The translations under genes and the position numbers were made by a program. DNA of 64,000 bases. Origin: a bacterium. Its GTDB lineage: Bacteria; Patescibacteriota; Saccharimonadia; Saccharimonadales; SZUA-47. The stretch's first letter is position 1, and each line of letters starts with the position of its first letter. The stretch is taken from assembly GCA_030428125.1 (NCBI GenBank), contig JAUIBF010000001.1, forward strand, positions 162,793 to 226,792. The letters run 5' to 3'. Under the pieces are notes generated by a model that made no database searches, was not told the origin of the DNA, and saw only the letters and a program-made list of their open reading frames with translations. This document shows, piece after piece, positions 1 through 64,000 of this stretch.

Positions 1-860
1 ACGTTGTTTTCAGACTTGAATATAACGAAGACGGTTCGATTGCAAACGTCATCGAAGTAGAAGTTCCTCCAAAAACTGAAATTCCAGTTTTGGGTATTCG
101 GAATAACGTGTCTGATAATGTTGAAGGTGGAGTTGTTATCTCTGATGATGACAGGAACGGAATGTTCGTAGTAAAACGAGAGGGCTCGTTTGTTATCGAT
201 GAGATAAATCAGGAAGCAGATGCTTCTGTGGCCGAAGGCGAAGAATTAGAAGTAGCTGACGACACAACTGAAACTCCTGACGAAACCACAGAAGATCCAG
301 AAGACACAACTGAAACTCCTGACGAAACCACAGAAGATCCAGAAGACACAACTGAAACTCCTGACGAAACCACAGAAGATCCAGAAGACACAACTGAAAC
401 TCCTGACGAAACCACAGAAGATCCAGAAGACACAACTGAAACTCCTGACGAAACCACAGAAGATCCAGAAGATGGTGGTGGCAGCGACGATGATACTGAT
501 CCAAATGACGGCAACGAAGATGAAGAAGCTTGTGGCGAGTCTGATGGTGAGTGTGAGGCTCCTAACCCAGGTGATGGTCCAGAAACTCCGGGAACAACTC
601 CAGGAAACGGAACAAACCCAACACCAACAACCGGTGCCCCAACCACAACAGGTGCTCCAACTACAACAGGTGCTCCAACTACAACTAGACCTTCTACAAC
701 TACAACTTCTACTACGACTACAACAGTACCTCCGACTACTACAACTTCAACCACAACAACTACTACAACAGTTAAACCAACAACTACAACTTCAACTACT
801 ACAACACCTCCGACTACTAAACCTCCAATCAACTGTGATCCAGAAATAGATGTGTGCTAA
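1..860 (+). CDS. Acidic Thr-rich repeat (mucin-like) surface protein, 5'-truncated at the window edge. The frame is open from nt 3 to stop 858-860.
   Basis: The frame of ORF 90..860 stays open back to the window start. It has ETTEDPEDTTETPD repeats, then a GAPTTT/TTTST low-complexity tract and a Cys-containing C-terminus. Confidence 0.6.
   Translation, partial: VVFRLEYNEDGSIANVIEVEVPPKTEIPVLGIRNNVSDNVEGGVVISDDDRNGMFVVKREGSFVIDEINQEADASVAEGEELEVADDTTETPDETTEDPEDTTETPDETTEDPEDTTETPDETTEDPEDTTETPDETTEDPEDTTETPDETTEDPEDGGGSDDDTDPNDGNEDEEACGESDGECEAPNPGDGPETPGTTPGNGTNPTPTTGAPTTTGAPTTTGAPTTTRPSTTTTSTTTTTVPPTTTTSTTTTTTTVKPTTTTSTTTTPPTTKPPINCDPEIDVC
261..470 (+). repeat. Five perfect tandem copies of a 42-bp unit (gacacaactgaaactcctgacgaaaccacagaagatccagaa) inside the CDS.
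   Basis: Read directly from the sequence. Copies start at 261, 303, 345, 387 and 429 and are identical. Confidence 0.95.
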
Positions 861-870
861 ATAAGGAAGT

Positions 871-2349
871 ATGAAAGGAAATATCATGAACTACCTACAA
901 AGAATTCTAAAAGACACTTTTAACAGAACTTTGATTGTAATCCTCGGTCTAGCGATGCTTGCTGGGTTAGGTGCACTAATATCAAACTCTGTTAGCGCTC
1001 GAACAAAATATGATCCAAACGGAACAGCTACATCAGCTACTCCAGTATTCAATGAGTTTTACGATGTACCTAACGGGGTTGGTGACGAAGCTGACTTCGT
1101 AAGAGTCAAAAACCAAGCTGGTTCAAACGCAGACTACGTAAACGTACTAGACAGTGCTTGTAATGCAAACTCTGTTTATACAGTACGAACCTACGTTCAC
1201 AACGGTGCAGATCCAACGTTTAACGAAGGAACTGCGACTGCTATTGCACACAACACAACCCTAGAAATGAATGCTAAAACTTTCGGTCAAGTGCAAAAGA
1301 ACTTCGTGTTCGAGAGCACAATTGATGCGAGTAACGCAGCAAGCATGACCGATACTGCTGAACTAAAATGCGGCAAAGATGTAATACTTGAACTAGTTCC
1401 TTCATCTGTAGAAATCTATTCTAAGCCACTTGGCTGGAGCGGACTTCCTGATAGCTCAGTTAACGGTGGACCATTTCCGATTGGCAGCCGAACACTAGGC
1501 AGTGGTGACGTATACGCTTGCTGGGACGATCGAGTAATCGTTGTTTACGAAGTAGTCGTAAAGGAAAAGCCAGCAGAACTACACCCAGCTGTTTGTGACA
1601 ACCTACTTTACACAATCCTTTCAAACAATCAGGTACGTGTTGACGAAGTTGAGTACACAGCTAACGACGCAACTGTTAATAGTGTGAGCATTAACTATGG
1701 TGACGGTACAGTTAGTAGCCAGATACCTAACACTCATACTTACGACAAAGAAGGTGAATATATTATTACTGCAACTCTCAAGACTACATTCAAGGGTCAA
1801 TCCAAGGATGTAACCAGTCCTGACTGTAAAGCGAAAGTCACTGTTAATAAAGAGAAACAACCAGAATATGCTTGTGAAATGTTTGTCCTAAAGATGAATG
1901 ATCGAACAGCAAACGTGAGCTTTAAAGTAGTTTCAAAGAATGGTGCAGTATTCAAGAACGCACAGATTAGCTACTACGCCGACAGCGAATTGAAGAATGA
2001 AGTTATAACTGACAAAGTTAATAACGTGGGTATAATAACCTCAAGCTTCACTTACGACGAAAATGCAAAGAACGTAGAAGTTGTAGCTAAATTACGATTC
2101 AATATCGGTGAAGGTAAAGACCAGTACACAAGAGAAGCTATTTGTAAGGGTAAAGCTGTACTAGGAACACACATCGAGAAGTGTCCACTACCTGGCAAAG
2201 AAGATCTAGATGCTGATGACCCAAACTGTAAAGAGGTACCTCCAGCAGTAATCCCTGACACAGGTGCAGGAAGTGTAGCAGGAATCCTGACAGCAGTAAC
2301 AGCTGCAGGTGCTATCGCTCATCGAAAACTTACATTGCGACGCCAGTAA
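871..2349 (+). CDS. Secreted/cell-surface protein with an N-terminal signal anchor, a PKD-like domain and a C-terminal LPXTG-like (IPDTG) sorting signal.
   Basis: N-terminal hydrophobic LIVILGLAMLAGLGALISNSVSA. PKD-like INYGDGTVSSQIPNTHTYDKEGEYIITATL. C-terminal IPDTGAGSVAGILTAVTAAGAIAHRKLTLRRQ, i.e. motif, hydrophobic stretch and basic tail. RBS aaggaag precedes it. Confidence 0.7.
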   Translation: MKGNIMNYLQRILKDTFNRTLIVILGLAMLAGLGALISNSVSARTKYDPNGTATSATPVFNEFYDVPNGVGDEADFVRVKNQAGSNADYVNVLDSACNANSVYTVRTYVHNGADPTFNEGTATAIAHNTTLEMNAKTFGQVQKNFVFESTIDASNAASMTDTAELKCGKDVILELVPSSVEIYSKPLGWSGLPDSSVNGGPFPIGSRTLGSGDVYACWDDRVIVVYEVVVKEKPAELHPAVCDNLLYTILSNNQVRVDEVEYTANDATVNSVSINYGDGTVSSQIPNTHTYDKEGEYIITATLKTTFKGQSKDVTSPDCKAKVTVNKEKQPEYACEMFVLKMNDRTANVSFKVVSKNGAVFKNAQISYYADSELKNEVITDKVNNVGIITSSFTYDENAKNVEVVAKLRFNIGEGKDQYTREAICKGKAVLGTHIEKCPLPGKEDLDADDPNCKEVPPAVIPDTGAGSVAGILTAVTAAGAIAHRKLTLRRQ

Positions 2350-2508
2350 AAAATAAAAAACTTGTGTTACAATAAAATCGGTTTCGCGAACAGCAAAACC
2401 ACTAGAGCAAACAAAGACTGACCGCTCTAAACACATACAAACAATCAGAAATAAAAACAAACCGTTCACCCAGTTTTTAGGGATGAAAATTAGGTCCGGG
2501 TTTGTTAA

Positions 2509-2591
2509 GCAAGCCCCCTTACCACCGAATAAGGTTAGCCGGATATGGCCAACATTATCTCAGAGGGCTAAGGGGGCTTTTATCTTTTTTA
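2509..2591 (+). terminator. Long hairpin (11-bp stem aagccccctta/taagggggctt with a ~48-nt loop) followed by a T-tract. Possible intrinsic terminator or structured RNA.
   Basis: The inverted repeat at 2510-2520 and 2568-2578 is followed by ttttatctttttt. Confidence 0.35.
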
Positions 2592-2609
2592 AGGTACAAT
2601 TAAAGCAAG

Positions 2610-3134
2610 ATGCTTAAGCCTTACGAGACCGAAAATATAATATTCATAGATACTGAATTCACCGACCTGGATCCTTACAAAGGAGAAATACTATCTGTGG
2701 GAATCGTAAAACTGTCAGGCGAGGAGTTGTACGTAGAGCTTGAGCAGACAACGGAGTCTAGTAAGTGGGTGAAGAAGAACATCATCAAGACTCTAGATGG
2801 GCCAAAACTTACCAGGGAACAAGCAAACAGACAGATTCGTGAGTTTTTGGGTGCGTCAATGCCCTATGCAGTAGGGTTTGTTGATAACTACGACGTAATT
2901 TATTTAACTAAAATTTTTGGTGCCGGTAAGTTACCCTTCAGGTGGACGACAATTGATTTCGCCTCAGTACTGTTCGCTATTGGCGTAAACCCGGTTAAGT
3001 TCCAACAAGATAATGAGGGAGCAAAAAGTTTTTATAAAAAACTAGGTATCGACACCAAAAAATATCGACACCATCACGCCCTAGATGACGCTAGGATTTT
3101 ACGTGAAGTCTGGCTAAAACTAGTAGAAAAATGA
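2610..3134 (+). CDS. DEDDh-family 3'-5' exonuclease (DnaQ/oligoribonuclease-like).
   Basis: Exo I motif FIDTEFTDL (D-x-E) and Exo III motif HHALDDARI (H-x4-D). Confidence 0.7.
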   Translation: MLKPYETENIIFIDTEFTDLDPYKGEILSVGIVKLSGEELYVELEQTTESSKWVKKNIIKTLDGPKLTREQANRQIREFLGASMPYAVGFVDNYDVIYLTKIFGAGKLPFRWTTIDFASVLFAIGVNPVKFQQDNEGAKSFYKKLGIDTKKYRHHHALDDARILREVWLKLVEK

Positions 3135-3174
3135 TATAATTGTTAACAGGTACTAATAAACAAGAGAGGGAAAA

Positions 3175-3723
3175 ATGAACAAAGATGCTTTAATGGCTGC
3201 AATAATTGCCCTAGTGCTAGGATTGGGTGGAGGTTATGGAATTGCTCAATTAATGACGGACGATGATTCAGATACGTCAGCCAGCGAGTCAACTGAAATG
3301 CCTCACGAACATTCGCATCCTATGTATGAGGTCGATGCAACAAATGCACCAACTGTCGAGTTGATGGTTGAGGAAGACGCGAAAAGTGGCTGGAACGTAC
3401 ACATCATGACAACCAACTTTACATTCACGCCAGAAAACGTCAATGGCGAAAATGTAGATGGCGAAGGTCACGCACATCTTTACGTAGATGGCGAAAAGAT
3501 CACTAGACTTTATGGAAACTATTTTTACTATGATGGAGAGTTTGAAGGAACCGAGACGTTTCGTGTAACCCTGAATACAAACGACCATAGTGATTATGCA
3601 GTTGACGGTGAAGTAATTGCGGCTGAAGTAGAAGTTACTCATGACCACGAAACGATGCCACACGCAGAAGAATCGTCACAAGATTCACATGATGACACGG
3701 GTGAAAATTCTCACTCACACTAA
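3175..3723 (+). CDS. Membrane-anchored His/Asp/Glu-rich protein, possibly metal-binding.
   Basis: N-terminal TM AAIIALVLGLGGGYGI. His-rich segments HEHSHP, GHAHLYVDG, THDHETMPH and C-terminal SHSH. RBS gagaggg precedes the ATG. Confidence 0.5.
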   Translation: MNKDALMAAIIALVLGLGGGYGIAQLMTDDDSDTSASESTEMPHEHSHPMYEVDATNAPTVELMVEEDAKSGWNVHIMTTNFTFTPENVNGENVDGEGHAHLYVDGEKITRLYGNYFYYDGEFEGTETFRVTLNTNDHSDYAVDGEVIAAEVEVTHDHETMPHAEESSQDSHDDTGENSHSH

Positions 3724-3747
3724 ATCTGTTACACTCTAAAACTAAAA

Positions 3748-3775
3748 ACACCACTGAGAAGTGGTGATTTTTAGT
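3748..3775 (+). terminator. Rho-independent terminator.
   Basis: caccact-gaga-agtggtg hairpin followed by attttta. Confidence 0.7.
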
Positions 3776-3961
3776 TGGTGATCGGGAAGGGGGATTTATT
3801 CTTATTAATGTTTGCTCGCTCAAGAGCTAAAGCATTTCGCTCGGCCAAGCAAGGAAAACTCAGAATGCCACAGGCATTCTTCGCCCTCACGGGGTTCGAT
3901 TCAAATGAATATTTTCACGAAAAAAGACCAGCTGATGCTGATCTTGTTTCGTGGTGATCTC

Positions 3962-4036
3962 AAGGGGAATCGAACCCCTATTGCCAGGATGAAAACCTGG
4001 TGTCCTAACCGTTAGACGATGAGACCTTTATTTATA
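3962..4036 (-). tRNA. tRNA-Glu (anticodon TTC), CCA encoded.
   Basis: The reverse complement folds as GGTCTCA/TGAGATC acceptor, GTCT/GGAC D-stem, anticodon loop TTTTCAT, and T-arm AGGGG-TTCGATT-CCCCT, then ACCA. Confidence 0.9.
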
Positions 4037-4064
4037 GTTCGAAACATATTTTAACAGAGGTGAG

Positions 4065-4583
4065 CTATTTTTTCAATATGTAATGTTTTAGCAGAGTTCC
4101 CTTGTTATTTAGTTGTTTTTCTTCGGATAAAGTAAACCCCTTATCTTCAAAATAGTGGCCATGGGTACTTAGTTGCACCCCACTGCCATTGCGAACCGGT
4201 TCTATTGTAATGTACGCCTCGTCTATTAATTTTTGTTCTAGCAGCTGATGAAATACGCTTGCACCACCCAGAACTAGTATCTCTGAAGTTTTGCCCTCAA
4301 AACTGCTTAGGATATCTCTGAAAGATTTGTCTGTGAAAGTAACCCCTGCAGCCTTAGGCTGCTCTGATACATTATGCGACATAACGATTTTATGAGCATT
4401 AGCTGGCAAGGCGTTTTTAGCAACCTGATACGTTTTGCTACCCATTAGATACACATCGTATCTATGCAGCATGTTATGATAGTGATTCTTGTCTTCTTCC
4501 GACGTCCAGCTACTTGGGTTTGGGTTAGTGCCTTTTGTCAGGTAGCCATCCACGCTAATAGCAGCTACAGCAATGGTTCTCAT
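4065..4583 (-). CDS. Dihydrofolate reductase family protein (RibD C-terminal-like reductase).
   Basis: N-terminal MRTIAVAAISVDGYL and the LMGSKTY..KIVMS / VLGGASVFHQLL layout match the DHFR fold pattern. Confidence 0.6.
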   Translation of the reverse strand: MRTIAVAAISVDGYLTKGTNPNPSSWTSEEDKNHYHNMLHRYDVYLMGSKTYQVAKNALPANAHKIVMSHNVSEQPKAAGVTFTDKSFRDILSSFEGKTSEILVLGGASVFHQLLEQKLIDEAYITIEPVRNGSGVQLSTHGHYFEDKGFTLSEEKQLNNKGTLLKHYILKK

Positions 4584-5197
4584 TTTGTAGCGAGCTGGTG
4601 TAGCTTATTAATTATTTCGTCTGTCACATTCTGTCGAGATTTTGTTGCATCGACTGTTACCACTAAGTCTTTCTGTCTATAAAAATCGATCACCGGAATC
4701 GTATGTTCTTTATAGTAGTTTAGCCTGCGTAGGAGTGATTCTTCAGTATCGTCGTGTCTCATGCCTCGGTCATCATTCTCTTTAGCGGCTTCGAATCTAT
4801 GCCGGATTTCTTCTAGAGGAAAGTCTAGGACAATAACGGCCTTAGTCGGGTGATTGCTCTCTTCAGTGGCCTCAAAAACAACTTTTTCTTCACCTTTCAT
4901 CCGACCAATAGAACTTAGAAATAGCGGTCTGTCTTTGAGTTTTTCTTCGTAAAAATAGGGCACAACAATATCTCTGAAGTCATCTGTTGGCGCTAGATGT
5001 CCATCGTCAATTTCATTTTTTAGATTTTCGTTTTTATCTCTGTGAGAACGCAGGATTTCTCCACTACTTAGTTTATATCCATCAAAAATTTCTGAAAGGA
5101 TTAAACTCTGCGTGTCTTTCCCGGAGAATTGTGGACCGAATATATTTACGCTTCCACTACCAAGCCAAGATTTTACAATAGCAATTTTCTCTTCCAT
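4580..5197 (-). CDS. Adenylate kinase-like nucleoside monophosphate kinase (P-loop).
   Basis: P-loop GPQFSGKDTQ, LID/NMP-like segments, and RLNYYKEHTIPVIDFY resembling the AK C-terminal region. It overlaps the downstream gene by 4 nt (operon). Confidence 0.55.
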   Translation of the reverse strand: MEEKIAIVKSWLGSGSVNIFGPQFSGKDTQSLILSEIFDGYKLSSGEILRSHRDKNENLKNEIDDGHLAPTDDFRDIVVPYFYEEKLKDRPLFLSSIGRMKGEEKVVFEATEESNHPTKAVIVLDFPLEEIRHRFEAAKENDDRGMRHDDTEESLLRRLNYYKEHTIPVIDFYRQKDLVVTVDATKSRQNVTDEIINKLHQLATK

Positions 5198-5415
5198 TAC
5201 AGAATTATAACAAAATCAACGAATTACTTCTGCAAAAGTATGGTTTCAATTAGTGTAGTTTTTCTCTGTAATGAGAATATGTGTAATTCATGTACATTGC
5301 TAACATAGGATGGTCAACTTCACTAATTGTAGTTATCATGATAAGATTCGCTTCTTGAGTTTAGCAGAAACTTTTCTTTGCTACGGATAAACATAAGCGA
5401 TATAATGTAGGTAAG

Positions 5416-6849
5416 ATGAAAACTACTCAAAAGGCACCTAATGTGCCGGTTACAGATTTTAAGCGTACTAAAATATTAGCAACTATCGGACCTGGTACTT
5501 CGAACTACGACATGGTTTATAAAATGATAGAGGCCGGCGCCAACGGTATTCGGCTTAATTGTAGTCATGGAGTTAACGAAGAACGTGTTGAGCAGATTGA
5601 ATGGGTTAGAAAAGCTTCAAACGAACAGGGAAAACCAGTTGCAATTCTACAAGATTTACAGGGTCCAAAGATTCGTCTGGGTGATTTCGAAGGAGTTATT
5701 CCCGTTCAGGCTGGGCAAAGTCTGCAACTTAAATATAAAGCAGACTATGAACGAAGTGGTCAGATTCCAATCCAGTATGATTTAAGTAAGAAGGTAAAGC
5801 GTGGTGAGCGATTATATATTTTTGACGGTAAGGTTAAAACGATAATAACTAGCGTCAAAGACGGCATCGTACACGTAAACGTAGAAAACGATGGTGTGCT
5901 ACTAAAACGAAAAGGCATAAATTTACCTGATACTGACTTTGCGGGTGATGTAATTACTAAAAAAGATGTAGAAGACGCTACGTGGGGTTCAGGTCAAGAT
6001 ATTGATTATGTAGCACAAAGTTTCGTGCAAACAGCAGACGATATCAAACAGTTGCATAAAATTTTAAAGAACCTAGGTTCAAATGCGAAAATTGTTGCCA
6101 AGATCGAGACTGTAGCAGCTCTAGAAAACATAGAATCGATAATAGATGTATCAGATGCAATTATGATAGCCAGAGGTGATTTGGCTGTTGAGACTGCGCC
6201 AGAAGTTGTGCCTGTAGAGCAAAGACGAATAGTCGGACTATGTCGTAAGTACAGCAAGCCAGTAATAGTTGCAACTCAGATGCTAGCAACGATGACTGAG
6301 TCAAGTGAGCCAACCAGGGCTGAAGTCTCAGATGTTGCAACTGCTGCAATTATCGGCACAGACTGTGTGATGCTTAGTGAAGAAACAGCGGTGGGTAAAT
6401 ATCCTGTCGAGGCCATTAAGATTATGAAACGAGTGGTTACTTACACAGAAAAGTATAGTCCAGTAGACGCTGTTTTTAGAATTGTTGACGAAGAAAATAC
6501 GCGACAATCCGCGATTGTAAGCGCAGCCGTTACTCTAACAGAAGAAGTTGATGCTACTGCAATTGTTGCAGAAACCAAGTCAGGTGCTACAGCAGTTCAG
6601 ATTTCAGCGCGTCGCCCAGATCATCCTATCATCGCAGTAACATCACTAGAACGGGTTTCGAATCAGCTAGCACTTGTTTATGGTGTAAAAAGTTTTGTAA
6701 GGCCAGATAGCAAATCAGCGGCTACCAAACTTACTAACTGGCTTGAGAAGAGCAAAACCTTAAAAAAGGGTGACGTCATCGTAACTGCATCAGGTCAGTA
6801 CCCAGGGGTTGTTGGTACTACAGACACTATTAAGGTCAGAGTATTGTAA
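5416..6849 (+). CDS. pyk: Pyruvate kinase.
   Basis: TKILATIGPGTSNYDMVYKMIEAGANGIRLNCSHG matches the classic PK N-terminus, with MLSEETAVGKYP near the C-terminus. Confidence 0.9.
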   Translation: MKTTQKAPNVPVTDFKRTKILATIGPGTSNYDMVYKMIEAGANGIRLNCSHGVNEERVEQIEWVRKASNEQGKPVAILQDLQGPKIRLGDFEGVIPVQAGQSLQLKYKADYERSGQIPIQYDLSKKVKRGERLYIFDGKVKTIITSVKDGIVHVNVENDGVLLKRKGINLPDTDFAGDVITKKDVEDATWGSGQDIDYVAQSFVQTADDIKQLHKILKNLGSNAKIVAKIETVAALENIESIIDVSDAIMIARGDLAVETAPEVVPVEQRRIVGLCRKYSKPVIVATQMLATMTESSEPTRAEVSDVATAAIIGTDCVMLSEETAVGKYPVEAIKIMKRVVTYTEKYSPVDAVFRIVDEENTRQSAIVSAAVTLTEEVDATAIVAETKSGATAVQISARRPDHPIIAVTSLERVSNQLALVYGVKSFVRPDSKSAATKLTNWLEKSKTLKKGDVIVTASGQYPGVVGTTDTIKVRVL

Positions 6850-6895
6850 CAAGTCGGTTACTCCTGTAAAATTTAGCTATAAAAGGTGGGATAAC

Positions 6896-8185
6896 TTGTT
6901 TACAAAAAAAACACTCAGAGATATAGATTTAGTCGAAAAATACGTGCTTCTACGTGCTGACTATAATGTTCCCATCAAAGACGGGGTTATTAAGGGCGAC
7001 TATAGAATTACTCAGAGCATACCTACAATAAAAGCTCTGCAGAAACAGGGTTGTAAAATAGTAATTTGTTCACACTTGGGGCGCCCAAAAGGGCAAGACG
7101 ACAAACAATTTTCGTTAAAGCCCGTAGCCAAAGAACTGAGCAAACTACTGGATCAGCCAGTATATTTTGCATCTGACTGCGTAGGTGAAGAAGTTAAAGA
7201 GGCAGCTTCTAAGCTAAAGCCTAAGGAGATTCTGCTTCTAGAGAACTTACGTTTCCATGAAGAAGAAAAGAAGAATGATGAGCAGTTTGCTCAGGAAATA
7301 ATTGATTCAACAAATGCGGAGGTTTTAGTTCAAGACGGATTTGGTGTTGTACACCGTGCACATGCGAGTACCGACGCAATAGCACGGAAGATTCCTGCAG
7401 TTGCCGGTCTTCTTCTAGAAAGTGAAGTAGATAACATTACAAACGTCATGCATAATCCCAAAAGGCCACTCATGGCAATTATTGGTGGTGCTAAAATAGC
7501 TGACAAAATAGATATCATTAACGCGTTTATAGAAAAAGCTGACATTGTTGCAATTGGTGGGGCAATGGCAAACACATTTCTCAAAGCACAAGATGTTGAG
7601 GTTGGCCAAAGTCTAGTGGACGAAACGGAACTTGATACAGCGCATGACATCATGGATAAAGCTCGTGCAGAAGCAAAAAAACGCAAGTTCATTTTTTATT
7701 TACCTCAAGACGGAGTCGTATCCAAAAAAGTTGAAAGTAAAACAACAACCAGAATAGTGGACTGGGATGCACAAGTCATAGCAGACATAGAAAACTATCC
7801 GGCTAACCCTAAGCTAAGTGCTAGCAAGGTGGCGAGAGATGAGAAGATTTTAGACATAGGTCCATTCTCCGGTGCTTTTATAAGTGGTGCAATGCAGTTA
7901 TCGGAAACCGTAGTTTGGAACGGAACTATGGGAGTTTCAGAAATTACAGCCGTGCATGGACCAATCGGACCTTTTGCACATGGTACGGAACTGATAATTG
8001 AAGGTCTAGTAGGAAAATTTGGCAGCAAACCTTTTAGTTTACTAGGAGGTGGTGATACCACAGCGTATATTGAGCACAGAGGTTTAACGGACATGTTTAG
8101 CCATGTGTCTACTGGTGGAGGAGCAAGTTTGGAGTTAATGAGTGGCAATACTTTGCCCGGAGTGGATGTACTGTGGGACAAGTAA
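6896..8185 (+). CDS. pgk: Phosphoglycerate kinase (TTG start inferred; the ORF track starts upstream at 6809).
   Basis: LLRADYNVPIKDG and CSHLGRPKG motifs. RBS AAAGGTGGG lies 6 nt before TTG 6896. Confidence 0.9.
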   Translation: MFTKKTLRDIDLVEKYVLLRADYNVPIKDGVIKGDYRITQSIPTIKALQKQGCKIVICSHLGRPKGQDDKQFSLKPVAKELSKLLDQPVYFASDCVGEEVKEAASKLKPKEILLLENLRFHEEEKKNDEQFAQEIIDSTNAEVLVQDGFGVVHRAHASTDAIARKIPAVAGLLLESEVDNITNVMHNPKRPLMAIIGGAKIADKIDIINAFIEKADIVAIGGAMANTFLKAQDVEVGQSLVDETELDTAHDIMDKARAEAKKRKFIFYLPQDGVVSKKVESKTTTRIVDWDAQVIADIENYPANPKLSASKVARDEKILDIGPFSGAFISGAMQLSETVVWNGTMGVSEITAVHGPIGPFAHGTELIIEGLVGKFGSKPFSLLGGGDTTAYIEHRGLTDMFSHVSTGGGASLELMSGNTLPGVDVLWDK

Positions 8186-8215
8186 ACAGATTGAAAGCAT
8201 GATAATATAAAGCAT

Positions 8216-9001
8216 ATGCGTAATAATAGAAAGATAATGATAGCAGGTAATTGGAAGGAACATATGGATGTTTCTACTGCCTCCCATTTTTTACACAGAC
8301 TTCAAGAATCTGTTGCTAATAGACAAAGTATTGAAGTAGTACTGTTCCCAAATGTTCTAGTGTTGCAACCTCTAAGCGTACAGCTCGATAGGAGGAAATT
8401 TAGACTAGGTGCTCAGGACGGTTTCTATAAAGACGCGGGAGCATATACAGGTGAAGTTTCCATGGCTATGTTGAATGATCTAGTTCACTATGTTTTAGTA
8501 GGACATTCTGAAAGGCGTCATGTATTTAACGAAAACGATGATGTAGCCTCGAAGAAAGTTCAATCAGCAGTTCGTAACGGGATTATCCCGGTTTTATGTA
8601 TTGGTGAAACACTTCAAGAAAGATTATCGGGAGAAACCAAGCAAATATTACACAATCAACTTACTGCAGGCCTTATGCATTTAACTGCTAGGGAAGCTGC
8701 GGCAATGGTGATTGCATACGAGCCTGTCTGGGCTATCGGCACGGGAGAGTTTGCGAAACCAGATCAAGTAGAAGAGGCCATAAAGTATATCAGAAACCAA
8801 GTGTCTCAATTATTTGGAGAGAGGACTGCACGACACATAAGAATTCTTTACGGTGGAAGTGTTGATGACCACAATGCAAGTGCTTTCATCGAGCTTGAGG
8901 ATTGCGACGGAGCTCTTGTTGGTGGTGCGAGCCTAAATCATGAGAAATTCGCGAAAATTGTTGATGTTGCATTTAAGGTTCAACAAAAAAGAATGGACTG
9001 A
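8216..9001 (+). CDS. tpiA: Triosephosphate isomerase.
   Basis: IAGNWK, VGHSERR and AYEPVWAIGTG motifs. The stop is TGA. Confidence 0.9.
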   Translation: MRNNRKIMIAGNWKEHMDVSTASHFLHRLQESVANRQSIEVVLFPNVLVLQPLSVQLDRRKFRLGAQDGFYKDAGAYTGEVSMAMLNDLVHYVLVGHSERRHVFNENDDVASKKVQSAVRNGIIPVLCIGETLQERLSGETKQILHNQLTAGLMHLTAREAAAMVIAYEPVWAIGTGEFAKPDQVEEAIKYIRNQVSQLFGERTARHIRILYGGSVDDHNASAFIELEDCDGALVGGASLNHEKFAKIVDVAFKVQQKRMD

Positions 9002-9003
9002 GA

Positions 9004-9663
9004 ATGCCTGCTAAAAAGGAAGATGAAAAAAAAGTAATGGATGTTTCCAGTCCTGGCGAATCCAAGCCAGACACTGGTTCTAAGCCGATGGTTGTGGGAC
9101 ATAAGTTCCTATCGTCAGACCCAGATGTTAAGACTAAGGACGCTGAAGAGACTAAGGAAGACGACAGTAACAAATCTGAAGAAAAAGAAACTATCACTCC
9201 AAAAAAGAAAATTGTGTTGAAGCCGTTGTCCGATAATATTAAAACCGACGAAGAAGAACCCGACGAAACTAAAATGCCTGAAGAAAAAGATGATAAACAG
9301 GATAGCCCTAACGAATCAGAAGTAAGCTCCAAAGAAGACGAGCCTAAACAAGAAGAGAAAAAAGAAGAACCTAAAGAAGTTTCTGAAGCAGAAAAGTCAG
9401 ATGATCAGCAAAGTGATAATGATGCATCAGAAGAAACTCAAAAAGATGAAGACAAAGCCAATCTAGAGAAAGAGAACAGGCTACAAGATATTATTAAGAG
9501 CAAAGAATATTATGTACCCATAAAACACCAGGGCGCATCTGCAGTTAAGACTTTTCTCGTGACCTTTATTCTGGTTTGTGTAGTAGGTTTACTGGCGCTG
9601 GCTATTTTAATCGATGCAGAAGTATTAGATTTTGGCATAGATTTACCTTTTGACTTTTTATAA
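9004..9663 (+). CDS. Lys/Glu-rich acidic protein with a single C-terminal TM helix.
   Basis: Low-complexity KEDEKK/EEK tracts and C-terminal FLVTFILVCVVGLLALAILI. The start is coupled to the tpiA stop. Confidence 0.5.
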   Translation: MPAKKEDEKKVMDVSSPGESKPDTGSKPMVVGHKFLSSDPDVKTKDAEETKEDDSNKSEEKETITPKKKIVLKPLSDNIKTDEEEPDETKMPEEKDDKQDSPNESEVSSKEDEPKQEEKKEEPKEVSEAEKSDDQQSDNDASEETQKDEDKANLEKENRLQDIIKSKEYYVPIKHQGASAVKTFLVTFILVCVVGLLALAILIDAEVLDFGIDLPFDFL

Positions 9664-9701
9664 AAGACAACAATTTTTGGGGTTCAGTTTTGTTACAATA
9701 A

Positions 9702-11891
9702 GTGCTAGTGCTAGATGTAATTGAAGGCTTAAACGAAGAACAGAAAAGGGCGGTCCTAACAACTGAAGGGCCGCTTCTTATTCAGGCTGGGGCTGGGTCA
9801 GGCAAAACCAAAACCTTAACTCACCGGATCGCAAATATTCTGCAACAAAATTTAGCTCAAGGCTCTCAGATTTTGGCAGTTACGTTTACCAATAAAGCTG
9901 CTAAAGAAATGCGTGAGAGAGTAGCTAGTCTGCTCGGAGAAAATCCAGACAACAGGTCGTTCCTGCCATTTATGGGGACTTTTCATGGTGTATGTGTGCG
10001 TTTTTTGAGGCAAGACGGTGATCATATTGGCGTGCCTAAAACTTTTGTAATTTATGATGAGGCCGACAAACTTGCCGCTATAAAGCAGGTGAGTAAAAAA
10101 CTAATGATCGACGAGAAAACCTATCCTCCACGTACAATTGCAAATCTTATCAGCAGTGCAAAAAATGAAGCAATAAGCTCACAAGACTATGCTGGCATAG
10201 CAAACAGTCCTAGTCAAAAAACTGCAGCTCAAGTTTACCCACTTTATCAAACAGTGTTAAAAGATGCTGGTGCATTGGATTTTGACGATTTAATATTAAA
10301 AACATTACAACTGCTATCAATACCTGAAGTTAGGAACAAGTGGCAAACTAACTTTCGTTACATCATGATTGATGAGTACCAAGACACGAATGGAGCACAA
10401 TACAAGCTAGTCAAGCTGCTAGTAAATGAAAATAATAATATCGCTGTTGTAGGTGACGATTGGCAAAGTATTTATAGTTGGCGCGGGGCGGATTTTAGAA
10501 ATATATTGAATTTTGAAAGAGACTACAAAGATGTAGCTGTTATCAAGCTTGAACAAAATTATCGGAGCACAAAACCAATACTAGATGGGGCTCATGTGGT
10601 AATCACCAAAAATAAACAACGAAGTGACAAAAAACTGTGGACATCGATTAGCAAAGGAAAGCCTATTCAAATTGTTTCTGTTAGTACTGAGCGTGCCGAA
10701 GCAGAAACTCTTGTTCGTCGCATTAAAAATGCAGTCGACGGAGATATGCGAAAACTTCAAGAATTTGCTGTTCTGTACAGAACAAACGCACAAAGTAGGG
10801 CAGTGGAAGAAGCTTTCCTGCACTACGGGGTTCCATACCGGATTGTTGGCGGGCAAAGGTTTTATGATAGAAAAGAAATCAAAGATATAGTTGCATATCT
10901 TAGATTTATTTTTCAGCCAGCCGATAGAGTTAGTTTCGAGAGGGTAGTAAATGTTCCAGCGAGAGGTATTGGTAATGTTTCACTGCAGCGATTTTATGAA
11001 TATATCGAAGCTAACGATCTTAGTTTATTGCAAGGCCTAGAAAAGGCTCGGGACATACCCAAGTTGCCTGCTAAAGCGGCTAGTGGACTAACAGAACTCG
11101 CAGATATTGTGTTAAGTGCCCAGTCGGTGATGGAAGACGCTGCAGTTGTAGGAATTATAGATTCACTCATCAGAAGAATTGATTATATGGACTATCTGTC
11201 TGACGGGACACCGAGTGGTGAAGCTCGTCAGGAAAACGTTCGAGAACTGCTTAGTGTAGCAAAAGAATACAATGAGTTAGGTTTAAGTGGATTTCTGGAA
11301 GAAATTTCACTAGTTAGCGATATAGACCAAGCGAACTTTAATACTAATGCTGTGACGTTAATGACACTGCATGCCGCTAAAGGTCTGGAGTTCCCTGTTG
11401 TGTTCATGGTTGGAATGGAAGAGACAGTTTTCCCGCATAGTCGTGCCCTCTACGAAGCTACTGAAATGGAAGAAGAAAGGCGCCTTTGCTATGTGGGTAT
11501 GACACGGGCAAAAGAAGAGCTATATATGATGCATGCATCAAGTAGAATGCTCTACGGTGGAACTCAGCACAACCCACCTGCTAGATTTTTATCAGAAATA
11601 TCTGGCGAGTCAATTCAGGAGGGTAACGGATTCGGGAATAGCTCATTTGGCAGTTCACAGAATATGCAATCGAAATTTGGTAACCTTACGGGATGGGCAG
11701 AAAATTTAAGTAGCAAATCGGAAGACGAACCGAAGTATATTGTAGATTTTGAAATAGGTGATGCCGTGGAACATCAGTTGTTTGGTCGTGGAACAGTTGT
11801 TGATATGGATGGCGATAATCTAGCAATCCACTTCAAGGGAAAAGGTACTAAAAAACTTAACGCGTCTTTCGCACCGATCAAGAAATTATGA
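9702..11891 (+). CDS. uvrD: UvrD/PcrA-type ATP-dependent DNA helicase (alternative start codon; the exact start is uncertain).
   Basis: Walker A GAGSGKTKTLTHRIA, helicase motifs TFH, DEYQDTN, VGDDWQSIYSWRGA and TLHAAKGLEFPVV. Confidence 0.9.
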   Translation: MLVLDVIEGLNEEQKRAVLTTEGPLLIQAGAGSGKTKTLTHRIANILQQNLAQGSQILAVTFTNKAAKEMRERVASLLGENPDNRSFLPFMGTFHGVCVRFLRQDGDHIGVPKTFVIYDEADKLAAIKQVSKKLMIDEKTYPPRTIANLISSAKNEAISSQDYAGIANSPSQKTAAQVYPLYQTVLKDAGALDFDDLILKTLQLLSIPEVRNKWQTNFRYIMIDEYQDTNGAQYKLVKLLVNENNNIAVVGDDWQSIYSWRGADFRNILNFERDYKDVAVIKLEQNYRSTKPILDGAHVVITKNKQRSDKKLWTSISKGKPIQIVSVSTERAEAETLVRRIKNAVDGDMRKLQEFAVLYRTNAQSRAVEEAFLHYGVPYRIVGGQRFYDRKEIKDIVAYLRFIFQPADRVSFERVVNVPARGIGNVSLQRFYEYIEANDLSLLQGLEKARDIPKLPAKAASGLTELADIVLSAQSVMEDAAVVGIIDSLIRRIDYMDYLSDGTPSGEARQENVRELLSVAKEYNELGLSGFLEEISLVSDIDQANFNTNAVTLMTLHAAKGLEFPVVFMVGMEETVFPHSRALYEATEMEEERRLCYVGMTRAKEELYMMHASSRMLYGGTQHNPPARFLSEISGESIQEGNGFGNSSFGSSQNMQSKFGNLTGWAENLSSKSEDEPKYIVDFEIGDAVEHQLFGRGTVVDMDGDNLAIHFKGKGTKKLNASFAPIKKL

Positions 11892-12304
11892 GCATAGGTG
11901 TAATTCTGTACTATCTGTCATGGCCTCTGCTTTGGTTTTACTCACCACTAACAGTAAGAGTAAGAGTAATAATCAAACATAATGATGAGGTATTAGTAGT
12001 TAAAAACTGGTTTGGTTCTGGGTATTGGCAGCTTCCTGGTGGAGGAATCAAAGCGGGAGAAAAACCATTACAAGCGGCAAATAGGGAGGTCAAAGAAGAG
12101 TTGAGTATAAAACTAAAAAACTTAGAATTAATTTCAAATGAAGCAGTAGTTTACGGACAACACGGATTAATAAAGAGAAATTACTTCGTACTAGCCAAGA
12201 TTGAGTCAAAACCAGCAGTCAAAATGTCCAGCGAAATTACGGACCACAAGTGGATAGATTTAAGCAGTTTCAAATTTCCAAAACAGGTGTCAGAAAAGAT
12301 ATAG
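11888..12304 (+). CDS. NUDIX hydrolase.
   Basis: Nudix box GGGIKAGEKPLQAANREVKEELSI. The ATGA overlap with uvrD suggests coupling. Confidence 0.75.
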   Translation: MSIGVILYYLSWPLLWFYSPLTVRVRVIIKHNDEVLVVKNWFGSGYWQLPGGGIKAGEKPLQAANREVKEELSIKLKNLELISNEAVVYGQHGLIKRNYFVLAKIESKPAVKMSSEITDHKWIDLSSFKFPKQVSEKI

Positions 12305-12360
12305 AATAAGGCCAAATGCTATACTAGTACCTGGCTTTATAGAGTAAGCCATTTTTTGCT

Positions 12361-13614
12361 ATGGTTAAGAAGTCTAAGAAATTTCTAAAGAAGACAAAGA
12401 CTAAGGCCAAGAAGAAAGCCAAGTTTTTGCTAAGGCACCCATTTTTACTGCCGGTGACCATATTTTTTGTAGTTGTATTTTTCGGAATGGGAATGTTCGT
12501 TACTGTTGGAGCGACTACCGGAGGTGCCAAAGACAAGCATATTGTTAACATTTATGTTGACGGAGAAAAACAAACTGTTAGTACACGCGCAAAAACAGTT
12601 GAAGAATTATTCGACAGACTAGAAATAAAACTAATCGATGAAGATATTGTAGAACCCTCCAGGGAAACTCCAATAATTGACGATGATACACAAGTAAACG
12701 TATACCGGGCTAGACCCGTGTCGGTTATTGACGGAGAAAGGACCATTACAATCCTAAGTGCTCAACGGGCACCTAGACTCTTGGCATTTGAAGCAGGGTT
12801 AAAATTACACCCAGAAGATGATGCAATTCTACAGTCTGCAGAAGCTGACTTGCTAGAAAACACCTCACCTGAACAGGTGGTTATAAATCGTTCAGTTCCT
12901 ATTCAGATCAATATATTTGGAGTAATCAGGCAGTACAGAACGACGGCCAAAACAGTAGCGGATGTATTAATCGAAAATAATATAGAGCTTCAGGAAAGGG
13001 AGACTGTGCAACCTGAAGATTTAACCACATCCATCACATCGAACATGCTAATTTCAGTAAATGCACCAGGCGTAAAAACAGAATCAGTAACCGAAGTCAT
13101 ACCATATGAGTCTGAAACTATCCTAGACGACAACCTAGAGACTGGACAACGTGAATTACGTACAGAAGGTGAGAATGGGGAGAAGGCAGTTATTTACGAG
13201 ATTACAGAAGAAAACGGCGAGGAGGTTTCCCGTAGAGAAATACAAACAATAGTCACCAAAAAGCCAGTCAATGAAGTATATGCTCGAGGAACCAAGCCTG
13301 CAACTCTTAGTCCTACGGTTAGCGTTTCAGAGGATAAAGCGGCTCTGATGGCTGCTGCTGGAATAGCTGCCAGTGATTATCCATATGTGGACTTTATTAT
13401 TAGCCACGAATCGAACTGGCGACCGGGAGCTTACAATTCCGGTTCGGGTGCTTACGGCTTATGCCAGAGCCTGCCAGCTAGTAAAATGGCCAGTGCGGGT
13501 GCCGACTACTTGACTAATCCAGTTACCCAGTTACGGTGGTGTTCGGGATATTCATCTAGGTATGGTGGCTGGCAGGGCGCGTACAACGCCTGGCTTGCTC
13601 AGGGCTGGTGGTAG
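12361..13614 (+). CDS. G5-domain cell-wall hydrolase. It has an N-terminal TM, DUF348-like repeats, a G5 domain and a C-terminal lysozyme-like domain (RpfB/YabE-like architecture).
   Basis: G5-like TEVIPYESETILDDNLETGQRELRTEGENGEKAVIYEITEENGEEVSRREIQTIVTKKPVNEVYARG. C-terminal SHESNW...GAYGLCQ...YGGW resembles SLT/lysozyme-like catalytic motifs. Confidence 0.6.
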   Translation: MVKKSKKFLKKTKTKAKKKAKFLLRHPFLLPVTIFFVVVFFGMGMFVTVGATTGGAKDKHIVNIYVDGEKQTVSTRAKTVEELFDRLEIKLIDEDIVEPSRETPIIDDDTQVNVYRARPVSVIDGERTITILSAQRAPRLLAFEAGLKLHPEDDAILQSAEADLLENTSPEQVVINRSVPIQINIFGVIRQYRTTAKTVADVLIENNIELQERETVQPEDLTTSITSNMLISVNAPGVKTESVTEVIPYESETILDDNLETGQRELRTEGENGEKAVIYEITEENGEEVSRREIQTIVTKKPVNEVYARGTKPATLSPTVSVSEDKAALMAAAGIAASDYPYVDFIISHESNWRPGAYNSGSGAYGLCQSLPASKMASAGADYLTNPVTQLRWCSGYSSRYGGWQGAYNAWLAQGWW

Positions 13615-13666
13615 TTTCTGTATCAGTTAAGTTTTGCTATAGTTAACTTCATAAAGAGGAAATTAA

Positions 13667-14035
13667 ATGAGTACGAGACATTTGAGGCAAGGTGTTCACG
13701 AGGCATTAAGGCCTCTGTATTTAGCTTGCGTAGAAGAATTAGACAGAACTGGAGTAGCAAGAGAGCATCCAGATGGAGTGAGAGTCACTACTTGTGAATC
13801 TCTCGGTGGGGCAGCAATTACCAGAACAGACGATGAGACTTCGGTCAGCATTACTGTAAGTGGAGAGTTTGTATTGCCTGGTTCCGGGACGGAAGAAGAG
13901 GTTGACATAACGTTCGCAGATGACATGAGGGACCTTTCAGATTCTAGAGTAGATTCTACGTTGCGTGGAACAATAGGACTAAGAGATTATCGAAGATACG
14001 CCAGAGATATGATGAGTCTAGTTAGGCCGGAATAG
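13667..14035 (+). CDS. Hypothetical Arg/Asp-rich protein.
   Basis: Good RBS aaagagga. No recognisable motif. Confidence 0.5.
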   Translation: MSTRHLRQGVHEALRPLYLACVEELDRTGVAREHPDGVRVTTCESLGGAAITRTDDETSVSITVSGEFVLPGSGTEEEVDITFADDMRDLSDSRVDSTLRGTIGLRDYRRYARDMMSLVRPE

Positions 14036-14036
14036 G

Positions 14037-14825
14037 TTGATGTCCCAGCCTAAAAAAGAGCTAGGTCAGCATTGGTTGCAGGATGAAGGTATCCTTAATG
14101 CAATAGTTGAAGCTGGAAAAGTTACAGCTAATGACAATGTCTTAGAAATTGGACCAGGACTAGGAACCCTAACCCAGAAATTAGCTGACACCAGTGCTAG
14201 TATTGCGGCTTTAGAGTACGATGAGGAACTACTCTCTGGATTAAACAGAAAGTTTAAAAATTGCAACAACGTGGCAATTATAGAAGGGGATGTAAGGACT
14301 TTTGATTTTAATACTTTTAAAACAGGCTATAAGATAATCGCAAACATACCTTACTACTTAACAAGTAACTTGATAAGGTCTATAAGCGAGTCCGATAACC
14401 CACCATCAATTGCGGTATTGCTTATACAGAAGGAAGTCGCAGAAAGATTATGTGCTAAGCCGGGACAAATGAGTATATTGTCCGCAACAGCACAATATTA
14501 TTTCGAGTGCAGACTGGATATTGAAGTTCCTGCGGAATACTTTACTCCTCCACCAAAGGTAGGCTCGCAAGTAGTTGTTTTGAAATATCGAGAACAGAAG
14601 CTGTTTGACGTTGATGAAAGCACTCTATTTAAGTTAATAAAAGCTGGTTTCTCAGAAAAAAGAAAAACACTCAGGAATAGCCTTAGTGGTGGTCTAGCAA
14701 TAGACAAGGAAGATGCTGAGAAATTGCTAAAATCTGCCGGCCTGGATCCAAAAAAGCGTGCTCAAGAGCTAAATTTGGATGATTGGCATAAGCTATACTT
14801 GACATATGAACCAACACGACCATAG
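14037..14825 (+). CDS. rsmA: 16S rRNA (adenine1518/1519-N6)-dimethyltransferase RsmA/KsgA.
   Basis: LGQHWL, SAM-binding EIGPGLGTLT and IANIPYYLTS motifs. Confidence 0.9.
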   Translation: MMSQPKKELGQHWLQDEGILNAIVEAGKVTANDNVLEIGPGLGTLTQKLADTSASIAALEYDEELLSGLNRKFKNCNNVAIIEGDVRTFDFNTFKTGYKIIANIPYYLTSNLIRSISESDNPPSIAVLLIQKEVAERLCAKPGQMSILSATAQYYFECRLDIEVPAEYFTPPPKVGSQVVVLKYREQKLFDVDESTLFKLIKAGFSEKRKTLRNSLSGGLAIDKEDAEKLLKSAGLDPKKRAQELNLDDWHKLYLTYEPTRP

Positions 14826-15318
14826 CGAACACCACAGTCACAAGGAAAACAAAAATACTCTAGAATACATAAAATTTGCAGGGGTAATTGTTTTAGTTGT
14901 TGTTCTGTCGGCGATTATTGAAAAAAATTCAGCGGTTACCTACATGGAAGTTTTTATGGGTGTATTTTTTGCAGTTTTTGGATTTTTCAAGATAATAAAC
15001 CTCAAAGAGTTTGCTTACGGGTTTCAAAGCTATGACTTAATTGCGAAAAATAGCCTACTGTATAGCTACTCATACCCATTTATTCAACTTGCGTTCGCAT
15101 TCTTATACCTTTATGGCGCAGGTTCGATAATGTGGGTAAGTTATACCGTGCTCATTGTTTCACTAATAAGTGGTTTAGGAGTACTGCAGGCGTTAGGTTC
15201 TGGAGCTAAAGTTCATTGTGTTTGTTTGGGCAATGTAATTAAGCTGCCTCTTTCTACGATTAGTTTCGTAGAAGATTTTGGCATGGCATTAATGGCGATA
15301 GCAATTATAGTGCTATAA
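14806..15318 (+). CDS. Integral membrane protein (about 4 TM; DoxX/MauE-like) with a His-rich N-terminus.
   Basis: Hydropathy shows several TM segments and a HCVCLG motif. It overlaps the rsmA end. Confidence 0.45.
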   Translation: MNQHDHSEHHSHKENKNTLEYIKFAGVIVLVVVLSAIIEKNSAVTYMEVFMGVFFAVFGFFKIINLKEFAYGFQSYDLIAKNSLLYSYSYPFIQLAFAFLYLYGAGSIMWVSYTVLIVSLISGLGVLQALGSGAKVHCVCLGNVIKLPLSTISFVEDFGMALMAIAIIVL

Positions 15319-15416
15319 CTCACTGAACGAGTTTAGTGATTGTGGTTTAGTATATTACACAAGCGTTAGACGTAAAAAAATTTATAAATGTTATAATTCT
15401 TAACAGGTAAACGACT

Positions 15417-15839
15417 ATGCAACAACAATTATCTTGGCAGTTTCATAAAATATCTTTTTTGCTCGAAAAGACAGCTGATGAAGCTCTGAAAAGGCAGCTA
15501 GGTATCGGATTCGCGCAATATAAGGTGCTGGAAGCAGTCAATCACAACACACTGGCCCGCCAAAATACAGTGGCTGAGATGCTTGACCAAACAGAAGCTA
15601 GTATCAGCAGACAAGTAAGAATTCTTGAGAAAAAAGGCCTAATAAACATTACGGATGTTATGGGTAATCGTAGAGCAAAAGAGTTGAGTCTCACAACCGT
15701 TGGAGACGAAATGGTTCGTAATGCAGGCGAGACTATTGAGGTAGCACAAGCTAAATTTTTCACTAATGTTAGCCGGAATGATCAACAGAGATTGCTGATA
15801 ATGTTCGAAAATATGCTTAATAGTGCAAAAGAAAACTAG
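15417..15839 (+). CDS. MarR-family transcriptional regulator.
   Basis: Winged HTH FAQYKVLEAV...LARQNTVAEMLDQTEASISRQVRILEKKGLI. Confidence 0.8.
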   Translation: MQQQLSWQFHKISFLLEKTADEALKRQLGIGFAQYKVLEAVNHNTLARQNTVAEMLDQTEASISRQVRILEKKGLINITDVMGNRRAKELSLTTVGDEMVRNAGETIEVAQAKFFTNVSRNDQQRLLIMFENMLNSAKEN

Positions 15840-17047
15840 AGATACTTCTCCACATAGTAACTAAAAACCCCGTTAGTCCATCCGAATCCAGTCTGTGAAG
15901 GGTATAGTCCCTCTGTTGGTTTGAGCTTCAGGTTAACTACATTGTATTTTTCTAAAAATTCTCCATGGTACTGGTACCAGCTATTGCAGGTGTAAAGCCA
16001 CTTTTTAGCAATCATTTCCGCTTCTTCAGCATACCCATAATTTTCTAGTCCTTCTGTAACTATGTAATGCAGAGGCGCCCAACCATTTGGGTATGCCCAT
16101 TGGGTTTTCGTGGAACCAAACAAGTTTGTGTACATAAAAGAACCTTGGGTAGTAGTTAGACCTCCTTTTTTATCAAACTTATCTAGATTTTTTACTAGCT
16201 TTTTGGCTTGTGACTCACTAGCAAGTCCAGACCACATAGCATAGTAGGCAGCTAGAGACCAAACTGTTGACCGGTCTTTGGTGTGGTAATTGAAATCAAA
16301 ATAGAAGTTATTGCGTTTGTGCCACATAAGCTTATTAACTGTATGTTGTCTCTCTTCTGCCGCGTACTGCCAAACTCTTGCTTCAGCGTCGTTATCTGCA
16401 ATCTCTGCTGCTCGAGCAAAATCTGTTTCATACTTGTATAGTAAACAGTTTAAATCGATGGGTAGATAATCTAGACATTGTCGCCTAAACCTGGGGGTCA
16501 TGTCCCAGCCACTTTCTGCTTCTGCGAGGTCATGAAGGTAGTTGATGTCGTAGTATCTGCTAAGCCCATGATAGACACATCTGTCGTGTGGATGTTCGTG
16601 ACTCATCCATACCTCATGATATTCGCGCTTAGCGACTGACATATGTTTGAGTAGCCATGAATCTGACTTCTTGTACTTATCGTAAACATGAAATATAAAA
16701 GTCGTTAGAATGGGTGGTTGTGATCTGCTTGTGAAATAGTATCTGTTCGCATTTGGGATTAAACCGAAATCTTCGAATAGATGAATCAAGTTTTCGAGCA
16801 TTCCGGTAACCAGCTTTTCGTCGTCTATTCCGAGCGCCGTGAAATAGCTGTCCCAGTAATACTGTTCTTCGAATGCGAAATGATCATTTCCTGGACTCGG
16901 TACAATATAGGGGTTTGGAAGACTGATTAAAGTAGACGTAGATTTGGTACTTTTTCGAGTTAATTTTTTCCATAACTCAGAAATATACGCTTGCGCATCC
17001 TCAACATCCGCCCTAGAAAGCTTTACCTGGTCTTTTTTATCAATCAC
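15836..17047 (-). CDS. treA: Trehalase, glycoside hydrolase family 37.
   Basis: Both trehalase signatures are present: EQYYWDSYF (signature 1) and QWAYPNGWAP (signature 2), plus SRSQPP. Confidence 0.85.
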   Translation of the reverse strand: MIDKKDQVKLSRADVEDAQAYISELWKKLTRKSTKSTSTLISLPNPYIVPSPGNDHFAFEEQYYWDSYFTALGIDDEKLVTGMLENLIHLFEDFGLIPNANRYYFTSRSQPPILTTFIFHVYDKYKKSDSWLLKHMSVAKREYHEVWMSHEHPHDRCVYHGLSRYYDINYLHDLAEAESGWDMTPRFRRQCLDYLPIDLNCLLYKYETDFARAAEIADNDAEARVWQYAAEERQHTVNKLMWHKRNNFYFDFNYHTKDRSTVWSLAAYYAMWSGLASESQAKKLVKNLDKFDKKGGLTTTQGSFMYTNLFGSTKTQWAYPNGWAPLHYIVTEGLENYGYAEEAEMIAKKWLYTCNSWYQYHGEFLEKYNVVNLKLKPTEGLYPSQTGFGWTNGVFSYYVEKYL

Positions 17048-17097
17048 TACTTATAGTGTAACCATAAGAGGTAATATTGTATAGGTTTATTACTCTT

Positions 17098-17358
17098 TCA
17101 AGCCACTTCAACAATACTTGGTGGTACTGCTGAGCTAGCATTTATAGTAGCTACTTCAGCTGCTTCGGTTATCGAAACTGCTCTAAGTGCTTCATGTCCG
17201 ATCTGTGCTGCGTCGGTTTCTCTGTGAGTTCTTATGGCTTCGCCAATAGTGCTCGCAATTGCTCTCCCAGTGTCCCAAGTTCGGCCTGCAACCATACCCG
17301 GTACTCCCCAAACTTGCCACTCATGGAAGTAGTGGTTCGGACTTCTATCTGCGCCCAT
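17098..17358 (-). CDS. Hypothetical small protein.
   Basis: RBS AAAGGGGAAAT sits immediately upstream of the ATG on the minus strand. Confidence 0.4.
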   Translation of the reverse strand: MGADRSPNHYFHEWQVWGVPGMVAGRTWDTGRAIASTIGEAIRTHRETDAAQIGHEALRAVSITEAAEVATINASSAVPPSIVEVA

Positions 17359-17523
17359 CTTATTTCCCCTTTTGTTAGATTTTGTTTAATCCCTTTATTG
17401 CTTATGACTCTAAACCCTATAAGCTAAAAAGTATGTGATATTCCACACAAAACATAACCATCATAATATTATTGACAAAATATGTAAAAAGTACGATAAT
17501 GTGACTAACTAAAGGAGACATAA

Positions 17524-17787
17524 ATGTTTAACTCACTCTATAACGCGCTACTAGAATGGAATCGAAGTTCAGACGATCGCCAAAAACTACAACACACCTA
17601 TATCGTGCTAACAGTACTTTCAGTGATAGTTGCTGGAATCGTAAGCCTAGTTGATAACCAATCAGGCCAAGATATGCTACTCATCACAGTAGCTGCAGGT
17701 GCAATATTCTTAGTAAATGCTGTAATTTGGAGCTTGCTTGAATCAACCCTTCTCGCCAAGCTTTCAGGCCGACGTAAAAGACAGTAA
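17524..17787 (+). CDS. Small membrane protein (2 TM).
   Basis: RBS aaaggaga, and two hydrophobic helices. Confidence 0.5.
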   Translation: MFNSLYNALLEWNRSSDDRQKLQHTYIVLTVLSVIVAGIVSLVDNQSGQDMLLITVAAGAIFLVNAVIWSLLESTLLAKLSGRRKRQ

Positions 17788-17809
17788 GTCTTAGTAACTA
17801 TCTGTCTCT

Positions 17810-17852
17810 AACATAGACTCAGGAGGTTCCTCCGGGTCTATGTTTTTTATTT
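17810..17852. terminator. Bidirectional intrinsic terminator hairpin between convergent genes.
   Basis: aacatagac-tcaggaggttcctccgg-gtctatgtt nested palindrome followed by tttttatttgg. Confidence 0.6.
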
Positions 17853-18036
17853 GGTCAGGGAGGCTTTCGGTGTAAATATCATCTTCGAATTCGTCTTCAA
17901 TGTAATTTTCAGAATCAGCACTTGGTTTGTTAGTGTTTTTGAATTTTGAATCGCTTCTCACGTCATACACCTCCAAGTTAATTGCATGGCATATTATCAA
18001 GTATTTTAGAAAAAATCTGTGAGATTATTAACAAAA

Positions 18037-18432
18037 TTAAGATATATCAGCTAGCAAATCAGTCATCATTTCTCTAGGAAGAGAGTAGTCTCTAGCATCC
18101 ATACTGCCATTAAAATGGTATAACGGCGGACCTTCAATGAAGAAATTTATTACACGTAGCGGCATCTCTCTGGCGATTCCTGTATCAGGGTGGGGCTCTA
18201 GACCTTCTCGTGTATATTGCGCTCCAGCCTGCAAGGGACCAGATAGACCTTTTACGACACGCAAGAATCTTGCAGACTCCCTGCCTATTGTTCTAGGTGA
18301 ATCAAGTTCAAGTGTGAAGACCCGGTATGTATTACCATCATGCTCCCAACTTCTATATGCACTTCCATCAACATATTCGCGTAGTTTCGCTCCAGCTTCT
18401 ATGGCTTCTTCTGGAGAAACGACATCAATCAT
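18037..18432 (-). CDS. Hypothetical protein.
   Basis: ORF only. No motif or clear RBS. Confidence 0.4.
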   Translation of the reverse strand: MIDVVSPEEAIEAGAKLREYVDGSAYRSWEHDGNTYRVFTLELDSPRTIGRESARFLRVVKGLSGPLQAGAQYTREGLEPHPDTGIAREMPLRVINFFIEGPPLYHFNGSMDARDYSLPREMMTDLLADIS

Positions 18433-18601
18433 AAATTAATAATACAATAATATAAAGATTAAATCAATAAATGCTAGCCTTCGTTTAATTCGACAAAAGA
18501 GAGGATTCTTTTGTCGGAAAATGAAGCATCAAAAAGAACTCGCGACATTTTCTGATATTGATTCTCAGAAAATCATGCAAGCTCTTTGTACGTTGTTGAC
18601 G

Positions 18602-18985
18602 TGGTGGAGCTGGTGGGAATTGCACCCACGTCCATCGGCTAACTCATTGGATGACTACAAGCTTATTTTGTTTAGTGTGTCTTAGGTCAAATAGCTCTAA
18701 ACAAACAAAATACTAAATGACGGCAACCTTAAAATCTTAATACAACCCTTAAGGTGGCGGGGAAGTAAGCATCAGATAATATAAGACCCTCTGACTTTTA
18801 TCTGAGTCAAAGAGAGGATCGCAGTCTAAATAATTAGGCTGCTAGTGCGAATTGACGTTGCGCTAAAACGCGGTCTGCCATTTCGCTCAAAGATGTTTTT
18901 GCATCTATTGTTTTGCCCTATAACGGTGAGCAACCGGCTTGCCATGCCAACTTGTCAAGGTCCAATGTCGAGCTATATCAGCCCC
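18602..18985 (-). ncRNA. ssrA: tmRNA (ssrA), about 384 nt. The inferred tag is (A)DRVLAQRQFALAA.
   Basis: The minus strand reads 5'-GGGGCTGATATAGCTCGAC...-3' and ends ...GGACGTGGGTGCAATTCCCACCAGCTCCACCA-3'. This matches the canonical tmRNA tRNA-like ends, with a G-U at acceptor pair 3. The internal frame GCA GAC CGC GTT TTA GCG CAA CGT CAA TTC GCA CTA GCA GCC TAA encodes ...FALAA followed by a stop. Confidence 0.85.
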
Positions 18986-19195
18986 TCGTCGGCATGTAAT
19001 GGTGCTTGCACCAGAACTGCCGACGAAACAAGTTCCTCGGACACTTCTGGTACATTCACCAAGCTGCCTCCTCTCAATAATTCAAACAGAAACTGGTTTC
19101 TTCGTTTAAATTATTGGTTGTAGCTACAAGAGCTACGGCTTTGAAGCTATAAATACCCCAAAGTAACACTATTATAGCACAAAACACAAGCAAAA

Positions 19196-19816
19196 TCAAA
19201 ATTCGACGTTATCTATACAATATACAAGTATTGGTCTACTAGGATCGTTGTACGGTTCCAGAGTAAGCATTACTGCAATATCAGATTCTCTACCAGTTAT
19301 TGCGTCTGGGTGTACAAACACGGCAGGTTCATTGTATATGTTGTCGTAACTGCCTTTCCAGCCAGCTTCGTCAAGGCACTTAACTCTAGGCAACCAGTCC
19401 ATGTGTCCTAGCCCCGTTACAGATGGACCATAGGTTACTGTATATGGACCTACGCTTGGGTCGTCAAAACCCGCTTCTGGAGTTAATGGATCATTATCGT
19501 GATCGTATAACGGCAGGATAACTTCATTTAAATCGGCGCCGGTTCCATTAGGAATTATATTTCTAATAAACCTTGACCTCGGGCCATAGCTATCCCCGTA
19601 CTGACTGCCAGGCAATCGGTTATTGTTATTGGTCTTGTACTCTAATAGTGCGACCAATAATCTTTGAGCGTCTGACTTCCTTTGGTGGTTTCTAGAATTT
19701 CTTTGAAGTTGAGGGATAGCTAACAGAAAGATAGCCAATATTAACCCAACGATAGCAAGGACTATTAGGACTTCTATGATTGTGAAACCCTGTGCAACAT
19801 TTTGCTTACGCTTCAT
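19196..19816 (-). CDS. Type IV pilin / pseudopilin (prepilin-type N-terminal methylation domain).
   Basis: N-terminal KRKQNVAQGFTIIEVLIVLAIVGLILAI is a class III signal peptide (G|FTxxE). Confidence 0.8.
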   Translation of the reverse strand: MKRKQNVAQGFTIIEVLIVLAIVGLILAIFLLAIPQLQRNSRNHQRKSDAQRLLVALLEYKTNNNNRLPGSQYGDSYGPRSRFIRNIIPNGTGADLNEVILPLYDHDNDPLTPEAGFDDPSVGPYTVTYGPSVTGLGHMDWLPRVKCLDEAGWKGSYDNIYNEPAVFVHPDAITGRESDIAVMLTLEPYNDPSRPILVYCIDNVEF

Positions 19817-19895
19817 ACATATGATTATAAACTTTATAGAATAACAGTAAACAAGTTATTTTACTTTTAAACTACCAAATACAATCAATCACCAA

Positions 19896-21224
19896 TTACT
19901 TACTTGATACTTCTGCAATTTTGTTAAGTACTACCCTGGTTTCGTTATCTACTACACCCACAGTATTTCGTATAACTTGTATGGCCGATCTAGAAAAAAG
20001 AGCATCTATTAACCTTAGCTTACGTTGAAGTTCTAGTAACTCATCACAGCCTACGGTTCTGAATCCATCAGCTACCTGTGCTGCTTGTTCAACCCAGGAT
20101 TGTAGTTGCAGCAACATTTCATTTAGTCCGTCCTCACCGGATTCTCTAAATGTTTCTATCATTTTAGTAACTAACCCGAGACCGTCCGACGCGTTGTCTC
20201 CCAAGCCACTAAACTCATATACGACACCCGGAGTAACTGGAAATCGTCCCCCATTTTGAAGAACTTTTCCTAAGGTGTTTCCTTTTAATACTTTTCTGGC
20301 TACACCAGAGAACGGAATCCCAGAAAGTACGTCTGTAATAGGTGTAGTGTCTCGAGGCTCGTATACAACTTCGTCTTGTGGTGCATCCGGTACGACAATT
20401 CTAATAATACCTCTAGGTGCAGGTGTCTGTTCAGGCTCATCGCTTGGTAGCAATAATTCTTTTGGAACATTTCCTTTTTCTAAATCATGTACTCCCCTAA
20501 CAACATTAGCAAATGCGTCAGCAAGATTAATAACACCTATCCTCTCAGGGGCCTCCGTTGCCAGGACCCTGGTTATTAATGGTATTCCTCTCTGTAGCTT
20601 CTTCAGATCTGTTAATGAAAATGTATTGTTGATATTTTCTATTGGCTTATTGAATAAATAGGTGCCTAAATATCTTAGACTGTCTAACTGTGCTTCCGTT
20701 TCGACCGAGAAATTTCTAAATATGTAATCCAAGGCTCTTCTTTCGGAAAAACCACCCAGTTTGCTTGCATTACCTGTTGCTCGGAATAACCCAGAAACAC
20801 CAATCATTCCTGAATGTACAGCAGCCGTAGTTCTGTGTGATTCTATGTCGCCTTCTGTATCAGCGTCGTAGAATCCGTTATATACTTCTGTTTCTGGATC
20901 GTATGGGTCATCATGAATACCTAGTAACATTAGCTTGGTAAATGTTGATCCCATATCTGGAATTCTGAATACTTCATCAACTTCGCCAAGTAATCTAATC
21001 GCTTCAGCACGATTATCATTAAACATTGATACAACTCTATGCCCAGTGGGCCTCAATAAATCCCTTAATCCTTCAGCTTGTATGTCTGGATCGACAAACA
21101 TCTCCATATCATGAGAGAACTCAGCGAGCATATCTAGTTGATCTCTAGACCCATACGGTGGTATTTCTAGTTCTGCCGGTAAAGCCATAGCTACGAAATA
21201 TACGCCCAAATCTAATATTTGCAA
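19896..21224 (-). CDS. Hypothetical 442-aa protein, co-directional and immediately upstream of the pilin gene.
   Basis: Long ORF with typical composition and no recognisable motif. Confidence 0.55.
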   Translation of the reverse strand: MQILDLGVYFVAMALPAELEIPPYGSRDQLDMLAEFSHDMEMFVDPDIQAEGLRDLLRPTGHRVVSMFNDNRAEAIRLLGEVDEVFRIPDMGSTFTKLMLLGIHDDPYDPETEVYNGFYDADTEGDIESHRTTAAVHSGMIGVSGLFRATGNASKLGGFSERRALDYIFRNFSVETEAQLDSLRYLGTYLFNKPIENINNTFSLTDLKKLQRGIPLITRVLATEAPERIGVINLADAFANVVRGVHDLEKGNVPKELLLPSDEPEQTPAPRGIIRIVVPDAPQDEVVYEPRDTTPITDVLSGIPFSGVARKVLKGNTLGKVLQNGGRFPVTPGVVYEFSGLGDNASDGLGLVTKMIETFRESGEDGLNEMLLQLQSWVEQAAQVADGFRTVGCDELLELQRKLRLIDALFSRSAIQVIRNTVGVVDNETRVVLNKIAEVSSK

Positions 21225-21272
21225 GCGTTAGCAATTTTATTAGGTTGAATAATCAAGTAAAATTCATCTGAA

Positions 21273-21725
21273 ATGATTGATACTTCGAACCCGGTTGAAA
21301 GACTGGAGTGGAACATGCGTTATCTGGAAAGAAGAGGTGGTCACGATAATGATTTTAATCGTGCAATGACCAGCGTATTTAGTGAGTTTGAAACCTCTCC
21401 CTGTCTAAGTATTCCGTTTGATCATAGACCTATATATCCTGCAGGCTGGGGCTATGAACCACAATTGCCTCACGTGGCAAAAATACTGGGATGTGTTAAC
21501 GGGCTTAACAGGGATCTAGTAGTCCCATCACCGTTTAGTAGAGATTCACAAACACATAGATTGGTTGGGTTACAAAGAACTCCAACTAGTGAAATAGATG
21601 GCAATATTAAAGGTGCTAGACTTGACATTGGTGTTAAAGCTTCTGATGTAGTCTTTAGTATTTTTACCGACTGGTCAAGAATATACAACGACGGTCGCTT
21701 ATCTCAATTTATTGTTAGTAGGTAA
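21273..21725 (+). CDS. Hypothetical protein.
   Basis: ORF only. Confidence 0.4.
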   Translation: MIDTSNPVERLEWNMRYLERRGGHDNDFNRAMTSVFSEFETSPCLSIPFDHRPIYPAGWGYEPQLPHVAKILGCVNGLNRDLVVPSPFSRDSQTHRLVGLQRTPTSEIDGNIKGARLDIGVKASDVVFSIFTDWSRIYNDGRLSQFIVSR

Positions 21726-21744
21726 TTAATTTATAATCGACATC

Positions 21745-21900
21745 AATGAACGAAATAAAATGCTCAGAAAAAATGGTGTTTGACACTAAAAAAGAAGCAG
21801 AAGATTCCTTGGCTGTTGTTGAGTATCAGCGAGGAATAAAATTAAAAGCATATAAGTGTAAAGGGTGTAAGCTATGGCATCTAGCTAGCAGTTATAAGTA
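21745..21900 (+). CDS. Small (51 aa) Cys-containing, zinc-ribbon-like protein. Not in the ORF track.
   Basis: MNEIKCSEKMVFDTKKEAEDSLAVVEYQRGIKLKAYKCKGCKLWHLASSYK, with C6...C38-x2-C41-x3-H45. Confidence 0.3.
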
Positions 21901-21925
21901 AAAAATCCGACACGTCAAATTTATT

Positions 21926-22016
21926 TGGTGGCTCCTACCAGGACCACTAAATCCAAATCTATGTGCCGAGTACAATCGGGCATGAGACTTGGATGCGAAC
22001 TTGCAGTCCGAGCCAC
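21926..22016 (-). other. tRNA-like 91-nt element sharing the 5' and 3' termini of tRNA-Phe (GTGGCTC...AGGAGCCACCA) but with a non-canonical interior. Possibly a tRNA pseudogene or att remnant.
   Basis: Perfect 7-bp acceptor-like pairing GTGGCTC/GAGCCAC plus ACCA. There is an internal 7-bp stem CCAAGTC/GATTTGG. No canonical D, anticodon or T arms are present. Confidence 0.35.
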
Positions 22017-22068
22017 TGATAAGTAATCAGTCCACGAAAAAAGCCCAAGTAAACTTGGACTTCTTTCG

Positions 22069-22144
22069 TGGTGGCTCCTCCCAGACTCGAACTGGGGACA
22101 CAAGGCTCTTCAGGCCTCTGCTCTACCAACTGAGCTAAAGAGCC
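22069..22144 (-). tRNA. tRNA-Phe (anticodon GAA), CCA encoded.
   Basis: The reverse complement is GGCTCTT-TA-GCTC AGTTGGTA GAGC-A-GAGGC CTGAAGA GCCTT-GTGTC-CCCAG TTCGAGT CTGGG-AGGAGCC-A-CCA. Confidence 0.9.
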
Positions 22145-22249
22145 ACGCTAAGGTGTTATATTAGCAGAAAATTAGTTTTTTGAACAGTGGCAATATGCGT
22201 TTTGTCTGAGAATTTTTGTGAGCTACAATACTATCGAGTGTATGTGGGT

Positions 22250-23815
22250 ATGAAGAGAGTATTAAAAAGCATTCGCAAGTCAATAAAAAAAGCCACTCCG
22301 GTTCAGCGTGGGGTTATCTTTTCAGTGGCTTTTGCGTTGCTAGGCACGGCTTTGCTTTTAACCACCAGAGCAGCAATGGATGCGGCTCATTTTTTATTTG
22401 AGTCCGAATCATCACAACACAGTGGAGCAGTGGCAACAAAAGCTGATTCTAATGCGTCTAATGGCGTATATGTAGAATTTGGGTCGTCAAATCCAGTGGG
22501 TACTGCCACATCGGTTAATCAGTGGGGTATAACTTGGAATTTTGACAGAGCTTATCCAGTAGGCCAGTTTGCAAACGGTGACTGGTGGGTTGTGGGACCG
22601 GTAACTATCGTAAGCATAACACCATACTCTAGCAGTGGTCGTAGTGGAGTGGAGCTTAATCCGAGTAATTATGTGAACCAACCCTATGATAGTCGCATAG
22701 CTCACTACGATGATTCTCTGGTGTTTAATGTGCCGTCAGAAGTCTCGCCAGGTAGCTCGGTTGTAAAGTCAATAAGCAGACCGAATGATATACCGGTTTA
22801 TAGCGATGGTTGTCGACCCTGCCTAGAAACAGCCGCTGTTTTAACCGTAGTGGAATCGATTCCTCCAGACGGAGGTTCGACGGTATTTAGACCTCCTTAT
22901 TTCGGCACGGAGAAACCCTATTACAGTATTTATGATCTGAATATGGACCTCTTGCCTTCTCTCTCTCCGGTCGGCACGCCACCAACACTTGCAGAAACAG
23001 CTAATCGGTTTGCTAGAGTTCAGCTCGACCATCAAATTGGCTGGCAGTCTAGGGCGTTACATCCCGAGGACAACATGCCAGCCTACGGTGGTGATGTTGG
23101 TAGGGTAACCGGTGAGTCTGTGCTGAGGCTCATGCTCAGTGATAGCGAAGAAGATAAAATGGATGCCATCATTAAATATGTTCAAGGCGGTATCGACAGG
23201 TATCACATGATGAAAAACGGCACGTATTGGGAAGAAAACGGTGGCCATATGAACGGCCGTAAGATATCCGTTGTTTTTGCAGCTGTAATGTTGGAAAACG
23301 ACCAAATGAAAAGCGATATCATGAATGCGCCGGACAAAACTTTTAGTGAAGATCAGCAAATATACTTCAGCCAAGTAGCAAATAATGGTGAGGGGATGTC
23401 TCTTTGGGGGATACAGTGTGCTGAGTCTGTGTATTGGCAGAGGATTACCTCTGGTAGTGGTCCACGAACATGTGCCGACCCTTATGGACTAGTAGACGGT
23501 GGTGGCGCAGAAATTGGTGGCGCTTATCAGTATTGCTGTACTTCCAAAATGTTCAAGTCGCATGCTTTAGCGCAACATCTAATGCCAGAAATTAAAGAGG
23601 TTTGGGACCATTCACCTTTCCTAGATTATGTAGATCGATGGGTAAATCATGGTGTGTGGGCGGCACCAGATAATTGTGCGCTAACTCCACCTAGTAGTTA
23701 CAACGGAAACTGTGTACCCGGTTCTGGTAGGTGGACTGATCAGCATGGCGAGAAGGCAGACGAAGGGGGTTATGGGTCAGAGTTTGCAAATGCCATGTGG
23801 GCTGCTTATAGATAG
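22250..23815 (+). CDS. Secreted protein with an N-terminal signal anchor and a CBM6/35-like N-terminal motif. The first in-frame ATG was chosen; the ORF track starts at 22187.
   Basis: MKRVLKSIRK...VAFALLGTALLL signal. FESESS...SNASNGVYVEFGSS motif shared with the 32135 protein. Confidence 0.55.
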   Translation: MKRVLKSIRKSIKKATPVQRGVIFSVAFALLGTALLLTTRAAMDAAHFLFESESSQHSGAVATKADSNASNGVYVEFGSSNPVGTATSVNQWGITWNFDRAYPVGQFANGDWWVVGPVTIVSITPYSSSGRSGVELNPSNYVNQPYDSRIAHYDDSLVFNVPSEVSPGSSVVKSISRPNDIPVYSDGCRPCLETAAVLTVVESIPPDGGSTVFRPPYFGTEKPYYSIYDLNMDLLPSLSPVGTPPTLAETANRFARVQLDHQIGWQSRALHPEDNMPAYGGDVGRVTGESVLRLMLSDSEEDKMDAIIKYVQGGIDRYHMMKNGTYWEENGGHMNGRKISVVFAAVMLENDQMKSDIMNAPDKTFSEDQQIYFSQVANNGEGMSLWGIQCAESVYWQRITSGSGPRTCADPYGLVDGGGAEIGGAYQYCCTSKMFKSHALAQHLMPEIKEVWDHSPFLDYVDRWVNHGVWAAPDNCALTPPSSYNGNCVPGSGRWTDQHGEKADEGGYGSEFANAMWAAYR

Positions 23816-23861
23816 TTTTGCGATATGGCGCAAGGCATTGTCAGTTATCTGTAAGGCAATT

Positions 23862-24128
23862 TTATTTCAAGGATGCTAAGTCATCTAGGTCGTAGCTATT
23901 TCTAATAAAACTTTCAACCGATCCACCGCCTGTATCCAATAACCATTCGGTGTATCTTTCTGAAAATCTTATAAAACCGTTAATAATTACATCTGAAGCT
24001 GACGAGATGCTCAGAATATCAAAAGCTACGTCCTCTAATTATCTAGGGATAAGGCCTTCGTGATAGGAATCTTGCAATAATTCACGTACCGAATAATGTC
24101 CTTCTGCCCATCTGTCGTACTCGCCCAT
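23862..24128 (-). pseudogene. 89-codon minus-strand ORF interrupted by one in-frame TAA. Possible gene remnant.
   Basis: MGEYDRWAEGHYSVRELLQDSYHEGLIPR-TAA-LEDVAFDILS...DLASLK in a single frame within a 370-bp gap that is otherwise non-coding. Confidence 0.2.
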
Positions 24129-24221
24129 ATTTAACTAATTTTAAAACAATACTGCATGAAAGTAAAATGTGGATAAGCAGGCTCATTGGTAGTACACTTT
24201 TGGTGGAAGGTCAGACAAGAA

Positions 24222-25472
24222 ATGGTAAGTTTGCCAATAGAAGAAGTTTGGTTCAGAAAACTAATATCGTTTTCAATTTTAATTGGTTTTGTTGGTGGTG
24301 CATGTGCTCTGTTTTATACGGCCGTTACTGCCACACCGATAGATTGGATTTTTGGTCCACCGCTGAATGGGTTGTTGGCTGGTTCCTGGTGGTGGATTTT
24401 GATTACAGCAATCGGAGGGGCATTGGTGGTGTACTTCCGAAAGCGATGGAAGATACCCGACGATTTGCCAGGTGCAATAGAAATCGGCCAAAGAGCAATC
24501 ATTGACATAAAGGACGTGCCGAAACTTGTATTCATATCTGTGATTTCTTTGGTGTTTGGGGCTTCGTTAGGGCCTTCGTACGGAATAGTCACCCTAGGTG
24601 GAGGTTTCGGGTCGTATGTTTATCATCGACTAAAACTTCAATCCAGAAACAAAGATGTAGAAAAAGAATTTACAAGGACAGGCATGTCAAGTAGCTTGGG
24701 TTCAGTCTTCACAGATCCACTTTTAGGTACTTTATTTACGGTCGAATTGTCTCCGTCAAAAAAGAATCAACTTGCTTCCTCGTTACCTCAACTAATCGCC
24801 GCGAGTTTAGGGTTTTTGTTGTTCTATGGGGTGACGGGCACAACGATTCAGAAGCTGTACCTATTGCCCGAGTATGATTTTAATCAGGTGCACCTGCTAT
24901 TGGGTGCAGTGTTAGGAGTAACATCAGTTTTAGTTCTGATGCTCTTTGCGTTAATTGGGATTGTTGCGAAGAAATTGATGGCTTTACTTGGCAACGGATA
25001 TATAAAAGGAATAGTAGGTGGTGGCTTGGTGGGGCTATTATCCTTCGTTGTGCCGCTGACGTTTGGCTCAGGGAACAGTCAGCTAAACTTTGCTACAACA
25101 GAATTTGCAAGCTTTAGTACAGGGTTTCTGCTACTGGTTTTTGTAATCAAAATGTTTAGTATTTCCATAAGTCAAAGCAGTGGATTTTTAGGGGGGAATG
25201 TCTTCCCGACACTATTCATTGGTGGAATAAGTGGAATGTTTATTCATAGTCTGTTTCCCAGCATACCTCCAGCGCTAAGCGTTAGTGCAATGATGGCTGC
25301 AGTTCCTGGAGCGACACTGTCAACTCCTTTGAGTATTATCCTTGTAGCCATCTTAGGGGTAGGCGTAGGGACAAATCAAATACCGCCAGTAATTATTGCA
25401 GTCGTAGTTGCGCAACTTACATTGGTAGCTTTGAGATATCTAAAAAAGAGAAAGCAAATAATCAAAGCCTGA
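24222..25472 (+). CDS. Polytopic membrane protein, ClC chloride-channel-like. The start is inferred at an internal ATG.
   Basis: About 10 TM helices. GASLGPSYG, GFLLFYGVTG and GGNVFPTLFIGG resemble ClC GxEGP / GxFxP motifs. Confidence 0.45.
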   Translation: MVSLPIEEVWFRKLISFSILIGFVGGACALFYTAVTATPIDWIFGPPLNGLLAGSWWWILITAIGGALVVYFRKRWKIPDDLPGAIEIGQRAIIDIKDVPKLVFISVISLVFGASLGPSYGIVTLGGGFGSYVYHRLKLQSRNKDVEKEFTRTGMSSSLGSVFTDPLLGTLFTVELSPSKKNQLASSLPQLIAASLGFLLFYGVTGTTIQKLYLLPEYDFNQVHLLLGAVLGVTSVLVLMLFALIGIVAKKLMALLGNGYIKGIVGGGLVGLLSFVVPLTFGSGNSQLNFATTEFASFSTGFLLLVFVIKMFSISISQSSGFLGGNVFPTLFIGGISGMFIHSLFPSIPPALSVSAMMAAVPGATLSTPLSIILVAILGVGVGTNQIPPVIIAVVVAQLTLVALRYLKKRKQIIKA

Positions 25473-25524
25473 TAACATCTGTTGCAGAGTAACGCTGGTT
25501 TAAGATATAATTACCTACTGATAT

Positions 25525-25601
25525 GCGGGTGTAGCTCAGTTGTTTAGAGCGCATCCTTGCCAAGGATGAGGTCGAGAGTTAGAGTCTCTTCACCCGCACC
25601 A
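25525..25601 (+). tRNA. tRNA-Gly (anticodon GCC), CCA encoded. It is the integration target of the downstream island.
   Basis: GCGGGTG-TA-GCTC AGTTGTTTA GAGC-G-CATCC TTGCCAA GGATG-AGGTC-GAGAG TTAGAGT CTCTT-CACCCGC-A-CCA. Confidence 0.9.
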
Positions 25602-27238
25602 TCAACGAAATCATCGTCATTAACGAACCCATCCCAGGGTTCGTTTAGTTTATAAGTAACCTTTGACCCCTTATAAGTACCGTCTTGGACCGGCGTAATT
25701 GTGAAATTAGAGAAGAAAATTCTTAGCAATTCGTCCATTGCCTTCATGTCGCGAATTTTGCTAAGGATAACAGGGGTGAGTTTTAGAAGTTTGAGATAAT
25801 CTTCAAAAGTTGGGATTGCGTCATCAACCTGCTTTCTTAGCAGCTGAGCTTTTTTGTAATCCCTCTTAAGGTTAGTGATTTCTTTTTTGTTCTTGCCCAA
25901 ATCGTAGTGGTCTTTCATCTCAGGGCTTTCAAGTATTAGGTCTTTTATCTTCTGATACGAAGTCTCTTTATTCGCGAGAACTCGCTTAAGTCTTGCAATG
26001 TCACTGTCAAACTCAGCAGTCTTTCTTTTTGCCTCTTTCTTTGCGGATTTAAGGTAATACTGGTAGTTGCTCTTTGTTATGAAAAGATGCTGTCTGAAGA
26101 AGTGTTGAGCCTCGTCAATAACAAGACCAGCGCGAGCAGATTTATTCCGCATGACACAGTTTTCCGTTTCGCATTTGTAGTAATATCGCGCATGTAAAAC
26201 CTCGCCAGTTTCTTTGTCTCTCTTGGGTACTAGCATTGATGTAAGAGACTTTTTGCATTTACCGCAGTAGACCATGCCTCTCAGCAGGTCAGCTTGTATA
26301 TTGCCGCCCTTAGGTCTATTGATAGCAAGAATTTTTGCGTCTCTTAGGTCATCTATCTTATTAATCTGTAAAAATTCATCAACAGACACCACTGGTTCAA
26401 AGTTGTATGCATCAACTAGGTTAGTCAGATTTTTACCCCACTTATGAACTCCGGCATAATGTGGGTCGCGTAGCATCTTAGACACATCGTCTTTGTCCCA
26501 TACATGGCTCACATATTTGCCGCCAGGGAGCTTTTGGACCGTATATTCCTGCTTATTTATCCAAATGCGGATATCTTTCTGCGACTTGCCGCCAAGAGCC
26601 ATCTCAAACATGTGTTGTATCTTGGCAAAGTTAAGCGGATCAGGTCTAAAATAGCGTTTCTCGTCAACTACATAGCCGTGCTTAAACTTACCTATAAATT
26701 CAGCATCTTCAACAGCCCGTCTGTTGCCTCTATCTACCGACTCCGATAGGTGTTCTGAGTATTGTTTTGCCATGACAAAAGTAATGCCAAGTAGCATCTT
26801 GCCAGCAGGAGTGTTTTCAAAAGTGAAAGTTGCAAATCGCAAATCCTTTATAAGGCCTCTGTCTACTAGGTCTATAATTGCGCCAGCCTCTTTCATGTTG
26901 CGAGAGAGTCGGTCTGGATGCCATGCTATAACTCCCTCTATACGACCACTTTCAATTTCTTTTATTAGTGCATTAAACTCATCTCTAAGATCGGCTACTT
27001 TTGCCGAATAACTTTCTTGGTAAATCTTTACGACATTGAGGCTGTTTGGCGTGACAACCTTTTCCATGCACTCCTTCACCTGATCTTCTATAGATGAAGC
27101 CTGTCTATCCTCGCTAGTCGTAGACTTACGTGCATACAGAGCGTAGCGTATCAGCTCAGGATTAATCTCCCTAGGGTCTTTATCTTGTCCTGCCTGCAAC
27201 ATCTCCAGCAGTTGTTGGGTGCTTTTACTATCTGCCAT
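25544..27238 (-). CDS. Large serine recombinase (phage-type serine integrase). Its C-terminal 19 codons overlap the tRNA-Gly gene.
   Basis: Catalytic YALYARKSTTSEDRQASSIEDQ (Ser in RKST), DRLSRN, a recombinase domain, a zinc ribbon CGKCKK...YYYKCETENC and a coiled-coil tail. Confidence 0.85.
   Translation of the reverse strand: MADSKSTQQLLEMLQAGQDKDPREINPELIRYALYARKSTTSEDRQASSIEDQVKECMEKVVTPNSLNVVKIYQESYSAKVADLRDEFNALIKEIESGRIEGVIAWHPDRLSRNMKEAGAIIDLVDRGLIKDLRFATFTFENTPAGKMLLGITFVMAKQYSEHLSESVDRGNRRAVEDAEFIGKFKHGYVVDEKRYFRPDPLNFAKIQHMFEMALGGKSQKDIRIWINKQEYTVQKLPGGKYVSHVWDKDDVSKMLRDPHYAGVHKWGKNLTNLVDAYNFEPVVSVDEFLQINKIDDLRDAKILAINRPKGGNIQADLLRGMVYCGKCKKSLTSMLVPKRDKETGEVLHARYYYKCETENCVMRNKSARAGLVIDEAQHFFRQHLFITKSNYQYYLKSAKKEAKRKTAEFDSDIARLKRVLANKETSYQKIKDLILESPEMKDHYDLGKNKKEITNLKRDYKKAQLLRKQVDDAIPTFEDYLKLLKLTPVILSKIRDMKAMDELLRIFFSNFTITPVQDGTYKGSKVTYKLNEPWDGFVNDDDFVDGAGEETLTLDLILGKDAL
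25581..25599 (+). repeat. attL core, direct repeat copy 1 (inside tRNA-Gly).
   Basis: Identical to 32024-32042. Confidence 0.85.
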
Positions 27239-27638
27239 ATAAACAGTATATAAGTTTTAAAGCCCATAGTTAGAGCTAGATCAGGCTATTATCTTATAAG
27301 ATGATTTTTGTGCCATTTTTAACAAGGTAAGGTTTTGATTGCGCCTCGGACTCAGCATACACAGATAGGATACTGAGAAGCGCCACCACACCAAAATCAA
27401 GGTTATTCTGTAGAGAAACGGGCATCCCAACAACTCCTTGAAGTTTTCACTTCAGTTAGCCGCTCATAAGCCCGTTTTTTGCCGAGTCGTCCTCGTAATA
27501 CTTATTGATTTGGTTCTATGCGCCTTGCCCCAGTCTTTTTAGTGGGTCGTCTCCACGATGGCTGCTACATAAAACACGGAGTTTATTATTAAGGTACTTT
27601 CTAGTATCTTTTGTCAGTCCGGTATAGTCAAGCCAGCA

Positions 27639-28046
27639 CTATAGTCGCTTGGGTATAGTTAATACTATGTTTACTTCACCATCTTCAATTTCATACTCAC
27701 CCCAACAACTTACTGTTTTACCTGAATTAACTAAAGCCGCAATCTGTGTGGCAGTCGGCTTTCCCTCGTAGGCTACATAGCCCAGCCAATTCTTGCTAGT
27801 TGTTTCCGTGCTTGGATAGTTGTTTACGTTATAAAACTCGCCATTAGGCCAACCCTTACTGATTTGGAAGTTATTTTTGGGACTAAGCGAAAAACGAATT
27901 GGAGTATTTAATTCCAAGGAAGCTGATTGATTTTTTCTCCATACCTCCCCCTGAACATGAACCCTTATCGGACCTTTTGGAACTTCTACGGTTTCTTCGG
28001 CGGGTGCATCATCCTTACCGATTAATTTTTTTAGTTTAGATAACAT
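27639..28046 (-). CDS. Hypothetical protein, 136 aa from an internal ATG with RBS GAAGGGGAAAT. The ORF track extends to 28157.
   Basis: The ORF and RBS match the pattern used elsewhere in the window. No motif. Confidence 0.45.
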   Translation of the reverse strand: MLSKLKKLIGKDDAPAEETVEVPKGPIRVHVQGEVWRKNQSASLELNTPIRFSLSPKNNFQISKGWPNGEFYNVNNYPSTETTSKNWLGYVAYEGKPTATQIAALVNSGKTVSCWGEYEIEDGEVNIVLTIPKRL

Positions 28047-28376
28047 ACATTTCCCCTTCATTGGTTGATGAAGCGGGTCAATAAAAAAAAGGACAACCCG
28101 CAGGTTGTCTAAAACCAGTACCAGCTTACGCCGAATACTTTTACGCGAGTTGCCCATTTTTTGGCATAAACACGCAAAATGCGATATTTGATACTGGTTT
28201 TAGACTATTTCATTATACCAATCATCTTAGTTTTCAGTAGTTTTTGCTATTTGGTCAATAGACCCCCAAAAATTCGCCATTGCTATTTTTGCTCAGAAAA
28301 ACGCTTGTCAAAATCGGCCCCGAAAATTCGGCATTTATACAGCGGAGTCCCGGCAACAGGGGTGGAGGGCAACTTC

Positions 28377-28410
28377 CCCCCTAGTATTGGAAAATCCAAT
28401 ACTAGGGGAA
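28377..28410. promoter_or_regulatory. Perfect 13-bp inverted repeat ccctagtattgga-aaa-tccaatactaggg in the divergent intergenic region. Candidate operator.
   Basis: Palindrome read directly from the sequence. Nearby direct repeats aaaattcgccatt / aaaattcggcattt lie at 28269-28281 and 28323-28336. Confidence 0.4.
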
Positions 28411-28462
28411 ATTAAAACTCCTTATGCTATGGGTTTAGTGCTGCTAGGCGTAAAATTGAAGT

Positions 28463-28648
28463 ATGTCAGACATTGAAAAAGAAGTATTGCATAAATTTAA
28501 AACCGAACTTTCGGGGATTGATAAGATTTCCCAGCAATTGTCTGATGCGCTTTGCGTAGAACTTGAAAAAGACTCACCCAGCGTAGAGACGTTGATGAGC
28601 ATAATTCAGCTGAAAAAGGGGTTTATTTCCGATGATAAAGCTGGGTGA
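28463..28648 (+). CDS. Small 61-aa protein, translationally coupled (17-nt overlap) to the downstream ATPase gene.
   Basis: The ORF end overlaps the ATG of the 817-aa gene. Confidence 0.4.
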   Translation: MSDIEKEVLHKFKTELSGIDKISQQLSDALCVELEKDSPSVETLMSIIQLKKGFISDDKAG

Positions 28649-31085
28649 ATTACACATTGAAGAATTTAGAGGTATCCGCCAATTAGATATTGATTTTAAG
28701 TATCAATCTTTTGCTGTTCATGGACCAAATGGTTCTGGTAAAAGCGGAGTGGTTGATGCAATTGGCTTTGCACTTAGTGGAACTATAGCGAGGCTAACTG
28801 GTGCTGGTACACGGTCAGTTTCGGTGAAGGCTCACGCTCCACACGTAATGAGCAAGGACGATCCTAGCTCGTCCCGGGTTTCACTTACGTTTAAAGATTT
28901 AGTTAGTGGACAGATTGGAACTATCACTCGGACGGTTCAAGACCCACAAGACTTTACACTTTCACCAGACACACCTGAGCTTAGAGCTGCGCTTGAAAGT
29001 GCACTTAAGCACCCAGAAATTACTCTATCTAGGAGAGAGATCATAAAGTTCATACTTGCAGAAGCAGGTAAAAGATCAGAGGAAGTGCAAGTGCTCCTGC
29101 AGCTAGATAAAATTGATGCAAATCGTAAGGTTCTGAAATCAACACAAAATAAAGTTGACTCAGACAAACGTAATGCCGCTCAACAAGCCACACAGGCGAA
29201 ACAAGCAATGGAATTACATCTTGGTATCAGCGATTTGGATGCAGAAAAAGTTAAGGACAAAATAAACCCGCATAGGAAAACCCTCGGTTTAACTGAATTT
29301 AAGAAAGTTGATCTTTCTACTAACTTGCGTGAAGGTTTGGATGAAAAAGACGAAGAGAAACCATTTGACAAAGAGACTGCCAAAAGAGAGGTCAAGGCAT
29401 ACGAAGACGCTATAAGCTCTTCGCCGACAATTCTTACGGAGACAGTAGTTGAATTAATCAAAGCCCTGAAAGAGCTGGACGATGACGCAAACCTAGAACA
29501 GCTTAAGAACAGGAGTTTTTTGGAGTCTGGACTTGAACTGGTTGCAGAAGAGGGGGTATGTCCACTTTGCGATAAAACTTGGCAAACGCCAGACGAACTC
29601 AGAGAGCACCTGAAGCATAAAATAGAAAGCTCAAAGGAAATAGCGAAAATCAGTGAGAATATCGTTCTAAAGGCAAATGACGTAAAGGATGCTATAGGAG
29701 ATGAGCGTGCACTATTGTCTCAGGTTCAGAAACTCTCTGTGAACTGGTCTGATGTTGACGATCAAAACTTATTTCAGTCAAGAATGGACTTGCTACTTGA
29801 GTTTGGTACATTGCTAAAAGATGCTAAAGGATGTGTTGACACACAAGACCGGCTGGAAGCCGGTGACTTAGATGCCAAGAGTGAGCTGCTTGAAGCAATA
29901 GGTAGACTTAAAGATAAGATTGATAAGCAGGCTGACACTTCCGAAAAATCAAAATCTCGTAGTCATCTCATACTGGCAGCTGAGAGATGGACCGCATTTG
30001 CTAATGCTAAAGTAAGCGAACAGCGTGCACTGAACTCATCAGAAAGAGCTGAGTTGGTTTACAAATCATACTGCAAGGTAGCTGATGCAGAACTAGAGGA
30101 GCTTTATGAAAGTGTTGAAGCAAGATTTAGTAAATTCTACGGTCAAATTAATAGTGATGACGAAGAGGGTTTCAAGGCCGAATTCAAACCTACGGCAGGA
30201 AAATTAGACCTTTTTGTTGATTTTTACGGCATAGGAATGTTTCCGCCCGGTGCATACCACAGTGAAGGTCATCAGGATGGTATGGGCATTTGCCTATACT
30301 TAGCCCTAGTAGAAAAAATACTGGGCAAAAATTTTAGCTTGTCTGTACTAGACGATGTAGTAATGTCTGTGGATGTAAATCACCGGAGACAGTTTTGCGA
30401 GCTACTACAAAAAGAATTTCCAGATACCCAATTTATTATTACTACCCACGATGAAATATGGGCAAAGCAAATGAAAACCACTGGGCTAATAGCTAGTAAA
30501 TCTGATATTCGCTTTAGGGGCTGGAGCGTAGATCATGGGCCTATATATGAACAAGGGGAAGAATTCTGGGACAGAATAGATGAAGACCTAAAGAAGGGTG
30601 ATGTTCCAAGCGCCTCTCATAAACTTCGTAGAGGTCTTGAGGCAGAGTTACCCGACATTGCTGAGGCAATGGCCGCAAAGGTAAAGTATCGTGGAGATGC
30701 AAAATACGAGCTTGGCGAGCTTACGGACGCCATAAAGTCTAGGCACGCTGGCTTATTAAAGTTGGCTAAAGAGTCAGCTAGTTCGTGGAACAAAAAGGAT
30801 GACCTTGAAAAAATAAAACAAATTGATAAGACACGAATTGAAGCAGCGCTTTCTCAGCAACGCGAGAACTGGGCAGTAAATTTACAGGTTCATTTCAACG
30901 ATTGGGCAGACATGTCTGTTAATGATTTTAAGCCTGTTGTGGAAGCGTGGCACACATTCTTAGACCTTTATAGATGCGGCAACGATGCTTGCGAGTCGTG
31001 GATAGGGGTAACTTACAACTCCGGTGCGCAAGAGAGTTTGCGTTGTCGCTGCGGCGAATACAATCTTAATTTATTGAAAAAGTAG
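28632..31085 (+). CDS. Rad50/SMC-like ABC ATPase with a coiled-coil CxxC zinc hook and a ~230-aa C-terminal domain. Candidate RloC-like anticodon nuclease / defence ATPase.
   Basis: Walker A GPNGSGKSGVVDAIGF. Long charged coiled coil with CPLCDKTW in the middle. Walker B/D-loop LSVLDDVVMSVD and H-loop FIITTHD. C-terminal RRGLEAE...(+35)...SRHAG, i.e. R-x3-E then His, as in the PrrC triad. Terminal Cys cluster CGNDACESW...CRCGEY. Confidence 0.7.
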   Translation: MIKLGELHIEEFRGIRQLDIDFKYQSFAVHGPNGSGKSGVVDAIGFALSGTIARLTGAGTRSVSVKAHAPHVMSKDDPSSSRVSLTFKDLVSGQIGTITRTVQDPQDFTLSPDTPELRAALESALKHPEITLSRREIIKFILAEAGKRSEEVQVLLQLDKIDANRKVLKSTQNKVDSDKRNAAQQATQAKQAMELHLGISDLDAEKVKDKINPHRKTLGLTEFKKVDLSTNLREGLDEKDEEKPFDKETAKREVKAYEDAISSSPTILTETVVELIKALKELDDDANLEQLKNRSFLESGLELVAEEGVCPLCDKTWQTPDELREHLKHKIESSKEIAKISENIVLKANDVKDAIGDERALLSQVQKLSVNWSDVDDQNLFQSRMDLLLEFGTLLKDAKGCVDTQDRLEAGDLDAKSELLEAIGRLKDKIDKQADTSEKSKSRSHLILAAERWTAFANAKVSEQRALNSSERAELVYKSYCKVADAELEELYESVEARFSKFYGQINSDDEEGFKAEFKPTAGKLDLFVDFYGIGMFPPGAYHSEGHQDGMGICLYLALVEKILGKNFSLSVLDDVVMSVDVNHRRQFCELLQKEFPDTQFIITTHDEIWAKQMKTTGLIASKSDIRFRGWSVDHGPIYEQGEEFWDRIDEDLKKGDVPSASHKLRRGLEAELPDIAEAMAAKVKYRGDAKYELGELTDAIKSRHAGLLKLAKESASSWNKKDDLEKIKQIDKTRIEAALSQQRENWAVNLQVHFNDWADMSVNDFKPVVEAWHTFLDLYRCGNDACESWIGVTYNSGAQESLRCRCGEYNLNLLKK

Positions 31086-31097
31086 AATAATACTTTT

Positions 31098-31715
31098 TCA
31101 ATAAGGTATCTGTTTGTTCAAAAGGATAATTTCTTTTAGCTTTTCTTCATCCGTTAAGTTGCGTATATGGTCACTTACAAAAGACGCAAGTTTTAACAGT
31201 AGCTCATCGCGAAGCATTTGGTGGTGGAAGTATATTATTTGCAGATCTTCTCCCTCAATACTAAGAGGTGGAGCAATCGCAACCGCCCTGTGCTTGTGGT
31301 GTTCGTCCCATTCCTCTACCACCTGGTTTGACCATTTGTTAACATCAAAACTAACGTTGGTTTCCAGACCTTTGTACTTATAGTATGAATAGAAACTATT
31401 TGATTGCCCTACATGCGCAAAGGGATGTCTGCCTGATTTCCAAAAAAGTTTGCACAATTCCTTATCCCAGCCCCAAGCATCATGTAATACATTCGCAATA
31501 GTTTGAACATTTGGAAAAGTCTTGCCGCTATAAAAAGTTACAAGCCATTCAATATATGAAAATGTGCTAGACCATAATGAAGATGCTTTAAGTGAGTAGA
31601 AACTATCTATGCCGTTGCTGTGAATGTCATCTGAGATTGTTTTTAGGTAGTTAATCCAGTTTGATGCTTTGTTATCAATGGCGTTCGCTTGGCTGTTATT
31701 TACACTTGGTATCAT
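31098..31715 (-). CDS. Hypothetical Trp/Tyr-rich protein, convergent with the ATPase gene.
   Basis: ORF only. Confidence 0.45.
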   Translation of the reverse strand: MIPSVNNSQANAIDNKASNWINYLKTISDDIHSNGIDSFYSLKASSLWSSTFSYIEWLVTFYSGKTFPNVQTIANVLHDAWGWDKELCKLFWKSGRHPFAHVGQSNSFYSYYKYKGLETNVSFDVNKWSNQVVEEWDEHHKHRAVAIAPPLSIEGEDLQIIYFHHQMLRDELLLKLASFVSDHIRNLTDEEKLKEIILLNKQIPY

Positions 31716-31900
31716 GCGAGAATTATAACAAAGCTGTCCTTGGTATGATTAACAAGAGTCACGAACATTATCTAAAATTTTCAGTAGATAATTTTCTCCT
31801 TACCTATTTGTGATGATTGAATACTGGGAGCACTTGAAAGACTGCCGTCCACTATTGCGCCGAAAAGTTTGAGAACGTTCTGTAGCTCCGCACCAAGAAA

Positions 31901-31928
31901 AGAGAGCCCAGAACGGGCTCTTTTTTCT
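31901..31928. terminator. Hairpin agagccc-agaac-gggctct flanked by an A-tract and a T-tract. Bidirectional terminator.
   Basis: Seen in the sequence, followed by ttttttctt. Confidence 0.5.
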
Positions 31929-32023
31929 TGATTTGGTGGTGACTCTCAGATTCTCAACCTCATAAAAATAATTTATCCGTCGAGAGTTGTAGCCCTTTCT
32001 TGCCCGGCACGGTCAAGAAAGCC

Positions 32024-32042
32024 AGAGTCTCTTCACCCGCAC
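32024..32042 (+). repeat. attR core, direct repeat copy 2 (partial tRNA-Gly 3' end).
   Basis: Identical to 25581-25599. Confidence 0.85.
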
Positions 32043-32134
32043 TATTCCATCAACCTAGCAGTACGCAAGGTATTTATGAATAGTAATTTTGAAGAGGTTG
32101 TGCTTTGTTTCAATGCTGAGTATATTACTAATAA

Positions 32135-34069
32135 ATGCTAAAGAAACTATACGAGGACAAGCAGCGAGTACTTTTTAGCTTAGCAGTAGGTATAGTGGGG
32201 GCAATTGCTTTGAGCGGAGTGTTCGCTTTTAACAACAGCGACAGTAAAGTATTCGAAGCTGAATCAAGTACAGTAAGTGGTTGCGTCAAATACAATAGTG
32301 ATTCAAACGCATCTGATGGGCAATATGTAGAATTTTCTGGTTCTGGATGTGATGATTCGGTTCTAGGTGAACTCAAAAAGTGGCATAAAGTAACGCTACT
32401 GTTTGAGGGGCCAAACACTAACGAAACTGCCACCCCTAATCCATTTACAGATTATCGTTTAGACGTTACGTTCACAAACGGTGACTCAACCTATGTCGTG
32501 CCTGGCTATTACGCGGCCGATGGCAATGCGGCTAACACTTCCGAAGATGCAGGCAATATCTGGCTGGCTCACTTTACACCGGATGAAACTGGCACCTGGA
32601 ACTACAGCGTGTCGTTCAAACAAGGTTCAGATGTGGCCATAGGTACTGGTGGAAATTCGGCTGGTTTTATGGATGGTATAACAGGAAATTTTGACGTAGC
32701 AGATAGCGACAAATCAGGCCGTGACCACCGAGCTACCGGAAGACTGGAGTATGTGGGTCAACACTATCTACGTTACGCAGAATCAGGTGATTATTTTATC
32801 AAAGCCGGCCCAGATGCTCCCGAAAACACACTGGCATATGAAGATTTTGATGCCACACCGGATGCTGGTGGTAGGCGAAAATCCTGGAGCCCCCACCAAC
32901 AAGATTATGTTGATTCAGATGCTAGTCCCTACACTTGGCAATCAGGCAAGGGTAGCGAGTTACTCGGAGCAATCAACTACCTGCACAACCAGGATATGAA
33001 TGCATTTTCATTCCTGACGCTGTCGATTAGTGGTGATGACGATAACGTCTACCCGTACGTTGCTAAAACTAGTGGTGCAACAGACTGGAATAATGTTCAT
33101 CATGACAGGTTTGATGTGTCTAAAATGGCACAGTGGGACAAAATTTTTGAATATGCCGACAAAAAAGGCATGTATTTGCATTTTAAGACTCTTGAAACCG
33201 AAAATGATAACTTAATGGACAATAACTCTTTTGGTCGTGAGCGAAAGCTGTACTACCGTGAGCTAATTGCCAGATTCGGTTACCATTTAGCGCTAAACTG
33301 GAACATTAGCGAAGAAGTAACTTTGCCAGAAGCCGTAGTCAAATCCACGGCAGCCTACATAAAAGATATTGATCCCTACTACCATAACATTGTCGTTCAC
33401 ACCTACCCAGGCGATACTAACAAATATGGTGGGCTGACAGGCAATCAGTCAGAGCTAACTGGCGCGTCTATGCAGATAAACATCACAGGGGTACACAGCG
33501 GCATCCGAACTTGGGTTGCTAATTCAGCAAATGCTGGCAAGAAATGGATAGTAGCCAATGATGAACAGGGCGGAGCTAATACTGGAGTAGACAAAGACCC
33601 TAACGATCGTGAACTAGTTCGTCGCGAAGTAATATGGGGTACTTTAATGGCTGGTGGAGCTGGTTTTGAATACTACTACGGTTACGGTACCGGTTGTACT
33701 GACCTGACGTGCCAGGATCATCGCACTCGTGCCAGCAAATGGGTAGATGCCAAAATTGCGAAGAATTTCTTTAATCAGTACCTGTCATTCTGGGAAATGG
33801 TGTCAAACGACGGTCGCACCAGTACCAGCAACGATTACGTCTATGAAAAACCTGGTGAAGTTTACGCAATTTATCTAGAAAATGGTGGCACAACCAGTAT
33901 TAATCTTAGTGGACAGTCAGGTTCTTTTAGCGTGAAGTGGTATGATCCTAGAAATGGTGGTGACCTATCCGATGGATCGGTAACCTCTATAAACGGTGGT
34001 GCTAACCGTTCCATTGGTAATCCGCCCAATTCCTCGTCTTCTGACTGGGTAGTTTTAGTAAAAAAGTAG
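32135..34069 (+). CDS. Secreted protein with a CBM6/35-like N-terminal domain followed by a probable glycoside-hydrolase-like (TIM-barrel) domain.
   Basis: Signal anchor VGIVGAIALSGVFA. FEAESSTVSG...SNASDGQYVEFSGSG motif. The central region has alternating hydrophobic and acidic features typical of CAZymes. The family assignment is uncertain. Confidence 0.5.
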   Translation: MLKKLYEDKQRVLFSLAVGIVGAIALSGVFAFNNSDSKVFEAESSTVSGCVKYNSDSNASDGQYVEFSGSGCDDSVLGELKKWHKVTLLFEGPNTNETATPNPFTDYRLDVTFTNGDSTYVVPGYYAADGNAANTSEDAGNIWLAHFTPDETGTWNYSVSFKQGSDVAIGTGGNSAGFMDGITGNFDVADSDKSGRDHRATGRLEYVGQHYLRYAESGDYFIKAGPDAPENTLAYEDFDATPDAGGRRKSWSPHQQDYVDSDASPYTWQSGKGSELLGAINYLHNQDMNAFSFLTLSISGDDDNVYPYVAKTSGATDWNNVHHDRFDVSKMAQWDKIFEYADKKGMYLHFKTLETENDNLMDNNSFGRERKLYYRELIARFGYHLALNWNISEEVTLPEAVVKSTAAYIKDIDPYYHNIVVHTYPGDTNKYGGLTGNQSELTGASMQINITGVHSGIRTWVANSANAGKKWIVANDEQGGANTGVDKDPNDRELVRREVIWGTLMAGGAGFEYYYGYGTGCTDLTCQDHRTRASKWVDAKIAKNFFNQYLSFWEMVSNDGRTSTSNDYVYEKPGEVYAIYLENGGTTSINLSGQSGSFSVKWYDPRNGGDLSDGSVTSINGGANRSIGNPPNSSSSDWVVLVKK

Positions 34070-34100
34070 AAAAACCTAAGTCCCAAGTAAAAATTATCTG

Positions 34101-35321
34101 TTGTTTTACAGCATAATGCCCGATAGTTTTATTGATATAATAACTACTGAAATGACAGAAAAAGCAAAAAAGATATTGCGACCCTTGTATTACTTTGCAT
34201 TTATTGAGGCGTTGATTTTCTGGTACGCAATAGAGAAGCTTTTATGGGACAATTCTGGACTGACAGCAGATCAGATAGTAATCCTCGGGATTATCGCACA
34301 GAGTAGTCAGGTGCTTATCGAAGTACCTTCCAGTATTATTGCTGACAGGTGGAGCCGCAGAAAAACATTAATTGCCTCGTCGTCTTTTATGCTGTTCGCA
34401 ATAGTTATAGTTTTGGTCGAGCAGTCGTTTATGTCCTTTTTAATAATGTCCTTGATGTGGGCTTTCTACTATGCGTTTCAATCAGGCACGGTGAACGCCT
34501 ACGTATACGACTTACTAAAAGAAGGTGGAGAAGAATCTCAATACAGAAAAGCTGTGTCTAGGTATGCCACGTTTCAACTAACGGGCTTATTGGTGTCTTC
34601 GCTTGGTGCAAGTTTGTTAATCAAGTTCGGTGGCTTTCTGATGCCTTATTGGGTAACACTTTTGCCAACTGCCGTGGCTATACTGATTTTAATTAAAATG
34701 AAAGACCCCCCAATCGAAAGGACCGAAGATTCACTAGGTAGCGCACTTAATCACGTCAGGAGCTCTATTAGGAATGTAGCAGCCAAAAGATGGTTGCGGT
34801 TAATTTTTCTGGGATTAGCTTTCGTAACAGCCGCAAGGTTTATCTGGTATGAGTACTACCAGCTATTTGCGTTAGAGCGTGAAGTTGCGGCTGTTTTATT
34901 TGGCATAATGTTGGCTCTTATTCATGCTGGTAATATTCTTGGTTCAGAATTCGCCCATAAAGTAAAAAGCCCAAATAAAGTCTTAGCCACAGCTTTTTCA
35001 GCCATGTTAGTCAGTAGTTTAGTGCTAATTTTTGTTTCGAATCAATTTGCGATAATCGGGTTCTTAATATTGAGCTTCTTTGGCTCACAGGCTAGTTCTA
35101 TAGTTTTGGATGAAAGCCTCCAACACCAAACGAAATCTGAGCTAAGGGCTACAACGCTGTCCCTAGTTGGATTGTTAAGCAGAGTCTTTTTCGGGGCAGG
35201 AGCACTGTCGATTATTATATTTGATAGCACTGCCAGTGCAATTGCTGCAACTTCAGCAGCGCTCTTTTTAGGAACTCTGGTTTACTTGCCGGTTAGAAGA
35301 AGGCTAATTTCTGTGGACTAG
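34101..35321 (+). CDS. MFS transporter.
   Basis: About 10-12 TM helices. MFS motif A-like IADRWSRRKTL. Confidence 0.7.
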   Translation: MFYSIMPDSFIDIITTEMTEKAKKILRPLYYFAFIEALIFWYAIEKLLWDNSGLTADQIVILGIIAQSSQVLIEVPSSIIADRWSRRKTLIASSSFMLFAIVIVLVEQSFMSFLIMSLMWAFYYAFQSGTVNAYVYDLLKEGGEESQYRKAVSRYATFQLTGLLVSSLGASLLIKFGGFLMPYWVTLLPTAVAILILIKMKDPPIERTEDSLGSALNHVRSSIRNVAAKRWLRLIFLGLAFVTAARFIWYEYYQLFALEREVAAVLFGIMLALIHAGNILGSEFAHKVKSPNKVLATAFSAMLVSSLVLIFVSNQFAIIGFLILSFFGSQASSIVLDESLQHQTKSELRATTLSLVGLLSRVFFGAGALSIIIFDSTASAIAATSAALFLGTLVYLPVRRRLISVD

Positions 35322-35421
35322 TCCTTAAGTGCTGCGGTCAGCTTTGTTTTCAAGAACACTAGACCTAGATGGTTCGCCAAGAGCCGTAAAACTTTAACTG
35401 TGTTTTTGCTAGTATTGAACT

Positions 35422-36003
35422 ATGGATATGAAGATCTTTGCAGGCCTGCTGACCCTGATTCTGGCAATAATTTCCTATGGTATTTACATGTATGCAGTTG
35501 CCAGACAAGGGACCAAGCCTCATATGTATTCCTGGTTGCTATGGAGTATTCTTGCAGCGATAGGATTTTTCGGACAGGTTAGTGATGGTGCAGGTCCAGG
35601 TGCATGGAATACTGGCATAACTGCGATAGGTTGCTTCACCATTTTCATAATTGCAACTAAAAGAGGGGATAGATATTTAAGCAATGTAGATCGGATTCTG
35701 TTATTTTTAGCTTTCATTGCTGTGGGGGTACAAGTATTCTGGAGTAATCACACGTTGGCTGTAACTCTGGCAACATTGACAGCATTAGTTGGGTTTGTTT
35801 TTACACAAAAGAAGGTATTCAAAAGCCCACATGAGGATTCTTGGCCAACATTCTTTATTAATGCAAATCGCAATCTAATATCCTTGTTTGCTTTATCAAC
35901 CATTTCTTATCTAACGTTCTTCTATCCGTTTATGATGTTTCTTGCTAATTTGTCAGTTGCTTTTACGATTATATTGATGCGACGCTACAAGTCTGCAAAG
36001 TAG
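35422..36003 (+). CDS. Integral membrane protein (about 6 TM).
   Basis: Hydropathy only. Confidence 0.5.
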   Translation: MDMKIFAGLLTLILAIISYGIYMYAVARQGTKPHMYSWLLWSILAAIGFFGQVSDGAGPGAWNTGITAIGCFTIFIIATKRGDRYLSNVDRILLFLAFIAVGVQVFWSNHTLAVTLATLTALVGFVFTQKKVFKSPHEDSWPTFFINANRNLISLFALSTISYLTFFYPFMMFLANLSVAFTIILMRRYKSAK

Positions 36004-36145
36004 GTCAATTTGTATTGCCGCCAGGTTTCTTCAAAAAGGCCATTCAATCTATACCACATTAGCTATATTGTAAAATTTACCAAAATGTTTGGAAATACAT
36101 AGCTGTACTGCCATAGTAAGAAGCAACAAACTATCAGGAGGTGAC

Positions 36146-39100
36146 GTGCTTAGATTGCTCAATGTATTTACAAATGGTGGGGTTAAAAAAATAGCGTTCG
36201 TTGCTATTTTATTGGTAACTTTATCCGTCCCGGCGTTAATATTCGGGCAGGGTTCGTTTTTGAACACACCACATCTATCGTTTGATGGCTCTAACGATAA
36301 AGTAGACCTGCAGAATCTAGATATAAGTGGTAGTGCATTGACATTGGAAGTTAATTTTAACTCCAGTGACTTAGATAACTGTGGTAGCTATTTAGATTGT
36401 AGAATAATCTCTAAGTCCGTCGGTACAGCGGACCAAGATCATTATTGGATGCTTTCAACAATAAAAAATAGTAGCAACCAAGCCGTACTTAGATTTCGTC
36501 TAAAAACTGGCAGTAGCACATCAACTCTTATTGCAAGTTCGGCCGTAGTTAACGAGAACGAATGGAATCATGTAGCTGCTACCTATGATGGTTCTATGAT
36601 GAGATTATATTTGAACGGTAACGAGGTTGGATCTGCGCCGAAATCCGGTAACTTAGCTACGAACTCTAGCGTAAATGCCTACATCGGTAACAACCCGGTT
36701 ACTTCTAAGCCGTTCGAAGGGTTAATTGATGATGTCAGAATCTGGAACATCGCTAGGACACAATCCGAAATTAGTGATAGCAGAGAAGCAGAACTTACTG
36801 GTTCTGAATCTGGTTTGGTGGGTTACTGGCGATTTAACGAAGGCGAAGGACAGTTTGCTCACGACTCATCTGGTAATTTAAACGATGGAATCCTTGGGGA
36901 TGCCGTATCTGTTGATAGTGCTGACCCAGTTTGGTTAAATCTTGCAGCTGACGTAGAACCACCTACACAAGTCACCAACGTAACAGCGGATGTCATATCC
37001 TCTAACCAGGTTAACCTAGACTGGGATGTTAGCAGTGACGATAGAGCAGTTACTCAATATGTTGTAGAGCGTAATCAAGTAGAAATCGCAGCTGTTTCGA
37101 GCAATGATTTTGTAGATACTGGCCTTAGCGAATTAACAACTTACGAATATGTTATTTATGCTGAAGACGAAGCTGGAAATCGCTCAGTTGGTTCAGAAGC
37201 GATCAGTGTTCAAACTCCTGTAGCCCCTGACACAGAGGCGCCCACAGTTCCACAGAATCTACAAGCTGTCGAGGTAAACGAAAGTCAAGTTGACCTAGCT
37301 TGGGAAGAGAGCACCGATAACGTAAGTGTAACCCACTACAACGTTCTAAGAGATGGTGCATTACTAGAAACAATTGTTGCTGCAAACACTTATACTGACT
37401 TAACCGTTACACCAGGTGTAACCTACACGTATGCTGTAAATGCAGTAGATGCAGCAGGTAATACATCGGCCGATAGTAATACAGTTCAGACTTTGATCCC
37501 AACTCCTCCCGATAACGATCCACCAACGACGCCACAAAATCTTCAAATCGTATCATCCACCGACGAAGAGGTTAACCTGGACTGGGACGATAGCACCGAC
37601 AACGTTGTGGTTCTTAGGTATTTGGTCGTACGCGACGGTGTTCAGATAGCAGAAGCGCCTAATTCAAGCTTCACGGACACCGAATTTACTATTGGTGTCG
37701 AACACACTTACGAAGTCTACGCCGAGGACGCATCCAGCAACATTTCTGCTGTGTCAAATCAAGTTTCAGTAACCGTCTTAGACACTACAAATCCTGAACT
37801 TGAGATAGTTAACCCTACGTCAGGACAGTACCTAACAGGAACAATCGCTTTGCACGCAGACGCAACTGATAACGTAGCTGTAGACTACGTCAGGATTTCT
37901 ATAGACGATGTAGAAGTTCATACGGCTTTTGATGCTCCATTTACTTTTGATTGGGACTCGACAACTGTGCCTGATGGCGAACATACAATCAGCTTTGAAG
38001 CATTTGATACCAGTGGAAATAGCAATCTAGCCAGTAGTACACACACAGTTATAAATGACTTTAGTGCAGTGCCACTACCTGGTGGTCAACACGTTGTATT
38101 TGATGGAAATAATGATCGAATTAACTTAGGTGCGCTTGAAGTTGGTTCAAACAGCCTGACTCTAGAAGCTTGGTTTAGAAGCGACGATTTAGGAAATTGT
38201 AGTTCAAATGATTGCCGAATTCTAACAAAGGCTAGTGGAGTAAATACCAACGATCACACCTGGATGCTTAGCACGATAAAGAGTGGCTCCTCAACAAATA
38301 TGAGGTTCAGATTAAAAACAAATGGTTCTACAGAAACGTTGATTTCTAACCAAAATGTCCCTGAGTCAGAATGGGTTCATGTGGCGGCTACTTATGACGG
38401 CAGCCAAATGCGAATTTACCAGAATGGCCAACTAGTCGGCCAACAAAATGAAACTGGTTCAATTACTTCAGAACCAAGCAAGCAGGCTTGGATTGGTTCC
38501 TCGCCAAACAGTGGGCTAAGACCTTGGCTAGGCGAGGTAGACGACGTGCGAATTTGGAATGTAGCGCGGAGCCAGCAGGAAATCGCAGATAACATGAACT
38601 ACGAACTGACAGGCGTAGAAGACGGATTGTTTGCTTACTATAAACTTAACGAAGGTGGTGGCCAGCTAGCCTACGATGCTACAGGCAACCAATCAAACGG
38701 AATTATTGGTTCTACCGATCAAGTTGATGACAACGACCCAGCTTGGGGATTAGAAGCTCCAGATACCGAAGCACCTTCGTCACCAGGCAACCTGCAGTCC
38801 GGATCAGTAACCGACAACTCGTTCACATTAGATTGGCAAGCCAGTACAGATAACGTTGCGGTAACTGCTTACGAAGTTGTCATAGACGGCGTTGTTCGGG
38901 AAGTTATCGGTACCCAAACAAGCTACCTAGTTGATAGCTTGCAACCATCCACGGAATATATAGCTCTCGTACGAGCTTACGATGCTGCTGGTAACCTGTC
39001 TAGCGACTCCAATCAAGTGATAGTTACGACAACAACTCCAGACACAACTGCACCTGTAGTCTCGATTGATTCGCCACTAGACAGTGCAGAATTAACGGGG

Positions 39101-42100
39101 ATTGTTGATGTCACACTCACTGCAAGCGACGATCAATCACTAGATTACGTGGAAGTAATTTTAGATGGCTCGGTGTTAGAAACACTAACTAGCGGACCAT
39201 TTATATATTCTTGGAATACAGCAACGGTTAGCAATGGGCTTCATGATCTTTCAGCTCGAGCAGTAGATAGCTCTGGCAATGAAACATCGACCAGCACAAT
39301 AGTTGTGGATGTTCAAAATACGACGCCTCCGGTGAACGCGCTTCCTGGTTCACAGCATCTCGTGTTTGACGGCTCTAACGACCGAGTTGATCTAGGCAAT
39401 ATAGATATTCCAGGCAATCAGATGACTCTAGAGGCTTGGGTGAATAGTTCAGATTTATCTAACTGCGCAGCCAGGGATTGCCGAATCATCGCAAAGGCAA
39501 CTGGCGTAAACGATCAGGATCATTATTGGATGGTTAGTACGATCCAGGATGGTGGTAATACAGCCTTAAGATTTAGATTAAAAACCAATGGCAACACCTC
39601 TACACTAGTAAGTTCAAGCAATGTCCCCGAAAATTCTTGGGTTCACATAGCTGCGACTTACGATGGCTCAGCTATGCGTCTATATCAAGACGGAAACTTA
39701 GTGGGAACAACCTCAAAATCTGGTTCAATTACTACTGCTTCAACCGTACCAGCCTGGTTAGGTGATTCACCTGTTGGAAACCGACCATGGCAAGGTGCGA
39801 TTGATGATGTTCGTATATGGACGGTCGCAAGATCACAAGCTGAAATCAGTCAGGCTATGAACCAGGAACTTACCGGTTTAGAAGACAATCTGTTTGCTTA
39901 CTATAAACTCAACGAAGGTGGTGGCCAAACAGCAGTAGATAGTGGTTCAAATGGACTCGATGGTGTACTCGGTTCTTCGACTAACAGTGATAGTGCCGAC
40001 CCAACTTACGGAATAGAAACACCAGACGTTCAATCTCCAACCACACCACAAAACGTCGTGGTAGCAAACGCGTATTCAACCCAAATTGACCTAACCTGGG
40101 ACGAAAGCTTCGATGATCGTATCGTAGCGGGCTATATTGTTCTGAGGGACGGAGTAGAAGTTGGCAATGTAGACACGAACTCATTCACCGATATTTCGGT
40201 CAGCCCGCAGACCTCGTACAGTTACCAAATAGTAGCTTACGACGGTGCCGATAATCAGTCGGATGCTTCCAGTGCCACCAACGCTGCAACTAGTGAAGTA
40301 ATGCCAATTACTTTCAGTGGCGTTCAGGTAGATAGTGTTTCTACTGACAAAGCTACAATTTCTTGGCAAACTAACGATACGGCGTCAGGAAAGATCGAGT
40401 ACGGCATTACTACAAGCTACGGATCAGAAACTTCCGAATCTGCTAACTTGCAGGCTTCGCACACCCAGGAACTGACTGACCTAGCAGCGGACACTGTCTA
40501 TCACTTCAGGATTGTTTCTACTAACTCATCGGGCACATACACCTCAGAAGATTACACGTTTACGACTTCTGGTAATATCGTAATCGGCGGAGAATTCGGA
40601 TTCGAATACGAAACAATTAGCGACGTTAGTGGTACTGGTGGCCGAACAGCTATATCGGACATCGATGGCGATGGTTACAACGATGTCGTAGTGCACACCT
40701 GGGCAACTAACCGTGGAAACGACGATAATGGAACCCTTATTTGGTATAAATACCCAGACTGGACTCCTACAACTGTTCTGGACAATACAAATTTCTTCGG
40801 TGATGGAATAATTGCAGCCGATCTAGATGCCGATGGTGATATGGACATAATTACCTGTAAGGGTAGCGATTCCGACCCTAGTATTTACTGGTACGAAAAC
40901 CCCGGCGATGGCAGCGGTAATTGGAACGAATCTTTTGTGTTAAAAATGGAAACGGGCTCAGAAGTAAAAGATATCGAAGTCCACGACATGGATCATGACG
41001 GCAAACTGGACATAGTTGGTCGGTCTAAGCATAGAACAACAATCATGTACCAAGACAATCCTCAGTCTTGGGATGTGCGGGAAACTATTACCCAAGAACG
41101 CGAAGGTATGATGCTTGGTGATGTTGACCACGACGGGGACGAAGACATAATCATCAACGGTTGGTGGTTAGAAAACCCAGGTGTTAGAGCAACGGATCAG
41201 CTAGAAATCCACGACTTTGATTCTACCTGGAACGGGCAATCTGGTGGTAGTTTCAGGGACAACGCCGTAATGATTTCTACCGGTGACTACGATGGCGATG
41301 GCGACGAAGATTTTGCTGTTAGCCATGCCGAACATCCAGGATATACAGCAGCTTGGTACGAAGCTGTAGACCCTAAAGCTGGCGAATCAGGGTTCATCAA
41401 GCACCCAATCGCTACCGTAGATTATGGCCACAACAATGCATCAGCCGACTTTGACTTAGATGGTGACGTTGATATCTTGATCGGTACAACCACTTGGGCC
41501 GGAAGTAGCAATAAAATCTCGGTGTTCCTAAACGACGGCACTGGTGAAAACTGGACAGAACATGTAATGTGGAACACTGCAGGATATAAAGGAGTTATCG
41601 GCGACATCGATAATGACGGCGACATGGACTTTACAAGTTCCAGAAACTGGGAAACCCATCCTGTGTATGTACTTCGAAACACATCGGACCCTGTTTTTAG
41701 GCCAACCGACCCAGCTCTAGACATGTGGGAGCGACACGAAGTTGACCAAATGGCATGGCGCGGAGTTTTCGTAGAGCACGCTGACCTAGACGGAGACGGC
41801 GACGAAGATGTTGCATCTGCTGGCTGGTGGTACGAAAACCCAGGTGAATTATCAGGTCAGTGGATCGAACACACCATCGGTTCACCACTAAATAACTTAG
41901 GCGCAATTTACGACTTTGATGGCGATGGCGACATGGATATCCTAGGAACAGAGGGCCAAGGTTCGACATCTAACCGTAACCTTGTTTGGGCCGAAAACGA
42001 TGGCAGCGGTAACTTTACAGTCAGGACAAACATTAACACTGGCGGAAGTGGAGACTTCTTGCAAGGTGTGGCTGTCGATAGATTTACCGATGCCGGTCCT

Positions 42101-43918
42101 CTGCAAGTTGCCATGTCCTGGCACAACGGTGGCGGTGGAGTTCAAATGCTTACCGTACCGTCTAATCCAAGTACTGAGCAATGGACCTGGCAGCAAATTT
42201 CATCGACTACTCAGGGCGAGCAGTTAACAGCTGGCGACATCGATCAAGATGGCGACCGCGACTTGTTGCTGGGAACAATCTGGCTGGAAAACAATTCCGG
42301 TGTCTGGACACCACACGTAATGTACGAACCAAGTGGCATAGATAACACACCAGACAGAAGTCGCCTAGCAGACATGAACGGCGACGGCAGGCTAGATGCC
42401 GTTGTGGGCTTCGAAGCCATAAGTATCCCTGGCCGCTTGGCATGGTACGAACAACCCGCCGACCCAACCGGAACATGGACAGAGCACATAATTGACGAAA
42501 CAATCATCGGCCCAATGAGTCTGGATGTATTAGATATGGACTACGACGGCGATATCGAAGTGGTCGCTGGCGAACATAACCTAGCCAACACTTCTGCCGC
42601 AAGGCTGTTCGTTTACGAAAATATCAACGGTGACTCTACTGAGTGGACTCAGCATGTTGTATATACTGGTGACGAACACCACGACGGCGCACAAATAGCC
42701 GACCTAGATAATGATGGCGATTACGACATTGTATCGATTGGTTGGGGTGCAAGGCGTGTTACGGTTTACGAAAACACTACCCCCGTAGCAGGAGCTTGGT
42801 GGAGTGACGCCCACAGCTTCCGTTTGCCACTAACATTTTCACCAGATGACCAACAGCGACAAGATTACGTTGTCGAGACGAACCTTAACTTTACCGACCA
42901 ATTTAATCAGGCGAACTCTCCTGGCGCATTAATAGAAGATTCTATAAGGGTTGTAGAAACAGACGAAAACGGCTTTGTAATTAACAGCTCAGTGGCGCAT
43001 CAGTTCATCCCAAGCAGCGATTATGATGCTTCAACTAACGCAGCTGGAACATTAGCGCTTCTGCTGCCTGGTGTAACCAGTGCCGATGAATCCAGATACT
43101 TTGATGTTTACTTCGATCACAGTGGAGCTTTCCCAGCTATAAACTTCACAGATTTGGTTTCAGTAACCGACGATGTTCAGGACGAAGGTCAAGCAAGTTT
43201 CGAGGTAGTTACACCAAATGCAACTTGGTTGTACCAAAAAGATGCCGGTGGATTCTCTAGCATCATTGATTCTGACGGTAACGACTGGATAGGCTACAGC
43301 ACGGCAACTGGGTCTGCCGGAGAATTCAGGGGTATCCCTAACCTGGTTTACCCAGAAGGTCAGTTCCATCCAGGTGCAACCGGTTCAACTTCAACCCTGG
43401 TTACAGATGGCCCGCTTAAGACAACCATCCATACCACCACAAATGACGATGCTTGGGAAGCTTACTGGCACATTTACCCAACACATGCACAGCTCCAGGT
43501 TGTAAAAACAAATCACAGCTATTGGTTCTTGTACGAAGGTACACCTGGCGGCCAGCTAGATTACACTAACGATTCCGTAACACTATCAAATGGCCAAGTT
43601 TACGGAGCCGATCAAACCTTCCACTTTGATTTCGATGGCGAAGAATGGGCGTACGTTAGCGATGCAGCCGTCAACCGATCTATATTCCTAGTACATCACG
43701 AAGACGATAACGAGATTGATGGATACCGGCCAATGAACAATCAAATGACTGTTTTTGGATTTGGACGCGGCGCCGGAACTGCAACCTACATGGATAATAC
43801 TCCCCAACACTTTAGTGTAGGGCTAATGGACTTAGTCGATTACCAAAACGGAAGCGAAGTTGTTCGGGGTTCCTTCTATCAATATTCAATTACGAATAGT
43901 CCAGTAGAATCAAGGTAG
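36146..43918 (+). CDS. Giant (about 2590-2609 aa) secreted multidomain surface protein. It has 3 LamG/ConA-like modules, FN3 and Ig-like domains, about 13 FG-GAP/VCBS repeats (two beta-propellers) and a C-terminal domain. GTG start with an AGGAGG RBS; the alternative ATG is at 36089.
   Basis: Three paralogous modules each contain LTLEAW..DCRI..HYWM.STI..RFRLKT..W.H.AATYDG..R.Y.NG...DDVRIW..AR.Q.EI. FN3-like ..VNLDWD.S.D...V..Y.V.R.. segments. Repeats of D.D.DGD.D at 40660-42730. Confidence 0.85.
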   Translation: MLRLLNVFTNGGVKKIAFVAILLVTLSVPALIFGQGSFLNTPHLSFDGSNDKVDLQNLDISGSALTLEVNFNSSDLDNCGSYLDCRIISKSVGTADQDHYWMLSTIKNSSNQAVLRFRLKTGSSTSTLIASSAVVNENEWNHVAATYDGSMMRLYLNGNEVGSAPKSGNLATNSSVNAYIGNNPVTSKPFEGLIDDVRIWNIARTQSEISDSREAELTGSESGLVGYWRFNEGEGQFAHDSSGNLNDGILGDAVSVDSADPVWLNLAADVEPPTQVTNVTADVISSNQVNLDWDVSSDDRAVTQYVVERNQVEIAAVSSNDFVDTGLSELTTYEYVIYAEDEAGNRSVGSEAISVQTPVAPDTEAPTVPQNLQAVEVNESQVDLAWEESTDNVSVTHYNVLRDGALLETIVAANTYTDLTVTPGVTYTYAVNAVDAAGNTSADSNTVQTLIPTPPDNDPPTTPQNLQIVSSTDEEVNLDWDDSTDNVVVLRYLVVRDGVQIAEAPNSSFTDTEFTIGVEHTYEVYAEDASSNISAVSNQVSVTVLDTTNPELEIVNPTSGQYLTGTIALHADATDNVAVDYVRISIDDVEVHTAFDAPFTFDWDSTTVPDGEHTISFEAFDTSGNSNLASSTHTVINDFSAVPLPGGQHVVFDGNNDRINLGALEVGSNSLTLEAWFRSDDLGNCSSNDCRILTKASGVNTNDHTWMLSTIKSGSSTNMRFRLKTNGSTETLISNQNVPESEWVHVAATYDGSQMRIYQNGQLVGQQNETGSITSEPSKQAWIGSSPNSGLRPWLGEVDDVRIWNVARSQQEIADNMNYELTGVEDGLFAYYKLNEGGGQLAYDATGNQSNGIIGSTDQVDDNDPAWGLEAPDTEAPSSPGNLQSGSVTDNSFTLDWQASTDNVAVTAYEVVIDGVVREVIGTQTSYLVDSLQPSTEYIALVRAYDAAGNLSSDSNQVIVTTTTPDTTAPVVSIDSPLDSAELTGIVDVTLTASDDQSLDYVEVILDGSVLETLTSGPFIYSWNTATVSNGLHDLSARAVDSSGNETSTSTIVVDVQNTTPPVNALPGSQHLVFDGSNDRVDLGNIDIPGNQMTLEAWVNSSDLSNCAARDCRIIAKATGVNDQDHYWMVSTIQDGGNTALRFRLKTNGNTSTLVSSSNVPENSWVHIAATYDGSAMRLYQDGNLVGTTSKSGSITTASTVPAWLGDSPVGNRPWQGAIDDVRIWTVARSQAEISQAMNQELTGLEDNLFAYYKLNEGGGQTAVDSGSNGLDGVLGSSTNSDSADPTYGIETPDVQSPTTPQNVVVANAYSTQIDLTWDESFDDRIVAGYIVLRDGVEVGNVDTNSFTDISVSPQTSYSYQIVAYDGADNQSDASSATNAATSEVMPITFSGVQVDSVSTDKATISWQTNDTASGKIEYGITTSYGSETSESANLQASHTQELTDLAADTVYHFRIVSTNSSGTYTSEDYTFTTSGNIVIGGEFGFEYETISDVSGTGGRTAISDIDGDGYNDVVVHTWATNRGNDDNGTLIWYKYPDWTPTTVLDNTNFFGDGIIAADLDADGDMDIITCKGSDSDPSIYWYENPGDGSGNWNESFVLKMETGSEVKDIEVHDMDHDGKLDIVGRSKHRTTIMYQDNPQSWDVRETITQEREGMMLGDVDHDGDEDIIINGWWLENPGVRATDQLEIHDFDSTWNGQSGGSFRDNAVMISTGDYDGDGDEDFAVSHAEHPGYTAAWYEAVDPKAGESGFIKHPIATVDYGHNNASADFDLDGDVDILIGTTTWAGSSNKISVFLNDGTGENWTEHVMWNTAGYKGVIGDIDNDGDMDFTSSRNWETHPVYVLRNTSDPVFRPTDPALDMWERHEVDQMAWRGVFVEHADLDGDGDEDVASAGWWYENPGELSGQWIEHTIGSPLNNLGAIYDFDGDGDMDILGTEGQGSTSNRNLVWAENDGSGNFTVRTNINTGGSGDFLQGVAVDRFTDAGPLQVAMSWHNGGGGVQMLTVPSNPSTEQWTWQQISSTTQGEQLTAGDIDQDGDRDLLLGTIWLENNSGVWTPHVMYEPSGIDNTPDRSRLADMNGDGRLDAVVGFEAISIPGRLAWYEQPADPTGTWTEHIIDETIIGPMSLDVLDMDYDGDIEVVAGEHNLANTSAARLFVYENINGDSTEWTQHVVYTGDEHHDGAQIADLDNDGDYDIVSIGWGARRVTVYENTTPVAGAWWSDAHSFRLPLTFSPDDQQRQDYVVETNLNFTDQFNQANSPGALIEDSIRVVETDENGFVINSSVAHQFIPSSDYDASTNAAGTLALLLPGVTSADESRYFDVYFDHSGAFPAINFTDLVSVTDDVQDEGQASFEVVTPNATWLYQKDAGGFSSIIDSDGNDWIGYSTATGSAGEFRGIPNLVYPEGQFHPGATGSTSTLVTDGPLKTTIHTTTNDDAWEAYWHIYPTHAQLQVVKTNHSYWFLYEGTPGGQLDYTNDSVTLSNGQVYGADQTFHFDFDGEEWAYVSDAAVNRSIFLVHHEDDNEIDGYRPMNNQMTVFGFGRGAGTATYMDNTPQHFSVGLMDLVDYQNGSEVVRGSFYQYSITNSPVESR

Positions 43919-43923
43919 TACGT

Positions 43924-43966
43924 GCTAGCTGACCAGCTAGCCGCCTCTTCTACTTTTTTGGGATAA
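43924..43966 (+). terminator. Weak candidate terminator: gctagct-gacc-agctagc hairpin with a T-tract 12 nt downstream.
   Basis: Seen in the sequence. Confidence 0.3.
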
Positions 43967-43995
43967 CTCTCGCAAGGCTGAACTAGTATTACTTA

Positions 43996-44562
43996 CTACT
44001 TCATCTTTACAGAAATACCCGGAGTAAGTGTTTGAGGTTGTAGAACTTGTACTTTGAACATAATTCGGTTCGGATTGAGCTTCTTCGCTAAAAAGTTGGG
44101 CTCAACAAAAAGTACGTTGTCGATTAGAGATATCGACTTTAACTTGCCCTTCAAAACACCAGGCTTGTATTTACTGAACCTAACTTTTCCAGTATTGGAG
44201 TCGTAATAACACGCCTCAAAGCTACTATCATTAAGCCTGGTTAGGCTAATTTTTCTGTTCACGAATCTTCTTTCTGCCTCTTCTTGTAGTGCGTATAATT
44301 TGGGTTTTATAGATTTATCAATCTGTTGTGACTGAGCTTTACTTAGGTGAACATTAATGCTCTCCTTAGCAATTTGGTTTAAGGCTTCGGGTGGAATGTT
44401 TTCTGCGGATGTATAGTGATTACCTTCCCCGTAGCGTTTAATATTCTCGATTAATTGTTTTTCGGAGTAATCAACAGCCGCTTGGGCATTCAGTAATGCA
44501 GAGTAATTTGTAATAGCATCTATGAAGTATTGAAGCAAATCTTTATCATTTTGCTTTGTCAT
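43996..44562 (-). CDS. Hypothetical protein, downstream of capA in the same operon.
   Basis: ORF only. Confidence 0.45.
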   Translation of the reverse strand: MTKQNDKDLLQYFIDAITNYSALLNAQAAVDYSEKQLIENIKRYGEGNHYTSAENIPPEALNQIAKESINVHLSKAQSQQIDKSIKPKLYALQEEAERRFVNRKISLTRLNDSSFEACYYDSNTGKVRFSKYKPGVLKGKLKSISLIDNVLFVEPNFLAKKLNPNRIMFKVQVLQPQTLTPGISVKMK

Positions 44563-44571
44563 GTTTACATT

Positions 44572-46194
44572 TTACTCCCTAGCGTCATGTAAACGAGTAA
44601 GAATGTATTCAGTTTCCTCGGCTGTCATAACTCTTGTCTGTAAATCTTTGTCATAAATAGTAGGCGTAATCTTAGTCTGAAGCAAAGTTCCGTTTTTAAA
44701 GTAGTTAGTAAGTACCAATCCACGTTCAGTTCCAGGCCATTGTGTTTGCTCGAAGTATAGGTTGCCTAGTCCGTAGTAAATCGGTTTACCTTGATATAGT
44801 TCGTAAGTCTGTGGCTGATGGGCAGAGCTACCGATCACCATATCAGCTCCGGCATCCACAATTGCTTTAAACACAGCTTCCTGCTCGCCGACAGGTAAGT
44901 CACACTCAGGGTATTCGATGTAGCCATTTGGATATGCGTAACATTCCCAATACTGAACGTTGACGATTACAAAGTCAGAACTTTGCTTTGCTGACTCTAT
45001 GTCGGTTTTTAGTGATTCGTAAGCAAAGTCGAATGGATTCGCGCCTGCTTTTTTGGGACCTGCAATCGCCCCCCCATTTGGTGAGTCAGGGTAGTTGTAT
45101 GCTAGAAACGCGATTTTGGAGCCTTCTTGATCTGCGATATAAGGTTTTGCAGCTTCTTCTGAGTTTAAGCCTCCACCGATAGTTGCCCAGCCAAGTTCAT
45201 GGTATTGGTTTATAGTATCTGTATTGGCCTGAGCGCCTAAATCATTATTGTGATTCCCGGTTAGTTCAACAATATCGACACCACTAGCTTTTAGGGTTTC
45301 GATGAATTCTGGGTGAGAACAGAACAGTGTGCGACTATATGAACAAGGCTCCAAGAACGAGACCTCGTTTGATACGTGTGTCAAGTCGGCGTCACTCAGA
45401 AAATCTCCTATTTTTTCACTGAAATATAGTGGGTCCTTAACGACGGCTAACTTTTTCTGCATCTCACGTGTTAAGGCAGTAACACCGGTCATATTTACCT
45501 TCAGAACACCATTTGCGTTTAGGTCGTCATTTAGGTCCAGCGAGTCTAAATCGCCAGCTCCTTCGCCTTCGAAAACAACAACCTTAAAGAGCGCTCCAGA
45601 AATAAAGTCGTCAAGGTAGTATGAGTCATTGTAAGCTAAAAGTTTACTGTCGTAGGTAAGGGCAGAGGCGGGAATAAAACTCACCTCCTCAATCGGTAAT
45701 TCAGTGTCCGACTCGAGGCGTGAGACATCTGTCTGAAAATGTTCTGCTAGTAGTTCCACGTCTTGTGAAGGGAGAGAGTCTAATGCCGAGAAGTTTGAAG
45801 TACCTAACTCTTCATCGGAAGTTGCCTGCATTACAGAGTTGAAGTTTGTTACAGGAACCAAGACAGTCAGGATATCGTCAGTTTCATCCACGCGACTTCT
45901 CAACTCTCCTCGAGCAGTTACCGGTGAGTTAATCTCGATAAAATTTTCAGCAATAGATTGTTCTATAAATGAAACATCCTCAGGACTTAGGGTTGCATCA
46001 AAAGCAAGCTGGTTTTCAATCTTCTCTTCAATGGTTTCAGTTTGGAAAAACTGTAAATACCCAATAAACCCCAGGACGCCCACTAACAGTAAGCCCAAAA
46101 CTATGTTTAAGGATTTTAGTTTCTTACTTCCTGCTACTTGCTGATCACCAACTCTGTATTCCACTGCAATTATAATACCATCCACGATCAGCAA
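44572..46194 (-). CDS. capA: CapA/PgsA-family metallophosphatase-like protein (PGA_cap), membrane anchored.
   Basis: GNHNNDLG, DFVIVNVQYW and GADMVIGSSAHQPQTYELYQGKPIYYGLGNLYFEQ match the CapA family pattern. N-terminal TM. Confidence 0.65.
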   Translation of the reverse strand: MLIVDGIIIAVEYRVGDQQVAGSKKLKSLNIVLGLLLVGVLGFIGYLQFFQTETIEEKIENQLAFDATLSPEDVSFIEQSIAENFIEINSPVTARGELRSRVDETDDILTVLVPVTNFNSVMQATSDEELGTSNFSALDSLPSQDVELLAEHFQTDVSRLESDTELPIEEVSFIPASALTYDSKLLAYNDSYYLDDFISGALFKVVVFEGEGAGDLDSLDLNDDLNANGVLKVNMTGVTALTREMQKKLAVVKDPLYFSEKIGDFLSDADLTHVSNEVSFLEPCSYSRTLFCSHPEFIETLKASGVDIVELTGNHNNDLGAQANTDTINQYHELGWATIGGGLNSEEAAKPYIADQEGSKIAFLAYNYPDSPNGGAIAGPKKAGANPFDFAYESLKTDIESAKQSSDFVIVNVQYWECYAYPNGYIEYPECDLPVGEQEAVFKAIVDAGADMVIGSSAHQPQTYELYQGKPIYYGLGNLYFEQTQWPGTERGLVLTNYFKNGTLLQTKITPTIYDKDLQTRVMTAEETEYILTRLHDARE

Positions 46195-46227
46195 TACTCT
46201 TATGAATATGTGGTTTAAAATGTATAT

Positions 46228-46674
46228 ATGAGACTAGATTACGAAAGCGAGTTCGAGCCAGAATTATCACCCAAAGAAATGCTTAAACTAGGGGTGTTCA
46301 ATGGCAGCTACTTTAACGCAAATGAAAGAGAAGAGTTCCCAAAAGACTGGTTTGTAGGCGCACGTACTTCAGCTGATGGTAGGCCTGATAAGAAACTAAA
46401 CTATTTTGAAGTCTCAGCCTCGCAACCACTGAGAGTTTGGCAAGAAAAAGGCTGGATAAATCCAGTCGATCCTCTAGGATGGTTCCAGTGGTATTGCCGT
46501 TATTATCAGGGCAGAAGGTTAGGAGAAGAAGACATTAGGCAGATAAAACGCTGGAAAGCTATGAAAAGGCACATTGCTCAAATTAAAAAAGGTTGTTACC
46601 CCGGAGATTTAACTTGTAGACAAAAGCAGCGCCAGGCACTTCTTCACTGGGCATACGATAGTCGGAAAATTTAA
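46228..46674 (+). CDS. Hypothetical protein.
   Basis: ORF only. Confidence 0.45.
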   Translation: MRLDYESEFEPELSPKEMLKLGVFNGSYFNANEREEFPKDWFVGARTSADGRPDKKLNYFEVSASQPLRVWQEKGWINPVDPLGWFQWYCRYYQGRRLGEEDIRQIKRWKAMKRHIAQIKKGCYPGDLTCRQKQRQALLHWAYDSRKI

Positions 46675-46720
46675 TTTAAATCCACCAGCGCTTAAGCTTA
46701 TAGTATAGTTAGAGATTACT

Positions 46721-47446
46721 ATGCCGAAAGCCAAGAACTATAAATTCAAACTAAAATCTAAAAAGATACAAGTTGTCGCCGACAAGGTATTGTTGCTTAG
46801 AATGATGCGCCGACTGCATGGTCGGTTTTGGGGTATATTTGGATTAATTATGCTCGAGCTTGGCTTACTAGTCTGTTTTCTAATCAGACCGGAGCTAAGA
46901 AGCTTGTCTACGGCATTTAGTGATTTTGGAACAGATATTCAAACAGCACCGTTCTTTATCGGAGGAGTTTTTGCTGCTGCATATGGGATGTGGAGGTGGC
47001 GGAATTACGTTTCGAGAACCTTTAAAAATCCAGGAATAATTACGTTACTGATCACTCTCATTATCATCGGGTTGTATATGATCGTTTTCATGCCGGTTGG
47101 CATAAACGACACCATTGATAGAATGCATTATTTAGGTTTTGCAATTGCAGGTGCAGGCATGGCTCTGACGGTATTAGTAGATTTGATTTTACGAAAAACC
47201 AGAAAGGGTAAACACTACCGTAAATGGCAAGTCTTGAGACTAATCTCCCTAGGGTTTATAATTATCGGCCTTACGATAACACTACTTTCAGCAGAGCGAT
47301 TTGATTTTGATATGGACATCTCTTTGGTTGGTGAGTCTATGTTGTTAGTCGGGTTTGGTATGTGGGTGATGATAAAGACCTACCAAGGTGAGGGAGCTCG
47401 CTCTAATATATCCAAGATGATAAATAAAGTACTAATTATCCAGTAA
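46721..47446 (+). CDS. Integral membrane protein (about 6 TM).
   Basis: Hydropathy only. Confidence 0.5.
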   Translation: MPKAKNYKFKLKSKKIQVVADKVLLLRMMRRLHGRFWGIFGLIMLELGLLVCFLIRPELRSLSTAFSDFGTDIQTAPFFIGGVFAAAYGMWRWRNYVSRTFKNPGIITLLITLIIIGLYMIVFMPVGINDTIDRMHYLGFAIAGAGMALTVLVDLILRKTRKGKHYRKWQVLRLISLGFIIIGLTITLLSAERFDFDMDISLVGESMLLVGFGMWVMIKTYQGEGARSNISKMINKVLIIQ

Positions 47447-47508
47447 TTTTTTGCGCTGAAATCACTTTTGGGGCATACTAGTAGTTACAAGTAAAGAGGG
47501 AGAAGCTT

Positions 47509-48303
47509 ATGTCATTTGACGAAGTCGTTGACAGCATAGGAGATTCATTCGAAGACCTAGCTGGACGAACTGCTGACTACCTGCCGAAATTTTTAGGTGC
47601 GCTAGCCGTACTCGTTGTCGGTCTGATAGTCGCGAAAATCTTAGCAAAAATTGTTGGTCGATTGGTCGACTGGATTGAAAATACCAAAATATATCAAAAA
47701 TTGATGAATCAAGCGAAGCTCAAAGTAAAATTCGCAAAAGTGCTAGAGAAGATTACGTACTGGGTAGTTTTGGTAATCTTCATTTCTGCATCAGTGCATG
47801 TCCTGGGACTAGAAGTTCTAACAGAGACTTTTGATGACCTGCTAGGATTTGTGCCACTGGCGCTGTCTGCAGCATTAATTGTAGGTGTGTCTATTTGGGG
47901 TGGACGTGTTCTGCAAGACTTGGTCGTTACCACTGTTGATCAGTCAAGAATTGACAGCAAGTATCAAAACCTACTAGGTGGGATCACCTACGTAGCAGTG
48001 CTGGTATTTGGTGCAACAATCGCACTGAGTCAACTAGGGTTTGATACCACGATTATTACCACAAACGTAACTGTAATATTCGGTGGATTTGCACTAGCTG
48101 CGGCTATTGCATTTGGCTTGGGTTCCAAATCAGTTGCTGGTAGTTTAGTTGCTGGTATGTACGCAAAAAACGACGTCAAGAAAGGACAAAAACTTTCTGT
48201 CGGAGATGTACATGGAACAGTTAAGTCTGTTGGAGCAACATCTGTAACTTTGGACACCAAAGACGGAGACGTTGTAGTAAGTTATAGCAAACTAATGAGA
48301 TAA
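47509..48303 (+). CDS. mscS: Small-conductance mechanosensitive channel (MscS family).
   Basis: 3 TM helices followed by a beta-domain with GQKLSVGDVHGTVKSVGATSVTLDTKDGDVVVSYSKLM (MscS signature-like). RBS gagggag. Confidence 0.6.
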   Translation: MSFDEVVDSIGDSFEDLAGRTADYLPKFLGALAVLVVGLIVAKILAKIVGRLVDWIENTKIYQKLMNQAKLKVKFAKVLEKITYWVVLVIFISASVHVLGLEVLTETFDDLLGFVPLALSAALIVGVSIWGGRVLQDLVVTTVDQSRIDSKYQNLLGGITYVAVLVFGATIALSQLGFDTTIITTNVTVIFGGFALAAAIAFGLGSKSVAGSLVAGMYAKNDVKKGQKLSVGDVHGTVKSVGATSVTLDTKDGDVVVSYSKLMR

Positions 48304-48326
48304 ACAGTCTCTAGCTTTAACAAAAA

Positions 48327-48356
48327 GGTCGCTGAAAAAAATCAGCGGCCTTTTTA
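48327..48356 (+). terminator. Rho-independent terminator.
   Basis: ggtcgctga-aaaaaaa-tcagcggcc followed by ttttt. Confidence 0.65.
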
Positions 48357-48400
48357 AATCGGAGTTAAATCAGTGTTAAATCGGATTTAAATCCGATTTC
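48352..48400. repeat. Palindromic TTAAATC-repeat element, copy A. It contains aaatcggatttaaatccgattt.
   Basis: Four TTAAATC-like heptamers are spaced about 11 bp apart. An inverted, shorter copy lies at 61120-61168. Confidence 0.6.
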
Positions 48401-48452
48401 GTGTTAAGATAATTATATCTGTTAACATAAGGTTTTTGAGAAGGGGTGTAAG

Positions 48453-48629
48453 ATGGGTGTACGTAAAGCCGGCGAACAGTCTGTGCGAAATATCACACAA
48501 AATAAAACAGGAACTTATTCAGTAACATTACCAATTGAATACGTACGTGAGCTTAAATGGCAACAGGGCCAAAAAGTAGTTGTGAGTTTACGCGGCAATA
48601 AACTCGTAGTAGAAGACTGGAAGAAATAA
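48453..48629 (+). CDS. AbrB/MazE-like (SpoVT-AbrB swapped-hairpin) small DNA-binding protein, 58 aa. Not in the ORF track.
   Basis: MGVRKAGEQSVRNITQNKTGTYSVTLPIEYVRELKWQQGQKVVVSLRGNKLVVEDWKK. The pattern xxVTLPxExxxxLxxxxGxxVxV is typical of AbrB-type domains. RBS gagaagggg. Confidence 0.45.
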   Translation: MGVRKAGEQSVRNITQNKTGTYSVTLPIEYVRELKWQQGQKVVVSLRGNKLVVEDWKK

Positions 48630-48630
48630 G

Positions 48631-49359
48631 TTAAATAATTTTTCTAATTTTAGAAAATAGTGCTTTAGAATGGCTACCTTCGAAATTATGTTTGGCGCCT
48701 TCTATAATGTCGTAAGAAGCAAAGGGCATATCTCTTAGCTCAAACCTTTCTTCGCCGACTATTTCTTCCGCACCGGACTCAAAAACGTGTATGTTGGGGT
48801 ACTTTGATAAAAGTTCTTTATATTCTTTATCCCAGTCAATGCTTTTAACTGAATCCATAAATTCCTTTGTAATATTCTTCGAAGTACCGGCTTTTGATCT
48901 AGATTTTACTATTTTGCCGAACCATACATCATCTCCGTATCTTGCGGTGTATTTTGTTGCAAAATCTCCAGCAGTTGGTGCAACAAATATACTTCCGGAA
49001 ATATCTGATAAGTCTAATCTAGCGTTAATCCCGCAACCCATCGAATGGCTTATTATCCAAATTTCGGACTCAGGATATCGTGATTTAGCAGTTTTTATAA
49101 GTTCTTGATTGCGAGTAACCATTGTATCTAAAGAATTAAGGCGTACTCCATTTTCCTCTGTTTGATTTTGATCAACCAGGAAAACGGCACAGTCTGAGAA
49201 TTCTTCGGCAACTTGGTAGAAGAACTTTTCGCCATCCCATCTCCGAACCCCATTGCCGTGAATACCGACAATAACTATCTTTGGATCGTCTGAATGGAAT
49301 ATTTCTTGCTCATATTTACCAGCTGAATCTTCCAGCTTTATAACTTCACTTTTTCTCAT
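48631..49359 (-). CDS. Alpha/beta hydrolase fold protein.
   Basis: Nucleophile elbow ISHSMGCG (GxSxG), plus an HGNG oxyanion-like motif. Confidence 0.7.
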   Translation of the reverse strand: MRKSEVIKLEDSAGKYEQEIFHSDDPKIVIVGIHGNGVRRWDGEKFFYQVAEEFSDCAVFLVDQNQTEENGVRLNSLDTMVTRNQELIKTAKSRYPESEIWIISHSMGCGINARLDLSDISGSIFVAPTAGDFATKYTARYGDDVWFGKIVKSRSKAGTSKNITKEFMDSVKSIDWDKEYKELLSKYPNIHVFESGAEEIVGEERFELRDMPFASYDIIEGAKHNFEGSHSKALFSKIRKII

Positions 49360-49651
49360 ATACTGATGATAGCATCTAAAATAGAGTCACATCTGTTAAA
49401 ATAGACAGGAATGGCGCCTTGGCCGAGAAGTTAGGCAACGGTCTGCAAAACCGTGTAGACGGGAGCGTTACCCGTAGGTGCCTCCACGTCAGTAGCTGCA
49501 GCATGCTTGGTTATTTTCCCCCGAACAAGTGGTGAAAAAACCAAGCATGTTTTGTTCTTCCTCTTCCGATTTCAGAATCCTCTCTAAAATCGGGTAAGCA
49601 ACGAATTGCTTATTAAGGGTAAAATGTGTAGAATTATACTGTTATTTACTG

Positions 49652-49739
49652 GGGCGAGTGGCGGAATTGGTATACGCGACGGACTTAAAATCCGTTGGTT
49701 GAATAAACCTTGAGGGTTCAAGTCCCTCCTCGCCCACCA
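49652..49739 (+). tRNA. tRNA-Leu (anticodon TAA), type II with a long variable arm, CCA encoded.
   Basis: GGGCGAG-TG-GCGGAATTGGTATACGCG-ACGGA CTTAAAA TCCGT-TGGTTGAATAAACCTT-GAGGG TTCAAGT CCCTC-CTCGCCC-A-CCA. The GTGGCGGAATTGGTA D-arm is Leu-like. Confidence 0.9.
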
Positions 49740-49857
49740 CGTCAATAACGCACAAAGAACTTGCATGATTTTCTAAGAATAAATATCAGAAAATACCGCA
49801 AGTTCTTTTTGATATTTCCTCTTCCCCACAAAACAGGTTTTGCGGGGACCCCTTTGT

Positions 49858-49930
49858 GGGCGAGGAGGGACTTACTGATAAGAGGGCACATTGGACTTAG
49901 ACCTTGAGGGTTCAAGCCTCTCCTCGCCCA
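49858..49930 (+). pseudogene. Partial tRNA-Leu duplicate, 73 nt. The 3' half is near-identical to tRNA-Leu, the 5' half is non-canonical, and there is no CCA.
   Basis: GGGCGAG...ACCTTGAGGGTTCAAGCCTCTCCTCGCCCA versus tRNA-Leu ...ACCTTGAGGGTTCAAGTCCCTCCTCGCCCA. No foldable D or anticodon arm. Confidence 0.4.
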
Positions 49931-50053
49931 CTAGCCTCGTGATTCATCAAAGGTGGGTTGTTTTTACTATGCTTTGATAGACCTGAACCCCTGGGATGGA
50001 GTTGACGGAGGCTCGAACTAGATATGTATCTGTTGTTTAGCTATACTGTACTA

Positions 50054-51511
50054 ATGAGTAAAAATAATTTCTACGTGGCAACTGCTATTCCGTACGTTAA
50101 TGCTAGACCACACTTAGGTCATGCAATTTTATACTTATACGCTGACACCTTTGCGCGCTATCACAGACAACTCGGTGATAACGTGCTGTTTACTGCTGGT
50201 ACTGATGAGCACGGTGGCAAAATTGAAGAATCGGCAAAAAACGCCGGCAAAACGCCTCAGAAACTTGTAGATGAAATTAGCGCTAGTTTTAAGGATGGTT
50301 TACAGCAGCTAGGAGTGTCGAATGACCGATTTATTCGTACAACAGATAAGGACCACGAAACAAGAGCAGCGGCTATCTGGAAAAATTTATCAAAAGATAT
50401 CTACAAAAACACTTATATGGGGATGTACTGTACGGGATGCGAAGAATTTAAGACCGAAGCATATGTTAAGGAAACAAACGGAGTTTGTCCGAACCACAAT
50501 CGTGAATATGAAAAGGTCGAGGAAGAAAACTATTTCTTCAGACTATCTAATTATACAGACCAGATAAAGCAGGCAATCGAATCCGGTCAAATGACAATTC
50601 ATCCGAAATCGCGAAGGAATGAAATACTCGGTGTAATCAATGAAGGATTAGAAGACATTAGTATATCTCGCTCAGCAAGTAAAGTTACTTGGGGTATTGA
50701 AGTTCCTGGTGATAAAACTCAAGTTATGTATGTATGGTTCGAGGCTTTGATGAACTACATCACAGTATTAGGCTACCCAGAAGGCGAGGATTTCAAGACC
50801 TTTTGGCCTGCTAATGTACAAGTGCTAGGCAAAGATATTTTACGATTTCATGCAGCTATTTGGCCTGCGATGTTGCTGGGACTAGGAATTGAACTTCCAA
50901 AAGTGCTTTATGTGCATGGCTTTGTGACACACGATGGTCAAAAAATGAGTAAAAGCTTAGGTAATGTCGTAGATCCACTGGAAGTAATTAGTAAATATGG
51001 ACTAGACGCCTTCAGGTATTACTTCTTACGACATGGCCCAGCATCAGAGGATGTAGATTTCACTTGGGAAAAGTTCGAGGACGCATACAATAATGAGCTT
51101 GCAAACGAGCTCGGAAACGGCGTTCAAAGAGTTGCTGCAATGATTAAGAAGTACCAAAATGGAGTCGTAGGCGACATACCAGAGCCTACCCATGACGTGG
51201 GATTGTACCAGCAATATATTGAAGAATGCCGGTTAGATAAAGCTTTAGATATTGTGTGGGACCAGGTAAGGGGACTTAATCAGTTTATTGAAGAAGAAAA
51301 ACCTTGGTCGATTGCCAAAGAAGACGACGGGGACCACTTGCAAGAAGTTCTAGCTCAAGCAGCAGGATCGTTAATGGAGATTGCTGACCTGCTTGTGCCT
51401 TTCTTGCCAAATACGGCAGAGAAGATTCAGTACGTTTTCAGCGAAGGAATTATCCGGCCACTTGATGATGCATCGTTATTCCCAAAAAACGATAAGTATG
51501 CAGTTAACTGA
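50054..51511 (+). CDS. metG: Methionyl-tRNA synthetase (short form).
   Basis: HIGH-type PHLGHA, TDEHG and KMSKSLGN motifs. The start is at [16 protein letters not shown]; the ORF track starts 30 nt upstream. Confidence 0.9.
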
Positions 51512-52292
51512 TACACATTGTCACATCCACGATAGCGAGTTTGCTAAAAAGTTTGAAAAAACTGCCGATCAGATGATTAATGATGCTGTTGAAGTTGATG
51601 TTACTGAATTTGTGTGTGTAGGGACTGATCAGAAAAGTAGTGAAGAAGCAGTTGATTTTTGCAGTAATCATAAGAACTGTCACGCTTCTGTCGCTCTTCA
51701 TCCTCACGAGGCAGCAGATAAAACTCTAGGGACTCTAAAAAAGGAATTTGAGGTAGTTGAGAACCTTGCTCGAAATAACGAAATTGTTGCAATCGGGGAA
51801 TGTGGTCTAGATTATTTTTATCATTCGAGTGAAGACACACGAGAAAAACAGAGGGAAGTCTTTCGTTGGCATCTAGAGCTCGCGATGTCTTTGAGTTTAC
51901 CGGTGATTTTTCATATTCGTGATGCATTCGATGATTTTTTCAGCATCATTGACGAGTATCCTGAAATAACAGGGGTAGTTCACAGCTTCTCTGCTGGAGA
52001 AGAAGAGGCAAAGGGTGTCGTAGCTCGTGGACTATACGCCGGTTTAAACGGAATCATTACGTTTACAAAAAACCAAAAACAGCTTGATGGTGCTAAACAA
52101 ATTCCACTTGAAAAATTAGTACTGGAAACAGATGCTCCCTTCTTGACGCCATCCCCGTTTCGTGGTACAATCAACGAGCCTAAACATGTGATATTAATCA
52201 CACAATTTCTCAGTGAGTTGCGTGGTGAATCACAGGCGTTATTGGCAGAACAAACAACCAAAAACGCAAAAAAACTCTTTAAACTAAACTAA
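51498..52292 (+). CDS. tatD: TatD-family metal-dependent deoxyribonuclease.
   Basis: [19 protein letters not shown] and VVHSFS motifs. It overlaps the metG end by 14 nt. Confidence 0.8.
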
Positions 52293-52311
52293 TCACAAAT
52301 TTCGATAGTAT

Positions 52312-52740
52312 ATGGATCCACTTTTTAGTCCTGAATTTTTGTTGAGCCCCGAAAGACTTTTCGGAGCAGTTGTTGAGTGGCGCAGAACTTTAATTGATCG
52401 AAGCTCAGTCGAAGCCGCACAAGCATTAGGTGCTATGAGAGAAATTCATCCTGAGCGTGAGTATCAAAACCGAAAACTATTCATGTCGTCTGTTGCACGA
52501 AATACAGATATATTTGGGTCAGTGGTCGAGTCCGACCATGACCCCCTACTTGCGAATGTTACTCCTATAAGACGAGAGTCACCGGAGGTAGTTGAAACAG
52601 AAAAAGCCCACATTGCCTACCTGAATGCCGTATCTGGTGATTTAAGAGCTGAAAAAGAAGCAACTATAACTGACGAAGTAGCTAGACAAAGAGATGCCCG
52701 ACAGCGCATAGAGTTGTATTACGGCAAAGAGGCCGCTTAA
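52312..52740 (+). CDS. Hypothetical protein.
   Basis: ORF only. Confidence 0.45.
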   Translation: MDPLFSPEFLLSPERLFGAVVEWRRTLIDRSSVEAAQALGAMREIHPEREYQNRKLFMSSVARNTDIFGSVVESDHDPLLANVTPIRRESPEVVETEKAHIAYLNAVSGDLRAEKEATITDEVARQRDARQRIELYYGKEAA

Positions 52741-52744
52741 AGAC

Positions 52745-53107
52745 ATGAATTTATTTACAAGATTCTTCACCAAATATTTTGCAAAACCTAACAAAGCCGA
52801 AGACATCGAGCGTGAACTTATACGTCGCGAAGCTGAGATTGGCCGAGGTGTTTTCGGTCCAGTTCCTAAGGGCACTAAAAGAGAGTTTTTTTGTCTAGAT
52901 AGAGATACGTGGATTTGGCAAGAAACAGCAAATGGCAGGATGAGAACTACTAAGTACAAGGTCAAAAAGGCAGAGATCATTAAGTCTGTCGATGGTAGTC
53001 AGTACGAAAGGGTTAGCTTGGAAGAAGCACAGAGATTTGCAGCGGCGACAAAAACTTATAACGAACGTGTAAAACGCGAATTGTACGATAAACTCTCTTT
53101 TGCGTAA
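52745..53107 (+). CDS. Hypothetical basic protein.
   Basis: ORF only. Confidence 0.45.
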   Translation: MNLFTRFFTKYFAKPNKAEDIERELIRREAEIGRGVFGPVPKGTKREFFCLDRDTWIWQETANGRMRTTKYKVKKAEIIKSVDGSQYERVSLEEAQRFAAATKTYNERVKRELYDKLSFA

Positions 53108-53116
53108 GATAGATAC

Positions 53117-54256
53117 ATGACTAGAGTTTATCTGGATAATGCCGCAGCTACCCCGGTAGACAAGAGGGTCTTAGATTCAATGCTACCGTTTTTTACTGAT
53201 AAGTTCCACAATCCTTCTGCTTTATACAAGGGAGCACGAGATGCAAAACTAGCTCTAGACGATGCACGCAACTCGGTTGCAAAAAGCATAGGCGCAAAAC
53301 CTTCAGAAATTATATTCACTGCTGGTGGTACCGAGTCCGATAATCTGGCTATTTCTGGTGTCATGAAAGTCGTTGAAGACGCCGAATTGCTTATTAGTGC
53401 AGTTGAGCACGATGCAGTCTTTGAGCCGTCTAAAAGATTTAATTCCAAGCAAATCGTTGTTGATCAAAAAGGAGTCTTGGATTTAACCAGCCTTAAATCA
53501 TTGATAACCGACAAAACAGTTCTTGTTAGCGTTATGTTAGTAAATAACGAGATAGGTACTATTCAGCCGCTTATGGAAGTGGTAAAAATCGTAGAAGCTG
53601 AAAGAAAACAGAGACAGCTAAACGGGAATAAAAACCCAATTTATGTTCACTCAGATGCATGTCAGGCACCTCTCTATCTAGATGTAAATGTTGGTAGACT
53701 GGGCGTGGACCTGATGACACTAAACGGAGGAAAGATCCACGGGCCTAAGCAAAGCGGAATTCTGTACGTGAAAGCCGGGACAAAATTACTACCAGAAGTA
53801 CTCGGTGGAGGTCAGGAATTTGGTTATCGAAGCGGAACAGAAAATATAGCTTTTGCCGTCGGATTTTCAAAAGCTCTGGAGTTGGCAAGCAAAGGTCGGA
53901 ATGATCGAGTCAAAAAAGTAACGGAAGTCAGAGAGTATTTTATCGACAGCCTAGTTAAAAACCTTGGCGCCGAACTCAACGGTAGCAAAAAAATGAGAAT
54001 AGCGAACAATGTAAACGTATCTTTTGAAGGATTAGACAACGAACGTGCACTGTTCTCGCTGGATGAACTGGGAGTTGATGCGGCCGCAGGATCTGCTTGC
54101 AGTGCCAGCAAAGATGTTTCCTCAAGAGTTTTATCGTCTATAGGCAAGTCGGATATCGAAGCAAGGAGCAGCTTACGATTCAGTATAGGCGTAGACACAA
54201 CCAAGGAAGACATAGATTTTACCTTAAAACAGTTAGAAACTGCCTTGAGGGCCTAG
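53117..54256 (+). CDS. iscS: Cysteine desulfurase (class V aminotransferase, IscS/NifS-like).
   Basis: RVYLDNAAATP, TAGGTESDNLAI, PLP-lysine region GGKIHGPKQSGILYV, and the SACS...D motif near the C-terminus. Confidence 0.85.
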   Translation: MTRVYLDNAAATPVDKRVLDSMLPFFTDKFHNPSALYKGARDAKLALDDARNSVAKSIGAKPSEIIFTAGGTESDNLAISGVMKVVEDAELLISAVEHDAVFEPSKRFNSKQIVVDQKGVLDLTSLKSLITDKTVLVSVMLVNNEIGTIQPLMEVVKIVEAERKQRQLNGNKNPIYVHSDACQAPLYLDVNVGRLGVDLMTLNGGKIHGPKQSGILYVKAGTKLLPEVLGGGQEFGYRSGTENIAFAVGFSKALELASKGRNDRVKKVTEVREYFIDSLVKNLGAELNGSKKMRIANNVNVSFEGLDNERALFSLDELGVDAAAGSACSASKDVSSRVLSSIGKSDIEARSSLRFSIGVDTTKEDIDFTLKQLETALRA

Positions 54257-54308
54257 CGTCAAATAAGCAAAAGCGTTATACTGTCTTACCAGAGGTAGCT
54301 ATAGCCCT

Positions 54309-55154
54309 GTGTTTGAACAAATAAAAAGAAAACTATCAATCAAGAAGGTTTCGGCGCTAATTGCCCTAGTTGGGCTAATAATTATTTCGCTGAGCGCTCC
54401 TTTGTCTGCACAAACGGTTACTCAAGGCTATAAGTCAGATGGAGTTTTGTACAGAGGTACAGTTGTTGCATTTGATGCAGAAGACACATCTAAAGTAGTG
54501 CCAGTAACGCCGGAAAATCAAGAGTTATTACATGGGGTTGTTGTCGCGCCTAATGATTCAACTTTTACACTGTCTCAAGAGCAAGAAAAAACTTTCGTGG
54601 CAACAGTAGGCAGGTTTGATGCGCTAGTCAGTACGGAGGCTGGGCCTATTCAACCCGGAGATTTCCTAACGGTATCTAATATTAGTGGTGTTGCAAAGAA
54701 AGCAGGTGAACAAGACGCCTACGCAGTCGGAAAAGCAGTCGAAGGTTTTAACGGGGAGGCAAATGCTATCACAGACCAGGACTTAAAAGACAGTCTGGGG
54801 GATACAAGTAATGTCACCATAGGGAGAGTGTCCGTAGATATAGCTGTAGGTTTTAATCCACTTTTAAAACCAAAAGATTCATCTCTGCCTGATTTCTTAG
54901 CTAAAGCCACGGAAGCGATAGCCGGTAAACAAGTAAGCGCTGTAAAGGTTTACATTAGTTTGTTCATTATCGTTGCTGCTGGAGGGATATCAGGTAGCTT
55001 GCTATATTCTGGCATCCGAAGTAGTGTGATTTCTATCGGGCGAAATCCACTTTCCAAAAAATCTATCACTAAAAGCCTGATGCAGATTATTTTAACAAGT
55101 ATAATTATTTTCCTGATTGGCCTATTTGGGGTATATTTATTACTAAGACTTTAA
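54309..55154 (+). CDS. Membrane protein with an N-terminal signal anchor, an extracytoplasmic domain and two C-terminal TM helices, immediately upstream of the atp genes.
   Basis: Hydropathy only. The C-terminal helical hairpin lacks the conserved carboxylate of c subunits. Confidence 0.5.
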   Translation: MFEQIKRKLSIKKVSALIALVGLIIISLSAPLSAQTVTQGYKSDGVLYRGTVVAFDAEDTSKVVPVTPENQELLHGVVVAPNDSTFTLSQEQEKTFVATVGRFDALVSTEAGPIQPGDFLTVSNISGVAKKAGEQDAYAVGKAVEGFNGEANAITDQDLKDSLGDTSNVTIGRVSVDIAVGFNPLLKPKDSSLPDFLAKATEAIAGKQVSAVKVYISLFIIVAAGGISGSLLYSGIRSSVISIGRNPLSKKSITKSLMQIILTSIIIFLIGLFGVYLLLRL

Positions 55155-55197
55155 GCGTAAGCGAGAAGGGGTGGAGACTAGTTTTTACTAAATACAT

Positions 55198-55818
55198 ATG
55201 AGCTTAGAAACACTAATACTGGTACTGGTAGTTATTTTTTGTGTTACAGGAGCAGTTCTGTGGGCTATTTTGCGTGGTCCAGGTAAGGGCAAGGACAAAG
55301 GGAACGCCATTGAAGATCTTACCAGAGAGGCCAAAGAAGACGTCGAACATATCTTTAATGATGAATTTCGTGAAGAGCTCAGGAATCGTGGTCGTTTGCA
55401 TTTTGAAAAAATTATTGGTGAGAACGCTATGTTCTTGCAGCAAGATTTGCGCCTAACTACTTCACAGCTTAATGATTTTATGAAGTCCGAGGTTACACAT
55501 GTCCTGAAGGAAGAGTTTGCTAAGTACGAAGAATCAATTAATGATGCAAAACAGCTGGCTATTGATTCAATTCAAAAAACTCAGGACACCATAGAGCAAC
55601 AGAGAGAGCTTCTATCTGCACAAATGAATGAACAGATTAAAGCCGAGAAAAGTCGCACCCTAGAACGGTTTGAAGCAAGGATGGCGGATGTCGTCAATCA
55701 CTATGTATTAGAAGCAGTGGGGGATCAGATTGATTTAAGTGAGCAATTAGACTTTATTTTAAATCAAATGGAAGCAAATAAAGAAGCAATTATGCGCGAT
55801 ATTAAAGACGGGGCTTAA
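55198..55818 (+). CDS. atpF: F-type ATP synthase subunit b-like (N-terminal TM plus a long charged helix).
   Basis: Single N-terminal TM LILVLVVIFCVTGAVLWAIL followed by a charged coiled coil. Position in the atp cluster supports the call. Confidence 0.5.
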   Translation: MSLETLILVLVVIFCVTGAVLWAILRGPGKGKDKGNAIEDLTREAKEDVEHIFNDEFREELRNRGRLHFEKIIGENAMFLQQDLRLTTSQLNDFMKSEVTHVLKEEFAKYEESINDAKQLAIDSIQKTQDTIEQQRELLSAQMNEQIKAEKSRTLERFEARMADVVNHYVLEAVGDQIDLSEQLDFILNQMEANKEAIMRDIKDGA

Positions 55819-55836
55819 AAATAACCAGGGTGCAAT

Positions 55837-56577
55837 ATGGAAAACAAACAACTAATACTACCAGTTTCAGTCATATCACCAACTGATGTTGCGCGCTTGA
55901 CGAGAGAGGTCGAGAGCCTAGATGAATTTTTTAGACAATCAGAGATTAGGCAAGGTGGTACTCCGCAGTCTGTTCCTCGGTATAGCCGGTTGCTAGATGA
56001 AGTTGTTGTCGCTAACGACTTGAATTTGCTAGAAAAGTCCAACCGGACACTGCTATTGGGTGGCTTTCAGCAGTTACAAACTGACGCACCTGTGATGCAC
56101 ATTAGTTTTAGTGTAGACCCACCCGGTTCGTATGTGCAGAAAATTGTAGGATGGTTGCGCCAAAATATTGACGGATTAGTATTGGTTCGTATAGGGCTAA
56201 TGCCTAACATAGGCGCTGGTTGCGTGGTAAGAACCACAAATAAATCATTCGATTTTTCCTTGCGTAAGTATTTTGACTCAAAGCACGACTCGTTTATCAG
56301 TAGACTGCATAAGGTCGTTGCACCGGAAGAAATAACAAGCGCTGAAGCAGTAGGTGTTAGAGAAGTTAAGGCTGAAGAAACCAACCAACAAATTGACCAA
56401 TTACAGCCAGAGTCACCAGCAATCTCGCAAGAACCACCACAGGCCGAAGATGCTTCAGAGCAAGCAGAAGCAGAAGCTTCAGAACATGAGAGTCAAGAGA
56501 CTGTCCCAAATGACAGGACAAGTAGTGAATCAGCTGAGCCTGTAGTTCAATCTGAAGAAGTGGAGGTTGAGGTGTGA
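55837..56577 (+). CDS. atpH: ATP synthase delta (OSCP)-like subunit with an acidic C-terminal extension.
   Basis: Position between the b-like and alpha subunits. [31 protein letters not shown] resembles the delta C-terminal motif. Weak. Confidence 0.4.
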
Positions 56578-58010
56578 ACACTGGCAATCAACACTTCGAT
56601 AAACTAGTCGAGTCGGGTAAGCCGGTCGGTGAAGTTATTGGTGTCGAGAAGTTTCTAGTTCGCGTGAAAGGGATTCAGCCTTGTAGGATACATGCCTTGG
56701 TGATGTTTGAGGATGGCTCCAAAGGATTCGTTCACCAAGTAACCAAAGATCACGTCGTGGTTTTACATCTAGGCGAGATAGAGGTCGCACTTGGAATGGT
56801 GGCAGTTATTCAACATGAGGAGCTAGTGTCTAAAGTCGGAAAAGATTTTATCGGACGGGTAGTAACAGTTACGGGTGAGCCACTTGACGGCAAAGGACCA
56901 ATTGCTGCCGATGCAGCTTGGCCAGTGTTTAAGACAGCGCCACCAATTTATCAACGAAAATTACTGGATACTCAACTGGAAAGTGGCGTAACCGCAATTG
57001 ATGCTCTGTTCCCTGTGGTACGTGGTCAGCGTATGGCACTGCTAGGAGATAGTAAGTCAGGTAAAAGTACAGTTGTAACTCAGTTAGCATTAAATCAAAA
57101 GAACACAGACCAAGTCGTTGTCTATGTGCTTATTGCTAAGCGTCGGAGTGATGTTGATACACTCTTGTCTAGATTAGAAAAAACTGGAGGCTTAGAAAAG
57201 GCTGTAGTTATTGTGAGTACAATGTTTGAGTCGCTCATCATGAGCTATATTGCGCCATATGTTGGAGTAGCTATGGCAGAGTTTTTCTGGCAGGAACTGG
57301 CTCAAGACACAATTATTATTTACGACGATTTAACTTCTCACGCGCATGCCTATCGAGAAGTCGCCTTGCTGTCAGGCGTTAGCCCAGGTCGCGATAGCTA
57401 TCCAGGTGACATGTTCTATGCTCACTCTAGCTTGCTGGAGCGTGCCGGAAGACTAGAGAGTAACGGCGCACACCTAACCTCTATTCCGATCATTAACGCC
57501 GCAGGGGGCGACATAACTGCATATTTGCCTACAAACGTTATGTCAATTACAGACGGTCAGTGGATTTTAGACATGAACACCTTTCGTGACGGTATACGAC
57601 CAGCTGTCAGTATGGGATTGAGTGTTACCCGTGTAGGTGGTGTTGGTCATAACAAGCGCCAAAAAGACCTGGCTTCAAAGACGCTCAAAACACTAGCTGC
57701 TTATCGTGAAGCTGAAGAATTCTCTCACTTCGGGTCAGAGCTTGCGCTAGAAGCAAAAAAGGCCCTAGAGACAGGTAAGTTGATTTTTAAGGTTCTTACA
57801 CAGTCGCCTGATCAAGTTTTTTCATTGAATGCACAACAGCTTATGCTGGACATAGTCTTGAATCGCGATGATGGAGCGCAGATTGATGTCGATAAACTGC
57901 AAGCAAATGCATCAGAAGTTGCTACAAAAATTACAGATGATACAGATGCGGCATATGATAAAGCACGTGATGAGCTTAAAAAAATTGCAGTTGTGGAGTT
58001 GAAGAAATGA
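56574..58010 (+). CDS. atpA: F1 ATP synthase alpha subunit (divergent).
   Basis: Walker [16 protein letters not shown] and [23 protein letters not shown] (alpha signature region). Confidence 0.85.
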
Positions 58011-58248
58011 TTTATACGACACAGACCTCAACCAACACACATTCAGGTAAACTGAATGTTAACTGGTTGATTTTTGACCAGAATCAGTTTTTCTATTCCG
58101 TTTCTCACTTCCTCGTACGTAATGTACGCCTTGTTTCGATACTCATAGAGAAAACTAATTCTGATTCAAAATCTGTGCGTATAAATAAAACTTTTAAATT
58201 TGAGGGAGAGCAGTCGGAGCGTCGAATTTATTTCGCGCCCCGCACGCT

Positions 58249-58269
58249 GAGAGGGGGAGCCCCCCTCTC
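58249..58269 (+). promoter_or_regulatory. GC-rich perfect hairpin (9-bp stem gagaggggg/ccccctctc, 3-nt loop) ending 1 nt before the AGGAGG SD of atpG.
   Basis: Seen in the sequence. It lies within an unusual 270-bp gap between atpA and atpG. Confidence 0.4.
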
Positions 58270-58283
58270 AAGGAGGCTTGCCG

Positions 58284-59141
58284 ATGCGTAATCCCAAAGA
58301 CATAGCGTTTGAAGAGAAAAATATCGGAACCCTTGTGGAGCTCACTAACGTATTCGAAGGTATTGCTAGTATGCGTATCTCACAGATTAAGAATCAGGTA
58401 CAGCAAGCCACTATTTACTTTAATGACTTGTGGCATATTTACTCTCAGTTGCGTGTTGATAATCTTTTTCGCTTTGGACGGAGTCAATCTGACGATGAAG
58501 TCTTAAATAAGGACCTCTTTATTGTTATTACGGCAGAAGGTGGTTTTAGTGGTGACATTGACCAAAAACTCATCAGATACATGCTTCAGGCATACGACAA
58601 AAACAAACACGATGTTTTAGTTATTGGACACCACGGTGCAATGCAACTAGCTCAACGCGGGGTTAGTTTTATCAAATACTTCAAGCTGCCGAAGAAAGAC
58701 GCGAATATCAATGTAACACCAATTATTAGGTATGTTAAAAAGTATCAGAAAACAACCGTTTACTATCAAGAATATGTCTCGTTAATGGTGCAAGATGTTA
58801 AGAAAATTGAACTTTCTGCCGCTGTGCAATCTAAAGGAAATGAATCATCAGAAGCAGACGAAATAATCACAGGCGAAAATACCATCTTCGAACCAAGTAT
58901 GTATGCAGTGGTAGACCACCTTGAGACAACGATGCTTCAGATTGCAATGAGTCAGTTAATTCTTGACTCGAAGCTTGCACAATATGCATCTAGGTTCCGG
59001 GCAATGTCGGCATCACACACAAGAGCTCAAGAGACCAAAGACGACCTTCACCTTGAATACAACCGAGCTAGACGAGCGATTAAAGACCAACGTCTGAAGG
59101 AGATTATTAACGGACTTAGAAAAGCAGGAGCAAGCGCATGA
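58284..59141 (+). CDS. atpG: F1 ATP synthase gamma subunit (ATG with AAGGAGG RBS; the ORF track starts at TTG 58278).
   Basis: N-terminal IGTLVELTNVFEGIASMRISQ and C-terminal NRARRAIKDQRLKEIINGL resemble the gamma terminal helices. Confidence 0.75.
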   Translation: MRNPKDIAFEEKNIGTLVELTNVFEGIASMRISQIKNQVQQATIYFNDLWHIYSQLRVDNLFRFGRSQSDDEVLNKDLFIVITAEGGFSGDIDQKLIRYMLQAYDKNKHDVLVIGHHGAMQLAQRGVSFIKYFKLPKKDANINVTPIIRYVKKYQKTTVYYQEYVSLMVQDVKKIELSAAVQSKGNESSEADEIITGENTIFEPSMYAVVDHLETTMLQIAMSQLILDSKLAQYASRFRAMSASHTRAQETKDDLHLEYNRARRAIKDQRLKEIINGLRKAGASA

Positions 59142-59147
59142 TGTACT

Positions 59148-60810
<1,663 letters not shown>

Positions 60811-60822
60811 GGCCTAAACTTC

Positions 60823-61119
60823 ATGGACTCAAGCGATACTAAAAAACCAGAAAAAGAACAGATGAAAGTCCCTAAGGGCAAGATGATTGTTAAAGTCTAT
60901 GCTCCGTTTAAAGATTACTTTGAAGGGCCTGCTAACAGCATTACTGCTGAAAACGATACTGGGCCATTTGATATTTTGCCGGGACATCATAAGTTTTTGA
61001 CGCTACTAAACTCTTGTGAGCTAGACATTAGAACGGACGATAACTCTGAAAAGATTAAGATTGATCGCGGAGTTATGTTTGTAAAGAAAGATCGCGTAAC
61101 TGTATTTTTGGATGTGTAA
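60823..61119 (+). CDS. atpC: F1 ATP synthase epsilon subunit.
   Basis: GPFDILPGHHKFLTLL matches the epsilon pattern G.F.ILP.H. Confidence 0.75.
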   Translation: MDSSDTKKPEKEQMKVPKGKMIVKVYAPFKDYFEGPANSITAENDTGPFDILPGHHKFLTLLNSCELDIRTDDNSEKIKIDRGVMFVKKDRVTVFLDV

Positions 61120-61168
61120 GAAATCGGATTTAAATCCGAGTTAACTCCGATTTAAGCCAAATTAACAG
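61120..61168. repeat. Palindromic TTAAATC-repeat element, copy B (inverted relative to copy A).
   Basis: gaaatcggatttaaatccgagttaactccgatttaagcc. Its reverse complement matches 48355-48399. Confidence 0.6.
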
Positions 61169-61207
61169 ATACATTTAATGATAGACCACTCTTCGACCAG
61201 CCATCTA

Positions 61208-61335
61208 CTGAAGCTAAAAAAGGGAAAAGAGCAACCAGAGCATCGGATTCATTCCGTGCCCTGCGCGTTGAGGAAAACCGGGGTCCCCAAAAATCAAAGA
61301 TTTTATGGGGTATAGGTACCGTAGGTTGTCCTCAA
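61208..61335. repeat. 128-bp repeat, copy 2 (downstream of atpC).
   Basis: See copy 1. Confidence 0.9.
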
Positions 61336-61346
61336 GAGCGACAGTG

Positions 61347-62327
61347 TTAATCAATTACGATGTAATCGAACGATATAGAGCCAGATGGCAAACCACTACT
61401 TGTAGCGATACTAAACGAAGTAGATGTTCTGTTGCTTAGATAGAATTTCTGAGTTCCAGTTATAGTAGGAGAGCCTTGAGAGGCTACAGGAGTAATAACG
61501 ACGTGTGGAGTTGAGTTGAATGAATTAGCAAAGCTAACAGTAGCTAATACTCCTGAACTGGCGCTGCCACCTACGTTAACTGTTACAGTGCCTGCCGTGT
61601 CAGTTCCGCTGATTGTCACAGTACCACCTGAACCAGTTGCCCCACCTCCACTAATTCCTGGAGTTGGCCCCCCTGCATCGATGTGTTGGTTGACAACTAA
61701 TTCCTCGTCAACCTGCAAACTTTGAATTGCAAATGTTGCCGCTGAAAATGTGCCAGAAAAAGTCACCGGCCCACTAACCGTTAAGCCTTCTTGAACGCTA
61801 AGTTGTCCCTGGATGCTAGCATCACCGGCTATATTCAGGGTATTTATTGTGACTTCGTCGAATGCACTAGCACCTGAAACAGTAATTCCAGGCAAGCTCA
61901 AAGATCCTCCAACTTTTATTGGTCCAGCAACATCTAGTCCGTCTCGAATCAAAACTTTTCCGGTGAATACAGAGTCAGCCTCGACGGTCAGGATTTGATT
62001 AGGGTCTCCTACACGAGCATCGCTTCCGATCAGCTCATCGACAGCTTCTTGAGTTAATTCCTGGGATTCGAACGAAGCTTCTTCGCCACCTTGGCTTGCC
62101 TGGAAAACTACAAAGAAAATGATTCCACCAACTAGTAACAAGAGCATGAATAATAGTAGGTAAATGTTTAATCCAGAAGCGAGACCCCTTAGCTTGCCTA
62201 TCGGTCCCTTAGCTTTTTTAGATGCTGGTGAGGTTTTAATCTCCTCTTTTTTTTCTACGCTAGTAGATTCCTCTTCCAGATTCTCCAGAGAGTTAGATTC
62301 CTCACCCGATTGCTTGTTTTCTTCCAT
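61347..62327 (-). CDS. Membrane-anchored protein with an acidic N-terminus, one TM helix and a Gly/Ser/Thr/Val-rich beta-helix-like repeat domain (bactofilin-like pattern).
   Basis: TM IYLLLFMLLLLVGGIIFFVV. Repeats such as GKVLIRDGLDVAGPIKVGGSLSLPGITVSGASAFDEVTINTLNIAGDASIQGQLSV. Confidence 0.5.
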   Translation of the reverse strand: MEENKQSGEESNSLENLEEESTSVEKKEEIKTSPASKKAKGPIGKLRGLASGLNIYLLLFMLLLLVGGIIFFVVFQASQGGEEASFESQELTQEAVDELIGSDARVGDPNQILTVEADSVFTGKVLIRDGLDVAGPIKVGGSLSLPGITVSGASAFDEVTINTLNIAGDASIQGQLSVQEGLTVSGPVTFSGTFSAATFAIQSLQVDEELVVNQHIDAGGPTPGISGGGATGSGGTVTISGTDTAGTVTVNVGGSASSGVLATVSFANSFNSTPHVVITPVASQGSPTITGTQKFYLSNRTSTSFSIATSSGLPSGSISFDYIVID

Positions 62328-62475
62328 ATATAAAAATGCTTGATAATTTTGCTTTTGATTATAGTTTATATCACTAGTGCTTAATTACCAAAGAAAAGCT
62401 TAAGTAATTTGCATGTTTTTAAAAAAGCTGAGATACTGAACCCGTATAGTCTAAATAAACAAAAACGAGACAAAA

Positions 62476-63168
62476 ATGGCTTACAGACACAATGACGCAC
62501 TTCACAAGCATCAAAAGCGAGCTAGTAGGTTGCGAATAGTTGCAGTAGTTTTTTCACTGTTATTTTTAGTGGGTGTTGCTGTTGTTTCGTTTGATTGGAT
62601 CAGAAATCAGATTAGTAATTCAGAAACTGTAGTTTCTAGTGAAAATAGTAAAGTCGTACAATCGGCCAATGTGTCGGTGCACAGGACCGAGTTTTTTCAA
62701 TTTCAGGCGCCGGAACCGTGGATAGAAATAGCAAACGAAACCCCAAACAGGTTCGAATATGTTAAAAATAATGGGAATCTAATAACTCAAAAACTAACCG
62801 TAATTGTAGATAGGCCCGAAACTAATAGAGAAGCAGACTTTAAGCTAACAAGAGTTTTGCCAATCGATATCGATGATTTAGGGAATTTTAATCCAGCGAA
62901 TTCCGTTTCAGAACACTGTAACGATAGCTGGCCAGAAGGACTAAAGAGAAACCCTTCACGCATAGATCACGATAACGTAAGTTTTGTGTGTGCACCAAGT
63001 TCTCAGCAATATAATGTTGTAGTTGGGGTCAATGGGGGCTCCGATACTATTAATGTTGTCAGGGAAGACGGAAGCGAATTTAATCTGTTTGTCGTATTTA
63101 GTGATCTGACGGCTTATCCATCAGCAGGTGACATTTATAATATAGTCTCAAGCTTTAGAACATTATAA
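62476..63168 (+). CDS. Hypothetical protein with an N-terminal TM anchor.
   Basis: TM IVAVVFSLLFLVGVAVVSF, with an RBS-like acaaaaacgagac upstream. Confidence 0.5.
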   Translation: MAYRHNDALHKHQKRASRLRIVAVVFSLLFLVGVAVVSFDWIRNQISNSETVVSSENSKVVQSANVSVHRTEFFQFQAPEPWIEIANETPNRFEYVKNNGNLITQKLTVIVDRPETNREADFKLTRVLPIDIDDLGNFNPANSVSEHCNDSWPEGLKRNPSRIDHDNVSFVCAPSSQQYNVVVGVNGGSDTINVVREDGSEFNLFVVFSDLTAYPSAGDIYNIVSSFRTL

Positions 63169-63203
63169 TTTATCAATCGTTATGGTATAGTTTATCCATA
63201 AGC

Positions 63204-63956
63204 ATGAAAGAAAAACTGAGGCATTTTCTAGGTTTAGTCGTAGTAACTTTGCTGCTAGGTGGAGGCGTTGCTTCGGCACAAATCCCTAGCTCAACGAACT
63301 ATAGCGTTCCTGAGTCGGGTTTTAGCACAGGGAGTGAAATAGATGCAAACTCCGCAAGCTATAACGCCAGGACCTCTATTGGAGACCTAGGCGTTGGACT
63401 GTCAGAATCTGGTTCTTACTTGGGTTTTGCAGGCTTTATAACGCCTGATGAAGAATATGTAGAACTCAATATACCGGTAACAACGGTTGATCTAGGTGGA
63501 GGATCTCCACTAGATCCTGGAGTTCCAGGATCGGGCACTGCTGTAATCACAGCAAGAACTTACTTGAATAACCAGTACATAATTGTTTCACCGAGAGACC
63601 CTCCAACAAATGAAAGTGGTGATTCTTTTGACCCGATAACAACTGCCGCGATATATAACTCGAGTGTCGAGCAGTTCGGTATGAACCTAGTCGCTAACAC
63701 CTCACCGGTCGTACAAGGCGCCGACCCAAGCAGGCAGCCAGTCGATGATGGTACATTTGCGTTTGGTGAAGCAGCTCCTGGCTACAATACAGCAGATAAC
63801 TATCAGTACAACGCCGGTGATATCATTGCTCGTTCAGTAACCAGAGGTTACGGAGAGACAGTCTATACGATATCTTATATCGCGAATATTATTTCAACTA
63901 CTCCCGCTGGGCAGTATGTAATGGAACAGGACCTAGTCATCACAGCCACTTTTTAA
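63204..63956 (+). CDS. Secreted hypothetical protein (signal peptide).
   Basis: Signal LGLVVVTLLLGGGVASAQ. Confidence 0.5.
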   Translation: MKEKLRHFLGLVVVTLLLGGGVASAQIPSSTNYSVPESGFSTGSEIDANSASYNARTSIGDLGVGLSESGSYLGFAGFITPDEEYVELNIPVTTVDLGGGSPLDPGVPGSGTAVITARTYLNNQYIIVSPRDPPTNESGDSFDPITTAAIYNSSVEQFGMNLVANTSPVVQGADPSRQPVDDGTFAFGEAAPGYNTADNYQYNAGDIIARSVTRGYGETVYTISYIANIISTTPAGQYVMEQDLVITATF

Positions 63957-64000
63957 CAAGCTGTGGAAAACTAAGCACAAAAGTTTTGCATTTAATTTGT

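What the first reader, a model, noticed from the sequence alone, without database searches (positions are those of the whole stretch)
25525..32042. A ~6.4 kb island integrated into tRNA-Gly, mobilised by a large serine recombinase
A perfect 19-bp direct repeat (agagtctcttcacccgcac) equals the 3' end of the intact tRNA-Gly (25581-25599). It recurs at 32024-32042, with imperfect extension of the similarity on the 5' side. The segment between the copies carries a large serine recombinase whose C-terminus reads through the tRNA gene, plus five cargo genes with no housekeeping function. Serine-type integrases that use a tRNA 3' end as attB are uncommon, because tyrosine integrases dominate tRNA targeting.
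Basis: partly seen in the sequence, partly recalled or inferred. Interest (0 to 1): 0.7.

Follow-up and report, generated by a model that had tools for sequence, protein, structure and literature searches.

The report
Serine-integrase island at tRNA-Gly end
A 6.3-kb mobile island carrying a probable anti-phage ATPase sits at the very 3' end of a tRNA-Gly gene, and it belongs to a large, undescribed lineage of serine integrases in Saccharibacteria that always target tRNA ends and whose own gene is cut short by integration.

Summary
The sequence facts hold. The tRNA-Gly(GCC) gene, the exact 19-bp repeat and an intact large serine recombinase (LSR) reading into the tRNA are all present. The true junctions are an 8-bp repeat, CCGCACCA, the last 8 nt of the tRNA: attL 25594-25601 and attR 31888-31895. 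The island is 25602-31895 (6,294 bp).

Evidence:
- A conserved P arm lies at 31864-31895, as in at least 28 related islands.
- Related 4.7-5.2 kb circular contigs carry exactly the predicted attP.
- One empty/occupied pair is 99.4% identical in its flanks and shows a precise insertion bounded by CCGCACCA.
- In 62 of 80 related genome loci, almost all Saccharibacteria, the integrase ORF overlaps a tRNA 3' end (Gly, Pro, Lys, Gln or Leu).

attP lies inside the integrase gene. The circular form encodes 583 aa with a conserved 35-aa tail, and integration replaces that tail with tRNA-encoded junk.

Cargo across the family is mostly defence genes. Here it is a Rad50/SMC-like ATPase.

The 19-bp repeat belongs to a separate ~110-bp hairpin module that also occurs at sites without any island.

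This is a new variant of a known kind.

The parts
25525..25601 (+). tRNA-Gly(GCC), intact; the target gene (attB left half plus core)
   Evidence: ARAGORN; Rfam RF00005, 69 bits. The same 77-nt sequence occurs in L087 and in more than 100 metagenome contigs.
25594..25601 (+). attL core CCGCACCA: the last 8 nt of the tRNA including the encoded CCA
   Evidence: This 8-mer occurs only twice in the window, at the two junctions. The same core bounds the insertion in L023 relative to the empty site in L025 and sits in attP of the circular contigs.
25544..27238 (-). Large serine recombinase, integrated form (564 aa). Residues 1-548 are element-encoded; residues 549-564 (GEETLTLDLILGKDAL) are read from the antisense strand of the tRNA.
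   Evidence: Pfam and PHROGs. R37, S39, C325, C328, C356 and C361 are invariant in 27 homologues. The AF2 model of a relative has catalytic, recombinase and zinc-ribbon domains with a coiled coil. The best PDB folds are the SPbeta and PhiC31 integrases, E 1e-19.
25622..25645 (+). Conserved hairpin AACGAACCC-N6-GGGTTCGTT just 3' of the tRNA, embedded in integrase codons (motif LNEPWxGF). It probably replaces the displaced tRNA terminator and/or forms part of the P' arm.
   Evidence: Terminator-like hit. It is conserved downstream of every occupied tRNA-Gly. The function is inferred.
27294..27425 (-). Conserved 43-aa ORF directly upstream of the integrase gene (MPVSLQNNLDFG...KPYLVKNGTKIIL); candidate directionality factor or regulator
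   Evidence: tblastn found it in at least 25 Gly-clade loci with a conserved C-terminal motif and synonymous changes. A 52-aa counterpart is present in the 2.6-kb minimal element. The function is inferred.
27426..27596 (-). Structured 5' leader of the small-ORF/integrase operon. The helix ACGGGC/GCCCGT encloses the Shine-Dalgarno sequence and the start codon.
   Evidence: Promoter-like site at 27631-27603. RNAalifold consensus: 25 pairs, 7 with compensatory changes, including GC to AU in 5 of 15 sequences. No Rfam hit.
27639..28046 (-). Variable ORF of 135 aa (listed as 172 aa from 28157); function unknown
   Evidence: ORF list. No hit in Pfam, PADLOC, PHROGs or NCBIfam. Relatives carry different ORFs at this position.
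28083..28205 (-). Candidate 123-nt small RNA with its own TATAAT box (28212-28217), a 17-bp closing helix and an intrinsic terminator
   Evidence: More than 90% identical in 9 islands whose integrases are about 70% identical. MFE -46.1 kcal/mol, z = -6.3. No Rfam family.
28291..28381 (-). Conserved non-coding block 1 (GGGGGG...GACTCCGCTGTATAAATGCCGAATTT...); underlies the spurious 78-aa ORF
   Evidence: Alignment A2. tblastn 'hits' of the 78-aa ORF reflect DNA conservation. A similar block is in the minimal element.
28632..31085 (+). Cargo: 817-aa Rad50/SMC-like ABC ATPase with a ~200-aa Cys-rich C-terminal extension; probable anti-phage defence gene. A possible 61-aa ORF (28463-28648) lies just upstream.
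   Evidence: SMC_N 2.5e-19 and AAA_23 3.5e-14. The best PADLOC model is LmuB, 1.5e-22, followed by mad3, PtuA, AriA and GajA. PDB hits are Rad50 and SMC heads.
31098..31715 (-). Cargo: 205-aa ORF, unknown, convergent with the ATPase gene
   Evidence: ORF list. No family hit. An identical copy is on Logan contig L001.
31781..31894 (-). Detached 3' end of the integrase gene. In the circular form, GA-ELQNVLKLFGAIVDGSLSSAPSIQSSQIGKEKIIY* follows residue 546, giving a 583-aa protein.
   Evidence: Translation. The same tail is conserved in 28 Gly-clade loci, with analogous tails in the Pro clade and the Lys clade. Database proteins P0036, P0066 and P0082 (582-583 aa) are this fused form.
31864..31895 (+). 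P arm plus attR core: AAAGTTTGAGAACGTTCTGTAGCT-CCGCACCA
   Evidence: The family consensus matches once in the window, with 0 expected. It sits at the far end of related islands and is followed by host terminators.
31896..31930 (+). Displaced native terminator of tRNA-Gly; chromosomal, outside the island
   Evidence: A stem-loop followed by a T run. It is the same kind of terminator that directly follows CCA at unoccupied sites.
31931..32042 (+). Mini-module, not part of the LSR island.
   Evidence: The same architecture follows tRNA-Gly in loci without an integrase. Hairpin 2 folds in 12 of 12 modules with unrelated sequences.

Best explanation
The feature is a small integrative element of 6,294 bp (25602-31895), inserted into the extreme 3' end of tRNA-Gly(GCC) by its own large serine recombinase. 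The host is probably a Saccharibacteria genome.

Recombination sites. attP x attB exchange happens inside the 8-bp sequence CCGCACCA, so the tRNA sequence is unchanged. The tRNA's native terminator is displaced to the far side of the island, and a hairpin inside the integrase coding sequence takes its place.

attP inside the integrase gene. attP lies about 35 codons before the integrase stop codon. The free circle encodes a 583-aa integrase with a conserved tail (ELQNLLKLF...IIY). Integration detaches that tail (31781-31894) and replaces it with meaningless tRNA-antisense codons.

Conserved core of the element. It comprises the tail exon, a conserved non-coding block, an optional small-RNA cassette, a structured leader, a 43-aa ORF and the integrase gene.

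Cargo. Between the core parts, family members carry interchangeable cargo, mostly anti-phage systems. Here the cargo is a Rad50/SMC-like ATPase with a 205-aa neighbour.

What is shown:
- the junctions;
- family-wide tRNA targeting;
- circular attP forms in relatives;
- empty sites;
- variable cargo.

What is inferred:
- that this copy is still active;
- that the tail swap and the 43-aa protein govern direction;
- that the cargo gives defence;
- that transfer between cells uses natural competence, since no transfer genes are present.
For: Integrase:
- It is an intact LSR.

Family-wide tRNA targeting:
- In 62 of 80 genome loci the integrase ORF end overlaps a convergent tRNA 3' end: 25 Gly(GCC), 24 Pro, 11 Lys, 1 Gln, 1 Leu. 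The tRNA identity tracks the integrase clade.

P arm:
- AAAAAGTTTAAGTAGATTCTGTAGCTCCGCACCA lies at the distal end of 28 of 38 Gly-clade loci, and of 6 more by peptide motif. It is always followed by a host-type terminator.
- It matches uniquely at window 31864-31895.

Split integrase gene:
- The reverse complement of the P arm continues the integrase frame with a conserved tail in the Gly, Pro and Lys clades.
- The fused 582-583-aa proteins exist in the database.

Circular forms:
- Their contigs L211, L212 and L213 have 30-bp terminal overlaps and no tRNA.
- L212 and L213, from two samples, are exact circular permutations: 0 mismatches over 4,727 bp.

Empty sites:
- L025 (empty) and L023 (occupied) have flanks 99.4% identical, and L023 has a 2,617-bp insert bounded by CCGCACCA.
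- About 100 of 103 metagenome copies of this tRNA lack the integrase.

Mobility and cargo:
- Integrases 92-94% identical to this one sit at tRNA-Gly in other genomic contexts with other cargo: CBASS plus a copper ATPase, and a PIN-TPR protein.
- A survey of 147 cargo ORFs found GajA, AriA, restriction-modification genes, reverse transcriptases, CBASS and KAP NTPases.
Against: - No empty site and no circle were found for this particular element or species, so its present activity is unproven.
- The 8-bp core alone is not statistically significant: 27 of 100 shuffles give at least 2 copies. The case rests on the P arm and on comparative data.
- Circular contigs could in principle arise from tandem chromosomal copies rather than free circles.
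- No palindromic half-site symmetry or crossover dinucleotide could be defined.
- The attB right half is not conserved between genomes, which is unusual for LSRs.
- The tail is modelled with low confidence (pLDDT below 45).
- The host phylum is inferred only from relatives.
Confidence: 0.85

Rival explanations
1. First reader's model. The 19-bp direct repeat is the attachment core, crossover occurs in or after the T loop, and the mobile unit is 25600-32042.
For: The repeat is exact and non-random. In the window, L006 and L009, a long repeat starting in the T loop flanks the whole region, and the sequence to its left resembles the tRNA T-stem half-site.
Against: - Most related islands have no such long repeat, but they do have the P arm with the 8-bp core.
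- Circular forms join the P arm directly to the integrase 3' end, with no hairpin module.
- The empty/occupied pair breaks at CCGCACCA.
- Modules ending in the second tRNA 3' copy occur without any integrase.
- A host-type terminator lies between the P arm and the module.
Confidence: 0.04
2. Tandem composite. An older non-autonomous mini-element (31896-32042, T-loop type, CIME-like) was already present, and the LSR element integrated next to it. The pair may sometimes move together.
For: The mini-module is found alone at about 9% of tRNA-Gly sites and beside LSR islands in the window, L006, L009, L027 and L028. Tandem P arms occur in L003 and L043. CIMEs are known from streptococcal elements (PMC5704250).
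Against: No recombinase for the module was identified. No circle or empty/occupied pair was found for the module itself. It could instead be an ancient chromosomal structure or a structured RNA. This reading is compatible with the best explanation for the LSR island rather than a replacement for it.
Confidence: 0.35
3. Fixed relic. The element is real but no longer mobile in this genome, and the recombinase is domesticated or idle.
For: There is no circle, no empty site and no population heterogeneity for this species. The composition matches the host.
Against: - The integrase ORF is intact with all catalytic and zinc-binding residues.
- Both 8-bp cores are perfect.
- The detached tail exon is an uninterrupted 37 codons matching the family consensus.
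- A 94%-identical integrase sits in a different genome context.
- Matching composition is expected for exchange within one phylum.
Confidence: 0.2
4. Prophage, phage satellite, or conjugative/mobilisable element.
For: Two relatives are in IMG/VR viral contigs. The integrase matches the phage integrase family phrog_95.
Against: - No capsid, terminase, replication, relaxase or type IV secretion hit appears in the window island or among the top families of 147 cargo ORFs.
- Elements are 2.6-11.4 kb, and the smallest hold only the integrase module.
- Identity to known phage serine integrases is about 22%.
Confidence: 0.05

Closest known systems
Large serine recombinase (serine integrase) elements: SPbeta, PhiC31, A118/LI, Bxb1, TP901-1, SCCmec Ccr, XisF
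   Same: Same domain order: catalytic domain with a Ser nucleophile, recombinase domain, and a zinc ribbon with an inserted coiled coil. Short identity at the crossover, and integration that preserves the target gene. The best fold matches are the SPbeta and PhiC31 integrase complexes. The best NCBIfam hits, XisF and CcrB, score far below their cut-offs.
   Different: - Only about 22% identical to any phage integrase.
- The target is a tRNA 3' terminus rather than a protein-coding gene.
- attP lies inside the integrase ORF, so the protein's C-terminus differs between the free and integrated states.
- The attB right half is not conserved.
- No recognisable directionality factor is present.
Serine-integrase islands in t(m)RNA genes found by TIGER/Islander (Mageeney et al. 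2020, PMC7192596)
   Same: Computational evidence that a few S-Int elements use t(m)RNA genes: 14 of 297. The authors state that none had been reported before and that proof was needed.
   Different: Here a whole lineage in one phylum is devoted to five tRNA species, with defined att sites, circles and empty sites. I could not check whether any of those 14 belong to this lineage.
Tyrosine-integrase tRNA islands (P4-like and others; Williams 2002 sublocation classes)
   Same: Use of a tRNA gene as attB, with restoration of the gene by element-borne sequence. The integrase gene is adjacent to the att site, tandem arrays occur, and cargo is variable.
   Different: A different enzyme family and chemistry. 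The identity block is only 6-8 bp at the CCA end. No arm-type sites were evident.
Genes that span attP: the SSV1-type archaeal integrases (integrase gene split by integration) and integration-dependent immunity of mycobacteriophage BPs (attP inside the repressor gene; PMC4557955)
   Same: Integration changes the 3' end of a gene crossing attP, so the free and integrated states make different proteins.
   Different: Those systems use tyrosine integrases. In BPs the remodelled gene is the repressor. In SSV1 the integrase is split centrally and inactivated. Here only the last ~35-49 residues of a serine integrase are exchanged, and the functional consequence is untested.
Defence islands and small cargo-carrying integrative elements (IMEs, CIMEs; PMC5704250)
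   Same: Small integrated elements with interchangeable defence cargo. There is a possible non-autonomous derivative, the mini-module.
   Different: No relaxase or oriT was recognised. The hosts are ultrasmall epibiotic bacteria. The minimal members are 2.6 kb with no cargo.
Lamassu (LmuA/LmuB/LmuC)
   Same: The 817-aa protein matches an LmuB profile over its full length (1.5e-22) and has the Rad50/SMC head - coiled coil - head layout.
   Different: No LmuA effector or LmuC was detected. The only neighbour is an unrelated 205-aa ORF on the other strand. A ~200-aa Cys-rich C-terminal domain is fused instead.

Membership tests
Large serine recombinase (serine integrase) | N-terminal resolvase-type catalytic domain with a serine nucleophile in an R-x-S context | tested here: met
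   PF00239, 7.7e-21. YARKSTTSEDRQ with R37 and S39 invariant in 27 and in 35 homologues.
Large serine recombinase (serine integrase) | Recombinase domain followed by a zinc-ribbon domain with four Cys | tested here: met
   PF07508, 6e-12. PF13408 scores 22.8 bits, just under its 25.3-bit cut-off. C325, C328, C356 and C361 are invariant. The beta-rich zinc-ribbon domain is modelled.
Large serine recombinase (serine integrase) | Coiled-coil motif inserted in the zinc-ribbon domain | tested here: met
   In the AF2 model of relative P0082, helices 389-437 and 447-473 have pLDDT of about 80-90. Full-length fold matches to the SPbeta and PhiC31 integrases reach E of 1e-19.
Large serine recombinase (serine integrase) | [quoted passage not shown] | tested here: inconclusive
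   The junctions are narrowed to an 8-bp identity in the Gly clade and 6-7 bp in the Pro and Lys clades. No clear dyad symmetry or central dinucleotide could be assigned.
Large serine recombinase (serine integrase) | A separate recombination directionality factor for excision | not testable with these tools
   The only candidate is the conserved 43-aa ORF. Directionality factors share no common sequence family.
Site-specific integrative genetic element | Presence or absence polymorphism at the same site, with precise junctions | tested here: met
   For relatives, L025 is empty and L023 is occupied, and most copies of this tRNA are unoccupied. This was not met for the window's own species, because no close relative is available.
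Site-specific integrative genetic element | A circular, excised form carrying attP | tested here: met
   For relatives only: L211, L212 and L213 are circular contigs with an intact attP and a full-length integrase. No such form was found for this copy (one search lists no 583-aa protein of ~100% identity).
Prophage or phage satellite | Structural, packaging or replication genes | tested here: not met
   PHROGs hits are limited to the integrase, plus weak hits of the ATPase to families of unknown function. None appears among the top Pfam families of 147 cargo ORFs.
ICE / IME | Relaxase and/or type IV secretion or coupling protein | tested here: not met
   No such Pfam or NCBIfam hit in the window island. 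An FtsK-like gene was seen only in the unrelated L087 island.
Lamassu defence system | LmuB SMC-like ATPase together with an LmuA effector (and usually LmuC) | tested here: not met
   An LmuB-like match is present. No PADLOC hit was found for any neighbouring ORF.
Tyrosine-integrase tRNA island | A tyrosine recombinase (Phage_integrase domain) in the island | tested here: not met
   No such domain in any ORF between 25.5 and 32.1 kb.

The most novel reading that the evidence does not exclude
The position of attP inside the integrase gene may be a built-in directionality switch. Only the free circle can make the 583-aa enzyme with the conserved ELQNLLKLF...IIY tail, and that form would be competent for integration. 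Once integrated, the gene makes a tail-less or junk-tailed enzyme. That enzyme, alone or with the conserved 43-aa protein, would either be silent or catalyse only excision.

This would be a serine integrase whose reaction direction is set by its own recombination product, not only by a separate directionality factor. It would also give a ready-made, tRNA-targeted integration tool for the genetically intractable Patescibacteria.
Probability: 0.3. Interest if true: 0.8.

Novelty: new variant of a known kind. Interest (0 to 1): 0.68.

Why it matters
Serine integrases are the workhorses of genome engineering and were thought to avoid tRNA genes. The one survey that saw a few cases called for proof (PMC7192596).

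- This work defines a phylum-wide lineage with attP, attB, circles and empty sites, targeting at least five tRNA species. That settles the question computationally and gives dozens of orthogonal integrase/att pairs.
- The hosts, Saccharibacteria and other CPR bacteria, have very few genetic tools. A native 2.6-kb integrase module with a conserved tRNA landing site is an obvious vector backbone.
- The split-gene architecture gives a testable idea for how direction is controlled.
- The elements also appear to be a main vehicle for anti-phage systems in these reduced genomes.

Tried and rejected
- Genome scan with the flanking CLC channel to find an empty site: no relative found.
- Exact-protein look-ups of the integrase and flanks: only the same strain's short Logan contigs were found. 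The CLC contig ends inside the tRNA, which is uninformative.
- Nearest CLC relative (66% identity, L087): its identical tRNA-Gly is occupied by a different LSR family, so it is not an empty site.
- Searching the metagenome loci for this species' right flank: none found.
- My first working model put the crossover in the T loop, with the hairpin region as the P arm. It was built from the few loci with long repeats. I dropped it once the conserved inner P arm, the tail ORF and the circles were found.
- Dyad-symmetry scan of the reconstructed attP and attB: no clear centre.
- Rfam scan at E <= 1: only the tRNA.
- RNAalifold on a broad leader alignment failed. A trimmed set worked.
- AF2 gave no confident structure for the tail.
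- Literature searches found no description of this lineage.
- Lamassu, prophage and ICE/IME assignments were rejected because defining components are missing.

Full report
OBSERVATION

ARAGORN finds tRNA-Gly(GCC) at 25525-25601 on the + strand, and Rfam agrees. The 19-mer AGAGTCTCTTCACCCGCAC occurs only at 25581-25599 and 32024-32042, with none expected by chance.

ORF 25544-27238 (-) encodes a 564-aa protein with Resolvase, Recombinase and zinc-ribbon domains, and it matches the PHROGs integrase family. Its last 19 codons are the antisense of the tRNA.

The gene count is not. The 78-aa ORF and the first 25 codons of the '172-aa' ORF overlie conserved non-coding sequence.

The island is not compositionally distinct.

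THE INTEGRASE FAMILY

More than 1,000 database proteins resemble the integrase at 60-94% identity. An alignment showed that the odd C-terminal tail (GAGxxTLTxxLxLGKxAL) recurs across them, meaning they too read into a tRNA-Gly gene.

A scan of species-representative genomes returned 80 loci, nearly all Candidatus Saccharibacteria MAGs. In 62 of them the integrase ORF end overlaps the 3' end of a convergent tRNA. The tRNA identity follows the integrase clade:

| Integrase identity to the window's | tRNA target | Loci |
|---|---|---|
| >=60% | Gly(GCC) | 25 |
| 38-49% | Pro(TGG/GGG) | 24 |
| ~31% | Lys(CTT) | 11 |
| - | Gln | 1 |
| - | Leu | 1 |

Known phage serine integrases are only about 22% identical. 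Catalytic R37 and S39 and four zinc-ligand cysteines are invariant. An AF2 model of a relative shows the canonical domains with an inserted coiled coil. Its best PDB matches are full-length SPbeta and PhiC31 integrase complexes.

WHERE RECOMBINATION REALLY OCCURS

Looking for long repeats of the tRNA 3' end in the related islands succeeded in only 9 loci. In those loci the repeat began in the T loop, which at first suggested a T-loop crossover.

Extending the view showed something else. About 130 bp inside the long repeat, the window, L006 and L009 share a conserved sequence, AAAGTTT(A/G)AG...TTCTGTAGCTCCGCACCA, followed by an ordinary terminator.

This motif is at the distal end of the island in 28 of 38 Gly-clade loci, and in 6 more by a peptide criterion. 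It is always followed by a terminator of the kind that follows unoccupied tRNA-Gly genes. In the window it matches once, at 31864-31895.

Its reverse complement continues the integrase reading frame...DFVxGA-ELQNLLKLFxAxxDGxL...IIY*. The window sequence is ELQNVLKLFGAIVDGSLSSAPSIQSSQIGKEKIIY.

The Pro clade has the same arrangement, with core (T)CGACCA and tail ...LLELFKYI...LVF*. So does the Lys clade, with core CTCACCA and tail GEGRxDxVARLCMVVDW...PCEF*.

Hence attP lies inside the integrase gene, and the crossover lies within the last 6-8 nt of the tRNA.

Three independent confirmations:
- **Fused proteins.** Database proteins P0036, P0066 and P0082 (582-583 aa) are exactly the predicted fused form.
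- **Circular contigs.**
  - Contigs L211, L212 and L213 carry no tRNA and have an intact P arm - CCGCACCA - integrase junction with 30-bp terminal overlaps.
  - L212 and L213, from two samples, are perfect circular permutations of a 4,727-bp molecule.
- **Empty/occupied pair.** L025 holds an unoccupied tRNA-Gly. Its downstream 2.2 kb is 99.4% identical to the sequence beyond the P arm of L023, which has a 2,617-bp insertion bounded by CCGCACCA.

For the window this gives attL core 25594-25601, attR core 31888-31895 and an island of 25602-31895. These are the only two copies of the 8-mer in the window, although an 8-mer pair alone is not significant.

OCCUPANCY

A metagenome scan with the window's tRNA sequence returned 120 loci. 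Of the 103 with enough downstream sequence, essentially all show CCA followed by a terminator. One (L176) has the integrase end. The site is therefore usually empty, and the unusual T loop (TTAGAGT) is native to the lineage.

No empty site or circle was found for the window's own species. It has no close relative in the collections; the next CLC homologue is 66% identical. That relative (L087) has the identical tRNA-Gly occupied by a different LSR family (22% identity), which also reads into the CCA end.

THE 19-BP REPEAT

Beyond attR lies the displaced tRNA terminator (31896-31930), followed by a ~110-bp module:
- an inverted copy of the T-arm 5' half (31942-31961);
- a direct copy, GTCGAGAGTT (31979-31988);
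- a second hairpin (31995-32002 paired with 32014-32021);
- the 19-bp copy of tRNA positions 57-75.

The same architecture follows tRNA-Gly in about 9 of 103 loci without any integrase. It also lies beside LSR islands in L006, L009, L027 and L028.

Hairpin 1 tracks the host tRNA's T-stem sequence. Hairpin 2 is a 7-13-bp stem in 12 of 12 modules, with unrelated sequences.

The module is thus a separate feature, and its origin is unresolved. It may be the relic or miniature derivative of an element that targets the T loop, or a structured RNA or DNA.

ANATOMY AND CARGO

Alignment of integrase-upstream regions shows a conserved module with these parts:
- a non-coding block (28291-28381);
- an optional cassette consisting of a 123-nt candidate small RNA (28083-28205; closing helix of 17 bp, terminator, z = -6.3) plus a variable ORF;
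- a structured leader whose helix occludes the ribosome-binding site and start codon, with compensatory changes;
- a conserved 43-aa ORF (27294-27425);
- the integrase gene.

The 2.6-kb elements of oral and gut Saccharibacteria contain only this module.

Islands range from 2.6 to 11.4 kb. Integrases 92-94% identical to the window's carry CBASS plus a copper ATPase, or a PIN-TPR protein, in different chromosomal contexts.

Among 147 cargo ORFs from 36 islands, the recurrent families are these:
- GajA;
- AriA;
- PtuA-like ATPases;
- DNA methylases and restriction subunits;
- reverse transcriptases;
- KAP NTPases;
- CBASS components;
- a few metabolic enzymes.

The window's cargo is an 817-aa Rad50/SMC-like ATPase with a 205-aa neighbour of unknown function. 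The ATPase's best PADLOC model is LmuB, but no LmuA is present, so it is not filed as Lamassu.

MECHANISM

Shown:
- site-specific insertion at the tRNA CCA end by an LSR-encoding element;
- circular attP forms and empty sites in relatives;
- a reading frame that spans attP.

Inferred:
- the hairpin inside the integrase codons (25622-25645) substitutes for the tRNA terminator;
- the tail exchange and the 43-aa protein control direction or stability, by analogy with genes spanning attP in SSV1-type integrases and in BPs integration-dependent immunity (PMC4557955);
- spread relies on natural competence of Saccharibacteria (PMC10633639), since no transfer or packaging genes are present.

NOVELTY

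Mageeney et al. (PMC7192596) counted 14 of 297 serine-integrase islands in t(m)RNA genes. They said that none had been reported before and that proof was needed. Searches found no description of this Saccharibacteria lineage, of its attP-in-gene layout, or of the minimal elements.

I rate it a new variant of a known kind. It is of clear interest to mobile-element and genome-engineering specialists.

Noticed in passing
window 28083-28205 (-): Candidate 123-nt small RNA with its own TATAAT box, a 17-bp closing helix and a terminator. It is more than 90% identical across islands whose integrases are only ~70% identical. It has no Rfam family and is absent from some family members.
   Followed up: partly
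window 31931-32042; also L094, L100, L136, L149, L152, L179, L184, L186, L006, L009, L028: A two-hairpin mini-module ending in a second copy of tRNA-Gly positions 57-75. It is found downstream of tRNA-Gly with or without an LSR island. Hairpin 2 is conserved in structure but not in sequence. Its origin and function are unknown.
   Followed up: partly
window 25525-25601 and all Saccharibacteria tRNA-Gly(GCC) in L003-L209: The tRNA has the T loop TTAGAGT (A where C56 is usual) and a D loop AGTTGTT(T)A that lacks the usual GG. This may be a compensating U19:A56 tertiary pair, conserved across the lineage.
   Followed up: no
L087:11656-13301 (GCA_030427125.1): A second, unrelated LSR family (526 aa, 22% identity) occupies the identical tRNA-Gly and also ends by reading into the CCA end (...SIWCG*). 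Its island holds FtsK-like, DUF2958 and type I restriction genes.
   Followed up: partly
L018-L026, L030, L084, L085 (e.g. L023:9012-11628): Minimal 2.6-kb elements in oral and gut Saccharibacteria consist only of the integrase module, with no cargo. Two of them are catalogued as viral contigs in IMG/VR.
   Followed up: partly
L025:10001-11641 against L025:18732-18807: The same genome has an empty tRNA-Gly and a copy of the minimal element about 7 kb away at a non-tRNA site, whose junction keeps only ~CCCCGCACCA. This may be secondary-site insertion or a rearrangement.
   Followed up: no
L003 (P arms at 4924 and 6132), L043 (2618 and 3867): Two P arms lie in tandem upstream of one integrase, suggesting tandem arrays or remnants of successive integrations.
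   Followed up: no
L132, L138, L156 (100-300 nt downstream of tRNA-Gly): At some empty sites the inverted/direct T-arm hairpin is followed by a long GC-rich segment with repeated GCAAGRCCGGAGC motifs. This may be another structured element.
   Followed up: no
window 36089-43918 (+): A giant ORF of about 2,600 aa with Laminin_G, Big_7, fn3 and FG-GAP domains lies downstream of the island. It has the most deviant tetranucleotide composition in the window.
   Followed up: no
window 18602-18985 (-): tmRNA with a long tag peptide, AKTSLSEMADRVLAQRQFALAA.
   Followed up: no
L086 (Logan ERR3428546 contig): The same strain's short-read contig carrying the CLC gene breaks inside the D arm of tRNA-Gly. 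This is probably an assembly-graph branch caused by the shared tRNA sequence, not evidence about the island.
   Followed up: yes

Follow-up and report, generated by a model that had tools for sequence, protein, structure and literature searches.

A Tn-seq study of the cultivated Saccharibacterium Southlakia epibionticum found the VCBS- and FN3-containing envelope proteins SEML1_0891 and SEML1_0890 to be essential, and its authors speculated that these proteins are directed at host glycans, either to adhere to them or to degrade them (PMC10633639). In Vampirococcus lugosii, a CPR predator, giant membrane or surface proteins of 1,392–4,163 amino acids combine domains of the integrin, fibronectin, and PKD types (PMC8080830). 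The giant protein described here belongs to the same phylum as the two Southlakia proteins and, in a comparison of domain descriptions alone, resembles them as an exported envelope protein with FG-GAP/VCBS and FN3 domains. It is not an orthologue of SEML1_0891 or SEML1_0890, since none of the data sets contains a relative with more than 50% identity. The V. lugosii giants are likewise very large surface proteins from a reduced CPR genome with a proposed role in host recognition and attachment, but they come from a different phylum and have a different domain set, in which the C-terminal domain of the giant protein (domain X) is not reported; their function is, likewise, a proposed one. To our knowledge, the molecules that recognize and exploit the host envelope are mostly unknown, type IV pili aside, and the giant-protein gene provides an intact and concrete candidate for such a role.

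An Intact Gene Encodes a Very Large Acidic Protein

The gene is located on the forward strand of the window (the whole stretch of DNA that was analyzed, 64,000 nucleotides), and all coordinates below refer to this strand. An uninterrupted open reading frame extends from 36089 to 43918 (2,609 codons counted from the first TTG) without a stop codon or frameshift across 7.8 kb. The frame occupies 7,830 of the 64,000 nt (12.2%), in line with the 12 percent given in a first-pass annotation of this DNA. That annotation had placed the gene at 36089–43918 with a product of 2.6k amino acids; the intact reading frame and the size were retained, but the start was moved, as the GTG codon at 36146–36148, 4 nt past the ribosome-binding site AGGAGG (36136–36141), is most likely the true start judging by the sequence. 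The product translated from this GTG has 2,590 amino acids (280 kDa, pI 4.05), and exactly this product is recorded on two contigs, one of 0.2–1 Mb and one of 18.8 kb from the Logan assembly of run ERR3428546; the latter has the same neighbors and gene order.

Frameshifts and a collapse or expansion of repeats had been raised as concerns. The long reading frame could in principle be an artefact of assembly or annotation (a chimera, or repeat expansion or collapse among paralogous modules): the gene carries internally repeated modules, the source contig is metagenome-derived, and the N- and C-terminal halves of the gene differ in GC3. However, the gene contains no exact internal nucleotide repeat of at least 20 nt, so that repeat collapse or expansion is unlikely. 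The LamG modules are just 68–74% identical to each other in DNA (the earlier estimate was about 70 percent), which, together with the absence of such repeats and the identical protein and neighbors in a separate assembly, makes an assembly artefact unlikely. None of the domains is truncated, all are predicted to fold with high confidence, full-length homologous architectures are found elsewhere, and the 7.8 kb lack any interruption; an artefactual origin is highly improbable.

The N-terminus (amino acids 1–35, 36146–36250) has the hydropathy profile of a Sec signal peptide or an uncleaved signal anchor with a hydrophobic core at amino acids 15–34, the sole 19-residue window in the whole protein with a Kyte–Doolittle hydropathy >1.6. 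This single hydrophobic segment indicates that the protein is exported. The N-terminal signal contains no lipobox cysteine. Sortase anchoring, considered earlier, is ruled out since no LPXTG motif was found over the protein (regular expression [LIV]P.[TSA][GNA]), and the C-terminus is hydrophilic (...SPVESR).

Lectin-Like Modules, Spacers, and a Double Propeller

The domains are ordered as one LamG module, three FN3 domains and a Big_7 domain; a second LamG module, one FN3 and a second Big_7; a third LamG module and two FN3; two FG-GAP propellers; and domain X. This map, based on Pfam searches and structural models, bears out the inventory of the first-pass annotation, which had listed three LamG modules at the positions now covered by Laminin_G_3 stretches, FN3-like and Ig-like domains between them (FN3 and Big_7 according to Pfam), about 13 FG-GAP repeats as sufficient for two seven-bladed propellers, and a C-terminal domain of 390 amino acids.

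The first LamG/ConA-like module (36263–36940, amino acids 40–265) contains the cysteine pair Cys79–Cys85 and matches Pfam Laminin_G_3, Laminin_G_2, and Laminin_G_1. Module 2 (38078–38755, amino acids 645–870, Cys685–Cys690) matches Laminin_G_3, and module 3 (39341–40015, amino acids 1066–1290, Cys1107–Cys1112) holds the best Laminin_G_3 stretch, spanning profile positions 1–151 of 151. Overall, Laminin_G_3 (PF13385) matches the protein in three stretches (E = 7e-86, 286.4 bits versus a cut-off of 27.6), which assigns the modules to this family. The modules are mutually 51–60% identical in protein sequence, and among solved structures module 3 is closest in sequence to the N-terminal region of pappalysin-1 (1.5e-12).

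Three FN3 domains follow module 1 (36947–37780, amino acids 268–362, 363–455, and 456–545); the first two match Pfam fn3 (2.7e-6 and 1.8e-7) and the third, without a Pfam match, was called solely from its likeness to the neighboring FN3 domains. The first Big_7 bacterial Ig domain lies at 37781–38077 (amino acids 546–644, 1.2e-16) and the second at 39041–39340 (amino acids 966–1065, 1e-15), preceded by an FN3 domain at 38756–39040 (amino acids 871–965, 3.1e-12). Two more FN3 domains (40016–40573, amino acids 1291–1384 and 1385–1476) were assigned by Pfam per segment, the latter also matching Pur_ac_phosph_N. Five of the six FN3 and both Big_7 domains have per-segment Pfam support, and over the whole protein fn3 (PF00041, 100.7 bits) and Big_7 (PF17957, 90.6 bits) score above their curated cut-offs. 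The unit Big_7-LamG-FN3 is present twice, in copies sharing 49% amino acid and 71% nucleotide identity.

Propeller 1 (40574–41695, amino acids 1477–1850; Pfam FG-GAP_3, 1.4e-23) has seven blades and seven DxDxDG motifs, and propeller 2 (41696–42775, amino acids 1851–2210; FG-GAP_3, 2e-30) has seven blades and six canonical motifs, with one blade near amino acid 1975 appearing degenerate by eye. A total of 13 exact calcium motifs (D.[DN].[DN]G..[DE]) occur at amino acids 1505–2194 (nt ~40658–42727), and whole-protein Pfam scores are 140.6 bits for FG-GAP_3 and 56.6 bits for FG-GAP. An AlphaFold2 model of amino acids 1477–2590 (pLDDT 92.5) contains 28 strands in each propeller, parted by a low-confidence linker, a predicted strand count that is consistent with two seven-bladed, four-stranded propellers; the pTM of 0.61 for this three-domain model leaves the relative placement of propellers and X uncertain. 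The double-propeller unit is conserved at 42–50% identity in many proteins of 740–830 amino acids, and the only PDB sequence match of the propellers is CRTAC1 (5e-7).

No catalytic family was matched anywhere in the protein by Pfam or NCBIfam, only binding and spacer domains. A match to NCBIfam CbhB reaches 264 bits versus a cut-off of 1,950 and is located on the FN3 repeats.

Domain X Represents a Widespread Family

Domain X (42776–43915, amino acids 2211–2590) consists, in the model, Foldseek comparisons, and family alignment, of an Ig-like beta-sandwich and a galactose-mutarotase-like beta-supersandwich. Modeled alone, its 380 amino acids fold with a pLDDT of 93.3 and a pTM of 0.90, in support of a real and autonomous domain. 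Pfam detected nothing on X of this protein up to E = 10, and nothing when the corresponding region of 50 family members was searched up to E = 1; neither an NCBIfam match nor, even with a profile search, a PDB sequence match was found. The best PDB fold matches in Foldseek are the beta-domains of GH38 alpha-mannosidase, the mutarotase-like proteins YeaD/HI1317, and beta-galactosidase chains (probability 1.0, E down to 1e-8, identity 8–13%). With a TM of 0.35–0.5 (the upper value when normalized by target length) and an rmsd of 7–10 Å, the likeness to solved structures is at the superfamily level only; at this level, the modeled X has the beta-supersandwich fold of the galactose mutarotase-like superfamily. 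It falls outside the described mutarotase-like sequence families, as neither Pfam (including the models for aldose 1-epimerase and its relatives) nor the PDB gave a sequence match.

The X family comprises 1,693 homologous clusters in one search and 2,131 representatives in another (clusters at 50% identity), spread over many bacterial phyla and some archaea. As defined here, it is ~375 amino acids long with the motifs D-x4-DW, RGIPN, FHPG, YEGTPGG, and FGFGR. An alignment of 50 sequences at ~40–45% identity (A1) contains 27 invariant columns, all of which are retained in the giant protein (library representative P0277, 1.3e-160), including Q2286, R2317, D2375, D2380, W2381, R2395, N2399, H2408, E2464, D2525, and R2541. 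About ten of the invariant residues are polar, a conserved loop lies at amino acids 2375–2410 (nt 43268–43375), and most invariant residues reappear among 44 representatives that were sampled independently. In these 44 the 25 commonest Pfam partners of X all serve for binding, spacing, or sorting and none is known to be catalytic; partner families include LamG_3, DUF1349, CBM_4_9, GH43_C2, FN3, PKD, Ig, Flg_new_2, FG-GAP, and the T9SS tail. Many members consist of X alone (390–450 amino acids), and 86 out of 111 carry an N-terminal hydrophobic segment. Judged from sequence and model, X is the most informative part of the giant protein, and appears to represent an unnamed, enzyme-like family on a galactose-mutarotase-like fold.

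Distribution of the Architecture

The double propeller and X recur as a unit of ~1,100 amino acids (32–40% identity, 96–99% coverage) in Chloroflexota, Planctomycetota, Gammaproteobacteria, and others, and two gammaproteobacterial MAGs encode nearly the same architecture as the giant protein (three LamG modules, propellers, FN3, and X). Since this core is shared by large-genome bacteria, the giant protein is not an episymbiont-specific device. The organism itself has a very small genome and is identified as Candidatus Saccharibacteria by its AtpD, which is 82–87% identical to proteins named as Saccharibacteria, in line with the lifestyle that had been suspected. AtpD has relatives at 90–96% identity, whereas no relative of the giant-protein gene above 50% identity was found in any data set searched, which points to an accessory gene rather than to an attachment organelle conserved among Saccharibacteria.

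The first-pass annotation had proposed a host-attachment adhesin of an episymbiont. An adhesin is a plausible reading of the sequence, supported by the domains, the predicted export, and published precedent, but the presence of the core in Chloroflexota, Planctomycetota, and Gammaproteobacteria contradicts an episymbiont-specific one. If the adhesin were purely non-catalytic, the LamG modules, propellers, and X would merely be binding modules fastening the epibiont to its host cell, in analogy to integrin alpha, the Vibrio matrix adhesins RbmC/Bap1, or lectins such as PVL. All of the domains that can be recognized are of types well known from adhesion or binding; the protein is an exported one of large size, with an acidic composition and calcium-binding repeats, and its source is a Saccharibacterium. 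In GH38 enzymes the mutarotase-like beta-domains are accessory and lie outside the N-terminal catalytic domain, which would fit a binding role for X. Giant integrin/fibronectin-domain proteins have been proposed as attachment factors in the CPR (PMC8080830), and "multiple adhesins" are required in Southlakia (PMC10633639). On the other hand, large-genome bacteria of the three groups named above share the core and a very similar architecture, related Saccharibacteria data contain no orthologue above 50% identity, and no cell-anchoring motif was found except the possible uncleaved signal anchor. Furthermore, a set of about ten polar residues that never vary, although overall identity is down at 40%, is unusual for a plain binding module, and the commonest partner families include no known catalytic domain to which X could be an appendage. 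Taken together, a protein with binding functions only is somewhat unlikely.

Genomic Context

Three genes precede the giant-protein gene on the same strand: an exported, glycosidase-like protein with DUF5060 and Collagen_bind_2 domains (32135–34069), an MFS transporter (34101–35321), and a 193-amino-acid polytopic membrane protein (35422–36003). The glycosidase-like protein matches no defined GH family and no PDB sequence. From their position and strand, the three upstream genes (32135–36003) may encode functional partners of the giant protein. A PGA_cap (CapA-like) gene and a gene for a weakly acyltransferase-3-like membrane protein are located directly downstream.

In other genomes, X-family genes are often found near exopolysaccharide biosynthesis genes, which would also fit an action on the bacterium's own glycans: the protein might bind, organize, or trim the capsule or exopolysaccharide of the cell that makes it, like the processing enzymes and scaffolds of EPS loci. 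Within 12-kb flanks of ~83 X-family loci, GT2 genes were found in 13, sugar methyltransferases in 11, flippase-like genes in 7, and acetyltransferases in 5; NDP-sugar genes are nearby at one locus (L004), and the X-family gene of the isolate Thiocapsa roseopersicina DSM 217 is close to a sulfotransferase and two GT4 genes. The two genes downstream of the giant-protein gene point in the same direction. However, by a rough estimate the glycosyltransferase enrichment is modest compared with chance, and many loci (e.g., L002) lack EPS genes. The PGA_cap gene of the window is convergent and therefore not co-transcribed, and PGA_cap serves the synthesis of a poly-gamma-glutamate capsule, which is not a sugar polymer. 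A function on the bacterium's own surface polysaccharide is accordingly considered quite improbable.

Proposed Function

The reading we favor, tentatively and at slightly less than an even chance, is that the giant protein is a modular glycan-targeting exoprotein in which X binds, and probably cleaves or modifies, a glycan of the host envelope for attachment and harvesting. A Sec-exported, very acidic, calcium-binding protein of ~280 kDa would target extracellular polysaccharide. Its N-terminal 1,476 residues would form a stalk of eight FN3/Big_7 spacers bearing the three LamG/ConA-like lectin modules, which would provide reach and multivalent, low-affinity glycan binding. The C-terminal 1,114 residues, two seven-bladed propellers followed by X, would be the functional head. 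The operative domain would be X, whose galactose-mutarotase-like fold, known for sugar binding, carries invariant residues of an enzyme-like kind (Asp, Glu, His, Arg, Asn, and Trp); X would bind, and probably cleave or otherwise modify, one specific sugar polymer. In this Saccharibacterium we infer that the likely substrate would be the cell-envelope glycan of the host bacterium, and attachment and glycan harvesting would proceed jointly with the products of two neighboring genes, the predicted glycosidase and the MFS transporter.

A more specific proposal, in which catalysis resides in X as a member of a yet undescribed CAZyme family (hydrolase, lyase, or epimerase) and the double propeller is a substrate-holding platform, is unlikely as it stands. 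If X is catalytic, it would found a new CAZyme family, and the Saccharibacterium would have acquired the core horizontally and added lectin modules to digest or remodel host envelope polysaccharide; if X is a binding head, it would define a new glycan-recognition module. Either way, the X family is widespread, folds confidently, lacks a Pfam model, a solved structure, and an annotation, and recurs in fusions with lectin-like modules and with a conserved double FG-GAP propeller. The member in the cultured T. roseopersicina strain makes the function of the family directly testable.

Comparison with Known Systems

The galactose-mutarotase-like supersandwich is a sugar-binding fold that is used either as an enzyme (epimerases) or as an accessory domain of glycosidases. 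Domain X differs from such domains by an additional N-terminal Ig-like sandwich, its own set of invariant residues, and the lack of a match to the Pfam mutarotase clan. An identity as GH38 alpha-mannosidase was rejected: the protein has no Glyco_hydro_38 match, and the likeness is limited to the non-catalytic beta-domains.

Integrin alpha and CRTAC1 are among the fold matches of the propeller and X model and have, like the giant protein, beta-sandwich domains behind a seven-bladed FG-GAP propeller whose calcium loops are of the DxDxDG type. The likeness is at the level of repeat and fold only, and the giant protein differs by two tandem propellers and by the absence of a C-terminal transmembrane segment and of UnbV_ASPIC. 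An integrin alpha subunit was rejected based on the two propellers, the lack of a hydrophobic segment beyond amino acids 15–34, and the presence of X instead of calf domains.

The closest architectures are the two gammaproteobacterial proteins (loci L072 and L074, representative P0312), which are annotated as hypothetical and belong to large-genome hosts (contigs of 0.44 and 1.2 Mb). They differ from the giant protein by the absence of Big_7, longer gaps between the LamG modules, and FN3 between propeller 2 and X, and their propeller 1 is only weakly similar (27–28%). With 2,836 and 2,841 amino acids, the two proteins have nearly the same size and architecture as the giant protein: their three Laminin_G_3-type modules are 40–47% identical to those of the giant protein, the core of propellers and X is 32% identical over ~1,190 amino acids, and X is located at the extreme C-terminus.

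Gene and domain organization

The plus strand carries a single uninterrupted reading frame at 36089–43918, and the gene is intact, encoding an exported, calcium-binding and modular protein. Translation probably does not begin at the first in-frame TTG (36089); a GTG at 36146 lies 4 nt after the sequence AGGAGG (36136–36141). The 2,590-aa product from this GTG (280 kDa, pI 4.05) has a high D, S, T and G content and a sole hydrophobic segment at aa 15–34. Anchoring by a sortase was rejected since the protein lacks an LPXTG-like motif. The identical 2,590-aa sequence is recorded on two contigs, one of 0.2–1 Mb and one of 18.8 kb in the Logan assembly of run ERR3428546, and on the latter the giant gene has the same neighbors as in the window.

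A Pfam search with the whole protein identified Laminin_G_3 (7e-86, three stretches), FG-GAP_3 (2.3e-41), fn3 (5.4e-29) and Big_7 (1e-25, two stretches), and a scan segment by segment gave the domain order. A signal or anchor (aa 1–35) is followed by a first LamG module (aa 40–265), three FN3 domains (aa 268–362, 363–455 and 456–545, the third assigned by likeness to its neighbors only), a Big_7 domain (aa 546–644), the second LamG module (aa 645–870), a fourth FN3 domain (aa 871–965), the second Big_7 domain (aa 966–1065), the third LamG module (aa 1066–1290) and the last two FN3 domains (aa 1291–1384 and 1385–1476). The C-terminal 1,114 amino acids consist of propeller 1 (aa 1477–1850), propeller 2 (aa 1851–2210) and a terminal domain (aa 2211–2590), here called domain X. 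All three LamG modules contain a short Cys-x4/5-Cys pair. Two weak enzyme matches fell on FN3 repeats: an NCBIfam exoglucanase CbhB match far under its cut-off, so that a cellulase reading was rejected, and an RGI_lyase beta-sheet match on one FN3 domain (1.7e-4, under cut-off), so that a link to rhamnogalacturonan lyases was treated as noise.

The first-pass annotation had described a protein of LamG, FN3, Ig-like and FG-GAP domains with two seven-bladed propellers and a further C-terminal domain, and this description is accurate. It had also raised a frameshift, or collapse or expansion of LamG repeats about 70% identical in nucleotide sequence, as a possible source of the long frame. The modules are indeed 68–74% identical in DNA (51–60% in protein), and a Big_7-LamG-FN3 unit is present twice (49% protein and 71% DNA identity). 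Exact internal repeats of ≥20 nt are absent from the giant gene, and all domains are complete and modeled with high confidence, which makes an artefact very unlikely. No paralogs of the giant gene were found elsewhere within the window, and a promoter and terminator scan around it returned fewer promoter-like sites than shuffled sequence and nothing usable.

A conserved core of two propellers and domain X

The C-terminal 1,114 amino acids are a conserved functional core that ends in domain X, and it is X that displays enzyme-like conservation. The giant protein contains 13 canonical D.[DN].[DN]G..[DE] motifs, and one additional degenerate blade was recognized by eye near aa 1975. An AlphaFold2 model of aa 1477–2590 based on an alignment of 60 sequences (pLDDT 92.5) shows 28 strands, a low-confidence linker (model residues 373–380), another 28 strands and then domain X, consistent with two predicted seven-bladed, four-stranded propellers at aa 1477–2210. 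Given a pTM of 0.61, the orientation of the two propellers and X to each other is not determined by this model. By sequence, the sole solved relative of the propellers is CRTAC1 (5e-7); by fold, the whole core model matches multi-propeller proteins, aldos-2-ulose dehydratase, integrin alpha chains and CRTAC1, all with low TM-scores. A Tc-toxin or Rhs-like toxin reading was rejected because weak TcdB_toxin_midN matches are confined to the propellers of relatives and no toxin domain is present.

Domain X is the most informative part of the protein. The domain in the window has no match in Pfam (E up to 10) or NCBIfam, nor in a PDB sequence search with the single sequence or a 50-sequence profile; Pfam likewise matched nothing within X in 50 family members, and a viral structure library gave weak, uninformative matches only. 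Homologs are nevertheless abundant, with 1,693 clusters (90% identity) that are 40–48% identical over >90% of the length of X, and 1.84 billion representatives searched with a profile yielded 2,131 proteins with E ≤ 1e-3, of which 881 have E ≤ 1e-30. All named clusters are labeled hypothetical.

In the model of X built from the 50-sequence alignment (pLDDT 93.3, pTM 0.90), a beta-sandwich at the N-terminus leads into a large beta-supersandwich. The closest folds in the PDB are beta-domains of GH38 alpha-mannosidases, the mutarotase-like YeaD/HI1317 and beta-galactosidase chains (probability 1.0, but TM 0.35–0.5 and 8–13% identity), and these matches assign X by fold to the galactose-mutarotase-like superfamily, outside every described family. 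Invariant columns in the alignment number 27 and include Q2286, R2317, D2375, D2380, W2381, R2395, N2399, H2408, E2464, D2525 and R2541, with many invariant residues in a long conserved loop (aa 2375–2410), and most of these columns were found again among 44 independently sampled representatives.

Distribution and partners of domain X

At least 569 X loci were detected across GTDB species genomes, distributed among the Chloroflexota, Planctomycetota, Bacteroidota, Ignavibacteriota, Gamma- and Deltaproteobacteria, Actinomycetota, Nitrospirota and Verrucomicrobiota, the CPR group Dojkabacteria and the archaea (Methanoperedens and ANME-2); they include one cultured isolate, Thiocapsa roseopersicina DSM 217. 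Some family members, 390–450 aa long, consist of X alone; in others X comes first and a LamG, CBM or PKD tail follows, and in mosaic giants, which reach 5,578 aa, X is internal or C-terminal. An FG-GAP propeller lies immediately N-terminal of X in several phyla. Proteins of ∼1,100–1,430 aa match the propeller-propeller-X core of the window with 96–99% coverage and 32–40% identity, and the double propeller by itself is conserved as a module (∼720 aa, 42–50% identity). Two gammaproteobacterial MAGs encode proteins of 2,836 and 2,841 aa with three LamG modules, propellers, FN3 and X, which is nearly the architecture in the window.

At one further locus (L005, 1845–10668) an X-only gene (P0016, 445 aa) is directly followed by a 2,511-aa gene, with a 50-nt overlap at the start of the latter, that encodes three FN3 domains, four LamG-FN3-FN3 units and one FG-GAP propeller; a DDE transposase adjoins the pair. 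The pair is either a split or permuted version of the architecture in the window or a frameshifted single gene.

The partner domains of X were surveyed in 44 random representatives. The commonest 25 of 45 Pfam families are binding, spacer or sorting modules throughout (including Flg_new_2, DUF1349, fn3, Laminin_G_3, the T9SS tail, Ig, Big_5, GH43_C2, FG-GAP, CBM_4_9, PKD and cadherin-like domains), and no known catalytic domain is among them. A hydrophobic N-terminal segment is present in 86 out of 111 family members. Together, these observations fit the pattern expected if X is the operative domain of secreted modular proteins. A purely non-catalytic adhesin is a rival reading, judged rather less likely than the one proposed below.

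Genes next to X elsewhere most commonly encode other mosaic giants (49 of ∼83 loci), followed by GT2 glycosyltransferases (13), sugar methyltransferases (11) and flippase-like genes (7), and the Thiocapsa X gene neighbors a sulfotransferase and two GT4 genes. A PL8 polysaccharide lyase (Lyase_8_N, Lyase_8, Lyase_8_C) is located 3.6 kb downstream (8794–10878 of locus L087) on the contig that carries P0386, a propeller-propeller-X protein. In the window, a 188-aa ORF and a PGA_cap gene lie convergently downstream of the giant gene. That the protein acts on the bacterium's own capsule or EPS is judged improbable.

Genomic context and origin

Upstream of the giant gene and on the same strand are genes for an MFS transporter, a 193-aa polytopic membrane protein and an exported 644-aa protein (32135–34069) with an N-terminal hydrophobic segment and DUF5060 and Collagen_bind_2 domains. 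The middle ∼400 aa of the latter have no Pfam or PDB sequence match; the motifs NWNISEE and ANDEQGG in this region are reminiscent of a GH5-type barrel, and the protein may be an unclassified glycosidase.

A separate segment precedes this cluster. The 3′ end of a tRNA-Gly gene (25548–25602) recurs at 31991–32045 (71% over 55 nt, terminal ∼20 nt near-exact), and the repeat pair (25525–32045) flanks ∼6.4 kb that encode an XisF/CcrB-like large serine recombinase (25544–27238), ORFs of 172 and 205 aa, and an 817-aa SMC/AAA_23 ATPase (28632–31085). The segment resembles an integrated element bounded by att-like sequences; the giant gene was rejected as part of it because the repeats span 25.5–32.0 kb only and end before the giant-gene cluster. 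The 3′ end of tRNA-Leu(taa) (49704–49737) recurs 194 nt downstream (49898–49931, 91% identity, within 49652–49931), possibly the trace left by a further integration or excision event. A tmRNA gene is located on the minus strand (18602–18985; tag peptide AKTSLSEMADRVLAQRQFALAA).

The AtpD protein is 82–87% identical to proteins named Candidatus Saccharibacteria in their sources, with other relatives at up to 96%, and these homologs served to assign the source organism to the Saccharibacteria. AtpA, AtpD, PcrA and MetG (56574–60810 and 9702–11891) fall well short of several NCBIfam equivalog cut-offs (AtpD 413.9 vs. 462.85). This genome has divergent housekeeping genes, and scores of this kind are common in CPR bacteria. 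No relative >50% identical to X or to the core was found, which identifies the giant gene as a lineage-specific accessory gene. GC3 in its N-terminal LamG/FN3/Big_7 half (0.31–0.38) matches that of 22 other genes in the window (0.373 ± 0.035) and rises to 0.45 in the last two FN3 domains, 0.45 and 0.49 in propellers 1 and 2, and 0.42 in X. This rise hints at a more recent horizontal acquisition of the propeller/X core, with the lectin stalk then elaborated through internal duplication.

Proposed function and comparison with known proteins

The leading, though tentative, reading is that the giant protein is aimed at a polysaccharide, with the host envelope as the obvious target for an epibiotic Saccharibacterium. 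The three LamG modules on the FN3/Big_7 stalk would provide multivalent reach and the propellers and X a specific head, in which X would bind the polymer and possibly cleave or modify it; the glycosidase-like and MFS genes upstream would be in keeping with harvesting. The first-pass proposal of a surface protein for host attachment is partly supported. A search for literature on Saccharibacteria with FG-GAP or laminin G domains, or on run ERR3428546, found nothing specific, and a preprint on giant genes in Omnitrophota does not mention the domains of this protein. Published speculation on the essential VCBS/FN3 envelope proteins of the Saccharibacterium Southlakia epibionticum (PMC10633639) agrees with this functional reading, as does that on the giant integrin/fibronectin proteins of the CPR predator Vampirococcus lugosii (PMC8080830). 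Overall, the protein is of an already known kind, a giant modular glycan-binding exoprotein of a CPR bacterium; what is new is the conserved double-propeller and X core and domain X itself, which is widespread, confidently folded, without annotation and open to experiment.
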